Positions 1 to 50,898 of a DNA stretch of 50,898 nucleotides are shown in pieces. Made by a program: the position numbers and the translations under genes. Position 1 is the first letter of the stretch; every line of letters begins with the position of its first letter. The notes under the pieces are model-generated. The model did no database searches, was not told the DNA's origin, and saw only the letters and a list, made by a program, of their open reading frames with translations. This stretch comes from an uncultured Bacteroidales bacterium. Lineage in GTDB: Bacteria; Bacteroidota; Bacteroidia; Bacteroidales; UBA4417. The stretch lies in contig CAISRK010000188.1 in NCBI GenBank assembly GCA_903887815.1, positions 1 to 50,898 on the forward strand. The letters run 5' to 3'.

Positions 1-133
1 CGGGGGACGAGTTTGAATACTCCTCGCATTTTAAACATTGCCCTCCCCAGCAGATATAATTTTGAATTACCATCAACAGCAGAAGTGTCATTTAAAAGGC
101 ATAAAACATATTATTATCAATAAACGTTAGATC

Positions 134-1720
134 ATGAGCAAATTAGTCCATGTCTTCTTTATACTTATTTTATTCCCACTTTACCTGAATGCACAGTTTC
201 TTGAAGACAAAGTTAAACCACCCAAAATACATGATTTTGCATCATCCCTGCAATTCCTAGCTTCACCAGGTCTGGAGGGCCGTGAAACCGGAACACAGGG
301 AGCTGCCTTAGCAGCTGATTATATTGCTTCGATAATGCAGAATATCGGGTTGAGACCTTTCTACCAGGGTATCAGGTCGGACTTAAAACTGTCAGATTAT
401 TTTCAGCCATTCAAACTGATCCGTGTAAATACAGTTAAATCAGCAATTGATATTTCACTTGTCAAAAACCCGGAGCAACAGTTGCATTTATTGCAATACA
501 ATGATTATAAAGTGAATAATGTTTTCCGATCGCTTACCAAAGAGTCGGATCTGGTATTTGCCGGGTACGGTATTGTTGATCCTGACCTTGGTTATAACGA
601 TTATGCCGGTAAGGATGTGAAAGGGAAAATAGTACTTGTAATGGAAGGGTATCCCGGCCAGCGCGATTCAACGAGTATTGCATGGAAAAAATTTAAAACG
701 GCGTCGGATAACGACATATTCGACCTGGATTATAAGTGTGTGGTAGCCCGCAAGCAGGGCGCTACGGCAATAATTACTATAAATAAAGGCTTCCTGGCTG
801 CAAAACCTGGCCAGCAGCTTCAAAAAAGCAATACTTCTGCAAAAGATGAAATCTATACGAAAGCTGAATATACATTTCCGGCAAATAACATTGAATCGAT
901 AGTGAGTTGTTTCAGGTTGAATTTTGCCGGAAGCGATAAGCTGGCCTCATTGTTGGGAATTGATTTCCCGAAAACAGAACAGGAGATCGCTGAGCAACTG
1001 AGCTTCAAATCGGTTGAGTTGAATGCCGATATTAACCTCACCACCTCCACCGCTATCGATACAATTACGGTTAATAATGTAATCGGGGTACTACCGGGCA
1101 AAGACACATCACAGACTGTAATTTTAGGTGCTCACTATGATCATCTTGGAAAAAGGGGAAACACTGTTTATTACGGAGCCGACGATAATGCTTCCGGGGT
1201 AGCAGGTCTCCTGGCCCTTGCTGAAATGTGGACCGGAAGCCATATCAACCCGCCCTGCAACATCCTTTTTGCTTCATGGATAGCTGAGGAAAAAGGACTG
1301 ATCGGAAGCGAATATTTTGCCGGGAGTCTTAACTCACCGCAGCAAGTAAAACTCTACATCAATATGGATATGATTTCACGAAGCGTGTCGGAGGATACAG
1401 CTGCCTGCCAGCTAAGTATTGGGACCTGTACTCCGGATGAGTATCTCAGGGAACTGGCCCGGAGTATAAATTCCACTCTTGTGAAACCTTTTACACTTGA
1501 TTTATGGGACGTAACCGGCCATACCGGAAGTGACTATGCATCATTTACCGCAAAAAACATCCCGGTAATGACCTATAATACAGGCCTTCACAACGATTAC
1601 CATACCCCGCGGGATATTCCGGGATCAGCTGATCTCGTAAAAATGGGGAATGTGCTAAAAGTAGTTAACGGATGTTTAAATTGCTTTATTGAAGAAATAA
1701 ATGCGAATGCAGCACACTGA
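134..1720 (+). CDS. Secreted M28-family metallo-aminopeptidase with PA-like insert
   Basis: 528-aa ORF. Signal peptide MSKLVHVFFILILFPLYLNAQ. M28 zinc-ligand motifs HYDHLG, DDNASGVAGLL, AEEKGLIGS, NMDMIS, DYHTPRD. PA-like GKDVKGKIVLV segment. Confidence 0.85.
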   Translation: MSKLVHVFFILILFPLYLNAQFLEDKVKPPKIHDFASSLQFLASPGLEGRETGTQGAALAADYIASIMQNIGLRPFYQGIRSDLKLSDYFQPFKLIRVNTVKSAIDISLVKNPEQQLHLLQYNDYKVNNVFRSLTKESDLVFAGYGIVDPDLGYNDYAGKDVKGKIVLVMEGYPGQRDSTSIAWKKFKTASDNDIFDLDYKCVVARKQGATAIITINKGFLAAKPGQQLQKSNTSAKDEIYTKAEYTFPANNIESIVSCFRLNFAGSDKLASLLGIDFPKTEQEIAEQLSFKSVELNADINLTTSTAIDTITVNNVIGVLPGKDTSQTVILGAHYDHLGKRGNTVYYGADDNASGVAGLLALAEMWTGSHINPPCNILFASWIAEEKGLIGSEYFAGSLNSPQQVKLYINMDMISRSVSEDTAACQLSIGTCTPDEYLRELARSINSTLVKPFTLDLWDVTGHTGSDYASFTAKNIPVMTYNTGLHNDYHTPRDIPGSADLVKMGNVLKVVNGCLNCFIEEINANAAH

Positions 1721-1724
1721 GTGA

Positions 1725-1750
1725 AACCAGAGCGTTTCTGGTTACAGTTT
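1725..1750 (+). terminator. Candidate intrinsic terminator after the M28 gene
   Basis: 7-bp stem aaccaga (1725-1731) / tctggtt (1737-1743) with a 5-nt loop, 5 nt after the stop codon. It is followed only by a short T-containing tract (acagttttc). Confidence 0.35.
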
Positions 1751-1840
1751 TCTGGATTCAGAGCCTGTCTTAGATCCGGTTTTTGTTCTCCACTATCATG
1801 GTATTGACTCGTTGAACGGCGGCTAAGCACCACAATTCCC

Positions 1841-1867
1841 TTGTCACGCTGAGCGGAGTCGAAGCGC
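1841..1867. repeat. 27-bp repeat copy 1 (ttgtcacgctgagcggagtcgaagcgc)
   Basis: Identical to the copy at 2384-2410. It is the reverse complement of 2247-2273 with one mismatch. Confidence 0.9.
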
Positions 1868-1887
1868 CTCATAATACTCAAATCACA

Positions 1888-2229
1888 CTATTCATTCTGG
1901 TTATCAATATTGCGATTCTTCGCATTTGACGGATTATTGCATTTTGCCAGTTCTTTAATTTTATTCCAGTCCCCGGCTATTAGTGCTTCCTTTTTAGCGC
2001 GAGACCAACCTTTAACCTGTTTTTCAAAGTTAATAGCCTGTTTAGGATCAAGAAAATCGGCACAGTAAACTAATTCAACCGGTCTGCGGGTATAGGTATA
2101 ACTATCAGGGTCAAAACCTACATGGTGTTGGGCAAGTCTCTTATCGACATCATTGGTGATACCTGTGTAATAGCTGTTATCGGAGCACTTCAGAATATAT
2201 ACATAGTAATACCTGCGAATGTATACCAT
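1888..2229 (-). CDS. GIY-YIG nuclease family protein (small, stand-alone)
   Basis: 113-aa ORF with the N-terminal GIY-YIG signature YVYILKCSDNSYYTGITNDVDKRLAQH. Length is typical of the UPF0213-like small GIY-YIG proteins. Confidence 0.85.
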   Translation of the reverse strand: MVYIRRYYYVYILKCSDNSYYTGITNDVDKRLAQHHVGFDPDSYTYTRRPVELVYCADFLDPKQAINFEKQVKGWSRAKKEALIAGDWNKIKELAKCNNPSNAKNRNIDNQNE

Positions 2230-2246
2230 CGAATGTTGGTTTAGAT

Positions 2247-2273
2247 GCGCTTCGACTCCGCGCAGCGTGACAA
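2247..2273. repeat. 27-bp repeat copy 2 (inverted orientation)
   Basis: gcgcttcgactccgcgcagcgtgacaa is the reverse complement of copy 1 with a single mismatch. Confidence 0.9.
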
Positions 2274-2383
2274 ATATAGTGCAAGTGGATTATTTTTTTC
2301 TAAGGTGATGGAAATTCGTTTCTGCTAATTATCTGATAAATTAAAGACATTTCAATTTGGTGATTCAAAACTACTCTGACTAC

Positions 2384-2410
2384 TTGTCACGCTGAGCGGA
2401 GTCGAAGCGC
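2384..2410. repeat. 27-bp repeat copy 3 (direct orientation)
   Basis: Exact copy of 1841-1867, lying 13 nt downstream of the stop of the racemase gene. Confidence 0.9.
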
Positions 2411-2422
2411 CCTAAAAACCTG

Positions 2423-3532
2423 TTACGCTTTCTGCTCACATTTCCTCACTGTATATTTCTCAAGCGCTTTTAAATTCACTTCAACGCCAATTCCGGGTCC
2501 GGTAGGAACGGTAATGGTGCCATCCGAATTAAGCTCAAACAGAGTTTCAACTATATCTTCTGTGTAGTATTTCCTGTTAGGTGAAAGATCGCTTGGCAGC
2601 GTGAAATTAGGGAGTGAAGCCAGTGCTACATTCCCGGCACGGCCAATGCCGGACTCAAGCATTCCGCCATGCCAGACAGGGATATTCATTGTTGCGCAGT
2701 AATCGTGGATTTTGATCGATTCGGTATAACCGCCTACCCGGCCGGGTTTTATATTTATAATGCGACAGCTCCCCATTTCGATAGCGGCACGGGTATCGCC
2801 AAGAGAGTGAATGCTTTCGTCGAGGCAGAGATCGGTTTTAATTTTGCGCTGCAGTTTAGCATGGTCGAAAATATCGTCGTACCCGAGAGGTTGCTCAATC
2901 AATGAAAGATTGTACTGATCCATCTTTTCGAAAACAGGCAGGTGATCGAGCGTATATGCTGAATTGGCATCAACCTGTAACAACATACCGGGATATTCGA
3001 GGCGAAGCGCTTCAATAAACTGAAGGTCACGGCCGGGGGCAATTTTAATTTTAATGCGCTGATACCCTTCTTTCATATACTTTTCCATAACATGAAGTAA
3101 ATCAGGAACCGTCTCGCTGATACCTAAACTCACTCCTACATTAATTTTCTCTTGTGTCCCACCCAGCATTTTCGACAACGAAATTCCCTTTGATTTGGCA
3201 AAAGCATCATACAATGCTGCTTCAAGCCCTGCTTTGGCCATCATATGCCCGCGAACCTTCGCATAACTTGCAATTGCTCCATCCACGCTTGAAATATCTC
3301 TTCCTATGATAGACGGAATGAGGAAATCATTCAATATGTGCCAGGCAGTCGGTACTGTTTCGTAGGAGTAAAACGGCGTTTCTTCAGCAACACACTCTCC
3401 CCAGCCGGTAACGCCTTCGGCATCAACACGCACCATAATATGCTGTTCATCATATTCGGTTCCCATTGAAGTTACAAAGGGTGTAACCAGGATCATTTTT
3501 GTGTGGCGCAGTTCAATTCGGTCGATACGCAT
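2423..3532 (-). CDS. Enolase-superfamily N-succinylamino-acid racemase / o-succinylbenzoate synthase (NSAR/OSBS) family enzyme
   Basis: 369-aa ORF with the full catalytic set: KxK (RIKIKIAPG), QVDANSAY, IEQPL, LDESI and NIKPGRVGG. The C-terminal stretch GIGRAGNVALASLPNFTLPSDLS resembles my recollection of characterised actinobacterial N-acylamino-acid racemases. Confidence 0.8.
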   Translation of the reverse strand: MRIDRIELRHTKMILVTPFVTSMGTEYDEQHIMVRVDAEGVTGWGECVAEETPFYSYETVPTAWHILNDFLIPSIIGRDISSVDGAIASYAKVRGHMMAKAGLEAALYDAFAKSKGISLSKMLGGTQEKINVGVSLGISETVPDLLHVMEKYMKEGYQRIKIKIAPGRDLQFIEALRLEYPGMLLQVDANSAYTLDHLPVFEKMDQYNLSLIEQPLGYDDIFDHAKLQRKIKTDLCLDESIHSLGDTRAAIEMGSCRIINIKPGRVGGYTESIKIHDYCATMNIPVWHGGMLESGIGRAGNVALASLPNFTLPSDLSPNRKYYTEDIVETLFELNSDGTITVPTGPGIGVEVNLKALEKYTVRKCEQKA

Positions 3533-3586
3533 AACTGTATAGTTTTTATGGGTTTTTCTTTAACAGGGAACTATAAGTTCTTTGAA

Positions 3587-3681
3587 GTACGGTTTACGAG
3601 GTACGATTTGGAGTGATGCAGGTTCAAAAAGGCACGAATGCCCCAATAATATCATTCGTAAGTCGTAAATCGTCATTCGTC
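3587..3681. repeat. Short-word (tacgaat / aatcgta) hairpin repeat, with no gene between its arms
   Basis: gtacggtttacgaggtacgattt (3587-3609) and tcattcgtaagtcgtaaatcgtcattcgt (3653-3681). These are reverse-oriented relatives of the repeats at 50114-50176 and 50616-50685. Confidence 0.6.
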
Positions 3682-3686
3682 CTTAA

Positions 3687-5186
3687 TTATTTCTTTTCCA
3701 CTCTCAGTAAAGGAAACGATTCCTCTATTTTCAAGAGAGGTGCAAATTGTTTGTAGGTAACAAGCCCGAGTTCCGATTTTGGTTCGAGTGCAAGTACGAT
3801 CAGGTTGCCCTTCAACTGGTTAGTAGGGATGTACAAAAAGTCGGAGGCTGAAATTTCACCTTTGTATTCGTTCAATTCCACAATCGGGTTTATTATTATA
3901 TCCCTTTCAAAATCAATTGAATCAATGCCTTTGATAACGTACTGTTCAATACGCTGGCCTTTCTGTTTAATAAAGTCCTTACTTAGTAATGCATGGTTGC
4001 CTGCCCATTCAACTAATTCGTGGTTCAGTTTTGGTATCAAGTAACCTGCAGGCTTCGACACATCAAGCAACGTTTTTACAACAGGGTGGTAATCATTTAC
4101 AATCACAACAGTATCGGTTCGAGAGGCATATGAATATAATGGAAGGGTAAGTTTTTCGCCATTTTTAACGTGCTCCGATTGTATAGATACTTTCAGATTG
4201 GCTTTACCGGAAATAAGCGTTTTGCGGTCGGCTCCCACCACCTTTTTAATTTCGGATTTATGAAGAAAAACATATTCGAGCATCCCGCGCATACCCGTCA
4301 TTTGTCCTTCGGCTCGGTGTTTAATGTTTTCAACATAGTTATCGGTTCCGTTCAGGCCTTCCTGAATAAACGAAAGTGTGTTCTGTATCCCGAAACTCTG
4401 CCTGCCGTCATTAATATCGAATGTGCTGTGCCGGATATAATCGATTTCGGGAGGACCGCCAGGACAATACCCAAACGAGCTGAAGGCATTGATGCTGAGA
4501 TATTTCAACCAGAAAGGGAAAACTTCCTTATACGACAAATCCCTGATTTTCTGCGACACATTCGGATTGGTGGTTGTGCCTAAGGTTTCGTCCGAATTTT
4601 TACGGTAACCATATTCTTCCCATTCGCCGCCATAAGGGTAATATTCATGAATATCCATGGTGACTTCGAACAGGTACTTGTCAAAAAACCGGTGCAAAGC
4701 CTTTGTTTCAGGTTCTGAAAGCAAAAGGTGATTACGGTTCAGGTCGGCATCGTTTCCATTCCTTCTTTTGTTAGCTTCAGAGCCGTCAGGATTCATTTGC
4801 GGAACAATGACAAGGTCAATTTTATCAAATAAATACCTGTTTTCGGACTTGAGAAGAGTTTGCGCGAGCAGCAATGCACCTTCCTTTCCCGATTGTTCGT
4901 TGCCATGCTGCTGGGCAAAAAACAGAACTTTTATTTTTGACCTGTCTTTCCCGAATTCCGAAGAAGAAAATTTCAAAGCATAAAGGTTACGCCCCTGAAC
5001 GGTCTGCCCGATGGTTTCAACATTTAAAAGGTCCGAGGTTTTGTCCAGTTGCTGAACAAATGTGGTTAAATCACTGTAGGAAGTTACTTTCTGATAATTG
5101 TTCAGTTCGAGGGGCGTTGTAACTTGCTGTGCAAATATATTGGATATAAAAGCAAGGCTGATAAGAATGGTAATACGTGTTTTCAT
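3687..5186 (-). CDS. Secreted M14-family zinc carboxypeptidase
   Basis: 499-aa ORF. Signal peptide MKTRITILISLAFISNIFAQ. HxxE zinc motif (QQHGNEQSG), DLNRNH, and third His ligand in TMDIHEY. Confidence 0.8.
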   Translation of the reverse strand: MKTRITILISLAFISNIFAQQVTTPLELNNYQKVTSYSDLTTFVQQLDKTSDLLNVETIGQTVQGRNLYALKFSSSEFGKDRSKIKVLFFAQQHGNEQSGKEGALLLAQTLLKSENRYLFDKIDLVIVPQMNPDGSEANKRRNGNDADLNRNHLLLSEPETKALHRFFDKYLFEVTMDIHEYYPYGGEWEEYGYRKNSDETLGTTTNPNVSQKIRDLSYKEVFPFWLKYLSINAFSSFGYCPGGPPEIDYIRHSTFDINDGRQSFGIQNTLSFIQEGLNGTDNYVENIKHRAEGQMTGMRGMLEYVFLHKSEIKKVVGADRKTLISGKANLKVSIQSEHVKNGEKLTLPLYSYASRTDTVVIVNDYHPVVKTLLDVSKPAGYLIPKLNHELVEWAGNHALLSKDFIKQKGQRIEQYVIKGIDSIDFERDIIINPIVELNEYKGEISASDFLYIPTNQLKGNLIVLALEPKSELGLVTYKQFAPLLKIEESFPLLRVEKK

Positions 5187-5260
5187 TATGTGGTGTATTA
5201 ATTCATATTTAAATTAATCTGTTGCTCTTTGTTACGTCATATTGATAAAAAATGATTATT

Positions 5261-6586
5261 TTAATACCCTGCATTCTGATCCTCAACACCGATATTCGGG
5301 TTTGAAAGGATTTCGCTCAAAGGAATTGGAAACAGCATCTGGTAAGGCTGGGTAACAGTCGGAACCAAATCAATAGCCCGTTTGGTGCGTATAAGGTCGA
5401 ACCACCGTTTGCCTTCGAAGGCAAATTCAATCTGTTTTTCGCGTTCAATAAGTTTACGCAACGAAACAGTTGTCCCACTCAGTATAGGTTGCAGGCCAGC
5501 ACGACTGCGGATAGTGTTGATATCAGAAAGTATTTCGGGTTGGTTTGCTAAAGAGTCGAGTTGATAATTTGCTTCTGCACGTATAAAATACATTTCTGCT
5601 GTCCGCAGAACTATTACCCTGTCGCTTCCTGTTGCAAGATCGGAGTATTTGGTGGAATAATATTTCCCTGAATAGCTTGTAGCAACCAGGGGCTTACGTT
5701 TATCATTGTCGTCAATATTAATCAATAATCCTGAAGGTGCATTTTCGTGCCTTCCGCCAAGGGTCTTGGGGAAATTATACTCTGCAAGGCGATTTTTGTC
5801 CGAGGCACTGAAAGGACAGTAAAACAAAATCTCACTACCGGGATCTGAACCATGTGAAAATAAATCTTTATATGACGATTCGAGTGAAGGCCGAGCCTGC
5901 AGTACTATATTGGCATTCTCACGGGCATGAGTTGCATTGCCCATTGTAAGTTCAACACTTGCCAGCAGCGCTGTTGCTGCCAACACAGTTGCTTTGTCAG
6001 GTTTGGTGTTACTAATGTTGAGCCGTGCAAACTCCAGGTCGGCCACTATCTGATTATACACTATGCCGACAGAACTACGTGGTAAAAAATATTCAGGCAA
6101 ATCAGCAAGTGTGGGAAATAATTTGAGTGGAACACCTCCATAAAGCCGAACCAGGTTAAAATAATGCAGTGCTCTTAAAAAACGTAACTGACCCTGGTAA
6201 TCTTTCTTTTCGGATTCCGACAGGAATGAAACGTCTTCCAGTTTGTAAAGCATATAATTTGTTCGGTTCAAGGCTAAATATATATCAGCCCATATCCCTT
6301 CCACCAGGATGTTATTAGCCAGCAGGCTGTTTCTGTCAACGGCATAATACTCTACTTTGGTTCCGTCGGCCACTGTATTATCGGAAGCAATATCGCCGAC
6401 AATTACCAGGTTGCGTCCATAATAATGCTGCAGTTGCAGCCCATCGTAACAACCAAGGAGGGCCGCGTACACATTTTCCTTGTTGCTGAAAGCTTCATCG
6501 GCCGAAATCTGCATTTTCGGCCTGAGATCGAGGTTTGATTCGCAGGCCGCTACAAACATCAAAAGGAGAACTAGAATCTTGCGCAT
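5261..6586 (-). CDS. RagB/SusD-family outer-membrane lipoprotein
   Basis: 441 aa. Lipobox LLMFVAAC. SusD/RagB C-terminal signature EKQIEFAFEGKRWFDLIRT. The start overlaps the upstream SusC stop by 16 nt. Confidence 0.85.
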   Translation of the reverse strand: MRKILVLLLMFVAACESNLDLRPKMQISADEAFSNKENVYAALLGCYDGLQLQHYYGRNLVIVGDIASDNTVADGTKVEYYAVDRNSLLANNILVEGIWADIYLALNRTNYMLYKLEDVSFLSESEKKDYQGQLRFLRALHYFNLVRLYGGVPLKLFPTLADLPEYFLPRSSVGIVYNQIVADLEFARLNISNTKPDKATVLAATALLASVELTMGNATHARENANIVLQARPSLESSYKDLFSHGSDPGSEILFYCPFSASDKNRLAEYNFPKTLGGRHENAPSGLLINIDDNDKRKPLVATSYSGKYYSTKYSDLATGSDRVIVLRTAEMYFIRAEANYQLDSLANQPEILSDINTIRSRAGLQPILSGTTVSLRKLIEREKQIEFAFEGKRWFDLIRTKRAIDLVPTVTQPYQMLFPIPLSEILSNPNIGVEDQNAGY

Positions 6587-9500
6587 AAGCCTATTAATAA
6601 ACTCTTTGGTTGAGGACAGGTGAAAAAATCTGTTCCAAGGGCAATTGTATTAAGACCGTTGTAATTCACTTCAGGGTCAATGCCTGAATACCGGGTAAAG
6701 GTTAGCATGTTTTTGCCTGCAATAAACAACTCCATGCGCTTAAAACCGGCTTTTCTTATCAGGGAAAGAGGCAATTCATTGCTTAGCCGGATGGTTTTTA
6801 GCCGTAAAAAAGATCCGTCTTCAACAAACCGCGAAGAAGTGAGCTGATTATAAACCGATGCTTTGGGGACATCGGTTATATCGCCCGGATGTTGCCATCG
6901 CCTCAGAATAGCCGTAGTCTGGTTACTTTGCGAAATAGTTTCGGTATAAATGCGTGTCGAATTAAAAATTTCGTTTCCAGATGAAAACGCAAACATAAAG
7001 TTAAGGCAGAACCCTTTGTAAGTTAAAGTGCTACCGATACCTCCGAAAAAATCAGGATGAGGGCTGCCGATTTTCTTACGGTCGAGGTCGGTGATTTTCC
7101 CGTCAAGATTAAGGTCTTCATATATAAGATTACCGTCGTCAGGGTCTACACCCAACACATTAAAACCGTAAAAGTACGAAACCGGTTCACCTACAGTAAT
7201 GCTGCTGCCTGCTCTCCCGATATTTTGAATAGGCTGGTCCTGGTAGAGTTCGAGAACCTTATTCATGTTCGCAGTAAAGTTTAAGTTGGCATCCCAGCTA
7301 AAGGTGCCTTTTATGACAGACGCAGTAAACAATGCTTCTATACCCTGGTTTTGAAGTTTCCCGATGTTGGACATCATATAAGCATATCCCGAAGAGGTAG
7401 GCATTGGTTTTTGAAGCAGCAGGTCTTTTGTTTTCTTGTAATAGTAATCGGTACGAACATTCACCCTGCTGAACAATTCAAATTGAGCCCCCAGGTTTAA
7501 CTGGGTGGTCGATTCCCATTTCAGATCGGGATTGGCAAGCTGGGTGGGGCTGATGCCACCTTCGCCACCGTAATTACTGCCTGCCGAAAAAAGATTTTGC
7601 GATGTAAAATTACCAATCTGATCATTACCTGTCTTGCCATAACTGCCTGACAGAATCAGTTTTGTAAAAGCCCGGTTCTCGAAAAATGATTCTTTCGACA
7701 CATACCAAAGTCCTGAAAAGGAAGGAAAGAAACCATACCTGTTGTTCTCACCGAATTTCGATGAGCCATCGTAACGCATATTTAAGGTAAAAATGTAACG
7801 CTGGTCGTAACTGTATTTTATCCTTGTGAATAGCGAATTGGCAGCCGAATTGGTTTCATATGATTGGGTGGCAATTGGGGTTGCCGCATCCTGTAAAAAC
7901 TCAAAGCTTGTGCCAGCAAAATTCTGTGCCCTCAGGAAAATATCATGCTCTTTATTGCTTTCGAGGCTGAAACCGGCAGTTATATCCAACTGCTGCAGAA
8001 ATCTTTTAATGGAATAGTCGGCATACATAGTTTGATAAAAACGGAGTGCGTTGCTCGTGGCTTCGATGCCCAGACCGTTATATTTTGCTCCCTGCCGGGT
8101 CGATTTGGGGGCAAAAGTTTCCTCCCGAAGATTGTAATAATCAAGTCCGGTCAAACTCCTGAGAATAAAGTTTTTAAAAATCTCATAATTGACTTTGAAA
8201 TTGAAGGTGTTACGATAGGTATATGCCAGGTTTTTCTCGAGCATGGCAATTGAAACCGGGTTGGCATAGGGTCCGTCGTTGTTGTATGTTCCATCGCTGT
8301 TGGAAACCGGGTAGACCGGTGGCATTGAGATGGCATTGGGCAGAGGGCCGTTAAGCGTTTGGTCGCCTTCCACCCGGTTATTGACTGAATAGGCAAAACT
8401 GTTTCCTGCTTCGATACTCAGGAGATCGTTAATACGATAATCATAGTTCATGCGGATATTGTATCGCCGGAAGTCGGAGCCTAGTATAATACCTTCCTGG
8501 TTGAAATAATTGCCGCTGATGTAATAACGTGATTTTTGAGTGCCTCCACGCACCGACAAGCCCAGATCAAAGGTTGGAGCCTTTCTGAATATTTCATTTT
8601 GCCAGTCAGTATCGATGGAGTTGTTTCGGATTTCATCCTCACTGTATACCGGAGGTTTCCCTCCTGCTGCTGCCTGTTCATTCATCAGTTTCATCCATTG
8701 ATTGGCATTGAGCATATCAAGCTTACCGGTAGTTTGCTGAAATCCATATTGGGTATAAAACTCTATCCTGTTTTGGTTCGGCAATCCTCGTTTCGTATTA
8801 ATAAGGATTACTCCATTTGATGCATTCGATCCAAAAAGTGAACTGGCAGCGGCATCTTTCAGTACCGAAACTGACTCAATATCATTCACACTGATATCGT
8901 TTATGGCATCAATAGCTTGTCCGCTGAAATCAAGTTGTGAGAAATCGCCGGTAATTACAGGCACACCATCAATAACATAAAGAGGTTTATTCCCGGCAGT
9001 TATTGAACTTATTCCCCTTAAGGAAACATTGAGGCTTGATCCCGGCGTACCCCCATTTGACTGAATCAGTAGTCCGGCAATTTCCGATTGCAGCATAGCA
9101 TTCAGTGAAGAGGTGTACAACTGATCAGTTACATCCAGCTCCCTGTGCGCTACCGACCCTGAAATGAGGTCTTCCGGTTCTTTGCCAAAAGCAACTACTA
9201 CCGTCTGACTAAGCACCTGAACCATAGGCATGAGTTTAATGTCCAGAACTGTATCGCCTATAGCCATTACGTCCCAGGATGAATATCCAATACATGAAAT
9301 ACGCAGCCTGCTTCCTGGAGATGACGGCACTTCGAGTTTAAACCGTCCGCTTGTGTCGCTGATTGTTCCGTAGGCTGTTGAAATAAGCGAAATGCTTGCA
9401 CCAGGCAAGGGAAAAGAACTGTTGGCATCGCTTACCAAACCAGTAATTAAGTGAGTGGATTCCCCCTTAACAAGTAGTTTCAGGATCACCGTTTTACCAT

Positions 9501-9813
9501 TAAAACGGGCCTCAAGTCCTGCCTTCCGGGTTACCAACCTGATAATTCCCTCTGCATTTAATTGCCGCGCTGCAACTGTTATGAGCCTGCTGCTTTTAAT
9601 TTCAGTATCACTATAGGCAAATTCATAACCAGTTAAAGTCGCAACATCACTAAGAATTTGCTTCAGGGGTTGTGATTCGTATTGAATATTGAACTTTTCC
9701 TGGCTCTGGGCAACCAATCCTAGCGAAGAGATGCTACAAAGCATAAACAGCATTACGGTTTCCCATTTAAAGAACAGGAAAATCCTTACACATTTGTTTT
9801 GCAGGAAAGCCAT
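6571..9813 (-). CDS. SusC/RagA TonB-dependent transporter with N-terminal STN signalling domain
   Basis: 1080 aa. STN-like segment FNIQYESQPLKQILSDVATLTGYEFAYSD, carboxypeptidase-regulatory-like ITGLVSDANSSFPLPGASISL, plug region (NKPLYVIDGVPV), long beta-barrel with C-terminal aromatic residue. Confidence 0.85.
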   Translation of the reverse strand: MAFLQNKCVRIFLFFKWETVMLFMLCSISSLGLVAQSQEKFNIQYESQPLKQILSDVATLTGYEFAYSDTEIKSSRLITVAARQLNAEGIIRLVTRKAGLEARFNGKTVILKLLVKGESTHLITGLVSDANSSFPLPGASISLISTAYGTISDTSGRFKLEVPSSPGSRLRISCIGYSSWDVMAIGDTVLDIKLMPMVQVLSQTVVVAFGKEPEDLISGSVAHRELDVTDQLYTSSLNAMLQSEIAGLLIQSNGGTPGSSLNVSLRGISSITAGNKPLYVIDGVPVITGDFSQLDFSGQAIDAINDISVNDIESVSVLKDAAASSLFGSNASNGVILINTKRGLPNQNRIEFYTQYGFQQTTGKLDMLNANQWMKLMNEQAAAGGKPPVYSEDEIRNNSIDTDWQNEIFRKAPTFDLGLSVRGGTQKSRYYISGNYFNQEGIILGSDFRRYNIRMNYDYRINDLLSIEAGNSFAYSVNNRVEGDQTLNGPLPNAISMPPVYPVSNSDGTYNNDGPYANPVSIAMLEKNLAYTYRNTFNFKVNYEIFKNFILRSLTGLDYYNLREETFAPKSTRQGAKYNGLGIEATSNALRFYQTMYADYSIKRFLQQLDITAGFSLESNKEHDIFLRAQNFAGTSFEFLQDAATPIATQSYETNSAANSLFTRIKYSYDQRYIFTLNMRYDGSSKFGENNRYGFFPSFSGLWYVSKESFFENRAFTKLILSGSYGKTGNDQIGNFTSQNLFSAGSNYGGEGGISPTQLANPDLKWESTTQLNLGAQFELFSRVNVRTDYYYKKTKDLLLQKPMPTSSGYAYMMSNIGKLQNQGIEALFTASVIKGTFSWDANLNFTANMNKVLELYQDQPIQNIGRAGSSITVGEPVSYFYGFNVLGVDPDDGNLIYEDLNLDGKITDLDRKKIGSPHPDFFGGIGSTLTYKGFCLNFMFAFSSGNEIFNSTRIYTETISQSNQTTAILRRWQHPGDITDVPKASVYNQLTSSRFVEDGSFLRLKTIRLSNELPLSLIRKAGFKRMELFIAGKNMLTFTRYSGIDPEVNYNGLNTIALGTDFFTCPQPKSLLIGLCARF

Positions 9814-9899
9814 TTGAATCTTTTCACCTTATTTTGAGGTTAAAGATAATGGAAAAAGTATTGCGTTTGTTGCTGAAAATATCAAGATGGCAAAATCAG

Positions 9900-10880
9900 C
9901 TATTTTCGTAAACTTAAGACAATGGTGTCGTCAGATTGGGTAGCCTTGACAGGAGCCATTGAGCTGATCATTGATAAGGTTTCTTTCAGCGTTTCGTCGC
10001 TCAGGGAAAAAGTAAAATTATAAGCTGTCACATCCTGATCAACAAGGAACTTAAGCCCATACCGTTTGCCAAGTTCATTTGCGATATCTTTGAGCGGCCT
10101 GTTATCAAACGAAAGTTTAGGCTCTTTCCAGAGCGAAAGTTCCCTGGCGTGTACAATATTGACCTGGAAACTACCTGACGCCTTGTTGAAAATAAATTTT
10201 TCGTCGGGTTTCAATTGTTTGATTAACTGCCCTTTACTGTCATTTATTTTAACAACGCCTTCTACGAGCATTGTCTCAATATCAGAAGTGCCTGGATAAT
10301 TGGAAACACTGAACGAAGTACCTGTTACCTCAACTGAGAGCATGCCGGTATTAACCTGGAACGGGGTGTTATTTTTCAGTACTTTATAAAAAGCAAGTCC
10401 TTCCATTTCAACGACCCGTTTTCCAGTGAAATTTTCAGGAAAACTCACATTGCTGTTTTCGCCGAGCCATAAAAGCGAACCGTCAGGCAGCGTAAAGGAT
10501 TTCACTTCTCCTGATGATGTGGTAAACTGAAGTTGTTTAACAACAGTATCTTTTTGAAAAATGAAATACAGAGCCGCTGCAATACCTGCCAGTATTGTAA
10601 TACCAGCTACTAACCGGTATACCGGGAACATCCTGATTTTTGGTACTGAATAGGCTTTTTCTTCAATCCGGCTGAAAATGGCATCGAAATCGGGTGCTTT
10701 CGATTGTCTCTTGATTTCTTCGGGATGGTTCCACTGATCTTCCATCATGCTGTTAACCTCTTCCGAATTAAACAATTCCTTTTCATCGCGCCTGCTATAT
10801 AAGCCTGCGTAGAAGCGTTTAAAAATTTCTTTATTCCTAATCTGTTTCATTCTGTATTTTGATTCCTGGTTATTATACAC
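9900..10880 (-). CDS. FecR-family anti-sigma factor
   Basis: 326 aa with one central TM helix (RLVAGITILAGIAAALYFIF) and a C-terminal FecR-like periplasmic domain. It sits between an ECF sigma gene and an STN-SusC gene. The ORF-track start at 10880 is GTG; an in-frame ATG (MKQIRNK) at 10850 is equally plausible. Confidence 0.8.
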   Translation of the reverse strand: MYNNQESKYRMKQIRNKEIFKRFYAGLYSRRDEKELFNSEEVNSMMEDQWNHPEEIKRQSKAPDFDAIFSRIEEKAYSVPKIRMFPVYRLVAGITILAGIAAALYFIFQKDTVVKQLQFTTSSGEVKSFTLPDGSLLWLGENSNVSFPENFTGKRVVEMEGLAFYKVLKNNTPFQVNTGMLSVEVTGTSFSVSNYPGTSDIETMLVEGVVKINDSKGQLIKQLKPDEKFIFNKASGSFQVNIVHARELSLWKEPKLSFDNRPLKDIANELGKRYGLKFLVDQDVTAYNFTFSLSDETLKETLSMISSMAPVKATQSDDTIVLSLRK

Positions 10881-10906
10881 TTAATGTAGTAAATACACTT
10901 AAGTGA

Positions 10907-11485
10907 TTATGTTGATATTTTTTTTAGTGCTTTTCGCAGGGTTTGAAGAGCCAGGCTTTTATGTACTTCGATGGTTCTGACCGAAAGGTTGAGTAATGAC
11001 GCAAGTTCTTTGTTTGAAAAACCTTCAAAATTGCTCATTACAAAAACTTTCCTGCGTTGAGCAGGCAATTCGGCAATGATTTTATCTATACCCGCTTTGA
11101 GGTCGGCAAAAATCAATTCGTTTTCGAGATTTGGAATCTGCACCATATGATCGACGATATAATTCCGGTAAGCTTTTTCGTTGATTTTTTTGCGCTGGAT
11201 ATTGAAAAGATGGTTCTTGGCTATGGTATAAATGTAGTTGTTGAGCGAATGTTCTTCTTTCACCCCATTACGCTCATCCCATAATTTAATAAACACATCC
11301 TGCACGACATTTTCGGCATCTTCGGCAGAGTTGTAGTACCTAATGGCAAAATAGTATATCTTTTCCCTGTATTTCCGGAAAATTTCCTCAAATGCCTTTT
11401 TATCTCCAACCTTCAACCTGCTTACAAGTTGCCTGTCATCATTGTCATCAAGCATAAACTGTTCCCGGTTTTTCTTATCCGGCAA
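10907..11485 (-). CDS. ECF-type RNA polymerase sigma-70 factor
   Basis: Region 2 (AEDAENVVQDVFIKLWD) and region 4 HTH (FSNKELASLLNLSVRTIEVHKSLAL). The codon at 11485 is TTG; an in-frame ATG (MLDDNDD) lies at 11455. Confidence 0.85.
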   Translation of the reverse strand: MPDKKNREQFMLDDNDDRQLVSRLKVGDKKAFEEIFRKYREKIYYFAIRYYNSAEDAENVVQDVFIKLWDERNGVKEEHSLNNYIYTIAKNHLFNIQRKKINEKAYRNYIVDHMVQIPNLENELIFADLKAGIDKIIAELPAQRRKVFVMSNFEGFSNKELASLLNLSVRTIEVHKSLALQTLRKALKKIST

Positions 11486-11580
11486 AGTTAATGTTTATGT
11501 CGATACTATTCGGCAAACAGAAACTACGCACAGAATATTTATAGCATTATTAAACCAGACTTGAAGATAAGCATTACCAC

Positions 11581-12888
11581 CTATTTATCTATCTTGATGA
11601 ACCTGGCATTAAAAATCTGGTTGCCCGATTTAATTACTAAAAAATAGTACCCTTGCTTTAATCCAGAAACATTAATCTGCGGTGTGCTGTTGGTTTCGTT
11701 TTGCAGAATGAGTTTTGAATAAATATCGTAAATTTCGATAGAGTAATTCTTTGTGTAAGTAAAATTCAATATATCTGTAACAGGATTTGGGAATAATGAA
11801 ATAATACAAACATTTTTATTTCGTTCAGCTAATGAAGTAATTGGGTTGCAATCGGGTGCGGCTGAAGGGGTGATTGTTTGCAATACTCCATTTACAACAT
11901 ACCAATCCTGCCACGAACCTCCGACCCCGGTTTTCCAGTTGGCAAGATTAAAAGAATTGGCTCCATTAGCTATTCCCGGTACCTGATATACTTTTACAGC
12001 CTGAGCATTGCGGTTCCATGTGAGTGGTTGTGATGCCTGGCAAGTCTCCGGCTTATTAGGCATTGTACAGTTTGCCTGAAGAAAATAGGCAAAATCCTGG
12101 TAGGACGGATAGCTTCCATAAACATATGCCATACCATTTGTATCAATACACACAGCAACATATTCGTTGCAGGCTATACCAAAAACGACAGGTTCATTAT
12201 AATCCTGCATGATGCGGGCCAAAAAAGTTACATGCCTGCCTTTCCTGTCGGGGTTATTATAATGTGTATCGGTAATTACATTATCCAGCCAGGGATTTAA
12301 AATAAAATCGTCCTTGAGCAAGGTAACATTTGTATTGTAAGGGTTAGCAAGAGCTGCAGCCGATGTCACTGATGCGTATTGCGCCGTATATGCAATATGA
12401 CCCATGACGGCCATCCCCGCTGAAGTTCCGCCAACAGGTACTTTTTTCTCGTTGATTAAATAATTGATTGCCGAAGCAATTGGTGTGTTTTTCCAATACG
12501 AAACATAATCCCACTGGTTTCCACCTGCAATCCATAACGCTTCAGCATTTCTTATTTGCCGGATAACATATGGGTCGGTCGATGCAGAGGCATTATTGAA
12601 CACTATTGATTGAACTGAATTTACTGATACGCCTAATAGCGAATACAAATAAGTATTGTATCCGTTGCTTCCGCTTGCACGCAACACAACAATATCTCCA
12701 CCTCCGCTATGCTGTAAAAACCATTTCATCGCATTGTCGTTTTCGGTGGCTCCACCCATTAAGACTGTAACTCCTGATGCAGGGGTTGTAACATCGGAAG
12801 TGTCGCCAGTAAAATAGCTTGTATAGTTTTGGGCGGATGCAGTGAAAAATAAGAAGAAAACGGCAGTTGATAATTTCAGCTTTTTCAT
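11581..12888 (-). CDS. Secreted peptidase S51 (cyanophycinase-like) with T9SS C-terminal sorting domain
   Basis: 435 aa with a signal peptide. S51 layout: VLMGGATEND..., IAGGNQWDY, nucleophile motif GGTSAGMAVMG, His region ITDTHYNNPDRKGRHVTFLARI. T9SS CTD LFPNPVTDILNF...GYYFLVIKSG. Confidence 0.75.
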   Translation of the reverse strand: MKKLKLSTAVFFLFFTASAQNYTSYFTGDTSDVTTPASGVTVLMGGATENDNAMKWFLQHSGGGDIVVLRASGSNGYNTYLYSLLGVSVNSVQSIVFNNASASTDPYVIRQIRNAEALWIAGGNQWDYVSYWKNTPIASAINYLINEKKVPVGGTSAGMAVMGHIAYTAQYASVTSAAALANPYNTNVTLLKDDFILNPWLDNVITDTHYNNPDRKGRHVTFLARIMQDYNEPVVFGIACNEYVAVCIDTNGMAYVYGSYPSYQDFAYFLQANCTMPNKPETCQASQPLTWNRNAQAVKVYQVPGIANGANSFNLANWKTGVGGSWQDWYVVNGVLQTITPSAAPDCNPITSLAERNKNVCIISLFPNPVTDILNFTYTKNYSIEIYDIYSKLILQNETNSTPQINVSGLKQGYYFLVIKSGNQIFNARFIKIDK

Positions 12889-12911
12889 ATTTGGATTCCT
12901 TTTATTGTTTG

Positions 12912-12919
12912 CAAAAATA
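12912..12919 (-). promoter_or_regulatory. Candidate Bacteroidota -7 promoter box (TAnnTTTG) for the S51 gene
   Basis: The minus strand reads TATTTTTG about 24 nt upstream of the ATG at 12888. Confidence 0.3.
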
Positions 12920-12956
12920 TTTAAGTCAACTACTGATCAGAAACAAAACATGCATT

Positions 12957-14348
12957 TTATACTGTTTTGAAAAAGTACAGTGAGATAATCAGGAGTATCA
13001 TTGCAGTTATAAAAAATATCAGCAGAAGTTTAACAAACCATTTCAACCAAATCTGATATGGAATATTTGCAATTGCCAGCACGCCCATTGTAACACCGCT
13101 CGTGGGGACGATCATACTCATAATGCCATCACCCAGTTGAAAAGCAAGGATGGCCGTCTGCCTCCCGATTCCCAATAAATCACTCAGGGGCGCAACGATT
13201 GGAACCGTTAAAGCTGCCTGGCCGGAGCCGGAAGGAACAAAAAATGTAAAACAGCTCTGAAAAAGGAAAATAAACTGTATGGATACTTCGGCAGGTAAAT
13301 CCTTGCCCCAGGTTGAAACGGCATACAGAATACTGTCAATGATTTTTCCATCTGTTGCAATAACCAGTAATCCCCGTGACAACCCTATGATAAGCCCTGC
13401 AGTAACCATATCTTTTGCCCCGCTTATAAACGAATCGATGGTTTCTTTCCCCGGGAGGCGGTAAATTATTGCCGAAACTATTCCCAGTGCCAAGAATAAA
13501 GCTGAAATCTCATTGATATACCATTTCCATTTATTTGCACCTACTACTAAAATAATGAGAGAGATAAAAAGAAAAGCCAGTATCAGTTTTCGTTTCCAGG
13601 TAAATTTCATCTGGTCGGCGTTGCTTAAATCCTGCAGGTTGCGGGTTTTATCGAGTTCATAAACTGGACTCAGGGCCGGGTTCCTTTCCAGCTTACGAGC
13701 ATAAAACATCACATAGGCAATTGCAATTGAAGTCATAATGACCCAGACAATAATCCTGAAATCCCAGCCACTGAACATCGGTAGCTCGGCAATACCCTGG
13801 GCAACTCCAATATTAAAAGGATTGGTTATGGCAGCGGCAAACCCCACGCCTGCAGCCATATACGACATACATATACCTGTTATCGAATCATAACCCAGTG
13901 CAATTGCCAGGGGTATGGTGATCATCACAAACACGATCACCGATTCGCTCATTCCAAATGTTGCCCCGGCCAGCGAAAACAGGATCATTATCAGCGGAAT
14001 AACCAGTTTCTTGTATTTAGGTTTCCGTATGCTCAGGTTTAATACACTCGATAAGCCGGAACTGATGGCCCCTGTTTTATTGATCATCCCGAAAGCGCCG
14101 CCTACGAGCAGGCAAAACCCTATGATCTGGGCAGCCGAAACAAAGCCTTTGATCGGGGCGGTCAGCATGGCCCAGAGGCCCTGCGGCTGGTTCGGGATTT
14201 CTTTGAACGTGCCCGGTACAACTACCATACGCCCGTTGAATTCCGCCCTCTGGTACTCGCCGGCCTGTATTATCCAGGTGAGAATGACAAAAACAACCAT
14301 GATAAACATGATGATCGTGATGGTGTGCGGAAAGCCTTTTATTTTCAT
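12957..14348 (-). CDS. YfcC / DcuC-type (C4-dicarboxylate anaerobic carrier superfamily) integral membrane transporter
   Basis: 463 aa, highly hydrophobic with more than 10 predicted TM segments. The N-terminal pattern MKIKGFPHTITIIMFIMVV...EYQR and overall length match YfcC-family proteins as I recall them. Confidence 0.7.
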   Translation of the reverse strand: MKIKGFPHTITIIMFIMVVFVILTWIIQAGEYQRAEFNGRMVVVPGTFKEIPNQPQGLWAMLTAPIKGFVSAAQIIGFCLLVGGAFGMINKTGAISSGLSSVLNLSIRKPKYKKLVIPLIMILFSLAGATFGMSESVIVFVMITIPLAIALGYDSITGICMSYMAAGVGFAAAITNPFNIGVAQGIAELPMFSGWDFRIIVWVIMTSIAIAYVMFYARKLERNPALSPVYELDKTRNLQDLSNADQMKFTWKRKLILAFLFISLIILVVGANKWKWYINEISALFLALGIVSAIIYRLPGKETIDSFISGAKDMVTAGLIIGLSRGLLVIATDGKIIDSILYAVSTWGKDLPAEVSIQFIFLFQSCFTFFVPSGSGQAALTVPIVAPLSDLLGIGRQTAILAFQLGDGIMSMIVPTSGVTMGVLAIANIPYQIWLKWFVKLLLIFFITAMILLIISLYFFKTV

Positions 14349-14389
14349 GAGTATACTTTTATTCTGTTGACAATAAGTGGCCTAAATGG

Positions 14390-16372
14390 CTACCTGATAA
14401 CACATAATTTTGACGTACAGAACCTGTTCGACTTTAAATCACGGATATTTACAAGGTAAAGACCTTCGGTGCATAATGAAAGTGAAACCTCGGTATTGTC
14501 AGCAAACATTTTTGAAGAAATAATCCTGCCTGACATATCAGCCACCTCAACCGAATAGTTGCTTCCGCTTCCCTGGATATGAAATAAATCTTTAGCCGGG
14601 TTTGGATAAATGTTCATCTTCAATCTATCATAATTGTTTACCGATACTGTGACATTCCTGCCAACAGTAATGGTATCCGTAACACCCAGAAACTTCAGGC
14701 TCATCGATCCGAACCCTGCAATATTGCGCGATGCGGGGTATGGCCCCTGGCTGGCTAAACCGGAAACCGTGCCATCATTCTGTAAAAAAATAAGGGGTGA
14801 ACTCCCCGAAATATTCTTAAAGTACGATTTTCTGTCGTTTGTAATTCCATAGGCAGCATAGGTATTAGCGGTAATATATATGCCATATTTTAACGAATCG
14901 GATATCATGGCATAAGGCAACCCGGTAACGGTATTTTCATAGGTATCGGTGCTGATGAATGCATTGGGCATAATAGCTGTCGTTTTCAGCAAACCAAGCC
15001 CGGGCAGAAACTCAAGTGTTCCATGGTAGGAAGTATATCCGTAGCCGGTATATTTATCTATAACGGTCTTTCCTGCAAACCTCGCATTATCTCCTGCAAA
15101 GAATGAAATCATTCCAGTTTGCCTTAGTCTAATGTTTAAAAAACTTCCATTACCGGGCCCATTTATAAAATTCATAAAGGTTGTGTAGTCATTTGCAATT
15201 ACAAAGAATTTCTTAGCTTTATCAATACTTTCATGTACGGTAACATCGTTTTGATAGGCAGGTATTGCCTGAATAATATAAACGTCAGTTGCCCCTTTGG
15301 CTTGCAGAACAGATTTTGCATCATTTGCCCTTGTAGCGTCAGTTCCGGTAACAATTACAATTGCATCACTCTTTGCTCCGGTCAGGTTAACAAAATGTGT
15401 ATATGCATCATCCGACGGGTAGTCGGTTCCACTAAAGTACAACGATAATCTTGCATTTTCCTCAATAACCTTAGGTTGTATTAAATCATTTAAACCTCCG
15501 ATTACTCCGGTATTTAAATTTATGGTGCATCCATGGATTAATTGCGTGAATTCCATGTTATTAGACCTTAACATACTAACTGTGGTATCATAGGGGTGTA
15601 TGGCATTTTTATTATAGTAAAATCCTACTGCACCTGTTCCATATACCGTTGCATTTCCTAAGGAATCGATGCAGAGTGCGGTATGATCATCCACCCCGAT
15701 TCCCATAGCAATTTCCCTTGTTTTTTTATACCAGGAAGCAAGGAAAGAAGATAATCTCCCGAATCGGCCTCTCTCGGCAAAATGCGTGTCGTAAATATAT
15801 TTTCCGGGTAAAGTTTCCAGGAAATCATTTTCCAGGGTTATTTGCGGGGAATATGCATTCTGCAAAGCAGCAGCCGGATCAACTGAAGTTACTACTGCAG
15901 TGTATACTATTGGCGAAAGAATAGCTGTTCCGGCTGAGGTTCCGGAGAGTACACCTCCATGATTATAAATGTATTGAAGCGCTTCCTGTGTTTTGGTCCC
16001 CTGGTAATAGGTGTAATATTTCCCCTGATCACCGCCTTTGATAAAAACCCCGTCGTAAGTTATTAAAGAGTCATACAACGACTGTTGCTGAGCACTCGTT
16101 CGATTGGGAATAATAAAGTTTTTTGCAGTTATTGCGCCAAAACTTCTGAAGTAATTTGGAATCCATTCGGTTGCAGAAGCATCATAAGAAACAACAGCAA
16201 TCCTTTTATTATGCGCATGCTGAACAACCCAGCTATAAGGTGCATCGCTCCAGCCGCCGGCACTTTCGGCTGCACCACCTGCAAGCATTATAAATCCCTG
16301 GGCAAATGAACCTAACCCGGAAATTGTTATTACAATTACCCCAAAGAAGTATTTAAAAAAATGATTTTTCAT
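14390..16372 (-). CDS. Secreted tandem peptidase S51 (cyanophycinase-like) protein with T9SS C-terminal sorting domain
   Basis: 660 aa. Domain 1 has IMLAGGAAES, IKGGDQGKY, GVLSGTSAGTAILS and YIYDTHFAERGRFGRLSSFLA. Domain 2 (aa ~305-545) repeats the layout without the catalytic Ser/His. T9SS CTD MNIYPNPAKDLFHIQG...GLYLVNI. Confidence 0.75.
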   Translation of the reverse strand: MKNHFFKYFFGVIVITISGLGSFAQGFIMLAGGAAESAGGWSDAPYSWVVQHAHNKRIAVVSYDASATEWIPNYFRSFGAITAKNFIIPNRTSAQQQSLYDSLITYDGVFIKGGDQGKYYTYYQGTKTQEALQYIYNHGGVLSGTSAGTAILSPIVYTAVVTSVDPAAALQNAYSPQITLENDFLETLPGKYIYDTHFAERGRFGRLSSFLASWYKKTREIAMGIGVDDHTALCIDSLGNATVYGTGAVGFYYNKNAIHPYDTTVSMLRSNNMEFTQLIHGCTINLNTGVIGGLNDLIQPKVIEENARLSLYFSGTDYPSDDAYTHFVNLTGAKSDAIVIVTGTDATRANDAKSVLQAKGATDVYIIQAIPAYQNDVTVHESIDKAKKFFVIANDYTTFMNFINGPGNGSFLNIRLRQTGMISFFAGDNARFAGKTVIDKYTGYGYTSYHGTLEFLPGLGLLKTTAIMPNAFISTDTYENTVTGLPYAMISDSLKYGIYITANTYAAYGITNDRKSYFKNISGSSPLIFLQNDGTVSGLASQGPYPASRNIAGFGSMSLKFLGVTDTITVGRNVTVSVNNYDRLKMNIYPNPAKDLFHIQGSGSNYSVEVADMSGRIISSKMFADNTEVSLSLCTEGLYLVNIRDLKSNRFCTSKLCVIR

Positions 16373-16628
16373 ACAATTGCTTTCTGGTGTTTTTAAATAC
16401 TGGAAATAAGTTATATTCCTGGTTAAAAAACAACTCCTTGACTAAATGAATATGTTTCCCTTTAAAAAAAAGGCTGTTCTATAACTTCCTGCAGTTCTTT
16501 TAAATTGATATTCTTTAAATGCATTCTAATCTGGTTATGCATTTTCAGGATAAAAACCAACGGAACACTATTACCAGGAGTTTTTCGAACAGCCTCTCGA
16601 TACAACAATCACTAATCAACCACATCCA

Positions 16629-19166
16629 TTACTGAATCATCAATTTTGTAACATTCAGGTCATTATTTACAAGGGTGCGTAACAAATAAACGCCTCGCGG
16701 CAGGCTCGAAACGTCCAGTTTTAGTCTGTTCGGACCTAAAACCGCATTTGAGTTCAGAGTAAATACAACACGTCCGGTAATATCTGCGATGCTAATATTT
16801 GCCATTCCGCTTTTCATCAGGTTATAGTTCAGATTGACTTCACCCTTAGCAGGATTTGGATAAATGGAAACATCAAATGTACCCGGTTTATAATCAGCCA
16901 GTCCAACAAGCGAATTATTATAAACCTTAATGTTGTCAACTGCCAGTTCCGAGCCACCTGCTGTTGCATTCGGCACACCTGTAGTAGGATTAGTATAACG
17001 ATCAGTTGTTAGCACAAAAGCAATCCATACAGGACGATTAAACCAACCATTGGGTGCGTCGGGAGTTATTTTTTCCTTCAGGTTTATAGATCGGCTTGAT
17101 AAACCCGCACCCGGATTCCCAACAGCAGCTGACCAGCTCTCAGGAGCTACGGAGATAAGCAGATTCCCGTTTTCCTCAAAATACTGAACATTTCGGGTAG
17201 CTCCGGTTACAGCCGGTGCAATATATATTTTATAATCATCCGGGTAGTTCCCCGAGGATGTGAGCGACATTGCCTGCCAGCTTAGCGTTGAATTATTCAA
17301 TAATCCTATAGTTGGTAATATCATCCAGTCGTCGGCTCTGCCGGTTAGCGGCATATTCGAACAAAACGATGAAGAAACTGCCAGTTTGGTTCCTGCAACT
17401 TCAGGGCGCGATGAGGTGGAAACAAGCCATGCACTATCCTGCCAGCGTTCCTCTCCGGAAGCCTGTATATAGCCATCATTATTAATTACAATCCAATCAG
17501 AAGGAAGTTTTCCGGGCAATTCATCGAAAGGCTCGTAGAAAATGGTAGTTTGCCCCGGAGGAACAACAGTAACAGTAACTACCCATGCTGCAGTTGAACC
17601 ATCCTGTGCTGTAACGGTGTATGTTTTAGGCGTTGTATAATTCTGGGGCACTCCACTTGCCGGCGAGATTACAGCATTAGGAGATACGGTAATCGTCGGC
17701 ACTAATGCTGTTACATTGGTCCCGGTAGGTACTTCAAGCGTAACAGTTTTTGTTGAGGCAGTGACAATACCTGTAACAACCGGGTTTAATCCTTCAAACT
17801 TGAAAGTAATAATATCCTTGCCTGTAGTTGGTGGTGTTTTGGTAACTGTAACAATCCAATCCTGGATTAGTGCTCCTTTTGTTAAGGTATAAGTAACAGG
17901 GTTTGTAAAATTGTTCGGCGTTACTCCGCTGACCTGTGCGACTGCTCCAACTTTGGCTGTTGTATTATCTGATAAAGTAAAGGTTGCAACCAATGCGGTT
18001 ACATTAGTTGGATAAGGTACTGTTAACGCAACAGTATGCGCTGTATTATTAATAATCCCAACTACATTAGGCGTTAAACCTGCAAATTTATAGGTAATAA
18101 ATGCCGGGGTTGTAGAGGGTGACGACCAGTTTTCGAAACTTGGATTTGCTATCAGGTTACTGGTTCCCTGCATGTATTTGGCATTGTCGAGATAAAAAGT
18201 GGCTGATCCTGTCCAACTCGCAACAACATCATAAATTCGCATTACCAAATATGCTTTAACGGCATCCGCCGGAGCGGTACCAGTCATGGTCAATGTCTGC
18301 CATGCAGGACTATTGGCACTGAATACAGTTGATGTTACATTTGTACCTATACCTGCGGCATTAATAAAGACCAACCGGGTATTAACTTCTCCGCCTGGAT
18401 CATTATCAAATACATTAATTGAAAAGTTATAAGCAGCACCGGATGTAACATTAAATGTATCGCAAACATAATAGGGAGTTCCGGTCTCGGTAAATGTTAT
18501 TTTCGCTGAAACAAATCCATGTGACACATTAGTTAATTCCGGAATTACAGTCATTGGAACAAAGTTAGCCGGGGAGGATTCTCTCCATTTCAATGGCAGA
18601 GCACCTGTAGCAATAACCGGGGGTACCCAGGTTTCGAAACCGGGATTAACAATCAGGTTGGTAGTGCCGCCTGCCTGATTGTAGATAGCCTTATCAAGAT
18701 TGAAAGTTGCGGAACCTGTCCAACTTGCAACAACATCATAAATTCGGATAACTACATATGCTCTAACGGCATCCGCCGGAGCAGTACCCGTCATGGTTAA
18801 TGTCTGCCATGTCGGGCTATTCGCGCTAAAGGTTGTTGAAGTTACATTGGTACTTGTTCCATTAGCTTTTACAAACACCAGACGTGTATTAACCTCACCC
18901 CCGGCATCATTGTCGAGTACATCAATTGAAAAGCTGTAGGTTGAACCGGAAACAATATTGAAAGTGTCGCATACATAATACGGGGTTCCGGTCTCCGTAA
19001 AAGTAATCTTTACCGACTTTGACCCCTCCGAAAAATTATCGAAATCAGGCGCAATAGTCATTGGGACAAAGTTAGCAGGAGAGGATTCTCTCCAATTAAG
19101 AGGCTGAGCTCTTAATGTTAATCCAATTGCTGCCAAAGCAATGATGAGTAGGAATTTTGATTTCAT
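16629..19166 (-). CDS. Mosaic T9SS-secreted surface protein: 2x CBM-like jelly-roll repeats, 2x Ig-like repeats, choice-of-anchor-J-like domain, T9SS CTD
   Basis: The ORF runs to 19220, but the signal peptide MKSKFLLIIALAAIGLTLRAQ begins at the ATG at 19166. There are two ~169-aa repeats (PLNWRESSPANFVPMT... / PLKWRESSPANFVPMT...), each ending in NLIxNPxFExW. Two ~85-aa repeats follow (ITYKFAGLTP...VTVTKTP / ITFKFEGLNP...VVTVTVVP). Then come FYEPFDELPGKLPSDWIVINNDGY and the CTD VSIYPNPAKGEVNLNY...GVYLLR. Confidence 0.7.
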   Translation of the reverse strand: MKSKFLLIIALAAIGLTLRAQPLNWRESSPANFVPMTIAPDFDNFSEGSKSVKITFTETGTPYYVCDTFNIVSGSTYSFSIDVLDNDAGGEVNTRLVFVKANGTSTNVTSTTFSANSPTWQTLTMTGTAPADAVRAYVVIRIYDVVASWTGSATFNLDKAIYNQAGGTTNLIVNPGFETWVPPVIATGALPLKWRESSPANFVPMTVIPELTNVSHGFVSAKITFTETGTPYYVCDTFNVTSGAAYNFSINVFDNDPGGEVNTRLVFINAAGIGTNVTSTVFSANSPAWQTLTMTGTAPADAVKAYLVMRIYDVVASWTGSATFYLDNAKYMQGTSNLIANPSFENWSSPSTTPAFITYKFAGLTPNVVGIINNTAHTVALTVPYPTNVTALVATFTLSDNTTAKVGAVAQVSGVTPNNFTNPVTYTLTKGALIQDWIVTVTKTPPTTGKDIITFKFEGLNPVVTGIVTASTKTVTLEVPTGTNVTALVPTITVSPNAVISPASGVPQNYTTPKTYTVTAQDGSTAAWVVTVTVVPPGQTTIFYEPFDELPGKLPSDWIVINNDGYIQASGEERWQDSAWLVSTSSRPEVAGTKLAVSSSFCSNMPLTGRADDWMILPTIGLLNNSTLSWQAMSLTSSGNYPDDYKIYIAPAVTGATRNVQYFEENGNLLISVAPESWSAAVGNPGAGLSSRSINLKEKITPDAPNGWFNRPVWIAFVLTTDRYTNPTTGVPNATAGGSELAVDNIKVYNNSLVGLADYKPGTFDVSIYPNPAKGEVNLNYNLMKSGMANISIADITGRVVFTLNSNAVLGPNRLKLDVSSLPRGVYLLRTLVNNDLNVTKLMIQ
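18125..19103. repeat. Intragenic tandem duplication (~507-bp period) encoding the two CBM-like modules
   Basis: Anchors PLNWRE (aa 40 of the ORF) and PLKWRE (aa 209) give a 169-aa period. The two copies are roughly three-quarters identical at protein level by eye. Confidence 0.8.
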
Positions 19167-19462
19167 AAGGACTATGTTTAGGTTAATAAATGGGTATTTG
19201 TTTGTACTTGCTATACACACAACTAGCTAAATATACTTAACCGGAATTAAAAAAAATGATGCTACTTTAAAGTTCTTCCTTAATGATTGCAAAGGGCATT
19301 TGAACCAGCAAAAAACATAAGGCTGTCAATAGAACAGTTATTACTTGCAGACTAATCGTCTTTTACACTATTCAAAAAAAAATAGCTACAGGTTAAGTAA
19401 ATAAATCTCGTCAGGTGTATTTAGATACAACTTGAAATCCTGTTCACATAACCAATGAAAGT

Positions 19463-22400
19463 ATGCGTATGAGAAAGATCATTACACAAATCATGTTGTT
19501 TATGCTTATTGCAACCGGGGCGTATGCGCAACAAACTATTACCGGTAAAATAACTTCAGCAACTACCGGGGAAACTTTACCTGCTGCAACCGTAAAAATT
19601 GCAGGTTCTTCCACCGGAACCCTTACTGACGTCGACGGGAACTATTCCATAAGGGTATTATCAGCTAATGATGTACTCGAAATCAGTTATGTAGGGTATG
19701 CCACACAAAACGTCAAGATCGACGATCAGAAAGCGATTAACGTAGCCCTGGTCCAGAACATGCAAATACTGGAAGGAGTAATGGTGACGGCAATGGGCAT
19801 CAAGGCCGAAAAAAAATCAATCGGGTATGCCGCCCAACAGGTTGGAGGTGATGATCTGAGCAATGCAAAGACAGGTAACCTTGTGAACGCAATGAGTGGA
19901 AAAGTTGCAGGAGTGGAGGTTATAAGTTCATCAGGCACACCCGGGGCATCTTCGAGCATTACCATCCGTGGCCGCTCTTCGTTGCGTGCATCGGGGAACT
20001 CACCGCTTTTTGTGGTTGACGGGGTACCCATAGACAACAGCTACGACGGAAGTTATGTATACGACTATTCTAACAGGGCTATCGACCTTAATTCAGATGA
20101 TATTGAATCACTGACTGTTCTTAAAGGAGCTGCAGCAGCGGCATTATATGGAATAAGGGCTGCCAATGGTGCTATCCTGATCACAACCAAATCAGGCAGA
20201 AGCAATAAAGGTTTTAAGAAAAGCATCAGTTTTAAAACATCACTGGGGTTCGATAAGGTGAACAAATTGCCTGAAAAGCAAACTTTGTATGCTCAAGGTT
20301 CAAATGGAGTCTATTCTTCGACTTCCAACCTAAGCTGGGGTCCTCATATTGATACCCTTCGTTACGATGGAGCAAAGGACTATCCAAAAGATATCAACGG
20401 ACACATAGTGGGTATGAGCGATCCATCTGCTACTGAACAGCCGGCAGTTGCCTACCCAATTGACAACTTTTTCGAAACGGCTATAACAAGTAATTCTTAC
20501 CTCAATATGTCAGGGAATAATGATTACGGAAGTTTCCTTTTCTCGGCAGGCCACCTAAATCAAACGGGTATTGTTCCTAACAGCAAATTCGTACGCACCA
20601 ATATAAAAATAGCCGGTGATGCGAAACTTTCTGATAAGCTCAAAATCTCGGGATCAGCTAATTTCTCCAATTCAGTCAGTAATCTCACTCAAAAGGGAAG
20701 TAACCTTTCGGCTGTTATGGTGGGCCTGATGCGGAATACCCCGACATTCGATCTTACCAATGGCTCCAGTGATCCGGCAAATGATCCTGTTGCTTATATG
20801 TACTCCAATGGTACGCAACGAAATTATTACAGCAGTTACGACAACCCTTACTGGTCGGTTAATAAAAATCAGGCAAGTTCGGAGGTGAACCGCATTATTG
20901 GTAGTACCCAGCTGGATTATGCCTTTTTCCCCTGGCTCAGTGCCATGTACCGGCTAGGTATCGATCATTATTCCGAAAGGCGAAATTCTTTCTTCGATAA
21001 TAACTCAAGCGATACTCCCAATGGCTATGTTAGAGCAAGTATTTATAATTTCAGGGGGATCAACTCCGATATTGTCCTGAGTTCGGAAAAAGATCTGACT
21101 AAAGATTTAAAACTGAATGTCGTGGTCGGGCAAAATTATTTTGATAAAGAAACATATTCAAACAGTCAGCAGGGCGATTCGCTCATTCTTCCAGACTTCT
21201 ATGACCTGAGCAATACAAAAACCGTTTCCGGCGACGATTATGCAACTTCCTACAAGATAGTAGGTTTATATTATGATATCAAATTCAGTTACAAAGGCTT
21301 TCTTTATTTCAGTTCAACCGGCCGCAACGACTGGACTTCAACCCTTGCAAAAGGAAATAATTCCTTCTTTTATCCCTCATTCAGCGGAAGTTTCATTTTT
21401 TCAGATGCTCTTAATATTGATAAAGGTAAAATATTCAGTTATGGAAAAATCCGTGCTTCCTGGGCACAGGTGGGCAACGATGCTGACCCCTATTCTCTTC
21501 AAAACTATTATTCAGCCACACAGGGAGGTATCAGCGGTCAGACTGCCTTTGCCACACAGCGAACCATTGGCAACCATGATCTCATGCCCGAATCAACGCG
21601 TTCATCAGAGATTGGTGCCGATTTGCGTTTCTTTGGCAGCAAAATCAGTCTTGACCTGGCGTATTACCTATCGAAGAGTATCGGACAAATCGTAAGTGTG
21701 CCGGTATCTTATGCAACCGGATACGACCATATCCTGCTGAATGCAGGTGAAATATCCAACAAAGGGTTCGAAGCCCAGATTTCAGTTACACCTGTCGACC
21801 GAAATGGATTTGAATGGGATATGATGTTCAATTTCACCAGGAACCGGAATATGGTTGTAGATCTGCCCGATGGTGTTCCTTTAATCGACTTTGAAACCAC
21901 CGGCGTAAGCAGTACCCGATCAGTTGCTATCGAAGGACAGCCCTATGGTGTGCTTTACGGAACACGCTACCTGCGCGACTCAACCGGGCAGGTTTTAGTC
22001 GGAAACAACGGCTACCCATTGGTTGATGTTCTTTACGGGGTAGTTGGAGATCCTAATCCGGATTACATGTTGGGCATAAGGAACACATTTAACTATAAAG
22101 GATTCCAACTCACATTTCTGTTTGACATAAAACAGGGCGGAGATGTTTACAATGGCACAAAAAATGTAATGTGTTCGCTGGGAACCAGTAAAATAACCGA
22201 AAACCGCGATGAGGATTTCGTTTTCACCGGAGTAAATGTAAGCACGGGTCTGCCCAATGAGGTGAAAGTTAAACGCGACAGAAACTATTACTCCGCACAG
22301 GGCGGACTTGCCGGATTATCGGAAGCAGCCATTGAGGACGGATCATTTGTACGCCTTCGCGAACTTGGGTTTTCATATAATATGCCATCCAAATGGCTTT

Positions 22401-22582
22401 CAAAAACACTTTTTAAAGGCATAAGCCTCGGCATAAACAGCCGCAATCTTATACTCTGGACCAAATATTCCGGCATTGACCCCGAAACAAACCTTTCAGG
22501 CGTTTCGAACAGTCTCGGACGCGACTATTTCAATATGCCCAATACAAAAAGTGTTGAATTCAGCCTTCAATTGTCATTGTAA
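19463..22582 (+). CDS. susC: SusC/RagA-family TonB-dependent outer-membrane transporter (starch PUL)
   Basis: 1039 aa. Signal peptide, carboxypeptidase-regulatory-like ITGKITSATTGETLPAATVKI, plug (SPLFVVDGVPID), beta-barrel ending in an aromatic-rich terminus. A SusD gene and alpha-glucan hydrolases follow it. Confidence 0.85.
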   Translation: MRMRKIITQIMLFMLIATGAYAQQTITGKITSATTGETLPAATVKIAGSSTGTLTDVDGNYSIRVLSANDVLEISYVGYATQNVKIDDQKAINVALVQNMQILEGVMVTAMGIKAEKKSIGYAAQQVGGDDLSNAKTGNLVNAMSGKVAGVEVISSSGTPGASSSITIRGRSSLRASGNSPLFVVDGVPIDNSYDGSYVYDYSNRAIDLNSDDIESLTVLKGAAAAALYGIRAANGAILITTKSGRSNKGFKKSISFKTSLGFDKVNKLPEKQTLYAQGSNGVYSSTSNLSWGPHIDTLRYDGAKDYPKDINGHIVGMSDPSATEQPAVAYPIDNFFETAITSNSYLNMSGNNDYGSFLFSAGHLNQTGIVPNSKFVRTNIKIAGDAKLSDKLKISGSANFSNSVSNLTQKGSNLSAVMVGLMRNTPTFDLTNGSSDPANDPVAYMYSNGTQRNYYSSYDNPYWSVNKNQASSEVNRIIGSTQLDYAFFPWLSAMYRLGIDHYSERRNSFFDNNSSDTPNGYVRASIYNFRGINSDIVLSSEKDLTKDLKLNVVVGQNYFDKETYSNSQQGDSLILPDFYDLSNTKTVSGDDYATSYKIVGLYYDIKFSYKGFLYFSSTGRNDWTSTLAKGNNSFFYPSFSGSFIFSDALNIDKGKIFSYGKIRASWAQVGNDADPYSLQNYYSATQGGISGQTAFATQRTIGNHDLMPESTRSSEIGADLRFFGSKISLDLAYYLSKSIGQIVSVPVSYATGYDHILLNAGEISNKGFEAQISVTPVDRNGFEWDMMFNFTRNRNMVVDLPDGVPLIDFETTGVSSTRSVAIEGQPYGVLYGTRYLRDSTGQVLVGNNGYPLVDVLYGVVGDPNPDYMLGIRNTFNYKGFQLTFLFDIKQGGDVYNGTKNVMCSLGTSKITENRDEDFVFTGVNVSTGLPNEVKVKRDRNYYSAQGGLAGLSEAAIEDGSFVRLRELGFSYNMPSKWLSKTLFKGISLGINSRNLILWTKYSGIDPETNLSGVSNSLGRDYFNMPNTKSVEFSLQLSL

Positions 22583-22600
22583 CCGATAATACCTTTTCTT

Positions 22601-23983
22601 ATGAAAACAAAACTTTCCTTTATAAAATTTCATCTTCTTCTGATAGGTATATTGCTGCTTAACAGCTGCGATTTAGAAGAAACCAATGTCAATCCGAATA
22701 GTCCTACCGATGTTCCGCCCTCGGTAATGCTTCCGTTTTGTCAGGAACGTATAGCTGTACTAAGTTGCGGTACAACCCAGGTAATGTCGGGAATCTTTAT
22801 GCAGTATTACCTGGGAGTTGACAATCATCCGGTACAGGTGCAGCAATACATCCTCAATGAAGCCCTGTATGTGGACTGGAACTGGAACGACTATTATGAT
22901 GGCCCGATGATCAACCTGAAGATAATGATAGATCAGGCCGAAAAAGAGAAATCCTATTATTATGCAGGAATTGGCAAAGTTCTTCTCGCCAATTGTCTTG
23001 GAAATGTCAGCTCGCTTTGGGGAGATGTACCCTATAAAGAATCCTTGCAGGGATCGGTGACACTTCATCCGGCTTTTGATCCTCAAAAAGATGCCTATGA
23101 GGCAATACAGCAATTGCTCGATGATGGCCTTACGGACCTTAAGACCGAATACGTCGGGAAAAAACCTGCGTCGGATGATGTAATATTTGGAGGTAATACC
23201 ACAAAATGGATCGAGGTAGCTTACGCATTAAAAGCCCGGTACTATATACACCTGACTAAACGCACTTCTGAACTGGGTTACAATCCGGCGCAAAAAGCTC
23301 TCGAAGCAGCAGCCAATGCAATGAAATCCAGCAGCGGAGATCTTGAATACCATTTTGGTTTTTCAGCATCCGAATACAATCCTTTTTACTCTTATACCTT
23401 GCTGAATTATATTTTACCTAACCCGAGTTTTACTAACCTGATGCTTCAGCTAAATGATCCGAGAAAATCTTTCTTTTATAAAAAGAAATTTGGTGAGTCA
23501 ACACTCAATGGCTTGTATTTCACTTCAAGTAACTCCCCCGTGCACATGATGACGTATCATGAGTTAAAATTCATCGAAGCAGAAGCCAGGCTGAGGCTGA
23601 ATGATAAAGACCCTGCTGCACAAACTGCCCTCCAGCAAGGTGTAAAAGCGAGTATTAAAAAGATAACCGGGACAGCAACCACCGATGCAGACATAATAAC
23701 ATACCTGAATGCAAATGCGATGCTGACTGGTAACTTTGACAACGACCTCAAAACTATTATCACACAGAAGTATATTGCCATGTTCACATCCATCGAATCA
23801 TGGACCGATTACCGTCGAACAGGCATTCCTGAGTTAGTGCCCAATGCTGGTGGCAACCACAATCAAAATCCCGGAGGAGCCATTCCACGACGATTTGCTT
23901 ATCCTCAAACCGAACGTCTGTATAATCAGAATTTCCCTGCCACTTTACCAACCTTGCAGGACCGGTTCTGGTGGGACAAATAA
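22601..23983 (+). CDS. susD: SusD-like outer-membrane glycan-binding lipoprotein
   Basis: 460 aa. Lipobox ILLLNSC. SusD-like segment KYIAMFTSIESWTDYRRTGIPEL. Positioned immediately after SusC. Confidence 0.8.
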   Translation: MKTKLSFIKFHLLLIGILLLNSCDLEETNVNPNSPTDVPPSVMLPFCQERIAVLSCGTTQVMSGIFMQYYLGVDNHPVQVQQYILNEALYVDWNWNDYYDGPMINLKIMIDQAEKEKSYYYAGIGKVLLANCLGNVSSLWGDVPYKESLQGSVTLHPAFDPQKDAYEAIQQLLDDGLTDLKTEYVGKKPASDDVIFGGNTTKWIEVAYALKARYYIHLTKRTSELGYNPAQKALEAAANAMKSSSGDLEYHFGFSASEYNPFYSYTLLNYILPNPSFTNLMLQLNDPRKSFFYKKKFGESTLNGLYFTSSNSPVHMMTYHELKFIEAEARLRLNDKDPAAQTALQQGVKASIKKITGTATTDADIITYLNANAMLTGNFDNDLKTIITQKYIAMFTSIESWTDYRRTGIPELVPNAGGNHNQNPGGAIPRRFAYPQTERLYNQNFPATLPTLQDRFWWDK

Positions 23984-24018
23984 ACACGGAACTTTTGGTT
24001 TAAAAGAAGAAATTAAGA

Positions 24019-24052
24019 TCAGGCCGGCATATAAAGCCGGCCTGAATACTTT
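24019..24052 (+). terminator. Intrinsic terminator after susD
   Basis: GC-rich 8-bp stem aggccggc (24021-24028) / gccggcct (24036-24043) with a 7-nt loop. The downstream tract is T-containing (gaatactttt). Confidence 0.55.
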
Positions 24053-24224
24053 TAGAGAAGTTAAAAGTGTTTTTAAACCACCAGATCTGCTGAGAAAGAG
24101 AAGCTAGCCAACTTCAATTAAAAACCTTTTAGTTCAGATATTATAGCTTTTTTTTTATACATTTCTATACCACCTCAGGGATTAGCAACAGCTCCTTTTT
24201 ACAAAGATGATAAAATTCTTTCCT

Positions 24225-24236
24225 GCAAACGATTGC
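24225..24236. promoter_or_regulatory. Near-perfect 12-bp palindrome GCAAaCGaTTGC (candidate repressor operator)
   Basis: 10 of 12 positions are self-complementary. It lies about 40 bp upstream of the TAnnTTTG box of the GH13 gene, where a -33 element would sit. Confidence 0.3.
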
Positions 24237-24273
24237 GTATAAATCACTTTGTTTTATATGGATTCTTTTCTTA

Positions 24274-24281
24274 TATCTTTG
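24274..24281 (+). promoter_or_regulatory. Bacteroidota -7 promoter box TATCTTTG (TAnnTTTG consensus)
   Basis: Exact consensus match 22 nt upstream of the ATG at 24303. The same octamer occurs upstream of ileS. Confidence 0.5.
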
Positions 24282-24302
24282 CGGAATCAAAACCGCCGAA
24301 CA

Positions 24303-26147
24303 ATGAAAAAAATCCCTTTCCTGATTATTTGTATTCTGTTTTTCAGAACAGCCTTTTCACAGGGTATCATCGATCATGTGGAACCTCCATGCTGGTGGGC
24401 TGACATGAAAAACAATTCCCTTCAGCTAATGATCCATGGGAAAGATATTGGCAAAACCAAAGCTTCGCTCGATTATAATGGAGTAAAAGTGAAAGGTTCA
24501 ACCGGTACCGGGTCCGATTATCTGTTTGTCGATCTGTCGATTGCTAACAATGCAAAACCCGGTAAGATCACTATTTCGTTTAAAGAAGCTGACAGTGTGC
24601 TGGCTACCATAGAGTACGAATTGAAATCGAGGGTGAAAGAATCTGCCAAACGCCCAGGTTTCACTACAGCCGACATGATGTACCTTATCATGCCCGACCG
24701 TTTTGCGAACGGCGATCCGACTAACGACGATATGCCGGGTATGCTCGAAAAAGCTGACCGCACGAGTCCGAACGGGCGCCACGGTGGCGACATAAAAGGA
24801 ATTGCCGAACACCTCGATTATATAAAAAATTTAGGTGTGACAACCATCTGGTGTACACCCTTACTCGAAAACAACCTGCCGAGATATACCTACCACGGCT
24901 ATGCTGCTACCGATTTGTATAAAATTGATCCCCGATTCGGAACCAACGAGGATTACCGTAACCTGGTTCAATCAGCCCATAACAAAGGCATGAAAGTGGT
25001 TATGGATATGGTTTTCAATCATTTCGGGACCAATTCTTACTGGATGAAAGACCTTCCACAAAAAGACTGGGTGAACCAATGGCCTGAATTTACCCGTTCC
25101 AATTATCGCGGCGGTGTTCTTTCCGATCCTTATCATTCGCAAGTCGATGCAAATAAAATGGCAAACGGCTGGTTCGATGTAACTATGGCCGATTTCAACC
25201 AGAAAAATCCATATGTGGCAAAATACCTGATACAGAATAGTATATGGTGGGTTGAATATGCCGGGCTCGATGGAATCCGCCAGGACACCTATCCTTATTC
25301 CGACAAGGAATTTATGGCTGAATGGATGAAAACCCTGCGTGAGGAATATCCAAACCTGAAGGTTGTTGGCGAAGCCTGGATCAATTACCCTGCGCAGGTT
25401 TCGTATTGGCTTGATAATAAAAGCAACAGTGACGGCTTTCGTTCCAACCTGACAAATGTTTTCGATTTCCCGCTCATGGGAGCCATACAGAAAGCATTTA
25501 CCGAAAAAGAAGGCTGGGATACCGGACTAGCCCGCCTGTACGAACTCCTTTCGCAGGACTTCCTCTACAGCGATCCTTCTAAACTTATCACTTTCGCCGA
25601 TAATCACGATATTGAACGCATGTACCCGGTCCTGAAGACCACCGATAATGTAAAAATGGCACTTGCATTCCTGGCAACAACCCGGGGAATGCCAATGATC
25701 TATTATGGAACCGAAGTCCTTAGTGACAGGGGAACACTCGAAGGTGACCCTGGAAAACGCAAAGATCTTCCGGGTGGCTGGCAGGGTGATGAGGTAAATG
25801 TGTTTACCAACGATAACCTCAGCCCTGAGCAAAAGGATATGAAAGATTACATTTCGACCCTTTTCAACTGGCGTAAAAGCAACAAAACAGTACAGGAAGG
25901 AAAACTCACACATTATATCCCTGAAGATGGTCTCTATGTGTACTTCCGTGCGCTTGGAAAAGAATCGGTAATAGTGATAATGAACAATAACGAAAAATAC
26001 GTTAAAACGATTAATACTGACCGGTTCGCTGAAAACCTGAAAGGGTTCAAAACAGGGAAAGACGTACTTACCGGCAACCATGTAAAAGACCTGAGCAATA
26101 TAGAAGTAGCGGCAAAAAGTGTGAAGATTATCGAGTTGTCGAAGTAA
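24303..26147 (+). CDS. GH13 alpha-amylase family enzyme, cyclomaltodextrinase/neopullulanase-like (SusA-like)
   Basis: The ORF opens at 24249, but the signal peptide MKKIPFLIICILFFRTAFSQ starts at the ATG at 24303. N-terminal cyclomaltodextrinase-type domain (HVEPPCWWADM). GH13 regions I DMVFNH, II DGIRQDTYPY, III VVGEAW, IV FADNHD. Confidence 0.85.
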   Translation: MKKIPFLIICILFFRTAFSQGIIDHVEPPCWWADMKNNSLQLMIHGKDIGKTKASLDYNGVKVKGSTGTGSDYLFVDLSIANNAKPGKITISFKEADSVLATIEYELKSRVKESAKRPGFTTADMMYLIMPDRFANGDPTNDDMPGMLEKADRTSPNGRHGGDIKGIAEHLDYIKNLGVTTIWCTPLLENNLPRYTYHGYAATDLYKIDPRFGTNEDYRNLVQSAHNKGMKVVMDMVFNHFGTNSYWMKDLPQKDWVNQWPEFTRSNYRGGVLSDPYHSQVDANKMANGWFDVTMADFNQKNPYVAKYLIQNSIWWVEYAGLDGIRQDTYPYSDKEFMAEWMKTLREEYPNLKVVGEAWINYPAQVSYWLDNKSNSDGFRSNLTNVFDFPLMGAIQKAFTEKEGWDTGLARLYELLSQDFLYSDPSKLITFADNHDIERMYPVLKTTDNVKMALAFLATTRGMPMIYYGTEVLSDRGTLEGDPGKRKDLPGGWQGDEVNVFTNDNLSPEQKDMKDYISTLFNWRKSNKTVQEGKLTHYIPEDGLYVYFRALGKESVIVIMNNNEKYVKTINTDRFAENLKGFKTGKDVLTGNHVKDLSNIEVAAKSVKIIELSK

Positions 26148-26153
26148 AACGCA

Positions 26154-26338
26154 GGAAGTCGAAAGTCGGAAGACGGAAGCCAGAAGACTAAAGTTGGAAG
26201 CCCGAAGGTGGAAAGCAGAAGGAGGAAGGCTTTCAGTATCAGAAGAAAACTATAATTCGAAGGACAAGAAAAGTTGTTGGAAAGCTTAATTTTATTCTCC
26301 GTGAATCTTCGGGCTCCGGACTTCCGGTTTCCGACCTC
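26154..26338. repeat. Purine-word (gaag/gtcgga) long imperfect inverted repeat
   Basis: The left arm ggaagtcgaaagtcggaagacggaagcc...ggaagcccgaagg (26154-26208) pairs imperfectly with the right arm cttcgggctccggacttccggtttccgacctc (26307-26338). Confidence 0.6.
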
Positions 26339-26369
26339 TTGATCTAACTAATAATAAGAATAATTTAAG

Positions 26370-29198
26370 ATGAAAATGATCCGCTTTTCCGCAATACTTA
26401 TAGCCCTTTTTCTTTGCAAGGTCTCCATCGCACAGCTCATCTGGCTGAAACCCGAAAATCCGTCAATAAATGATTCAGTCACCCTTTATTTCAACGCAGT
26501 CGAAGGCAATAAAGCCCTGATGGACCTTCCCGGTGATGTGTACCTTCATACCGGGGTAATCACCAACCGCAGCCTCGACGGCCATGACTGGAAATATGTA
26601 GTCGGGAACTGGGGAAAGGATGATAAAAATGTTTTGATGAAACGGGAAGGCAAAAACCTGTATTCGTATCATTTTGTTATCAAAACCTTTTACAAACTGG
26701 GCCCTGACGACATTGCAAACCAGCTGGCTTATGTTTTTCGCAACATGGATGGAACCATAGTAGGGAAAACGAAGGAAAATGAGGATATTGTAGTACCTGT
26801 AAACGGGTATAAACCCAAACTCAAGGAATCAACTGTCGGAAACCGTGAGGAGCACAAACTTTTCCGGATTGAACAACTGCCGGCTTCATGGAACTGCTAT
26901 ACCGATAAGGGAATTATCTCCCTCAGGCCTTTTTCCGAGGGAATTATGGAAGTTACTTTTCTACCCGGAACCAACTCCAAACCCGATCCTTCTCATTCGG
27001 TAATTATGCAACCCGCGAAGGTTTCGCTGAGCTCTGAACAAACTTCCTGGGGTTATATTCTGAAAAACGGCCTCATGACAATTACAGCTCATGCTGATCC
27101 TTTTTATCTGACTTATATTTTCAAAGGCGACACCTTGCTGAGTGAAGAAAGCGGATTTTTCGGCGACCCGGGCTATTCGGGAGTGCGTTTTGCTTTAAAA
27201 CCAGGTGAAAAAGTTTACGGAACAGGTGAACGTGCCATGGCAATGGACAGGCGGGGCAAAAAACTCCAGCTGTATAATCGGCCTTTTTATGGTTACGAAT
27301 TTGGGGCTGCCATGCTCAACTATTCAGTGCCCATGACCGTTTCGTCGCGTAAATATGCCATACTGTTCGACAATCCCCAAAAAGGGTATGTAGATATAGG
27401 CAACACCGAACCATCGGTAACCGAATGGTGTGCCATAGGCGGAACCGCAAGGTACTACCTGGTTGCCGGAAGCACTTTCCCCGAAATTTCCGATTCTTAT
27501 ACCCAACTGACCGGCCGGCAGCCTCTGCCTCCCCGCTGGGCTCTCGGTAACCTGCAAAGCCGCATGGCCTACCGCAACCAGAAAGAAACCGACAGCATTG
27601 TTACGCTGATGCAGAAAAAGGACTTCCCTATGGATGCCATTATCCTCGACTTTTACTGGTTCGGCGACAGCATACAAGGGCATCTTGGCAACCTCGACTG
27701 GTATCGGAAAGCCTGGCCCGATCCTGAAGGCATGGTTGCAAAATTCAGGAAACAAGGTATTAAAACCGTACTGATCACTGAACCTTATGTGATCGATACA
27801 GTAGCCAATCATAAGGATGCAGCGGTAAAAGGTGTATTTGTGACTGATAGCCTGGGCAAAACCTACATCGACAAACAGTTTTATTTCGGCGCCGGCAGCC
27901 TTATCGATATTTTTAAGCCCGAAGCCCGCGACTGGTTCTGGCAGAAATACAAAAAACAGATAGACAAGGGCATTGCAGCCTGGTGGGGCGACCTTGGGGA
28001 GCCCGAAAGCCATCCTGCTGATATCAGGCATATTAACGGTAAAGCCGACCAGGTGCATAATATTTACGGCCATTACTGGGACAAAATGCTGTTCGATAAA
28101 TATGCCGAAAACTACCCGAACACCCGTTTGTTTCACCTTCAACGATCAGGGTTTGCCGGTTCGCAGCGCTATGCCGCTTTTCCCTGGACAGGCGATGTAT
28201 CGCGCAGCTGGGGTGGATTGCAGGCACAACTTCCATTGCTCTTAACCATGGGAATGAACGGACTGGGTTATATCCATTCCGATGCAGGAGGTTTTGCGCA
28301 GGGTTTGCGCGATGATGAACTTTATACCCGCTGGCTTCAGTTCGCAGTCTTCACCCCCATTCTACGACCGCACGGCTCGGGAATCCCAAGCGAACCTGTT
28401 TTTTGGAGCGAAAAAACGCAGGACATCGTCCGTACCTATATGAAACTGCGCTATGCTATGCTTCCCTATAATTACACACTGGCATACCTGAATGCAACAA
28501 CAGGTTCCCCGCTTATGCAGCCGCTTTTTTACCAGTATGCTAACGATACCGCTGCCTGCAGGGTCGAAAACGAATACCTCTGGGGCGATAACCTGCTGGT
28601 TGCACCTGTTGTACAAAAAGGGCTCATAAGCCGCAGTATATATCTTCCCGAAGGCACCTGGACCGATTTCTACAGCGGAATTGAATACAAGGGCGGAACC
28701 CGCATTGAGTTCCCACTTACCATCGACAAAATACCGGTATTTGCAAAAGCCGGCAGTTTTATTCCTATGACCAGGCCGGTTACTTCTACTGACTACTACA
28801 AGGGTGATTATTATGTGGTCCGGTATTATCCATCTGCAAAGACTTCTTTCGTGCAATATGAGGATAACGGGCTTAACAGCAAGTCGCTCAGCGAAGGGAA
28901 ATTTGAACTTATCACCTATAAGGGAGAAAAAGCAGGGCTTAAAACAACTGTCGCACTCTCAAAAACCGGGACCTGGGAAGGAATGCCTGTCAGCAGGTCA
29001 ATGCGCTTTGAAATAAGGACAAACGCAATTCCTTCGGAGGTAAAAGTGAACGGAGAAAAGCTGAAATTTACTCCTGAAAAAGGAAAACCCGGAGTAGAAA
29101 AAACAAGCTGTACTTATACCGACAAATGGCTCTATATTAACTTTATATGGGATGGTAAACCCGTAATTATAGAAGTTACAGATGCCAAAAAGAAGTAA
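26370..29198 (+). CDS. GH31 alpha-glucosidase / alpha-glucan-active hydrolase with extra N-terminal beta-sandwich domain
   Basis: 942 aa with a signal peptide. GH31 signatures: ILDFYWFGD, nucleophile region AAWWGDLGEPE, HNIYGHYW, LQRSGFAGSQRYAAFPWTGD. The ~150-aa N-terminal module is not part of the GH31 core. Confidence 0.8.
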   Translation: MKMIRFSAILIALFLCKVSIAQLIWLKPENPSINDSVTLYFNAVEGNKALMDLPGDVYLHTGVITNRSLDGHDWKYVVGNWGKDDKNVLMKREGKNLYSYHFVIKTFYKLGPDDIANQLAYVFRNMDGTIVGKTKENEDIVVPVNGYKPKLKESTVGNREEHKLFRIEQLPASWNCYTDKGIISLRPFSEGIMEVTFLPGTNSKPDPSHSVIMQPAKVSLSSEQTSWGYILKNGLMTITAHADPFYLTYIFKGDTLLSEESGFFGDPGYSGVRFALKPGEKVYGTGERAMAMDRRGKKLQLYNRPFYGYEFGAAMLNYSVPMTVSSRKYAILFDNPQKGYVDIGNTEPSVTEWCAIGGTARYYLVAGSTFPEISDSYTQLTGRQPLPPRWALGNLQSRMAYRNQKETDSIVTLMQKKDFPMDAIILDFYWFGDSIQGHLGNLDWYRKAWPDPEGMVAKFRKQGIKTVLITEPYVIDTVANHKDAAVKGVFVTDSLGKTYIDKQFYFGAGSLIDIFKPEARDWFWQKYKKQIDKGIAAWWGDLGEPESHPADIRHINGKADQVHNIYGHYWDKMLFDKYAENYPNTRLFHLQRSGFAGSQRYAAFPWTGDVSRSWGGLQAQLPLLLTMGMNGLGYIHSDAGGFAQGLRDDELYTRWLQFAVFTPILRPHGSGIPSEPVFWSEKTQDIVRTYMKLRYAMLPYNYTLAYLNATTGSPLMQPLFYQYANDTAACRVENEYLWGDNLLVAPVVQKGLISRSIYLPEGTWTDFYSGIEYKGGTRIEFPLTIDKIPVFAKAGSFIPMTRPVTSTDYYKGDYYVVRYYPSAKTSFVQYEDNGLNSKSLSEGKFELITYKGEKAGLKTTVALSKTGTWEGMPVSRSMRFEIRTNAIPSEVKVNGEKLKFTPEKGKPGVEKTSCTYTDKWLYINFIWDGKPVIIEVTDAKKK

Positions 29199-29287
29199 AC
29201 CAAGAAACTACCTGCTTGTTAATACAACCTTTAAACGCGCGAAGCGCATTGAACCTTTAAAACCTGAAACCCATCAAACAAAAACAT

Positions 29288-30670
29288 ATGAAATCCTTAA
29301 CCAAATCCTTCCTTATGCTTTGCTGCATATCCTTTCTGTTTACAGCCTGCAAAACAAAACCAGCCGGTCCTGAAGTAAAGGCCAATTACCCTGAATGGGG
29401 TAAAAACGCTGTCATCTATGAAGTAAATGTACGCCAGTACACACCCGAGGGTACATTTAAAGCTTTTGAAGCCAATCTTCCGCGCCTGAAAGAACTGGGC
29501 GTCGATATCCTCTGGATTATGCCTATTAACCCGATCGGAATTGTAGATCGTAAAATCCCGGATGGCTATAAAGAAAGCCTGGGCAGCTATTATTCGGTAA
29601 AAGACTATAAAGCGATAAATCCCGAATTTGGAACTGAATCCGATTTTAAAGCCCTTGTTACAAAAGCACACGAAATGGGATTTAAAGTAATTGTCGATTG
29701 GGTGGCTAACCATTCGTCGCGCGACAACGCCTGGATCACCGAACACCCCGATTGGTATGTGCAGGACAGCACAGGCAAGATCCTTGCCCCTTTCGACTGG
29801 ACCGATGTAGCCAAACTCAATTATAAAAATAATGATATGCGTGCCGCTATGATCGACGCCATGAAATACTGGGTCGTGAATTGCGATATCGATGGTTTTC
29901 GCTGTGATGTAGCCGGCGAAGTTCCGGTTGATTTCTGGGATACCTGCCGTGTAGAACTCGAAAAAGTTAAACCCATGTTTATGCTTGCCGAAAACGAAGA
30001 TCATCCTGAGCTTTGCGCAAAAGCCTTTGATATGAATTATGGCTGGACAATGCATAGCACTATGCATAAAGTTGCACAGGGTAAGGATTCTGTTGTACAA
30101 ATCATCCGCCAGGTAATAAAAATGGATTCCATCTTACCAAAAAATGCCTTCCAGATGAATTTTATAACCAACCATGATGAAAACTCATGGAATGGAACTG
30201 CAGCTGAAAAATTTGGCGCAGGCGAAAATGCATTTGCAGTTCTTACCTACACCCTGCCAGGGATGCCTCTGATCTACAGCGGACAGGAAGCCGGTCTCAA
30301 CAAACGCCTCAGATTCTTTACCAAGGACACCATCGACTTCAAAGTTGCCGATTATTCGTCTTTCTACAAAACACTCAATGCCTTGAAACACGGCAGCGAA
30401 GCTCTCTGGAATCCTCCTTATGGCGGTACTTTCGAGCAAGTAAAAAATACCGAGCCAACAAAAGTCCTGTCGTTTATCCGCGAAAAAGGCAACAGCCGCG
30501 TGGTAGTTATCGTCAACCTGAGTAATGAAAAGGTAACAGTTAATCTGAAAGGGGATAAAGCCGATGGCGAGTATAAAGATGTTTTCTCAAATGCCGATTT
30601 CACCATCAACAGCACCAACCTCAATCTGACCCTAGAACCATGGGGTTATTGGGTAATGGAGAAGAAATAA
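29288..30670 (+). CDS. GH13 alpha-amylase lipoprotein
   Basis: 460 aa. Lipobox SFLFTAC. GH13 regions I DWVANH, II DGFRCDVAG, III MLAENED, IV FITNHDEN. Confidence 0.85.
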   Translation: MKSLTKSFLMLCCISFLFTACKTKPAGPEVKANYPEWGKNAVIYEVNVRQYTPEGTFKAFEANLPRLKELGVDILWIMPINPIGIVDRKIPDGYKESLGSYYSVKDYKAINPEFGTESDFKALVTKAHEMGFKVIVDWVANHSSRDNAWITEHPDWYVQDSTGKILAPFDWTDVAKLNYKNNDMRAAMIDAMKYWVVNCDIDGFRCDVAGEVPVDFWDTCRVELEKVKPMFMLAENEDHPELCAKAFDMNYGWTMHSTMHKVAQGKDSVVQIIRQVIKMDSILPKNAFQMNFITNHDENSWNGTAAEKFGAGENAFAVLTYTLPGMPLIYSGQEAGLNKRLRFFTKDTIDFKVADYSSFYKTLNALKHGSEALWNPPYGGTFEQVKNTEPTKVLSFIREKGNSRVVVIVNLSNEKVTVNLKGDKADGEYKDVFSNADFTINSTNLNLTLEPWGYWVMEKK

Positions 30671-30678
30671 TTTACATA

Positions 30679-31092
30679 CGAAAGCAAGGCTTTGAAGCCT
30701 GACCTTATCAAAAAATTAACCCCGTAACGTCACCCCTCTCCTCCAGGAGAGGCAGGGGGTGAGGTCTTCCAAAAATAACCACACTACTACCCTTTCCATT
30801 TCATGATAAAAAGGCCGTAGGTTTGAAGCCTGATCTTTCTCGAAAAATCAACCCCGTAAAGTCACCCCTCTCCTCCAGGAGAGGGGCCGGGGGTGAGGTC
30901 TTCCAAAAATAACCACACTACTACCCTTTCCATTTCATGATAAAAAGGCCGTAGGTTTGAATCCTGGTCATCGTCAAAAATTTAACCCCGTAACGTCACC
31001 CCTCTCTTCCAGGAGAGGGGCCGGGGGTGAGGTCTTTTCGAAACAACCACACTACCACCCTTTTCATTTTCTAACGAAAGGGTGGTATTTTT
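30679..31092. repeat. Tandem array, 3 copies of a ~134-bp unit with a GC-rich palindromic core
   Basis: The anchors ggccgtaggtttga at 30813 and 30947 give a 134-bp period; the first copy starts near 30679-30684. Each copy contains tcacccctctcctccaggagagg(g/c)(c/a)(c/g)gggggtga. Confidence 0.85.
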
Positions 31093-31093
31093 T
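31055..31093 (+). terminator. Intrinsic terminator at the end of the tandem array (end of the amylase operon)
   Basis: 9-bp stem ccacccttt (31055-31063) / aaagggtgg (31077-31085) followed by tatttttt. Confidence 0.6.
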
Positions 31094-31153
31094 ACCTCCA
31101 AAAAAGTCTTTAAATCCCACAGCCTCAGCCCTTTTTTATATCATAATTTATCC

Positions 31154-31161
31154 TATCTTTG
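31154..31161 (+). promoter_or_regulatory. Bacteroidota -7 promoter box TATCTTTG for ileS
   Basis: Exact TAnnTTTG match 36 nt upstream of the ileS ATG and downstream of the terminator. Confidence 0.5.
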
Positions 31162-31196
31162 CAGCCTTCAAAAAAATTGGCATAAATTACCTCCTC

Positions 31197-34100
31197 ATGG
31201 GAACCAAATACACTGAATACAAACAACTTAGCCTAACCCGTATCGGAAACGAAGTACTCGATTTCTGGAACAGCAACCGTATTTTTGAGAAAAGTCTTGA
31301 AAACCGCAGCGAACGTACTCCCTATATTTTTTACGAAGGACCTCCCTCGGCTAATGGAATGCCTGGAATTCACCATGTTATGGCAAGGGCAATTAAAGAT
31401 ATTTTCTGCCGTTACAAAACATTAAAAGGTTTTTTTGTTGAACGCAAAGCAGGTTGGGATACCCACGGTCTGCCGATCGAAATTGCTGTTGAAAAAACCC
31501 TTGGAATAACCAAAGACGACATAGGCAAAAAGATCAGCGTCGACGACTACAACAAAGCCTGCCGCAGCGAGGTAATGAAATACAAGGACCGCTGGGATGA
31601 TCTTACACTGAAAATCGGGTATTGGGTCGATCTCGACAATCCCTATATCACTTTCGACAACACCTATATCGAAACCTGCTGGCACCTGCTTTCGGAACTC
31701 TATAAAAAAGGACTTCTTTACAAAGGATACACCATACAGCCTTATTCACCTGCTGCCGGAACCGGTCTCAGTACACACGAACTGAACCAGCCCGGTTGCT
31801 ACAGGAACGTGAAAGACAATACGGTTGTTGCACAATTTAAAGTACTGAAGGATTCCGGCCATACATTGATTCCTGCACTTTTTAGCAACGATAAAACCGA
31901 TGTGTTCATCCTGGCCTGGACCACCACTCCATGGACTTTGCCTTCGAATACCGCACTTGCAGTTGGAAAGAACATTGACTATGTGCTTGTAAATACCTTT
32001 AATCCCTATACTTACGAAGCTATAAAGGTCGTGGTCGGGAAACCGCTTTTCAGCAAATATTTCCCTGAAAAAAATGCAGAAATCGCTATGAGCGAATATG
32101 TACCGGGACAAAAAACAATCCCTTTCGAAGTGATTGGTGAATTCACCGGTGCAGAAATGGCAGGCCTGCGTTACGAACAACTTTTACCCTATGCGCAGCC
32201 CGAAACCGGCGATGCCTTTTTGGTTGTGACCGGCGATTTTGTAACCACCGAAGACGGAACTGGCATAGTTCATATTGCACCCAGTTTTGGTGCCGACGAC
32301 TTTAAAGTAGCAAAACAATATGGTATCGGCTCTCTTACGCTTGTTGATAAATCAGGGCGTTTTACAGATGAAATGGGCGAATTTGCAGGCCGTTTTGTAA
32401 AAGCCGATTATGCCGCCGATAACGATCCACAGAAAGATGAGAACGTTGATATCGACATTATCGTTAAACTAAAAAAAGAAAACAGGGCATTTAAGACCGA
32501 AAAGTACGAGCACTCTTACCCGCACTGCTGGCGCACTGATAAACCTATACTTTACTACCCGCTCGATTCGTGGTTTATCCGAACAACTGCTCTTAAGGAC
32601 CGGATGATCGAGCTGAACAATACAATCAACTGGAAACCCGAATCCACGGGTACCGGTCGTTTCGGCAACTGGCTCGAAAACCTTGTCGACTGGAACCTGT
32701 CGCGTTCACGCTACTGGGGAACCCCGCTCCCTATATGGGTAAGCGAAGACTGCAGCGAAGAAATATGCATTGGATCTATTGCCCAGTTACAGGTCGAAAT
32801 TGAGAAATCGATAGCTGCCGGTTTTATGAGTTCAAATCCATATTCCGAATTCATTCCGGGTGATAATTCTGTTAAAAATTACACTTCATTTGATCTTCAT
32901 CGTCCGTATGTGGATGATATTTTCCTCGTATCGCCAACAGGCCGGAAAATGACACGCGAAACCGATCTTATCGATGTTTGGTTCGACTCGGGCGCGGTTC
33001 CTTACGCACAGTTCCATTACCCGTTCGAGAAAAACGAAGGCCATCCTCAATATTTCCCGGCTGATCTCATTGCCGAAGGCGTTGATCAGACCCGCGGATG
33101 GTTCTACACCCTGCATGCTATTGCAACACTTGTTTTCGATTCGGTTGCATTCAGGAATGTAATTTCCAATGGTCTTGTTCTTGATAAAACCGGGAATAAG
33201 ATGTCGAAAAAACTCGGCAACTCGGTCGATCCGTTCGCAACACTCGAAAAATATGGTCCCGATGCTTTGCGCTGGTATATGATTACCAATTCGCAGCCCT
33301 GGGATAACCTGAAATTTGATATCGAAGGCATAGGCGAAGTACAACGCAAGTTTTTCGGAACTCTTTATAATACCTACAACTTTTTCGCGTTGTATGCCAA
33401 CATCGATGGTTTCTGTTTCGAAGAAGCAGAAATCCCGTTTGCCGAAAGACCCGAAATCGACAGGTGGATACTATCGGAACTTAACAGCCTGATTAAAAAT
33501 GTGGATGATGCTTTCGCTGACTATGAGCCGACACGCGCAGGACGACTGGTTTCGGATTTTGTAAACGAACACCTCAGCAACTGGTACGTTCGTCTTTCGC
33601 GCCGCCGTTTCTGGAAAGGGGAATATACTAGCGATAAAATCTCGGCTTACCAGACTCTATACCACTGCCTCGAAGTAGTAGCAAAACTGGCTTCACCTAT
33701 TGCACCGTTCTTTGCCGACAGGCTCTATATCGACCTGAACACCGTTTCGGGTCTTGAAAAAGCCGAATCCGTGCATCTTACCGATTTCCCGGTTGCCGAC
33801 GAAAGCAAGATCGACAAACAACTGGAAGAACGCATGGAACTGGCTCAGCAGGTATCGAGCATGGTACTGAGCTTGCGCAAGAAAACCAACCTGCGTGTCC
33901 GCCAGCCATTGCAGAAAATACTCATCCCTGTTTCGGGTGACCATATTAAACAGCAGCTTGATAAGGTAAGCCAGCTAATCCTTAGCGAGGTCAATGTAAA
34001 AGAACTTGAGTACCTCAACGAATCTGCCGGATTCCTGGTAAAAAAGATAAAACCTAACTTTAAAACTCTCGGACCTCGTTACGGTAAACTGATGAAGGAA

Positions 34101-34565
34101 ATCGCAACCGGAGTAGCTGAATTTACCCAGGGTGATATAAGTAAAATTGAAACCGAAGGCCAGTTTAACCTGCAGATCGGTACCGAAACTGTAGAAATGC
34201 TCCTGACAGATGTTGAGATCATCACTGAAGATATTCCGGGTTGGGTAGTTGCCAACCAGGGAACACTTACTGTTGCTCTTGATATCACATTAACCGGGCA
34301 ACTCCTGCAGGAAGGTATTGCCCGAGAACTGGTGAACCGCATCCAAAATATCCGCAAGGACCTTGGTTTTGAAGTAACGGATAAAATAACCATCGTATTG
34401 CAGAAAAATGATCTGATTGAAGAAGCAATCGTAAACTTTAATAGTTATATTTGCTCTGAAACACTGGCTGAAACTCTCATCGTTTCGGACAATATGCATG
34501 GTGAAACCGAAATCTTGGAATTAACCGACGAAATCAGTGTCGGGGTTAAAGTTGAAAAAGTATAA
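31197..34565 (+). CDS. ileS: Isoleucine--tRNA ligase
   Basis: The ORF track begins at 30957 inside the repeats. The real start is the ATG at 31197 (MGTKYTEYKQLSL...). HIGH-type motif PSANGMPGIHHV, KMSKS motif NKMSKKLGN, ~1122 aa as in long-form IleS. Confidence 0.95.
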   Translation: MGTKYTEYKQLSLTRIGNEVLDFWNSNRIFEKSLENRSERTPYIFYEGPPSANGMPGIHHVMARAIKDIFCRYKTLKGFFVERKAGWDTHGLPIEIAVEKTLGITKDDIGKKISVDDYNKACRSEVMKYKDRWDDLTLKIGYWVDLDNPYITFDNTYIETCWHLLSELYKKGLLYKGYTIQPYSPAAGTGLSTHELNQPGCYRNVKDNTVVAQFKVLKDSGHTLIPALFSNDKTDVFILAWTTTPWTLPSNTALAVGKNIDYVLVNTFNPYTYEAIKVVVGKPLFSKYFPEKNAEIAMSEYVPGQKTIPFEVIGEFTGAEMAGLRYEQLLPYAQPETGDAFLVVTGDFVTTEDGTGIVHIAPSFGADDFKVAKQYGIGSLTLVDKSGRFTDEMGEFAGRFVKADYAADNDPQKDENVDIDIIVKLKKENRAFKTEKYEHSYPHCWRTDKPILYYPLDSWFIRTTALKDRMIELNNTINWKPESTGTGRFGNWLENLVDWNLSRSRYWGTPLPIWVSEDCSEEICIGSIAQLQVEIEKSIAAGFMSSNPYSEFIPGDNSVKNYTSFDLHRPYVDDIFLVSPTGRKMTRETDLIDVWFDSGAVPYAQFHYPFEKNEGHPQYFPADLIAEGVDQTRGWFYTLHAIATLVFDSVAFRNVISNGLVLDKTGNKMSKKLGNSVDPFATLEKYGPDALRWYMITNSQPWDNLKFDIEGIGEVQRKFFGTLYNTYNFFALYANIDGFCFEEAEIPFAERPEIDRWILSELNSLIKNVDDAFADYEPTRAGRLVSDFVNEHLSNWYVRLSRRRFWKGEYTSDKISAYQTLYHCLEVVAKLASPIAPFFADRLYIDLNTVSGLEKAESVHLTDFPVADESKIDKQLEERMELAQQVSSMVLSLRKKTNLRVRQPLQKILIPVSGDHIKQQLDKVSQLILSEVNVKELEYLNESAGFLVKKIKPNFKTLGPRYGKLMKEIATGVAEFTQGDISKIETEGQFNLQIGTETVEMLLTDVEIITEDIPGWVVANQGTLTVALDITLTGQLLQEGIARELVNRIQNIRKDLGFEVTDKITIVLQKNDLIEEAIVNFNSYICSETLAETLIVSDNMHGETEILELTDEISVGVKVEKV

Positions 34566-34609
34566 AATCACGTAATAAATTAAATCTGAATCTTTTAAAA
34601 TTGAATTAT

Positions 34610-35011
34610 ATGAAAGCGGAAGACGTAAAAGACGACAAAGGAAGAACCCATTACTCGGATGAGGAACTGGAGGAATTCCGCACTATTATCCTCGAGAAAC
34701 TCGATAAAGCACGCCAGGACATGGTTCTGCTAACCGAGGCTTATTCCAACAGCGCCGGTAATGATATTATGGACACTTCACCAACATTTAAAGTACTCGA
34801 AGAAGGGTACCAGGTGTTGTCGAAAGAAGATAATGCACGTTTGGCCGGCAGACAGGAGAAGTTTATCCAGAGCCTCGAAAACGCACTGGTGAGGATCGAA
34901 AATAAAACCTACGGCATTTGCCGCGAAACAGGCAAACTTATTTCAAAAGAACGCCTGCGCATAGTCCCTCACGCTACTTTAAGCATGGAAGCCAAACTGA
35001 AACAGAAATAA
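34610..35011 (+). CDS. DksA/TraR-family protein with degenerate (Cys-poor) zinc finger
   Basis: Coiled-coil N-terminal part and C-terminal YGICRETGKLISKERLRIVPHATLS. Sits in the ileS-dksA-lspA arrangement. The ORF-track start at 34601 is TTG; the ATG is at 34610. Confidence 0.7.
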   Translation: MKAEDVKDDKGRTHYSDEELEEFRTIILEKLDKARQDMVLLTEAYSNSAGNDIMDTSPTFKVLEEGYQVLSKEDNARLAGRQEKFIQSLENALVRIENKTYGICRETGKLISKERLRIVPHATLSMEAKLKQK

Positions 35012-35028
35012 CCCGAAGACAGGCTCCC

Positions 35029-35736
35029 GTGCTGAAAAAATCATTCTTTGTAGTATTCCTCATCCTGGTTTTCGACCAGGTATTAAAATTTTGGATTAAA
35101 ACCCATATGACCCTTGGCCAGGAATTTCACTTGGCCGGAAACTGGGCAATAATCCACTTTACCGAAAATAACGGTATGGCTTTCGGGCTGCAGTTCGCTG
35201 GCGGTTACGGTAAACTCGCGCTGAGTTTGTTTCGCATCCTCGCTGTGGGATTCCTGTCGTGGTATATCGTTCACCTGTCGAAGAAAAAAACAGGGTTCGG
35301 GGTTATTTTCTCATTCTCGCTTATACTTGCCGGAGCTCTGGGCAATATTATCGATAGTGCTTTTTATGGACTTTTGTTCAGTGAAAGCACCTACTTCGAC
35401 CTGGCCCGGTTTTTACCAGCCGAAGGCGGATACAGTACTTTTCTGCACGGAAAAGTAGTGGATATGTTTTATTTCCCAATCCTCGAAGGAACTTATCCGA
35501 AGTGGATACCCTTACTGGGCGGCGATAATTATATTTTCTTCCGGCCTGTGTTTAACCTTGCCGATTCAGCAATAACCACAGGGGTATTTACCTTGCTGGT
35601 ATTTCAACGGCAGTTCTTCAATTCACACCAGGAAAGTACTATAGCAAACGAAGAAAATTATTCTGAAATACAGCAGGAAAACGGGATTGTAAATCCTGCC
35701 AAAGATGCTGAAAACACGAAGCCTTCTGACGAATAA
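35029..35736 (+). CDS. lspA: Lipoprotein signal peptidase II
   Basis: Motifs NNGMAFG, GALGNIIDS, VVDMFYF, FNLADSAI. The ORF opens at 34918 overlapping dksA; the GTG at 35029 (VLKKSFFVVFLILVFDQ) is the likely start. Confidence 0.85.
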   Translation: MLKKSFFVVFLILVFDQVLKFWIKTHMTLGQEFHLAGNWAIIHFTENNGMAFGLQFAGGYGKLALSLFRILAVGFLSWYIVHLSKKKTGFGVIFSFSLILAGALGNIIDSAFYGLLFSESTYFDLARFLPAEGGYSTFLHGKVVDMFYFPILEGTYPKWIPLLGGDNYIFFRPVFNLADSAITTGVFTLLVFQRQFFNSHQESTIANEENYSEIQQENGIVNPAKDAENTKPSDE

Positions 35737-35791
35737 CAACGCCCCGCAGATTAATAATCCGGGGTATCGTAAAACTTTTGAATTTGTTTTT

Positions 35792-37324
<1,533 letters not shown>

Positions 37325-37434
37325 ATTTATGTCGGATGTTGGATGTCGAAAGTTTGAAGTAAGGATTTCCTTAAATAAACCATTGGTAAATTTCCGCTAA
37401 TCCCCAAACCCTAACCCCAAAAGCCTAAACAATA

Positions 37435-37671
37435 ATGAGAATAGAAATAGTAACCCCTGATACTACAATTTACGAAGGTGAAGTTTCGCTGGCCCAACTG
37501 CCTGGTCTCGATGGTTCGTTCGAAATACTGAACAACCATGCTGCCATGATTGCTGCCCTGAAAAAAGGAAAAGTGAAGGTAATTGACGACAAGAAGGCGA
37601 CTTTGATTTTTGACATCAACGGCGGGGTTGCCGAAATACTGAAAAACCGGATACTTGTACTTGCAGAATAA
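37435..37671 (+). CDS. atpC: F1 ATP synthase subunit epsilon (short form, beta-sandwich domain only)
   Basis: 78 aa. The opening MRIEIVTPDTTIYEGEVSLAQLPGLDGSFEILNNHAAMIAAL is typical of the epsilon N-terminal domain. Positioned after atpD. Confidence 0.85.
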   Translation: MRIEIVTPDTTIYEGEVSLAQLPGLDGSFEILNNHAAMIAALKKGKVKVIDDKKATLIFDINGGVAEILKNRILVLAE

Positions 37672-37690
37672 GCATTTAATTATACGTATT

Positions 37691-37720
37691 GAGAAAGAGG
37701 ACAGCCGTTCTCTTTTTTTT
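37691..37720 (+). terminator. Candidate intrinsic terminator after atpC
   Basis: Interrupted stem gagaa...gg / cc..ttctc followed by T8 (37713-37720). Confidence 0.4.
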
Positions 37721-37736
37721 GCATTCATGGGAAAAA

Positions 37737-38336
37737 TCAGAACCCGGCATTTACATAATCCCCAGGCGAATTGATATTTATAAGAATTCTGTTGTCAGCG
37801 ATTTCGGCCCTCTTAATAGTGAATGTTCTGAGAAAATTGTCGATCCTGATATCATCCAAGCGGGTTGTTCCAACCTCCTTCACAACCTGGGAATTGATAA
37901 GCACCGGGTGACCCGATTTACCTTGAGATACGGGTATGATCACATTTGCCTCCTTCCTAAAAGCAAATAAATCATGAAGTATGTTTTCCGTTGTAAATGG
38001 ATTGTCAATATTTTGAAAAAAACAGTAATTCCCCGGTTTAATCGTCTGAATACCTGTTTGTAATGAACAGAACCGCCCCAGTTCAGGTTTTGGATTTATC
38101 ACCAGCAAAACCTTTTCGGATAAATCCGGTTTTACCTCTTCGAGCCTCTGGTATAGCTCTTTACTCACAACAACTACAACCAGGCTAAGACCTGCTTTCA
38201 AATACGTATCCGTAATTTGTTCAATGAAGGTAGTTTTCTTATCAAATTCCAATAAGGCCTTATGCATGCCCATACGCTCCGAACTTCCGGCCGAAAGAAC
38301 GATGCACGAGGTTTGTTGGAATAATTCTCTGTCCAT
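37737..38336 (-). CDS. mocA: MobA-like nucleotidyltransferase, MocA/YgfJ-type molybdenum cofactor cytidylyltransferase
   Basis: 199 aa. CIVLSAGSSERMGMHKALL (NTP-binding loop), INPKPELGRFCS, KSGHPVL. The C-terminal NINSPGDY parallels DIDTPDDF of E. coli MocA as I recall it. Confidence 0.7.
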   Translation of the reverse strand: MDRELFQQTSCIVLSAGSSERMGMHKALLEFDKKTTFIEQITDTYLKAGLSLVVVVVSKELYQRLEEVKPDLSEKVLLVINPKPELGRFCSLQTGIQTIKPGNYCFFQNIDNPFTTENILHDLFAFRKEANVIIPVSQGKSGHPVLINSQVVKEVGTTRLDDIRIDNFLRTFTIKRAEIADNRILININSPGDYVNAGF

Positions 38337-38398
38337 TTTAATTATTTGCTACTTTTACAAAAGTATAGAAAATGCCTCAGGTGGGCCATACACATAGT

Positions 38399-38434
38399 GT
38401 CTAGAGTGCCTAAAATGTCTAGAGTGCCTAGAGT
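38399..38434. repeat. ctagagtgcc-word repeat, upstream flank of four-helix-bundle gene A
   Basis: gtctagagtgcctaaaatgtctagagtgcctagagt. Related direct copies lie at 38907-38951 and an inverted copy at 39073-39113. Confidence 0.8.
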
Positions 38435-38532
38435 TTAAACTTATGAATGTTTTTTTGCTCATTATCCTGCAAATACCACTTTAGGCACTATAATATCCAA
38501 AATACTCGTACCATGATTTGAAACTCATTTTA

Positions 38533-38892
38533 ATGGAAAACAAAGAATTTGCAAAGCAGCTGGAAAACAGGACCAAACAGTTTGCAATTCGTATTATCAG
38601 GCTTTCTGTTTCCTTACCCACAACGCAGGAAGGAAAAGTAATAAAAAACCAGTTGACCAAATCGGGAACCAGCATTGGTGCAAATTACAGGGAAGCAAAC
38701 CGGTCGAGAAGCAAGGCTGATTTTTACAATAAAATCCAAATCTGCGAAAGTGAGGCAGGTGAGACTGTCTATTGGCTTGAACTTATTTCAGATTTTAACT
38801 GGGTAGATATTAAGGATGGGAATTCACTACTAACAGAAGCAAATGAACTACTTGCTATTTTTACTGCAATAAGTAAAAACCTGAAGCCATAG
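38533..38892 (+). CDS. Four-helix-bundle protein (23S rRNA intervening-sequence protein family)
   Basis: 119 aa from the ATG at 38533 (the ORF-track start at 38518 is TTG). Family signature QLTKSGTSIGANYREANRSRSKADFYNKIQICESEAGETVYWLEL. Confidence 0.85.
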   Translation: MENKEFAKQLENRTKQFAIRIIRLSVSLPTTQEGKVIKNQLTKSGTSIGANYREANRSRSKADFYNKIQICESEAGETVYWLELISDFNWVDIKDGNSLLTEANELLAIFTAISKNLKP

Positions 38893-38906
38893 ATTAGCAT
38901 ACTGCA

Positions 38907-38951
38907 CTTAAGAGCCTAAAATGCCTTGAGTGCCAAGAGTGCCTAAAATGC
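38907..38951. repeat. ctagagtgcc-word repeat, downstream direct copy
   Basis: cttaagagcctaaaatgccttgagtgccaagagtgcctaaaatgc. Confidence 0.75.
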
Positions 38952-39072
38952 ATTTAGTTGATAAAAAATGCTTCTTGCCATACAATTACAATACAAATCA
39001 AGCTTTAATACCGTACAAAATCAAATAAATCTGTTTTACCCGAAATACTCTTAATACCCGAATAACAAAATC

Positions 39073-39113
39073 ACTCTAGACACTCTAGGCACTCTAGGGC
39101 ACTCGAGGCACTC
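39073..39113. repeat. ctagagtgcc-word repeat, inverted copy
   Basis: actctagacactctaggcactctagggcactcgaggcactc. It contains a 16-nt exact complement of 38418-38433. Confidence 0.8.
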
Positions 39114-39132
39114 AATAAATCAACTCTTCCCA

Positions 39133-42100
39133 ATGATCCATTCCTCAGCATTTTCAACAGTATCGGCAAATAATCTATATAAACTTATTTCTAGTGAGTA
39201 CACTTCCCGAAAAGAAATCTTCGGCATCCCTGAAGCTTTGTTTTTCAATCCCACAAATCATGGAGAAATCTCCATGGAAATCTTCGGCAAACACCTTTAT
39301 TCTCCCCTTGGCGTTGCTGCCGGTCCGCATACGCAGATGGCACAGAATATTATTTCAGCCTGGCTTTGCGGGGCAAGCTATATTGAGCTGAAGACCGTTC
39401 AAACCCTCGATGAACTTGAAATTTCGAAACCCTGCATCGATATGCAGGACGAAGGCTACAACTGCGAATGGTCGCAGGAGCTGAAAATCCAGGAGTCGTT
39501 TGCCGAATACCTCAAAGCCTGGGTGATCATTCATATTTTGCAGCACAAATTCGGCTGGGACAAACTGCAAAAACGCGGGTTTGTGTTCAATATGAGTATT
39601 GGCTACAATTTCGAAGGCATTCAGAATGAGAATATGCAGTGGTTTCTGAAAAACATGTCCGGTTGCGGTGAGGCCAAAACTCAGATGATCAGTGAATTGC
39701 TGCCCCTTTATCCTGAACTCACCGGTATCGAAATTCCCGATTGTATTTCCGATAACATCACCCTCAGCACCATGCACGGCTGCCCGCCCGATGAAATCGA
39801 AAAAATCGGCCACTACCTGCTGAAGGAAAAGAAACTTCATACCCTGATCAAGCTAAACCCGACACTTCTGGGAAAGGATGAATTACGCGAAATCTTAAAT
39901 AATAAACTTCAGTTCAAAACTTCCGTTCCCGATATTGCTTTCGAACACGACCTGAAGTATGCCGATGCAACCGGAATTATTCAGCGGCTGCAGCAGACTG
40001 CCGACGCCGAAGGTTTGTTTTTTGGAGTCAAACTAACCAATACGCTCGAAAGCCTCAATCATAAAAACATATTCCCGGCTAAGGAGCAAATGATGTACAT
40101 GAGCGGCAGTGCTTTGCATCCCATAAGTGTAAACGTTGCCCGCAAACTGCAGAACGAATTCAATGGGAAACTCAATACTTCCTTTTCAGCCGGGGCCGAT
40201 TGCTTTAATATAAACGACCTTGTTGAAAGCGGCCTGAAACCGGTTACGGTTTGTTCCGATGTGCTCAAACCCGGCGGATACGGGAGGCTGCATCAATATG
40301 TGGAAGCCCTTTCGGGAAAAACCGTTTCCGGCAAAACGACTCCGCTCGAAAAATTAAATGCCTATGCTGTCGAAGTTCTGTCGAACGATGACTATAAACG
40401 CGACCCTTTCGTAAATAAAAGCATAAAATCCAGCCGTTCCTTAGGCTATTTCGACTGCATTCATGCTCCCTGTGTTGACGAATGCCCGACTAATCAGGAC
40501 ATTCCTGAGTATCTCTATCACACCTCGCAGGGTGATTTTCAGAAAGCCTTCGATGTGATCATGGTCAAAAACCCGTTCCCGAATGTGCTGGGAGTAGCCT
40601 GCGATCATTTGTGCCAGGCCAAATGCACACGCATCAATTACGAGCAGGTGCTGAAAATAAAGGAAGTGAAACGCTTTGTTGCTGAAAAAGGATTTGAAGC
40701 CGATATTAGTATAGCATCACCCAACGGAAAGAAAATTGCTATAATCGGTGCCGGTCCTTCGGGTTTGAGTTGCGCCTATTTCCTGAGGATGGGTGGTTTT
40801 GAAGTTGGGATTTTTGAAACAAAATCCATTCCCGGTGGCATGGTTTCGGAAGCCATTCCGGCTTTCCGCCTCAAAATGGAATCGATACAAAAAGACATTC
40901 AGCGCATCGAAAAGCTTGGAGTAAAAATCCACTACAATTCAAAGATTGATTCCGCCCGTTTTGCCGGCCTGCGCGCCCAATATGATTTTGTTTATATCGC
41001 TGCCGGCGCCCAGCATTTCAAAACCTTACAGATAGAAGGCGAAACGGCCTCCGGAGTTTTAAATGCATTTGAATTTCTTAAAAATGTTAAATACGGCAAA
41101 GCCGTTGAGCTGGGTAAAAACATCATCATCATCGGCGGCGGAAATACCGCCATGGATGTAGCCCGCACGGCTAAACGTACAGCGCAGCCCGGAAGCTCCG
41201 TAAAAGTGCTTTACCGCCGCACCCGGACCGAAATGCCTGCCGATGTGGATGAAATAAAAGCCCTGCTTGCCGAAGGGATTGAACTGCACGAGCTGCTGGC
41301 CCCGGAAAAGCTGGAGGTAAGCGAAAATAGGATTACTTCTGTTGTCTGTTCCAGGATGCAGCTGGTAAAAACCGATAAGGATTCGCGCTTAACCCCGGTG
41401 AAAATAGAAGGTGAATTTGTTGAATTTGCCGCCGACACTCTGATTCCCGCTCTCGGGCAGGAAATTGATATTGATTTTATTTCCTCCGCTGAACTTAAAA
41501 CCGAAAAAGGTTCATACCAAACCGGTATTCCAGGTGTATTTATCGGCGGCGATGCCATGCGGGGCGCGGCAACCATAGTGAAAGCGGTTGGCGACGGTCG
41601 CAAAGCAGCCATTCAGATCGGGGCAAAAGCAGGAATTGTGCTTCCTTCCGAAAAGCTTTCGTCCGACAAAAAACTATCGCATAGCGATCTGATTACTCGT
41701 AAATCGAAACGGGTAAAAATGGCGGAATTCTTTTTGGGCGATCACCCTGTGTTTACCGACGAATCAGCCATTCGTGAGGCTTCACGCTGCCTTTTCTGCG
41801 GCGATGCCTGCAGTGTTTGCGTTACGGTTTGCCCGAACCGCGCTAACCAATATTACCTTACCGAAGCGGCTGAAGTGCCGGTATGGAAAATTAATTTTGT
41901 GGATGGCGAAGTATCACCAATTATTAAAAGTCATCTGAAAATTGATCAGAAATACCAGGTGCTCAACGTGGCCGATTTTTGCAACGAATGCGGCAACTGC
42001 ACCACCTTCTGCCCGACCAAAGGATCACCTTTCAGCGACAAGCCACGTTTCTGCCTTACCGAAAAAAGCTTCAACCAGACCGGAAACGGGTTTTACCTGC

Positions 42101-42327
42101 AGAAAGAGGGATTGACCACAACCCTGTTTCACCGGAAAGGGGATAAAGTAATGCAGCTCACCAAAGGAGAAAATCTTTACAGGTATTCAGATGTGGAAGT
42201 TGAAGTCAATTTTGATTTAAACGATTTCCAGGTTGTTACAGTAAATAAACTGAATTATTCCGGGAGCGATATTGTCCTGGATAAAGCAGCCGAAATGAAA
42301 GTTCTTATCGATTCTGTTTCCTTTTAA
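39133..42327 (+). CDS. YgfK-like multidomain Fe-S flavoprotein: DHOD/DPD-like TIM barrel + GltD-like FAD/NAD(P) module + 2x[4Fe-4S] ferredoxin
   Basis: 1064 aa. N-terminal PLGVAAGPHT...ELKTVQ barrel. CIHAPCVDECPTNQDIPEY plus ACDHLCQAKCTR cluster motifs. Rossmann folds IAIIGAGPSGLSCAYFL and IIIIGGGNTAMDVART. C-terminal CLFCGDACSVCVTVCP and CNECGNCTTFCP. Domain order and length match E. coli YgfK as I recall it. Confidence 0.75.
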   Translation: MIHSSAFSTVSANNLYKLISSEYTSRKEIFGIPEALFFNPTNHGEISMEIFGKHLYSPLGVAAGPHTQMAQNIISAWLCGASYIELKTVQTLDELEISKPCIDMQDEGYNCEWSQELKIQESFAEYLKAWVIIHILQHKFGWDKLQKRGFVFNMSIGYNFEGIQNENMQWFLKNMSGCGEAKTQMISELLPLYPELTGIEIPDCISDNITLSTMHGCPPDEIEKIGHYLLKEKKLHTLIKLNPTLLGKDELREILNNKLQFKTSVPDIAFEHDLKYADATGIIQRLQQTADAEGLFFGVKLTNTLESLNHKNIFPAKEQMMYMSGSALHPISVNVARKLQNEFNGKLNTSFSAGADCFNINDLVESGLKPVTVCSDVLKPGGYGRLHQYVEALSGKTVSGKTTPLEKLNAYAVEVLSNDDYKRDPFVNKSIKSSRSLGYFDCIHAPCVDECPTNQDIPEYLYHTSQGDFQKAFDVIMVKNPFPNVLGVACDHLCQAKCTRINYEQVLKIKEVKRFVAEKGFEADISIASPNGKKIAIIGAGPSGLSCAYFLRMGGFEVGIFETKSIPGGMVSEAIPAFRLKMESIQKDIQRIEKLGVKIHYNSKIDSARFAGLRAQYDFVYIAAGAQHFKTLQIEGETASGVLNAFEFLKNVKYGKAVELGKNIIIIGGGNTAMDVARTAKRTAQPGSSVKVLYRRTRTEMPADVDEIKALLAEGIELHELLAPEKLEVSENRITSVVCSRMQLVKTDKDSRLTPVKIEGEFVEFAADTLIPALGQEIDIDFISSAELKTEKGSYQTGIPGVFIGGDAMRGAATIVKAVGDGRKAAIQIGAKAGIVLPSEKLSSDKKLSHSDLITRKSKRVKMAEFFLGDHPVFTDESAIREASRCLFCGDACSVCVTVCPNRANQYYLTEAAEVPVWKINFVDGEVSPIIKSHLKIDQKYQVLNVADFCNECGNCTTFCPTKGSPFSDKPRFCLTEKSFNQTGNGFYLQKEGLTTTLFHRKGDKVMQLTKGENLYRYSDVEVEVNFDLNDFQVVTVNKLNYSGSDIVLDKAAEMKVLIDSVSF

Positions 42328-42352
42328 TCAAAACTATACAACTGGAATAAAA

Positions 42353-43666
42353 ATGGTCTCAAGAAGAAGGTTTATCGAAAACGGTATTTTACTTGGCAGC
42401 GCCCTTGCATTATGGTCGTTCAAACCCCGTGCAATATCATTTTCAGGAGATGAATTTGATGTGCCGGAGGATCTTCAAAAGGAAATGTACAATAAGGCTC
42501 TGGCACTTGCCAAATTAAAAATACGGGGCGGAAGCGATCACCCGGTATTTAAGAAACCATTCCTGGATGCGGCATTTTCGGAAAGTATTTTTTACTGGGA
42601 CACCTGTTTCATTGCTACTTACGCGAAATACCATCAGGATGAGTTGCCCATAGCCAATGCGCTGGATAATTTCTACGACCGCATGGACACTGACGGCTAC
42701 ATCTGTCGCGAATTCAGGCCCGATGGCACCCCTTTCTGGCCGAAAAACCACCCGGTAAGCATGAATCCGCCCCTGCTGGCTTTTGCCGAACTGGAGCTGT
42801 TTTCAATTAAGAAAGACGAAAAACGCCTCGCAAAAGTTTATCCATTTCTGAAAAAGCATTTCCGGTACTGGGTTCAAACCTACCAGTGCCCCGATAAATT
42901 GTTTTTCAGCGATGCTTTCGGAAGTGGGATGGACAATATCGAACGCTATCCCTTTGGGTGGCAGGACGACAAACAGGGAATCCCCCTGGTAAATCTGCAC
43001 CCGGAAATTTTCTTATACGATTATCTAAGTTCAAAGTGGAACAAACAAGGCCGCTCCGTCGACGCTTCCGCGCAAATGTGTTTGTTTGCCGATAACATGG
43101 CTGCAATAGCAAAAATCATTAATCAAAACGCAGATATTAAATACTACACAGCGTTTCATGAAGAAGTTGCTTCTGCCATAAACCAGCACTGCTGGAACGA
43201 GGAAGATGGTTTTTACTACGACCTGGGCTATGGCAAGCAAATCAAACGGAAACATATCGGGATGTTCTGGACTTTGCTAGGGGGAGTTGTGCCCGAAAAT
43301 AAGCTGGATAAATTCCTTGCTCATCTTACCAATCCGGGCGAATTCCGGACTAAAATTCCGGTAGCTTCCTTCAGCGCCGACCAGCCGGAGTATAACCCCA
43401 AAGGCGCATACTGGCTGGGAAGCGTATGGGCACCAACTAATTATATGGTTTTACGCGGATTGTCGCTGTATGGGAAAAACGACTTAGCCCGCGAAATAGC
43501 CGAACAATATTACTGGGCTGTGGCCGAAGTGTATAAGGAAACCGGTACTTTCTGGGAAAATTATGCTCCGGCTGACATTTCGCAGGGAAACCAGGCCTCT
43601 AAAGATTTTTGCGGCTGGACTGCACTTGTCCCGATCACGGTTCTGAAAGAATATATCACGAAATAG
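42353..43666 (+). CDS. Tat-exported (alpha/alpha)6-barrel glycoside hydrolase, GH63/MGH1/trehalase-like
   Basis: 437 aa. Twin-arginine signal MVSRRRFIENGILLGSALA. Motifs FYWDTCF, GSGMDNIERYP, GAYWLGSVWAPTNYMVLRGLSLYG, FWENYAP. Confidence 0.65.
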   Translation: MVSRRRFIENGILLGSALALWSFKPRAISFSGDEFDVPEDLQKEMYNKALALAKLKIRGGSDHPVFKKPFLDAAFSESIFYWDTCFIATYAKYHQDELPIANALDNFYDRMDTDGYICREFRPDGTPFWPKNHPVSMNPPLLAFAELELFSIKKDEKRLAKVYPFLKKHFRYWVQTYQCPDKLFFSDAFGSGMDNIERYPFGWQDDKQGIPLVNLHPEIFLYDYLSSKWNKQGRSVDASAQMCLFADNMAAIAKIINQNADIKYYTAFHEEVASAINQHCWNEEDGFYYDLGYGKQIKRKHIGMFWTLLGGVVPENKLDKFLAHLTNPGEFRTKIPVASFSADQPEYNPKGAYWLGSVWAPTNYMVLRGLSLYGKNDLAREIAEQYYWAVAEVYKETGTFWENYAPADISQGNQASKDFCGWTALVPITVLKEYITK

Positions 43667-43785
43667 CACTCACGGGTAGAAATGACCGGGAAATTCAGTA
43701 AATTTATAGGAACAACCGAATCATAATCAAAAAAACAGAATTACTCATTCGTCATCGAAAAGACATACATTTAACAGAAATACAA

Positions 43786-45264
43786 ATGATTACTCTTACT
43801 GACAAAATTGTAAACCCTGCCACAAGGCAGAAAGCCATCGAACGCTTCCGCGAAAAAGGAATTGTGCTGCCCACATTTGCTCAAATGCGCAACCCCGAAC
43901 TGGTACCGGGAAAAATCAAAGATCAGCTTAAAACCATCGGATTATGGGACCTCCACCCGGCCAATCTTTTCCGTATTACCTGGAAAAACCAGCCTGTTGC
44001 CAAAGGCGGATTATATGGCGATGTAAATTACCTTGAAATTCCATCGGAACTCACCGGAGTACAAACACGAATAATTCTCCTGATCGGAAAATATTTCCCC
44101 ACCGGTGCCCATAAAGTAGGTGCTGCATACGGCTGCCTTGCACCGCGTATTATCACGGGCGAATTCGATCCTACCTACCACAAAGCAGTATGGCCTTCAA
44201 CAGGCAATTATTGCCGGGGCGGCGCCTTCGATTCGCATCTTATGGGCGTTACTGCAGTAGCTATTCTTCCGGAGGAAATGAGCAAAGAACGTTTTACCTG
44301 GCTTAAAGAAATTGGTGCCGAAGTAATTGCAACACCGGGCTGTGAATCGAATGTAAAAGAAATTTACGATAAATGCTGGGATATCCGACGCAACCGTAAG
44401 GACTGCGTGATTTTTAACCAGTTCGACGAATTCGGCAATCCCTGCTGGCACTATAATGTTACGGCCCCGGCTATCGAGGAAGTCTTCAATTCAGTAAAAT
44501 CGGCCAAAGGACAGCTGGCTGCATACGTTTCGGCAACCGGATCAGCAGGGACCATTGGCGCCGGCGACTACCTTAAAAAGCAATTCCCGCACATGAAAAT
44601 TGTTGCATCCGAAGCATTGCAATGCCCTACCCTGCTTAACAACGGGTTTGGCGGACACCGCATCGAAGGAATCGGCGACAAGCATGTTCCGTGGGTTCAC
44701 AATGCAAAAAACACTGATGTTGTTACCGCCATCGACGATGATGACTGCATGCGCATATTCCGTCTCTTCAACGAAGCTGAGGGAAAAAATTACCTGAAAA
44801 CCATAGGCATTAACCCTGAACTTATCAGTCAGCTCGGATTGCTCGGCATTTCGGGAGTTGCTAATATCCTTTCGGCAATTAAAACGGCAAAGTATTACGA
44901 AATGACGAGTGATGATGTTATCTTCAGTCTTGCAACCGACTCGGCAGAAATGTATGGTTCACGTCTTGAGGAACTGAACGCTGAAAAAGGCGCTTATTCT
45001 GAGCTGCAGGCTGCTAAGGATATGGAGAAATGCCTCATCGGACAGGCAACAGATCATCTGAAAGAACTTTCATACTACGATCGCAAAGCCATCCACAACC
45101 TAAAGTATTTCACCTGGATCGAACAGCAGGAAAAAAATCTTGAAGACCTGAACCAGCTTTGGAACGACCGCGATGTATGGACCCAGCAATTTCAGCAGGC
45201 CGAACGCTGGGATGAAATGATAAATGAATTTAATGAAGAAACCGGCGTACTGAAAAGTTTATAA
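43786..45264 (+). CDS. Fold-type-II PLP-dependent enzyme (cysteine synthase / Trp-synthase-beta superfamily), long form, function unknown
   Basis: 492 aa. Putative PLP-lysine region FPTGAHKVGAAYG. PSTGNYCRGGAFDSHLMGVTAVAILPE parallels SSGNTG...PE of CysK-type enzymes. Glycine-rich SATGSAGTIGAG loop. ~150-aa C-terminal extension. Confidence 0.6.
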   Translation: MITLTDKIVNPATRQKAIERFREKGIVLPTFAQMRNPELVPGKIKDQLKTIGLWDLHPANLFRITWKNQPVAKGGLYGDVNYLEIPSELTGVQTRIILLIGKYFPTGAHKVGAAYGCLAPRIITGEFDPTYHKAVWPSTGNYCRGGAFDSHLMGVTAVAILPEEMSKERFTWLKEIGAEVIATPGCESNVKEIYDKCWDIRRNRKDCVIFNQFDEFGNPCWHYNVTAPAIEEVFNSVKSAKGQLAAYVSATGSAGTIGAGDYLKKQFPHMKIVASEALQCPTLLNNGFGGHRIEGIGDKHVPWVHNAKNTDVVTAIDDDDCMRIFRLFNEAEGKNYLKTIGINPELISQLGLLGISGVANILSAIKTAKYYEMTSDDVIFSLATDSAEMYGSRLEELNAEKGAYSELQAAKDMEKCLIGQATDHLKELSYYDRKAIHNLKYFTWIEQQEKNLEDLNQLWNDRDVWTQQFQQAERWDEMINEFNEETGVLKSL

Positions 45265-45354
45265 AGTGTCTGCACACCTATTTCAGCTGTCTCACTCTTT
45301 ATCCAACCTGTAACCTTCACCTCAAAAGAATAAATTCTAACAGAGATTCTATTT

Positions 45355-46596
45355 ATGATTTCAAAATTCATATACCAATGCAACGACTGCGGCATACAAA
45401 TCCCTGCCGGGGAAATTGTGTACCTCTGTCCCGGATGCAGCGAAAAGCAGCAACCGGGCCAGCCACCGCTTGGCGTGCTTAAAATTGTGTACGATTATAA
45501 AGCATTAAGCGGTATAGTTTTCCAGGAACTTGAGGATAACAGGTTTCTTCAACTGTTGCCGGTACAGGACATGAAAAGTTTCCCGAATCTTCGTGTAGGG
45601 CACACTCCCTTATATGAAATCGATCAATTAAACGGCCATATCAATGATTTTGAACTCTATCTCAAAGACGACTCTCAAAATCCCACATTTTCATTTAAGG
45701 ACAGGGCTTCGGCCCTGGTTTCCGCTTTCGCGAAAGAAAACGGGATTGATACGATAGTTGCCGCTTCCACCGGTAATGCGGGCTCCTCCCTTGCTGGAAT
45801 ATGTGCTGCCCAGGGCCAGAAAGCGGTGATATTTGCACCTTCCACGGCACCTAAAGCAAAGCTTACCCAGATTATGATGTACGGCGCTACACTCGTTCCT
45901 GTTGCCGGGAACTACGACAGCGCCTTCGACCTGAGTATAGAAGCAACCCGTCGTTTTGGCTGGTACAACCGCAATACCGCTTTCAACCCACTAACGGTTG
46001 AAGGGAAAAAGACAGTTTCGTTCGAATTGTTCAGCCAGTTGCATGAAAATACCCCTGATTTTATTTTCGTTCCTGTTGGTGACGGGGTTATAATTTCAGG
46101 AGTGTACAAGGGTTTTGAGGATCTTCTCCTGCTTGGAATTATCGAAAAAATGCCTGTTATTATTGCGGTTCAGGCTGCCGGGAGCAGCAACCTGGTAGGT
46201 AATATCGGGAAATCGGAATTCCAGGTTACACCTTCACATACCATCGCCGACAGCATTTCGGTCGATATCCCGCGAAATTTCCACATGGCTGCGGATTACC
46301 TGACAAAATACCATGGGCAAACCGTAACTGTGAGTGATGATGAAATTATAAAAGCATCATCAATGCTGGCTAAAAATACAGGGATTTTTACCGAACCGGC
46401 TGCAGCTGCTGCATTTGCAGGATTTCTCGATTATAAAACCAGGAGTATGATTCCCAAAGGTTCCACTAACGTAGTTTTGCTTACCGGCAGCGGCCTGAAA
46501 GACCTTAGTGCTGTTCAAACACTCTTTGATATTCCACAGGCAGTTGCACCTGATATTGATTCAGTCGGGATGTTTTTAAAGGCTGCAGAGGTTTAG
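45355..46596 (+). CDS. Threonine-synthase-like fold-type-II PLP enzyme with N-terminal Cys4 zinc ribbon
   Basis: 413 aa. CNDCGIQIPAGEIVYLCPGC (CxxC-x13-CxxC), PLP-lysine motif PTFSFKDRAS, ASTGNAGSSLA, LLTGSGLKD. Confidence 0.7.
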   Translation: MISKFIYQCNDCGIQIPAGEIVYLCPGCSEKQQPGQPPLGVLKIVYDYKALSGIVFQELEDNRFLQLLPVQDMKSFPNLRVGHTPLYEIDQLNGHINDFELYLKDDSQNPTFSFKDRASALVSAFAKENGIDTIVAASTGNAGSSLAGICAAQGQKAVIFAPSTAPKAKLTQIMMYGATLVPVAGNYDSAFDLSIEATRRFGWYNRNTAFNPLTVEGKKTVSFELFSQLHENTPDFIFVPVGDGVIISGVYKGFEDLLLLGIIEKMPVIIAVQAAGSSNLVGNIGKSEFQVTPSHTIADSISVDIPRNFHMAADYLTKYHGQTVTVSDDEIIKASSMLAKNTGIFTEPAAAAAFAGFLDYKTRSMIPKGSTNVVLLTGSGLKDLSAVQTLFDIPQAVAPDIDSVGMFLKAAEV

Positions 46597-46638
46597 TGTT
46601 TCAGAAATTGTTTTGCTAATTTGACAAATTAATATAAC

Positions 46639-47532
46639 ATGCGGGATCACACAAAACTTTACCGACTTTTCCTGCTATTATGGATTTTAACAGTTGTTTC
46701 TTTAAACGTCTCCGGCCAGCGGGATACCGTTTTGAAAGAGCCGGTTCAATGTCCTTCCGGTGAGTGGAAGCTGGTTTTCGCCGATGAGTTCGATGGGAAT
46801 TCACTCGACGGCAGCAAATGGTTAACCTGGTACCCCTTCACCGACGATGGTGGCGATAAATGCACATTTTGCCGCACTCATGGAAACGAAGGACAGATTT
46901 ACCGTGATGAAAACGCCGTGGTAAGCGAAGGCAGCCTGAAACTGATCGCCCGTAAGGAAACCGGGGAATGGATGGGAGAAACAAGGTCTTATTCGTCAGC
47001 TACGATCCATTCGGTTCAAAGGTTTGGTATGGGAAAATACGAAATACGCTGCCGCATACCTTCAGGAATGGGTTTCTGGCCTGCTTTCTGGATGTTCGGG
47101 CTTAAAGCCACCGAAATTGATGTTTTTGAAATCGGAACACAGAATCCCCGCCACCATCATGTGGCAATCCATAGCTGGAACACAAAAACAGACCTGGAAA
47201 AAGGGTATAACGGAACAAACCTGGCCGATGGATATCATATTTATACCATGGTTTGGGATACTAACTTTATTAGTATTGCTGTGGATGGAAATGAAGTATG
47301 GCGGGTTAGCCAGTATGCAAACAAACGTGGCCGCGTTGTTAAAAAATGCCCTGTAAAACCGGGGAAATACCAGCTTAATCCTACTTTCCCGCCTCAGGGC
47401 GAAATGCTTTCGGTGATTGCCGGGTTGGCTATCGGTACAAGCACGACCCCGTTCACCAAATCACCCGACGAAAAGACCGTTTTCCCCAACCAGATGGAAA
47501 TCGATTGGATCAGGATATACGAAATGAAATAA
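46639..47532 (+). CDS. Secreted GH16-family beta-glucanase-like hydrolase
   Basis: 297 aa with a signal peptide. LVFADEFDGNSLDGSKW, WPAFWMFG, catalytic ExDxxE as TEIDVFE. Confidence 0.8.
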   Translation: MRDHTKLYRLFLLLWILTVVSLNVSGQRDTVLKEPVQCPSGEWKLVFADEFDGNSLDGSKWLTWYPFTDDGGDKCTFCRTHGNEGQIYRDENAVVSEGSLKLIARKETGEWMGETRSYSSATIHSVQRFGMGKYEIRCRIPSGMGFWPAFWMFGLKATEIDVFEIGTQNPRHHHVAIHSWNTKTDLEKGYNGTNLADGYHIYTMVWDTNFISIAVDGNEVWRVSQYANKRGRVVKKCPVKPGKYQLNPTFPPQGEMLSVIAGLAIGTSTTPFTKSPDEKTVFPNQMEIDWIRIYEMK

Positions 47533-47560
47533 CAACTTTTGAAAAATCACTGCCAAAATC

Positions 47561-50113
47561 ATGGTGAAATTTATTTTAAACGGAGAAACAACCAGCTTCG
47601 AAGGAAATCCGGAGGTAACCCTTCTGAAATTTCTTAGAAATACGAAAAATATTACTTCCGTTAAAGACGGCTGCTCCTGCCAGGGCGCATGCGGTGCATG
47701 TATGGTAGAAATAAACGGCGAAGCAAAATTATCCTGTCTCACTCTGCTTAAAAACCTTGAAAATAAAACTGTAAATACACTCGAAGGCATTCCTGCATCC
47801 GTCAGGGATATTATCGCTAAAGCATTTGTCGAAAAGGGCGCAGTACAATGTGGTTTCTGCACTCCCGGGTTCCTGGCTCGGACCAATGTCCTTCTCCGGA
47901 AAAATCCTTCGCCAACGCTTGATGAAATCAAACAGGCCCTTACGTTAAATCTCTGCCGCTGTACAGGCTACGTAAAAATTATTGATGCCATTCATGAAGC
48001 TGCCCAACAACTGCATTCAGGCGGAAATTCCGCCGGATCCGATACTTCGGGCCATGTAGGAACTTCTTATCCAAAATACGAAGCCTATGAAATGGCTGTC
48101 GGCAAACGCCTGTTTGTGAATGACCTCAGGTTTGAAGGAATGCTTCATGCTGCCCTTTATTTTTCGGATCATGCGAAAGCAAAAGTTGTGGAAATTGATA
48201 TTCAGGAAGCGCTCAAACTTCAGGGAGTAACCCGGATTTTTACTGCCGATGATGTTCCCGGCAACCGTTTTGTCGGACTGATTTTGAACGACTGGCCACT
48301 GATGATCCGAACCGGTGAAACAACCCGTTATATCGGAGATGTGCTTGCCGGGGTAGTTGCCGAAACCGAAGAAATTGCACACGAAGCCGTTAAACTGATT
48401 AAAGTCACATACGAAGTTTACAAACCCGTAACCGATCCGCACGAAGCCATCAAACCAAGGGCATTGCAGGTGCATCCCGATCGCAACAACCTCCTGGAAA
48501 CCTGCAGGGTTTATCGCGGCGGGATAGCCGATGAGATTATTCTCGATTCAGCATTTACAGCAAAAGGCACTTACCAGACCCAGCGCATTGAACATGCATT
48601 CCTCGAAACCGAGGGTGCCGTAGCAATGCCCCTCGATGATGGAGTTCACCTGTATTCCAACGGGCAGGGCATTTATGTCGACCGGAAACAGGTTGCTTCG
48701 TTGCTTAACCTTCCGGAAGAAAAAGTCCGCGTTACTCTGGTATCGACCGGAGGCGGATTTGGAGGCAAGGAGGACATGACCGTGCAGGGACATGCGTCAC
48801 TTTTTGCATGGCACCTCAAAAAACCGGTTAAAGTGGTGCTTTCACGCGACGAATCAATCCGCATGCACCCTAAGCGGCATCCTGTTTATATGGAGATAAG
48901 CATTGGCTGTGATAAGGAAGGAAAACTCACCGGTTTGAAACTCTATGCAGTCGGCGATTCGGGAGCATACGCATCGGTCGGTACAAAAGTTATGGAACGT
49001 GTCGCCGGCCATGCCAGTGGGGCATATCATTTTCCATGTGTGAACCTCGAAGCACTCACTGTGTATACCAACAATATTCCAAGCGGCGCCATGCGTGGTT
49101 TCGGCGCCAACCAGGTTGCTTTTGCCCTGGAGGCCTGTATAGATGAACTTTGCAAACTTGGTGGTTTCGACCGCTGGCAGTTCCGCTACGATAATGCACT
49201 TTGCGAAGGCAAAATGACTGCTACCGGACAGGTACTTCACAAAGGTGTCGGAGTAAAAGATACCTTACTGGCTGTAAAACCGTTTTACGACAAAGCAAGG
49301 TTCAAAGGGCTCGCATGCGGAATCAAGAACAGCGGCGTCGGAAACGGGATGGCCGATTTCAGCGATGTGATTATCGAAATCATATCAGAAAACAAAGTTG
49401 TGCTGCATCACGGCTGGACCGAAATGGGCCAGGGTGTGCATACTATTGCAACGCAGGTTCTGCGAGAGGAAACCGGAATTCCTCCCGGAATTGTGGAGGT
49501 AATTGCAGATACAAGCGCAGGAATCACAACAGGAATGACCACATCATCGCGTGCCACCGCTTTGCTTGGGAATGCCATACTCGATGCTTCAATACAGATA
49601 CGAAATGACCTGAAATATCATAGCCTGGCGGAACTCGCAGGGAAGGTCTATAAGGGTAATTACACCTGCGACTGGACTACCAAACCCGGGGCCGATGTTA
49701 AGGAAATAATCACCCATTTTGCATATGGTTATGCCACTCAGCTGGTTGTACTCGACGAAAAAGGCAGAATCGAAACGGTATATGCCGCCCACGATGCCGG
49801 TAAAATTATGAATCCCATTATGTTCGAAGGACAGATCGAGGGAGCCGTTCATATGGGATTAGGATATGCGCTCACCGAAGATCTTCCGATGATTGACGGT
49901 CAGCTGGTCTCGGCAAAAATGCGTGATCTTAAAATTCTGAGGGCAAAAGATATGCCGCAAGTGGTTGTGCTGGGTGTAGAAGTGAAAGATCCGGTTGGAC
50001 CTTACGGAGCAAAAGGCCTTGGAGAAATCGGGCTGGTTCCCACTGCTGCGGCTGTTGCCAATGCCTTTTGTGATTTTGACGGCATCAGAAGGTTTAATTT
50101 ACCATTGAAATAA
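47561..50113 (+). CDS. Molybdenum hydroxylase of the xanthine dehydrogenase/aldehyde oxidoreductase family, MOP-type fusion (2x[2Fe-2S] + Moco domains, no FAD domain)
   Basis: 850 aa. DGCSCQGACGACMV and QCGFCTPGF...CRCTGY iron-sulfur motifs, a/b-hammerhead region, GGGFGGKED, C-terminal GAKGLGEIGLVP with the conserved catalytic Glu. Confidence 0.85.
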   Translation: MVKFILNGETTSFEGNPEVTLLKFLRNTKNITSVKDGCSCQGACGACMVEINGEAKLSCLTLLKNLENKTVNTLEGIPASVRDIIAKAFVEKGAVQCGFCTPGFLARTNVLLRKNPSPTLDEIKQALTLNLCRCTGYVKIIDAIHEAAQQLHSGGNSAGSDTSGHVGTSYPKYEAYEMAVGKRLFVNDLRFEGMLHAALYFSDHAKAKVVEIDIQEALKLQGVTRIFTADDVPGNRFVGLILNDWPLMIRTGETTRYIGDVLAGVVAETEEIAHEAVKLIKVTYEVYKPVTDPHEAIKPRALQVHPDRNNLLETCRVYRGGIADEIILDSAFTAKGTYQTQRIEHAFLETEGAVAMPLDDGVHLYSNGQGIYVDRKQVASLLNLPEEKVRVTLVSTGGGFGGKEDMTVQGHASLFAWHLKKPVKVVLSRDESIRMHPKRHPVYMEISIGCDKEGKLTGLKLYAVGDSGAYASVGTKVMERVAGHASGAYHFPCVNLEALTVYTNNIPSGAMRGFGANQVAFALEACIDELCKLGGFDRWQFRYDNALCEGKMTATGQVLHKGVGVKDTLLAVKPFYDKARFKGLACGIKNSGVGNGMADFSDVIIEIISENKVVLHHGWTEMGQGVHTIATQVLREETGIPPGIVEVIADTSAGITTGMTTSSRATALLGNAILDASIQIRNDLKYHSLAELAGKVYKGNYTCDWTTKPGADVKEIITHFAYGYATQLVVLDEKGRIETVYAAHDAGKIMNPIMFEGQIEGAVHMGLGYALTEDLPMIDGQLVSAKMRDLKILRAKDMPQVVVLGVEVKDPVGPYGAKGLGEIGLVPTAAAVANAFCDFDGIRRFNLPLK

Positions 50114-50176
50114 TTTACGAATGACTATTTACGAATGAACCTTACAAATCGTATCTTCCAAATCGTTAATCGTACC
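50114..50176. repeat. tacgaat/aatcgta-word repeat, upstream flank of four-helix-bundle gene B
   Basis: tttacgaatgactatttacgaatgaaccttacaaatcgtatcttccaaatcgttaatcgtacc. It is a direct repeat of 50616-50685. Confidence 0.8.
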
Positions 50177-50232
50177 TTTTATTTGTCTGAATGTTAGTTC
50201 TAATTGACTGTCAAACTTTGAATTAATGAATC

Positions 50233-50595
50233 ATGTACACTGAAGAATTAAAGAACAGGTTTAAAATGTTTGCAATTCATGTGGCTCTATTGATAAAAGA
50301 TATTCCTAAAAACACAATCAATATACCCTATTGCAACCAACTAATCAGGTCATCGAGTTCGCCAGGTGCTAATTACAGGGCAGCATGCAGAGCTAAATCA
50401 AGTGCTGACTTCATCAATAAACTTAAAATAGTTGAAGAAGAACTGGATGAATCTGTTTACTTTCTGGAACTCCTCCTTCATTTTAATCCAGAGTTTGCTG
50501 ATAATATTAATCTCTTAGTCAAAGAAGGGAATGAACTCCTTGCAATAACAGTTTCCTCCTTAAAAACCTCTAGAGAAAATCAAAACAGAAAATAA
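50233..50595 (+). CDS. Four-helix-bundle protein (23S rRNA intervening-sequence protein family), second copy
   Basis: 120 aa. QLIRSSSSPGANYRAACRAKSSADFINKLKIVEEELDESVYFLELL. Confidence 0.85.
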   Translation: MYTEELKNRFKMFAIHVALLIKDIPKNTINIPYCNQLIRSSSSPGANYRAACRAKSSADFINKLKIVEEELDESVYFLELLLHFNPEFADNINLLVKEGNELLAITVSSLKTSRENQNRK

Positions 50596-50615
50596 CAAGT
50601 ATTAAAATTCAAGAA

Positions 50616-50685
50616 TTTACGATGTACGAATGAAACTTTCAAATCGCATCTCCCCAATCGTAAATCGTACCTCGTAAATCGTACC
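50616..50685. repeat. tacgaat/aatcgta-word repeat, downstream flank of four-helix-bundle gene B
   Basis: tttacgatgtacgaatgaaactttcaaatcgcatctccccaatcgtaaatcgtacctcgtaaatcgtacc. Confidence 0.8.
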
Positions 50686-50702
50686 TAAATAAATTCACCC
50701 CA

Positions 50703-50898
50703 ATGTCCATACTCCTAACAAACGGAACCTACATTCACCCTGAAACCCTCGAATTCACAACTTCCGATATTTTAGTAGATGAAGGGCCGGATGGCAAAAT
50801 AAAATTTCTCCCCCCTGCTTCAGAAACTAAAAGTGACACAGAAATCGACTGCTCGGGAAAATACATTACCCAATCCTTTGTTTGTGGGCACCACCACG
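50703..50898 (+). CDS. Amidohydrolase-superfamily protein, SsnA/chlorohydrolase-like (5' fragment, runs off the window)
   Basis: My own translation from the ATG at 50703 gives MSILLTNGTYIHPETLEFTTSDILVDEGPDGKIKFLPPASETKSDTEIDCSGKYITQSFVCGHHH. This is the typical beta-sandwich N-terminus ending in the HxH metal-binding motif. It is not in the ORF track because there is no stop in the window. Confidence 0.65.
   Translation, partial: MSILLTNGTYIHPETLEFTTSDILVDEGPDGKIKFLPPASETKSDTEIDCSGKYITQSFVCGHHH

Follow-up and report, generated by a model that had tools for sequence, protein, structure and literature searches.

A Bacteroidales gene cluster with two T9SS-exported S51 peptidases from non-standard families as a candidate locus for extracellular cyanophycin digestion

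Gene content of the locus

The window, a 50,898-nt stretch of DNA from an uncultured, Lentimicrobiaceae-like Bacteroidales bacterium, contains three minus-strand open reading frames at 14390..16372 (660 aa), 12957..14348 (463 aa) and 11581..12888 (435 aa), in which Pfam recognizes Peptidase_S51, DcuC and Peptidase_S51, respectively, so that the arrangement given in a preliminary description, two S51 peptidase genes flanking a YfcC/DcuC-family inner-membrane permease, is borne out. The 660-aa and 435-aa proteins, here S51-B and S51-A, each have an N-terminal hydrophobic signal peptide whose last residues are ..AQ and finish in a T9SS type A C-terminal sorting domain (CTD) matched by Por_Secre_tail and NCBIfam models (TIGR04183 for S51-B), again as described. 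The regulatory, SusC/SusD and peptidase genes said to follow do so, on the minus strand and with gaps of 26-154 nt: past S51-A come an ECF sigma factor (10907..11485; Pfam Sigma70_r2, Sigma70_r4_2 and Sigma70_ECF), a FecR-type anti-sigma factor (9900..10880; FecR and FecR_C), a SusC-like TonB-dependent transporter (pair 1, 6571..9813; Plug, TonB_dep_Rec_b-barrel, CarbopepD_reg_2 and an N-terminal STN signalling domain), a SusD-like outer-membrane lipoprotein (pair 1, 5261..6586; SusD_RagB and SusD-like_3) with a lipoprotein-like N-terminus (..FVAAC), an M14 zinc carboxypeptidase (3687..5186; Peptidase_M14, E=4.6e-23) and, at the end of the string, an MR_MLE-family gene for an NSAR/OSBS-family enolase-superfamily enzyme (2423..3532).

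Upstream of S51-B, the 256-nt gap that separates it from the gene for an 863-aa T9SS-exported protein (16629..19220, minus strand; Pfam and NCBIfam) holds a long minus-strand hairpin with a U-run after it at 16455..16600. Its RNA fold has an energy of -37.3 kcal/mol (z=-3.4), equalled by 0 of 200 shuffled sequences, and it is a probable intrinsic terminator, so that S51-B probably begins its own transcription unit. A second SusC-like transporter (pair 2, 19463..22582; Pfam Plug and CarbopepD_reg_2) and SusD-like lipoprotein (22601..23983; SusD-like_2, E=1e-56) lie on the plus strand, and orthologues of this pair are the only SusC/D genes adjoining S51-B in two related loci, L007 and L008, and are present also in L003, L005 and L019. 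Pair 2 therefore probably belongs to the same system as S51-B, and the system probably extends over 134..23983, its left end being a plus-strand gene for an M28 aminopeptidase-family protein with a PA domain (134..1720; Peptidase_M28, E=2.6e-36).

As previously noted, no isoaspartyl dipeptidase is encoded within the window, and none of the three frames of positions 1..133, a non-coding plus-strand spacer, matches an IadA C-terminus. An iadA gene does lie just beyond the edge, on contig L083, which matches the window without a difference along their aligned overlap and continues to its left: positions 3-479 of L083 match TIGR01975 (E=3.4e-44, profile positions 220-376 of 389), and the gene, on the same strand as M28 and upstream of it, ends about 35 nt left of window base 1, which leaves about 168 nt up to the M28 start. 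The same pairing of IadA with a following M28 gene recurs in loci L022-L029.

The two S51 proteins and their relatives

S51-B proved more elaborate than a simple enzyme with a secretion tail, and on its sequence and model it is probably an active-looking S51 domain fused to a degenerate second one. Domain 1 (15479..16297, minus strand; aa ~26-298) has the cyanophycinase fold with Ser146/His197/Asp229, domain 2 (14648..15460, minus strand; aa ~305-575) is the probable degenerate S51-like domain, and the CTD (14393..14611, minus strand; aa ~588-660), detected as Por_Secre_tail with E=7.5e-11, has Foldseek matches in 8glk_D and 8qb1_A, both CTDs of T9SS substrates. The Pfam Peptidase_S51 score is 31.4 bits (cut-off 23.9). 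In domain 1 the nucleophile elbow is GTSAG (Ser146) and the histidine segment reads D195-T-H197-F-A-E-R201-G-R203-F-G-R206-L; in 90 homologues, down to 33% identity, Q116, S146, D195, H197, R201, R203 and R206 are invariant and D229 is nearly so; 53 of the 60 family members tabulated from genome loci have Asp or Glu at the latter position. The best PDB match by sequence is 7uqv (phmmer, E=3.8e-13), and domain 1 aligns with cyanophycinase structures at a Foldseek TMt of 0.76-0.81. In the AF2 model (pLDDT 93.9) domain 2 repeats the secondary-structure order of domain 1; the two align in register (hhalign, E=1.4e-3), and a profile of domain 2 alone has 7uqv as its top PDB match, also in register (E=0.0027). 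No Pfam family matched domain 2, which lacks the serine nucleophile and contains FFAGDNARFAG.

S51-A, a predicted T9SS-exported serine peptidase, has a single catalytic domain (nt ~11854-12828, minus strand; aa ~21-345) after the signal peptide and a type A CTD (nt ~11593-11796, minus strand; aa 365-432), with Pfam scores of 30 bits for Peptidase_S51 and E=6e-12 for Por_Secre_tail. Its AF2 model (pLDDT 92.1) matches 7uqw, 3en0 and 7uqv at TMt 0.75-0.80. By sequence it is a member of a large non-canonical S51 family in which Q125, S156, D207, H209, R215, R218 and E242 are invariant and five cysteines (C240, C247, C274, C283 and C347) are conserved, and whose genes stand mostly in unrelated contexts. 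Of the cyanophycinase-type motif layout attributed to both proteins, GTSAG is common to the two (Ser156 in S51-A) and the R-G-R...R-L element holds for S51-B only, because the S51-A segment reads D207-T-H209-Y-N-N-P213-D-R215-K-G-R218-H.

The identity of a canonical cyanophycinase was rejected for both proteins, which on TIGR02069 score 46 bits (S51-A) and 83 bits (S51-B domain 1, over aa 29-256), short of the curated cut-off of 126.6, and which lie outside the CphB clade. A comparator is CphB of Synechocystis (PDB 3en0 and 7uqw), which has in common with S51-A and S51-B the fold (TMt 0.75-0.80), the GTSAG elbow, the histidine and the acidic residue, but which is only 17-21% identical, falls in a separate clade and is intracellular where the two proteins here are exported. 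The equivalents of the catalytic Ser, His and acid and of Gln101, Asp172, Arg180 and Arg183 are invariant in both families, the acid of S51-B nearly so; Gln173 is replaced by Thr or Ser in both, and Pro213 of S51-A takes the position of Arg178, two residues that are reportedly critical to CphB function (Law et al. 2009). S51-B keeps the Arg178 equivalent and hence the three-Arg cluster of CphB, and Glu201 of CphB is Asp in most S51-B members.

A PepE-like placement, which the preliminary description had named among the outcomes that would count against it, was likewise rejected. PepE, an alpha-aspartyl dipeptidase, shares the Pfam family and general fold with S51-A and S51-B, but it is a cytosolic dipeptidase and matches both much more weakly: the cyanophycinases come ahead of it in HMM scores (NF003642 gives 21 bits for S51-A and no match for S51-B), in phmmer searches of the PDB, in fold (TMt 0.75-0.81 versus 0.55-0.68) and in the tree, where S51-A and S51-B stand on the cyanophycinase side and PepE is a distant long-branch outgroup. 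The top fold match of both models is the Pseudobacteroides cellulosolvens protein 7uqv, entitled 'pseudo-CphB' in the PDB, which also shares RGRFGRL with S51-B; it differs in being single-domain, its solved chains (259-275 residues) lack a T9SS sorting domain, and it groups with the canonical clade rather than with S51-B (bootstrap 70). All critical residues are kept in its aligned stretches, and yet it reportedly lacks cyanophycinase activity (Sharon et al. 2022), so that residue conservation is no guarantee of function.

Partner genes and related loci

Gene context was counted in species-representative genomes, over 45 loci that span 12 kb or more. S51-B occurs with a SusC/TonB-dependent transporter in 84% of these loci, with IadA, a canonical cyanophycinase or both in 47%, with an M14 gene in 42%, often directly after S51-B, and with a YfcC homologue in 38%; in about half, mainly of Ignavibacteriota, IadA and canonical cyanophycinase are both missing up to a distance of 10 kb. 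The IadA genes in related loci are at equivalog level (TIGR01975, 437-496 bits, cut-off 331) and the co-located short and mid-length S51 genes exceed the TIGR02069 cut-off (135-184 bits), and genes of both kinds directly adjoin S51-B orthologues. No canonical cyanophycinase is encoded in the window; related loci have one of the signal-peptide or lipoprotein type, which in the route proposed below would act in the periplasm. Within the closest S51-B clade, L007 has an operon of an 863-aa protein orthologue (T9SS845), IadA, cyanophycinase and S51-B beside a divergent SusC/D pair, and L004 has the order ECF-cyanophycinase-S51-B-YfcC. The Cytophagales locus L019 runs SusC/D, T9SS protein, S51-B, S51-A-like, cyanophycinase, YfcC, IaaA-like peptidase (PF01112, E=2e-104) and a gene of the arginine dihydrolase/DDAH family, and in L019 and L034 YfcC abuts or overlaps the cyanophycinase gene. 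IadA, a long T9SS S51, a canonical S51, SusC/D and YfcC are found together in L020-L029.

The permease is a strong DcuC match (E=5e-108); the YfcC model NF008611 gives it 378 bits, short of the 500 set as the equivalog cut-off of that model, and it is a candidate importer of beta-Asp-Arg or Arg. The M14 protein carries a signal peptide and is predicted to be periplasmic; among solved structures carboxypeptidases N, M and D are the nearest to it, there is a weak MpaA-like match, and H94xxE97, R141, N150-R151, H180, Y240 and E276 are conserved in 21 orthologues, making it a candidate Arg-releasing or beta-Asp-Arg-cleaving enzyme. Adjoining M14 in 10 related loci, the NSAR/OSBS gene scores 349 bits on TIGR01928 (cut-off 200.65) and matches the N-acylamino acid racemases 1sja, 4a6g and 2zc8 at E~1e-98. 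The 863-aa protein, whose orthologues travel with S51-B in L003 and L005-L008, combines tandem N-terminal repeats, DUF5018/DUF4960-type Ig-like domains and a choice-of-anchor J domain, matches the DUF4960-domain protein 8a9y_T (E=5e-10), and is a candidate surface substrate-binding protein.

Proposed route and alternative readings

Cyanophycin is a nitrogen-storage polymer, and we consider it moderately probable that the cluster serves its extracellular digestion and the import of the pieces, with S51-A and S51-B drawn from non-standard enzyme families. The reading is supported mainly by gene context: of the extracellular cyanophycin module first proposed, conserved gene neighbourhoods and the neighbouring iadA speak for the module itself, while neither S51 protein is a canonical cyanophycinase. 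Domain make-up, signals for export, catalytic residues, folds and gene co-occurrence are observed; all of the substrates and steps that follow are inferred. S51-B and S51-A would be exported by the type IX secretion system, stay on the cell surface or be released from there, and act as cyanophycinase-superfamily serine peptidases on polymer from lysed producers; the two-domain fusion of S51-B may mimic the homodimer of soluble cyanophycinases or add binding surface, and the 863-aa protein may act as a surface binder. SusC/SusD would pass dipeptides or short oligomers across the outer membrane, with substrate-dependent induction through the STN domain of SusC pair 1, FecR and the ECF sigma factor; M14 and M28 would trim fragments in the periplasm, YfcC would carry beta-Asp-Arg (or Arg) over the inner membrane, and cytoplasmic IadA would split beta-Asp-Arg into Asp and Arg. 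The compartments fit this route, with signal peptide and CTD on S51-A and S51-B, a signal peptide alone on M14 and on M28 (predicted periplasmic), and no signal peptide found on IadA or on the NSAR enzyme, which is thus taken as cytoplasmic.

Counting against cyanophycin are partners that its chemistry leaves unexplained (the NSAR racemase and, in related loci, C45, beta-lactamase-fold and RpiR genes), the lack of a canonical cyanophycinase in the window, the mostly unrelated contexts of the S51-A family, and the roughly half of S51-B loci that lack IadA and canonical cyanophycinase. These loci, together with the position of both proteins outside the canonical clade and their altered pocket residues, would suit a locus that scavenges some other iso-linked or D-residue-containing peptide (isoaspartyl peptides in general, as they arise when protein ages, stem peptides of peptidoglycan, or cyanobacterial iso-linked Asp-Arg peptides such as microcystin fragments), in which the occasional canonical cyanophycinase and IadA genes would be add-ons. 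Unusual peptide chemistry is also suggested by the recurrent partners, namely the NSAR-type racemase, the M14 protein with its MpaA-like match, a T9SS beta-lactamase-fold D-aminopeptidase/AmpH-like protein, a C45 Ntn hydrolase and, in Ignavibacteriota, RpiR/SIS regulators. We nonetheless regard such a specificity as doubtful, since the accessory enzymes, where specific, point to beta-Asp-Arg (cyanophycinases above the cut-off, IadA/IaaA-like peptidases, and an arginine dihydrolase-family gene whose operon also contains S51-B, YfcC and an S51-A-like gene), the three-Arg cluster is kept in S51-B, and the loci showed no genes specific to murein, such as amidases or those of MurNAc catabolism.

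Less likely again is that S51-B, and possibly S51-A, is a silent or binding-only protein that captures polymer for SusC/D, with hydrolysis left to canonical enzymes whose genes lie in another part of the genome, possibly in a second locus on the left side of iadA. Precedent exists in 7uqv, one S51 domain of S51-B is already clearly degenerate, most Bacteroidales loci pair S51-B with a canonical enzyme, and in the relative L093 an S51-SusC-SusD-PKD set stands divergent from IadA..M28; but the conservation of Ser146, His197, Gln116, Asp195, the three arginines and, nearly, D229 through 90 homologues would be unusual for a dead enzyme, domain 2 exemplifies what a degenerate copy in this family looks like, and S51-B is the sole S51 gene in Ignavibacterial loci. 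That the adjacency carries no functional meaning, with YfcC working on its own as a carrier of basic amino acids or C4-dicarboxylates and the S51 proteins as unconnected secreted Asp-specific peptidases that supply a general peptide PUL, could draw on the unrelated contexts of the S51-A family, the sub-cut-off YfcC score and the RhuM-family gene that takes the S51-A slot in the closest relative, L003, which has no S51-A there, but is very improbable given that S51-B, YfcC, SusC/D, M14 and IadA recur together in rearranged orders in Bacteroidota, Ignavibacteriota, Calditrichota and KSB1. Most genomes have these genes once or not at all, so that this recurrence is well in excess of chance.

For the favoured cyanophycin reading, the surface-to-periplasm arrangement resembles SusC/SusD PULs and RagAB-type peptide importers in its TonB-dependent transporter with lipoprotein lid, surface enzymes and binders, and ECF/anti-sigma/STN control, and differs from Bacteroidota PULs in its predicted peptide-polymer substrate and in surface enzymes that are T9SS cargo rather than lipoproteins. 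CphE of Pseudomonas anguilliseptica, reportedly an extracellular cyanophycinase (Obst et al. 2002), is a proposed functional analogue of S51-A and S51-B; it is Sec-secreted and proteobacterial, whereas these are T9SS cargo and S51-B is tandem-domain. The closest precedent for the proposed pairing of M14 with YfcC is CphZ/AotO with AotJQMP, CphZ being an M14-clan metallopeptidase that hydrolyses beta-Asp-Arg and AotJQMP an Arg-type transporter that also imports it (PMC9974463). The M14 protein here is of the PF00246 type, bears a signal peptide and is nearest to CPN/CPM/CPD rather than AstE/AspA-like, and the transporter is a DcuC/YfcC permease rather than an ABC system.

The novelty claimed for Bacteroidota was overstated, as a cyanophycin utilization locus was already proposed in 2017 for Salinivirga cyanobacteriivorans (Bacteroidetes). 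According to papers that cite it (PMC10206079, PMC6243061), it comprises cyanophycinases, one of them Por-tagged, together with iadA and a transporter, and a Por-tagged S51 is reported in that species and in strain Omega (PMC6243061). As far as the citing descriptions go, that locus resembles ours in combining S51, iadA and a transporter for external cyanophycin, a content that L020-L029 match, whereas the window has an S51-A-family gene in place of a canonical cyanophycinase and adds the ECF sigma/FecR/STN-SusC switch, the M14 and NSAR pair and probably two SusC/D pairs. Ben Hania et al. 2017 (Environ Microbiol 19:1134) are said to have presented the locus, in strain L21-Spi-D4, as PUL-like and as a genomic prediction. 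The sole cultured strain among the 80 loci is Marivirga sericea DSM 4125 (L034), and a related locus is also present in a metagenome-assembled genome of the cultured species Draconibacterium orientale (L025).

Position and family of the S51 proteins

The core of the system consists of three open reading frames on the minus strand, at exactly the positions that the preliminary description had assigned to them: the shorter S51 protein, S51-A (11581..12888, 435 aa), a permease (12957..14348, 463 aa), and the longer S51 protein, S51-B (14390..16372, 660 aa). Both S51 proteins contain the Pfam domains Peptidase_S51 and Por_Secre_tail, with PF03575 scores (31.4 bits in S51-B, 30.0 bits in S51-A) above the gathering threshold of 23.9 bits. 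The export signals expected of both are indeed present, as N-terminal signal peptides and type A sorting domains (TIGR04183/PF18962), the pairing that defines T9SS type A cargo and that is found in S51-A, S51-B, and an 863-aa protein of the same region; the C-terminal domains (CTDs) of the S51 models superpose on those of the T9SS substrates 8glk_D and 8qb1_A. The permease matches Pfam DcuC above threshold (362 bits, E=5e-108) and scores 378 bits with NF008611, the NCBIfam model of E. coli YfcC with an equivalog cut-off of 500; judged by these profiles it is a YfcC/DcuC family member and not an equivalog of E. coli YfcC. Downstream on the minus strand follow the regulatory genes for an ECF sigma factor and FecR, the transport genes for SusC (with an STN domain) and SusD, and then genes for an M14 carboxypeptidase and an enolase-superfamily protein; a gene for an M28 peptidase lies on the opposite strand at the left end of the window.

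Neither S51-A nor S51-B is, by sequence criteria, a canonical cyanophycinase. The equivalog model for cyanophycinases CphB and CphE, TIGR02069, whose curated cut-off of 126.6 bits applies to the whole-protein score, gives 83.1 bits for S51-B and 46.4 bits for S51-A, both below it, and the short and mid-length S51 genes co-located in related loci pass it with 135-184 bits. Neighbour-joining trees that took E. coli PepE as root and CphB as the characterised cyanophycinase put Synechocystis CphB together with the short S51 proteins of related loci (276-330 aa) and the mid-length ones (419-456 aa), and the members of this canonical clade that were scanned pass the TIGR02069 cut-off. With a bootstrap of 100 the S51-A family is monophyletic, and a bootstrap of 70 separates it, together with the S51-B-like sequences, from the canonical clade.

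Both proteins are on the cyanophycinase side of family S51. A sequence search of solved structures returned cyanophycinases as the best relatives of both, with PepE far behind, and the AlphaFold models (pLDDT 93.9 for S51-B and 92.1 for S51-A) are predicted to have the cyanophycinase fold: the top Foldseek matches of both were 7uqv and the CphB structures 7uqw and 3en0 (E~1e-13 to 1e-16, target TM 0.75-0.81), and the matches to PepE structures fell below these, with a target TM of 0.55-0.68. A PepE-like placement, which the preliminary description had named among the outcomes that would count against its proposal, was absent; PepE is a distant outgroup in the neighbour-joining trees, and the PepE alpha-aspartyl dipeptidase model NF003642, with a cut-off of 156 bits, gave 21 bits for S51-A and no match for S51-B.

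The best structural match, 7uqv of Pseudobacteroides cellulosolvens, is titled 'pseudo-CphB' in the PDB, and the protein is reportedly near-identical to CphB in structure and without cyanophycinase activity. With 7uqv as its best match, S51-B was considered as a possible orthologue of this protein and rejected as such, because the bootstrapped tree places 7uqv in the canonical clade and not with S51-B. The case serves instead as a caution, since it indicates by analogy that sequence and fold do not settle cyanophycin hydrolysis.

Active site, pocket, and domain build

The CphB reference was the sequence of 3en0 recovered from the alignment, which reproduces the published numbering of Ser132, Asp172, His174, Glu201, and Gln101; its catalytic triad is Ser132, His174, and Glu201, at the nucleophile elbow. 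Residues Gln101, Asp172, Gln173, Arg178, Arg180, and Arg183 reportedly line the CphB pocket and are mutationally critical. The alignments place a Ser-His-acid triad in both S51 proteins: across 61 S51-A homologues S156, H209, and E242 are all invariant, and across 90 S51-B homologues S146 and H197 are invariant and D229 is nearly so, being mostly Asp and in some cases Glu. Canonical short and mid-length forms keep all nine triad and pocket residues, including six of six in the pocket. The S51-B family keeps Gln101, Ser132, Asp172, His174, Arg178, Arg180, and Arg183, with Gln173 replaced by Thr or Ser (five of six pocket residues kept) and Glu201 mostly by Asp, and the S51-A family keeps Gln101, Ser132, Asp172, His174, Arg180, Arg183, and Glu201, with Gln173 replaced by Thr and Arg178 by Pro (four of six). 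Because the triad and the Arg cluster are strictly conserved over the 90 and 61 homologues, the alignments argue for both families being live enzymes that bind an acidic substrate, and because the pocket is altered they also argue that the two families differ from CphB in specificity or in mode of action. The R-G-R...R-L histidine segment, which had been described for both proteins, is found in S51-B (DTHFAERGRFGRL), but S51-A reads DTHYNNPDRKGRH at this place.

Five cysteines of S51-A (C240, C247, C274, C283, and C347) are invariant or nearly so in its 61 homologues and are missing from canonical cyanophycinases at the aligned positions inspected, a pattern that would fit an exported enzyme with disulfide bonds.

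The extra length of S51-B appears to be a second, degenerate S51 domain, on several lines of evidence that are individually weak but concordant. Residues ~305-575 alone gave nothing meaningful against Pfam. In the AF2 model their order of strands and helices matches that of residues ~27-298, the profiles of the two halves can be aligned in register as far as the nucleophile elbow (E=1.4e-3), and the second-half profile, searched against the whole PDB, has 7uqv as its best match (E=0.0027), in register over 160 residues. At the place of the GTSAG of domain 1, domain 2 has a conserved FFAGDNARFAG with no serine. CphB is a homodimer, and by analogy the fusion in S51-B may be a covalent pseudo-dimer or may provide an extra binding surface.

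Partner genes and the probable isoaspartyl dipeptidase gene beyond the window edge

The observation that the window shows no isoaspartyl dipeptidase holds for the window itself, but it does not amount to a gap, as a probable iadA adjoins the window on L083, an overlapping contig in a different assembly of this organism. The gene order in close relatives is M14, NSAR, M28, IadA, and the window starts 133 nt before M28; an IadA C-terminus was sought in bases 1-133 and not found there. L083, which encodes an identical M28 protein and matches the window base for base where the two align, reaches 513 nt further left, and it is here that the suggested search for iadA outside the window succeeded, with a partial gene on the same strand as M28 that ends ~35 nt before window base 1. 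L083 covers only the C-terminal 158 aa of its product, which match the IadA model TIGR01975 with 151.6 bits (E=3.4e-44) over profile positions 220-376 of 389, the cut-off of 331 bits being set for a full-length protein; full-length IadA orthologues in related loci, recovered there as the amidohydrolase cluster, score 437-496 bits, at equivalog level. A homology search for a full-length IadA of this organism returned only contig-end fragments and a 121-aa remnant.

The iadA orthologues nearest to that of this organism (L083, L084, and proteins P0241-P0342) are nearly all broken at contig ends, and in this organism's assemblies the breaks fall within iadA or M28 or between the two, which suggests a repeat or strain variation at this point. 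In one relative (L091) there is only a 121-aa iadA remnant, beside a trp operon. In another (L093), IadA..M28 is divergent from an S51-SusC-SusD-PKD locus, and by analogy with this arrangement, and with the canonical cyanophycinase locus at that side of iadA in L024, a second locus with a canonical enzyme may lie further left of iadA in the present organism.

On the right, the system probably includes the gene of the 863-aa T9SS protein (16629..19220), which has Ig-like domains matching the DUF4960-domain protein 8a9y_T (E=5e-10), a chain that acts as surface binding protein in the levan utilisome of B. thetaiotaomicron, and a second SusC/D pair (19463..23983). Because orthologues of both travel with S51-B (in L003, L005, L007, and L008, with the 863-aa protein also in L006), we place the extent of the system at about 134..23983, together with the off-window iadA. 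After the second SusC/D pair, 24249..30670 on the plus strand encodes a GH13 cyclomaltodextrinase-like, a GH31 alpha-glucosidase-like, and a second GH13 protein with a SusG-like C-terminus, which looks like an alpha-glucan or starch set, and this SusC/D pair could serve the GH13/GH31 genes, the S51 system, or both. A plus-strand string of redox and PLP genes at 39133..50113 appears unrelated to the S51 system; it encodes a 1064-aa GltD/dihydropyrimidine-dehydrogenase-like Fe-S flavoprotein, a GH63/MGH1-like hydrolase, two PALP-family enzymes, a GH16 protein, and an 850-aa molybdopterin xanthine-dehydrogenase-like protein with fused 2Fe-2S domains.

The 863-aa gene is separated from S51-B by a hairpin on the minus strand (16455..16600; MFE -37.3 kcal/mol, z=-3.4) in the 256-nt gap upstream of S51-B, with a nested structure of 130 nt and then a UUUUUUUU U-run. 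This hairpin probably ends transcription of the 863-aa gene, and since it is unusually long for an intrinsic terminator it may instead be a regulatory RNA. Rfam gave no match for the hairpin or for any family elsewhere in the window, no tRNAs were found in the window, and scans of it for sigma-70 and terminator consensus sequences gave background levels.

In terms of compartments, S51-A, S51-B, and the 863-aa protein, with signal peptide and CTD, are predicted to reach the surface or medium, SusD is a predicted lipoprotein, M14 and M28, with a signal peptide and no CTD, are predicted to be periplasmic, and IadA and NSAR, with no signal, cytoplasmic. The M14 protein keeps the full carboxypeptidase machinery (H94xxE97, R141, N150-R151, H180, Y240, and E276), and among solved structures it is closest to carboxypeptidases N, M, and D, enzymes specific for C-terminal basic residues. 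Identity with the beta-Asp-Arg hydrolase CphZ (M14_PaAOTO-like, AstE-AspA) is ruled out, as only PF00246 matches in Pfam; the PDB matches were carboxypeptidases N, M, D, A, and B and MpaA, with no CphZ, 3fmc, or 3lwu at E<=1.

The enolase-superfamily gene (2423..3532) scores 349 bits with TIGR01928 (cut-off 200.65), and its product's closest solved relatives are the N-acyl/N-succinylamino acid racemases 1sja, 4a6g, and 2zc8 (E~1e-98). It thus belongs to the NSAR/OSBS family, and an Ala-Glu-type dipeptide epimerase of an mpaA-ycjG murein recycling pair is ruled out. This putative racemase has no obvious job in the cyanophycin route described below; formally, beta-Asp-Arg is alpha-amino-N-succinyl-arginine. 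The NSAR/OSBS proteins of the window and of L022, L024, L039, L054, and L056 are 64-98% identical between Bacteroidales and Ignavibacteriales, far more than the neighbouring S51-B proteins of the same loci (28-35%), and this difference suggests strong constraint on, or lateral transfer of, the M14-NSAR module. Between NSAR and the convergent M28 gene is a 113-aa GIY-YIG-domain ORF (1888..2229, minus strand), which is called in other assemblies too.

Related loci and the proposed route

A scan with one genome per species gave 529 relatives of S51-B, of which the best 80 loci were analysed with 10-kb flanks, by unbiased clustering of all neighbouring ORFs followed by family scans. The nearest relative, at 73% identity, is from a Lentimicrobiaceae MAG. 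Bacteroidota and Ignavibacteriota have the two-domain form, and relatives of the N-domain occur in KSB1, Calditrichota, Marinimicrobia, and Planctomycetota. Co-occurrence was counted over the 45 loci of at least 12 kb that have a two-domain S51-B, among the same best 80 of 529. A SusC or TonB-dependent receptor is present in 84% of these 45 loci, IadA and/or a canonical cyanophycinase in 47%, an orthologue of the window's M14 in 42%, a YfcC orthologue in 38%, and an NSAR-type gene in 20%. In the closest S51-B clade, L007 has the order [T9SS 845-aa protein]-[IadA]-[cyanophycinase]-[S51-B] with divergent SusC/D, and L004 the order [ECF]-[cyanophycinase]-[S51-B]-[YfcC]. The cytophagal locus L019 unites in one string SusC/D, a T9SS protein, S51-B, an S51-A-like protein, a canonical cyanophycinase, YfcC, an Asparaginase_2/IaaA-like beta-aspartyl peptidase, and an arginine dihydrolase/DDAH-family enzyme, and so has the full logic from polymer to dipeptide, to Asp and Arg, and on to Arg catabolism; in L019 and in L034, from the cultured strain Marivirga sericea DSM 4125, the YfcC genes directly abut or overlap cyanophycinase genes, and a Draconibacterium orientale MAG (L025) has a related locus. 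This gene context is the strongest evidence for the cyanophycin reading.

The route that we infer would begin with T9SS-exported S51-B and S51-A attacking extracellular cyanophycin, after which SusC/D would import dipeptides or oligomers and signal through the STN domain, FecR, and the ECF sigma factor, periplasmic M14 and M28 would trim the fragments, YfcC would bring beta-Asp-Arg or Arg inward, and cytoplasmic IadA would complete the hydrolysis. Extracellular cyanophycin utilisation in this manner is, on balance, the probable function of the locus as a whole, and the exact role of each S51 protein is assigned with less confidence than that. If a cyanophycin utilization locus, in the sense of Ben Hania et al. 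2017 as given in PMC10206079, is taken to unite one or more cyanophycinase genes with genes for an isoaspartyl dipeptidase and a transporter, the window has YfcC and SusC/D, with iadA ~35 nt outside and S51 genes that are non-canonical. Besides the racemase, some observations fit the route poorly: the window contains no canonical cyanophycinase, the S51-A family is found mostly in unrelated gene contexts, with one positive case, and the ignavibacterial loci have S51-B and M14 with no IadA seen.

A wider reading, which we consider rather doubtful, is that S51-B and S51-A represent two families of T9SS-exported cyanophycin depolymerases widely distributed in Bacteroidota, Ignavibacteriota, Calditrichota, and other members of the FCB group, S51-B being a covalent 'pseudo-dimer' of one live and one dead S51 domain, and that periplasmic M14 with the cytoplasmic NSAR-type racemase forms a fourth route for beta-Asp-Arg alongside IadA, IaaA, and CphZ. 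If true, the M14-NSAR route would explain the many loci without any isoaspartyl dipeptidase, and cyanophycin would be a commonly scavenged public nitrogen source far beyond cyanobacterial mats.

Cyanophycin, a polymer resistant to ordinary proteases, is a major form in which fixed nitrogen is stored. To our knowledge, the known biochemistry of its harvest from the environment by non-producers is confined to a few proteobacterial and Gram-positive CphE enzymes and to dipeptide users such as Pseudomonas. Should the locus work as proposed, Bacteroidota and their relatives would apply to a peptide polymer the logic of a PUL, with surface enzymes, SusC/D, and sigma/anti-sigma control. The exported enzymes would then belong to families that at present are annotated too readily as 'cyanophycinase' or left as 'T9SS sorting domain protein', and S51-B domain 1, S51-A, M14, and YfcC as a beta-Asp-Arg carrier would be testable candidates.

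The preliminary description overstated its novelty in supposing that no such system had been characterised in Bacteroidota. Sharon et al. 2023 attribute to Ben Hania et al. [quoted passage not shown] According to Sorokin et al. 2018, S. cyanobacteriivorans has a pair of S51 proteins of unlike structure, as does strain Omega, and in each pair one protein carries a Por secretion domain (PMC6243061). The concept was therefore already published, as a genomic prediction; our literature search found no paper with activity for a T9SS-tagged S51 protein. A dedicated beta-Asp-Arg hydrolase is known in CphZ, an M14-clan enzyme, and an Arg transporter can import beta-Asp-Arg (PMC9974463); the M14 of the window, in contrast, is of the PF00246 type. 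The record is therefore corrected on two points, in that the final enzyme is probably encoded just past the window edge and that the concept has a 2017 precedent. What appears to be new is the finding that the S51 proteins of such loci fall into three distinct classes, the tandem architecture of the long S51 form with one presumably active and one degenerate domain, the ECF/anti-sigma-wired variant without a canonical enzyme seen in the window, the recurrent M14 and NSAR partners, and the breadth across FCB phyla.

Two further observations concern the neighbourhoods of the S51 genes. In the closest reference genome, the Lentimicrobiaceae MAG, a gene for a RhuM-family 'virulence protein' (L003:13846-14862, Pfam E=2e-110) occupies the S51-A slot, which points to recent gene turnover at this position. 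Finally, Ignavibacteriota (L039, L046, L054, L056, and others) have a distinct and conserved version of the S51-B locus, comprising a T9SS 373-aa protein, an RpiR/SIS regulator, an 820-aa TonB receptor, a 914-aa protein of no known family, a PorV/PorQ-family barrel, a C45 Ntn-hydrolase-like protein, S51-B, M14, a saccharopine-dehydrogenase-like protein, a T9SS beta-lactamase-fold protein, and NSAR, in some cases with YfcC upstream; a regulator of the sugar-phosphate type (RpiR/SIS) is an odd component of a peptide locus.

Follow-up and report, generated by a model that had tools for sequence, protein, structure and literature searches.

The window, i.e., the whole 50,898-nt stretch of DNA analysed here, likely contains the upstream part of a Lentimicrobiaceae (Bacteroidota) operon predicted to encode the reductive anaerobic breakdown of uric acid and other purines by the 2,8-dioxopurine pathway. 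The predicted front half of this pathway is carried by the window, and the cluster is a variant of the already solved urate pathway, from which it genuinely differs in the absence of YgeX and the presence of two conserved PLP enzymes, PLP492 and PLP413. ORF calls and HMM scans recovered, intact, all nine genes reported in an earlier note on this DNA, with coordinates and identities in agreement (Table 1), and the HMM scans bear out the kinship it had claimed with the E. coli ygfJ-ygfK-ssnA-xdhD neighbourhood. The role it had assigned, anaerobic purine or urate catabolism, is supported by HMM matches and gene context; its description of the pathway as uncharacterised has been overtaken by biochemical reconstitution in 2025 (10.1101/2025.05.19.654654; 10.1101/2025.04.24.650524).

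Table 1. Genes and inserted cassettes of the cluster, in window coordinates.
Feature	Position	Strand	Size	Basis and remarks
MobA/MocA-like molybdenum-cofactor nucleotidyltransferase	37737-38336	-	199 aa	PF12804, 83 bits; divergent from operon
First inserted cassette	38396-39098	+		Holds 38533-38892; bounded by arrays of the 9-nt tandem unit AGTGCCTAG
First four-helix-bundle gene	38533-38892	+		TIGR02436/PF05635; TIGR02436, 93 bits
YgfK, Fe-S flavoprotein	39133-42327	+	1064 aa	TIGR03315, 924 bits (cut-off 835), full-length match
GH63/MGH1-like glycoside hydrolase	42353-43666	+		PF22422 and PF03200
PLP492, CysK/CBS-fold PLP enzyme with N- and C-terminal helical extensions	43786-45264	+	492 aa	PALP domain; conserved core gene
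PLP413, ThrC-like PLP enzyme with N-terminal CxxC...CxxC zinc ribbon	45355-46596	+	413 aa	TIGR00260; conserved core gene
GH16 glycoside hydrolase	46639-47532	+		PF00722
Fused 2Fe-2S/molybdopterin hydroxylase (XDH), no FAD domain	47561-50113	+	850 aa	TIGR03311, 900 bits (cut-off 830)
Second inserted cassette	50113-50679	+		Holds 50266-50595; flanked by a 54-nt direct repeat and by inverted arms built of 7-nt units
Second four-helix-bundle gene	50266-50595	+		TIGR02436/PF05635; TIGR02436, 60 bits
SsnA-like amidohydrolase	50703-50898	+	First 65 codons only	Whole 421-aa protein on the identical contig L001:13143-14408

About 140 related loci formed the comparison set, and gene presence was counted over 80 related loci. 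MAGs labelled Lentimicrobium sp. carry the cluster (L010, P0134), and on the complete Lentimicrobiaceae chromosome OY782677.1 it runs across the start of the record. The core order MocA(-)|YgfK-PLP492-PLP413-XDH-SsnA-(U214)-HyuA, where U214 is a 214-aa protein without a Pfam or NCBIfam match, was found repeatedly in Lentimicrobiaceae and other Bacteroidales; because this same order recurs in dozens of genomes, it is not due to chance. One relative (L138/L139) holds the complete set within ~22 kb, as XdhC-XdhA-XdhB-YgeY-YgeW, then a convergent HyuA-SsnA-XDH-PLP413-PLP492-YgfK with MocA divergent. The YgfK, XDH, SsnA and PLP genes also occur in other phyla, together with YgeW, YgeY, HyuA, carbamate kinase, xanthine permease and 8-oxoguanine deaminase. 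The identical XDH protein was found on five contigs, none of which extends beyond the 214-aa gene after SsnA (L001 is identical to the window), and both public contigs of this strain stop short of HyuA, YgeW and YgeY, so the downstream gene content of this strain was inferred from relatives. No purine permease was found within the window, and an Rfam scan of 37000-50898 (E <= 1) returned no riboswitch and no other RNA family. The promoter and terminator scan was uninformative, since its counts were no higher than those of shuffled controls.

The pathway steps were assigned by homology, with enzyme functions taken from the reconstitutions in 10.1101/2025.05.19.654654 and 10.1101/2025.04.24.650524. 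The FAD-less Fe-S/Mo hydroxylase would strip the C6 oxygen of urate to yield 2,8-dioxopurine, and the product of the divergent MocA-like gene would help to make its cytosine-dinucleotide molybdenum cofactor. Subsequently, 2,8-dioxopurine would be reduced (dearomatised) by YgfK, and its ring would be opened by the SsnA-like amidohydrolase. In the fourth step, the hydantoin would be opened by the D-hydantoinase HyuA, predicted to be encoded just past the window, and in the fifth, the two carbamoyl groups would be removed by YgeW and YgeY, whose genes, judging from relatives, would lie nearby or at another place in the genome. The C3 amino acid (2,3-diaminopropionate or the ureido precursor albizziin) may then be converted towards pyruvate and ammonia via the two PLP enzymes, which would occupy in this clade the place of YgeX in E. 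coli and Clostridia. The assignment of this last step to the PLP pair is the weakest inference of the predicted pathway.

The molybdenum hydroxylase is a predicted urate to 2,8-dioxopurine dehydroxylase of the DOPDH type. In addition to its match to TIGR03311, a family whose founding member is EF_2570 of E. faecalis, it failed TIGR03313 (the XdhD type; 226 bits, cut-off 1102) and scored 440 bits against a cut-off of 1100 for the generic aldehyde oxidoreductase model NF045668. Its nearest solved structure is Desulfovibrio MOP, and its identity to E. coli XdhD and XdhA is only 25-29%. An E606-bearing insertion in E. coli XdhD has been proposed to steer that enzyme towards 2,8-dioxopurine; this segment is absent from the window enzyme, so the predicted regiospecificity derives from architecture and gene context only. 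The earlier note had counted the lack of a YgfM-type FAD subunit among the oddities of this cluster. Indeed, none is encoded in the window, but the lack is not peculiar, as the Clostridium enzymes likewise have no YgfM; C. sporogenes XdhAC is built of Fe-S and Mo domains alone and makes no use of NAD(P)H (10.1101/2025.04.24.650524). Wherever both genes occur, the SsnA-like gene comes after the Mo hydroxylase gene, and nothing more than inserted cassettes or one short unrelated ORF separates the two.

The 199-aa MocA-like protein covers positions 1-187 of the 188 in the MocA/YgfJ profile TIGR03310 with 95 bits and does not reach the cut-off of 186. Its best family is DVU_1551 (101 bits vs. 315), with MocA/YgfJ second, both below cut-off. 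A MocA-like role of this protein is supported by its conserved divergent position beside ygfK, a homologue being found divergent and upstream of YgfK in 32 of the 80 related loci.

The YgfK of the window shares 37% identity with E. coli YgfK across 1014 aa and is predicted to be the 2,8-dioxopurine reductase of the dearomatising step, the function reported for this family in 10.1101/2025.05.19.654654. For the SsnA-like protein, complete on L001, SsnA is the best family, with scores below the cut-offs (NF005540, 378 vs. 444; TIGR03314, 336 vs. 455.5); it shares 33.5% identity with E. coli SsnA, and its HxH motif, GHHH, is located at the end of the window. It is predicted to act as a ring-opening hydrolase working with YgfK. 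Thus, among the models for which the earlier note had proposed scans (TIGR03310, TIGR03315, TIGR03314, TIGR03311 and TIGR03313), those for YgfK and TIGR03311 were matched above their cut-offs, while the MocA-like and SsnA-like proteins and the TIGR03313 comparison fell below. Neither of the reassignments that it had envisaged arose, as YgfK is not of the PreT/PreA type, nor is the Mo enzyme a generic aldehyde oxidoreductase. In these loci, the sole SsnA-like gene adjoining YgfK is of the same clade as that of the window. A further paralogue, suspected in other phyla to be another SsnA type next to YgfK, turned out to be an 8-oxoguanine deaminase (NF006055, 580-603 bits vs. 532), and this suspicion was rejected.

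At all loci tested, the SsnA-like clade stays under the SsnA cut-offs (320-416 bits), which, together with the low identity of the Mo enzyme to XdhD and XdhA and its lack of the E606 segment, could indicate that the substrate is neither urate nor 2,8-dioxopurine but some other N-heterocycle (a different purine isomer, a pterin or a pyrimidine). However, YgfK lies above its equivalog cut-off, and purines are indicated by the co-located conventional XDH, xanthine permease, 8-oxoguanine deaminase, HyuA, YgeW, YgeY and carbamate kinase, making a different heterocycle improbable. The legacy annotation as a selenate reductase or selenium-metabolism locus draws only on the names given to the TIGR03315 and TIGR03314 families, and these names are older than the biochemical proof that YgfK and SsnA process 2,8-dioxopurine. 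Such a function is hardly credible, since it is contradicted by the published enzymology of these families and the window holds no selenium-handling gene. SelD, YqeB and YqeC, companions of the pathway in gut strains, were seen neither in the 50.9-kb window nor in the Lentimicrobiaceae loci.

No gene for YgfM, YgeW, YgeX, YgeY or HyuA lies inside the window. The absence of hyuA, ygeW and ygeY, to which the earlier note had pointed, therefore holds for the window, but it is probably a window-edge effect and not a difference in the pathway, as relatives carry these genes beyond the position of the window end or 0.2-24 kb from the cluster. In close relatives, HyuA is located two genes beyond the position matching the window end, after SsnA-U214, and YgeY-YgeW and a conventional xanthine dehydrogenase are found at the distances just given. 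At L137, YgeY-YgeW is 2 kb from HyuA; at L134, it shares a 41.9-kb contig with the L015 cluster and has a TIGR02965 xanthine dehydrogenase (1026 bits, cut-off 849.5) as its immediate neighbour. All three proteins of the relatives exceed their HMM cut-offs (HyuA, TIGR02033, 494 vs. 393; YgeW, 638 vs. 500; YgeY, 476 vs. 321) and are 36-38%, 71-74% and 53-73% identical, respectively, to those of E. coli.

The two features that genuinely distinguish the cluster had been mentioned, though not singled out, in the earlier note, namely two fold-type-II PLP enzymes and no visible ygeX, and both are confirmed. Neither the window nor any of the 80 loci yielded a YgeX homologue (E <= 1e-20, coverage >= 60%); PLP413 aligns with YgeX only partially (196/398 residues, 23% identity). 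Based on sequence and gene linkage, PLP492 and PLP413 probably take over the last pathway step in place of YgeX. The pair is linked to the pathway genes in Bacteroidota, Neomarinimicrobiota, Ignavibacteriaceae and Desulforhopalus, and in the Neomarinimicrobiota loci it immediately follows YgeY/YgeW or YgeW/carbamate kinase. PLP492 is present in 36 of the 80 loci (56-96% identity) and PLP413 in 31.

PLP492 aligns with CysK at the PLP lysine, the Asn loop and the Gly loop. In its AF2 model (pLDDT 79), CysK cores are matched with TMt ~0.75, showing a CysK-like fold with ~200 extra residues; a Foldseek search of this model against the PDB retrieved generic CysK/CBS cores only, and the N- and C-terminal extensions matched nothing. 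Both cysteine synthase models were failed (TIGR01139, 115 bits vs. 351; TIGR01138, 48 vs. 394). PLP413 passes the threonine synthase (thrC) model TIGR00260 narrowly, with 186.6 bits against a cut-off of 167.1. Across the 31 orthologues examined, however, the Arg of the ThrC 'NPxR' motif is replaced, giving NP(L/F/Y)T, and the 'GNAGN' loop reads GDG(V/C)I. In Thermus ThrC structures, this Arg and this loop hold the phosphate of O-phosphohomoserine. Both proteins keep the PLP lysine and the cofactor loops and fail the CysK and ThrC signatures.

The narrow TIGR00260 pass, as well as the name 'cysteine synthase' given to PLP492 in public annotations, could suggest that the two are an ordinary threonine synthase and an ordinary cysteine synthase placed in the operon by chance. 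This is very unlikely, given the low CysK score of PLP492 and the altered ThrC motifs of PLP413, and given that linkage to the pathway is kept across all four of the lineages named above. It is tentatively suggested that the pair provides two new activities that end the urate pathway in a manner unlike YgeX, e.g., a D-2,3-diaminopropionate racemase/lyase pair or an albizziin urea-releasing beta-lyase. An alternative retains the 2,8-dioxopurine pathway but regards the pair as other than a simple replacement of YgeX, acting either as a racemase of a D-intermediate plus a stereospecific lyase, or through CysK-like elimination of urea from albizziin or channelling of the C3 unit into another amino acid. 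Two different enzymes stand here where a single YgeX suffices, and the two are sometimes found apart (L038, L062 and L064 vs. L036, L072 and L078). Moreover, CysK-type enzymes, which PLP492 resembles, typically catalyse beta-replacement or beta-elimination, the matches of PLP413 to solved structures include serine and aspartate racemases and an O-ureido-serine synthase, and the upstream hydantoinase is of a D-specific type (TIGR02033). However, nothing in the PLP sequences marks a racemase or urea-lyase site, and a bypass of YgeY is not required, since YgeY accompanies the pair in many loci, so this alternative appears rather unlikely, and takeover of the YgeX step by the pair is preferred.

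The uricolytic cluster of E. coli K-12, ygeW-ygeX-ygeY-hyuA-yqeA ... mocA-ygfK-ssnA-ygfM-xdhD, encodes a reductive uric-acid pathway (Li et al. 2025, 10.1101/2025.05.19.654654). As in that cluster, the window has a MocA-like gene adjoining ygfK, a full-length YgfK (37%) and an SsnA-type amidohydrolase (33.5%). In contrast to XdhD with YgfM, its Mo enzyme is of the FAD-less TIGR03311 type (25% identity, no E606 segment). The window also differs from E. coli K-12 in having two other PLP enzymes and no YgeX, in showing no yqeB or yqeC, which were not seen in the Lentimicrobiaceae loci either, and in its gene order, with unrelated genes inserted among the core genes. The 2,8-dioxopurine pathway of C. 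sporogenes and C. difficile comprises XdhAC (the DOPDH), YgfK or UacX, SsnA, HyuA, YgeW or UacY, YgeY and YgeX (Liu et al. 2025, 10.1101/2025.04.24.650524), and its selenium dependence (SelD, YqeB/C) has been shown. By the published description of XdhAC, the first enzyme of the window is alike in having Fe-S and Mo domains and no FAD domain, and YgfK, and probably SsnA and HyuA, are shared; the Clostridium pathway, from a different phylum, differs in that YgeX, absent here, is essential there. In E. faecalis, the selenium-dependent molybdenum hydroxylase neighbourhood EF2563-EF2582 (Haft & Self 2008, PMC2276186) likewise has a single Mo hydroxylase, EF_2570, with homologues of YgfK, SsnA, YgeW, YgeY and HyuA. 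It also has YgeX (EF_2579), SelD, YqeB and YqeC, none of which was seen in the window or the Lentimicrobiaceae loci.

It was not until 2025 that the anaerobic urate pathway was solved, and this in Proteobacteria and Firmicutes only. In a screen of human-gut isolates, urate use was 'notably absent in Bacteroidetes', and a 2026 preprint reported that Prevotella copri uses urate without orthologues of the known genes. Two supplementary files, which form part of Liu et al. 2025 (10.1101/2025.04.24.650524), make no mention of Bacteroidota, Bacteroidales or Lentimicrob-, and a literature search on Lentimicrobium and uric acid returned nothing relevant. The loci compared here show that the pathway genes are carried by environmental Bacteroidota (Lentimicrobiaceae and other Bacteroidales) and by several other anaerobic phyla. 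The SsnA of these lineages has diverged too far to reach current HMM cut-offs, and their terminal enzyme is probably not YgeX, so a survey based on YgeX, or one in which every PF00291 protein is taken for YgeX, would mis-score them. The two PLP families are concrete and easily tested candidates for new enzyme functions; if the reading proposed for them is true, a branch of the pathway that is widespread in the environment (Bacteroidota, Neomarinimicrobiota, Ignavibacteriaceae and Desulfobacterales/Desulforhopalus) would end in an unrecognised last module.

The two glycoside hydrolase genes and the two four-helix-bundle cassettes, which had been listed as part of the non-canonical content of the cluster, are present and interleaved as described, but they are lineage-specific insertions and not members of the pathway. 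All four genes are passengers inserted in intergenic spacers in a few lineages only. Apart from the identical L001, the GH63 gene was found only in L018 among the 36 PLP492-bearing YgfK loci, accompanied there by a 3-keto-disaccharide hydrolase and a Gfo/Idh/MocA oxidoreductase. By eye, the N-terminus of its product (MVSRRRF...) resembles a twin-arginine signal, and that of the GH16 protein is hydrophobic and signal-like. The GH16 gene occurs only in L001, L018, L006 and L088; in loci without it, the PLP413 and XDH genes are 0-7 bp apart. In L070, PLP413 and XDH appear fused, most likely through an artefact of ATG-to-stop ORF calling.

The first cassette, missing from most relatives, has direct repeats at 38396-38439 and 38902-38963 and inverted arms at 38401-38426 and 39072-39097 that are 92% complementary, and its flanks pair in the minimum-energy fold (z = -3.4). 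In the second cassette, the direct repeat lies at 50124-50177 and 50619-50672 (85% identical; 0 matches expected by chance), and the inverted arms lie at 50113-50137 and 50655-50679.

The ygfK/ssnA/Mo-hydroxylase neighbourhood is no longer uncharacterised, since the 2,8-dioxopurine pathway was reconstituted in two 2025 studies (10.1101/2025.05.19.654654; 10.1101/2025.04.24.650524). In E. coli, XdhD-YgfM dehydroxylates urate to 2,8-dioxopurine (10.1101/2025.05.19.654654), a step carried out in C. sporogenes by the FAD-less, selenium-dependent XdhAC (DOPDH, the urate dehydroxylase; 10.1101/2025.04.24.650524). According to these reconstitutions, 2,8-dioxopurine is reduced by YgfK, the ring is then opened by SsnA to ureidomethyl-hydantoin, HyuA yields 2,3-diureidopropionate, YgeW, whose reaction is coupled to that of carbamate kinase, and YgeY take off the ureido groups, and YgeX breaks 2,3-diaminopropionate down to pyruvate and ammonia. 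Urate consumption was 'notably absent in Bacteroidetes' in a screen of human-gut isolates, Bacteroidota is not among the six phyla that Li et al. (10.1101/2025.05.19.654654) list in their network of SsnA similarity, and a 2026 preprint described Prevotella copri as a urate user that lacks orthologues of every known gene. The present locus probably represents a Bacteroidota form of the 2,8-dioxopurine pathway, shared with other environmental anaerobes, in which a candidate pair of uncharacterised PLP enzymes takes the place of YgeX. It would bring a pathway of current medical interest to phyla believed to lack it, and it overturns nothing.

The 50.9-kb window bears Bacteroidota marks (SusC/SusD pairs, T9SS sorting domains), and the public genomes nearest to it are MAGs from Lentimicrobiaceae and other Bacteroidales, in which YgfK identity reaches 92%. 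The ten genes of the region follow housekeeping genes (ileS, a dksA-like gene, lspA, atpD, atpC). From YgfK onward, the plus-strand spacers measure 25-152 bp, compatible with a single transcript. Elsewhere in the window, 134-19220 holds two Peptidase_S51 (cyanophycinase/dipeptidase E family) proteins with T9SS sorting tails, a DcuC-type carrier, a FecR-type anti-sigma factor, a SusC/SusD pair, M14 and M28 peptidases and an enolase-superfamily (MR/MLE) protein, possibly a peptide-utilisation locus; 19463-30670 (SusC, SusD, a GH13 cyclomaltodextrinase-like protein, a GH31 protein and a GH13 SusG-like protein) is a starch/alpha-glucan utilisation locus, ordinary for Bacteroidota.

Table. Genes of the region 37737-50898
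Feature	Position	Strand	Remark
MobA/MocA-like gene	37737-38336	-	divergent
First four-helix-bundle (4HB) gene	38533-38892, inside cassette 38396-39098		PF05635 '23S rRNA intervening sequence protein'
YgfK	39133-42327	+	TIGR03315
GH63-like gene	42353-43666	+	twin-arginine-like leader
PLP492	43786-45264, between GH63-like gene and PLP413	+	492-aa PALP protein
PLP413	45355-46596, between PLP492 and GH16 gene	+	413-aa PALP protein
GH16 gene	46639-47532	+	
Fe-S/Mo hydroxylase (XDH), 850 aa	47561-50113	+	TIGR03311
Second 4HB gene	50266-50595, inside cassette 50113-50679		PF05635
Amidohydrolase, first 65 codons only	window end	+	full 421 aa on L001

The gene identities in the earlier note were borne out by profile HMMs for the two largest enzymes: YgfK scored 924 bits against the equivalog model TIGR03315 (cut-off 835), and the Mo enzyme scored 900 bits against TIGR03311 (cut-off 830). 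The earlier observation holds, and its interpretation does so in part: the matches support assignment to anaerobic urate or purine catabolism, but the suggestion of an uncharacterised pathway no longer stands. Neither a PreT/PreA-type reductase nor a generic aldehyde oxidoreductase, the alternatives then named, emerged, the latter model giving 440 bits for the Mo enzyme against a cut-off of 1100. The full amidohydrolase, read from the identical ENA contig L001, has SsnA as its top family, yet below the cut-offs (378 vs 444; 336 vs 455.5 bits), and this SsnA clade is divergent in every phylum carrying these loci (320-416 bits). The MocA-like protein fell below TIGR03310 (95 bits, cut-off 186), and the Mo enzyme failed the XdhD-type model TIGR03313 (226 bits, cut-off 1102); the XdhD E606 segment, a proposed regiochemistry determinant, is not present in it. 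There is no solved structure for any YgfK, SsnA or DOPDH relative.

Gene order was compared, by tblastn and ORF clustering, across 80 genome loci around YgfK homologues, 51 metagenome loci around Lentimicrobiaceae-type HyuA, and seven further loci (L134-L140) taken around individual homologues. Lentimicrobiaceae and other Bacteroidales share the order MocA(-)|YgfK-PLP492-PLP413-XDH-SsnA-U214-HyuA. The earlier note was right that hyuA, ygeW and ygeY are missing from the window, but relatives carry them. HyuA, a TIGR02033 D-hydantoinase (494 bits vs 393), lies two genes beyond the window end in relatives (e.g. L086, L088-L091, L095, L099) that share 79-86% identity with the window in SsnA and U214. 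In L137, YgeW and YgeY are found 2 kb past HyuA and run convergently to it; in L134, ~24 kb from the L015 cluster on the same 41.9-kb contig, YgeY-YgeW stand downstream of a conventional xanthine dehydrogenase (TIGR02965, 1026 bits vs 849.5). The whole set falls within ~22 kb in L138/L139, as XdhC-XdhA-XdhB-YgeY-YgeW, then convergent HyuA-SsnA-XDH-PLP413-PLP492-YgfK, with MocA divergent.

Since relatives carry this separate conventional enzyme, the FAD-less cluster enzyme is left, by elimination and architecture, as the candidate urate dehydroxylase. A YgfM-type FAD subunit is indeed lacking, but this is no departure from known systems, as C. sporogenes XdhAC, which the window enzyme resembles in its described architecture, is also FAD-less. 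SelD, YqeB and YqeC were not seen in the window or the Lentimicrobiaceae loci; only an XdhC-like gene is present, adjoining the conventional enzyme (L138/L139) or lying upstream of YgfK in Ignavibacteria. The window contains no permease, although related loci in other phyla do have xanthine permeases.

Several neighbours of these genes were also recorded. U214 (L001:14575-15219, just past the window end) is a conserved protein of 214 aa with a hydrophobic N-terminal third and no Pfam or NCBIfam match; it separates SsnA from HyuA in most loci of Lentimicrobiaceae and stands beside the XDH gene in Ignavibacteriaceae locus L073, and RelE-like small ORFs occupy its slot in L138. An 8-oxoguanine-deaminase-family gene directly follows YgfK in L047, L051, L066, L068, L074, L079 and L080 (Desulfobacterales, Neomarinimicrobiota), called by NF006055 in L051 and L066 (580-603 bits > 532) and by clustering in the others. 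L074, L075 and L077 have two YgeW paralogues and carbamate kinase without YgeY, suggesting that both ureido groups may be lost by phosphorolysis in these organisms.

The presence of two different fold-type-II PLP enzymes without ygeX proved a genuine difference. None of the 80 YgfK loci has a YgeX homologue, whereas PLP492 occurs in 36 and PLP413 in 31, mostly adjacent, across Bacteroidota, Neomarinimicrobiota, Ignavibacteriaceae and Desulforhopalus; in Neomarinimicrobiota loci the pair directly follows YgeY-YgeW or YgeW-YgeW-carbamate kinase. PLP492, recorded publicly just as 'pyridoxal-phosphate dependent enzyme' or 'cysteine synthase', retains the CysK PLP lysine, Asn substrate loop and Gly-rich phosphate loop, carries ~85 N-terminal and ~110 C-terminal extra helical residues, and in its AF2 model (pLDDT 79, pTM 0.85) matches solely CysK/CBS cores. 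PLP413 has an N-terminal CxxC...CxxC zinc ribbon and passes the thrC model by a narrow margin. Both look unlike their namesake biosynthetic enzymes, because PLP492 is far under the CysK and CysM cut-offs, and because the ThrC 'NPxR' arginine and 'GNAGN' loop, which hold the substrate phosphate in Thermus ThrC structures, are replaced in 31/31 PLP413 orthologues examined. Possible roles are a racemase working with a lyase, or a lyase that frees urea from albizziin; non-orthologous displacement of YgeX by PLP492 and PLP413 is the most economical reading, and the two proteins are clean enzymology targets.

The interleaved glycoside hydrolases and 4HB cassettes, which the earlier note listed among the differences, are, judged from their distribution, passengers rather than pathway components, because they occur in few lineages and other inserts fill the same spacers elsewhere. 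GH63 is confined to the window's own lineage and L018, and GH16 to these plus L006 and L088; loci without GH16 have a PLP413-to-XDH gap of 0-7 bp. Inserts of other lineages include a Bro-N protein, a pair of VTT/DedA-like membrane proteins, a CarboxypepD_reg protein, a 3-keto-disaccharide hydrolase with a Gfo/Idh/MocA oxidoreductase, RelE-like small ORFs and PD-(D/E)XK 'PDDEXK_3' genes.

The GH63-like and GH16 proteins are apparently exported, yet their genes are wedged among those for cytoplasmic purine catabolism and separated from their neighbours by 25-119 bp. At L018:10312-14501 the GH genes come with a double 3-keto-disaccharide hydrolase and also a Gfo/Idh/MocA oxidoreductase. Each 4HB gene forms a ~500-bp cassette bracketed by direct repeats and bounded by long-range inverted arms of short tandem units, 9-nt AGTGCCTAG in one and 7-nt TACGAAT/ATTCGTA in the other. 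In minimum-energy RNA folds, the flanks pair with each other and enclose the gene, with z = -3.4 in the first cassette and -0.6 in the second, a predicted stem-bounded layout resembling that of rRNA intervening sequences, here in an mRNA spacer. The XDH-to-SsnA spacer holds either a 4HB gene or one for a Bro-N-domain protein of 275 aa in L002 (where the latter is degraded), L006, L008, L009, L010, L011, L013 (18800-19404), L015, L016 and L019, and the spacers read (L002, L010, L013) are flanked by (ACGAATG)n-like arrays at one end and by recurring 7-mers, CATTCGT or AATCGTA, at the opposite end. This slot looks like a hot spot for insertion, or a site of cassette exchange, within an operon.
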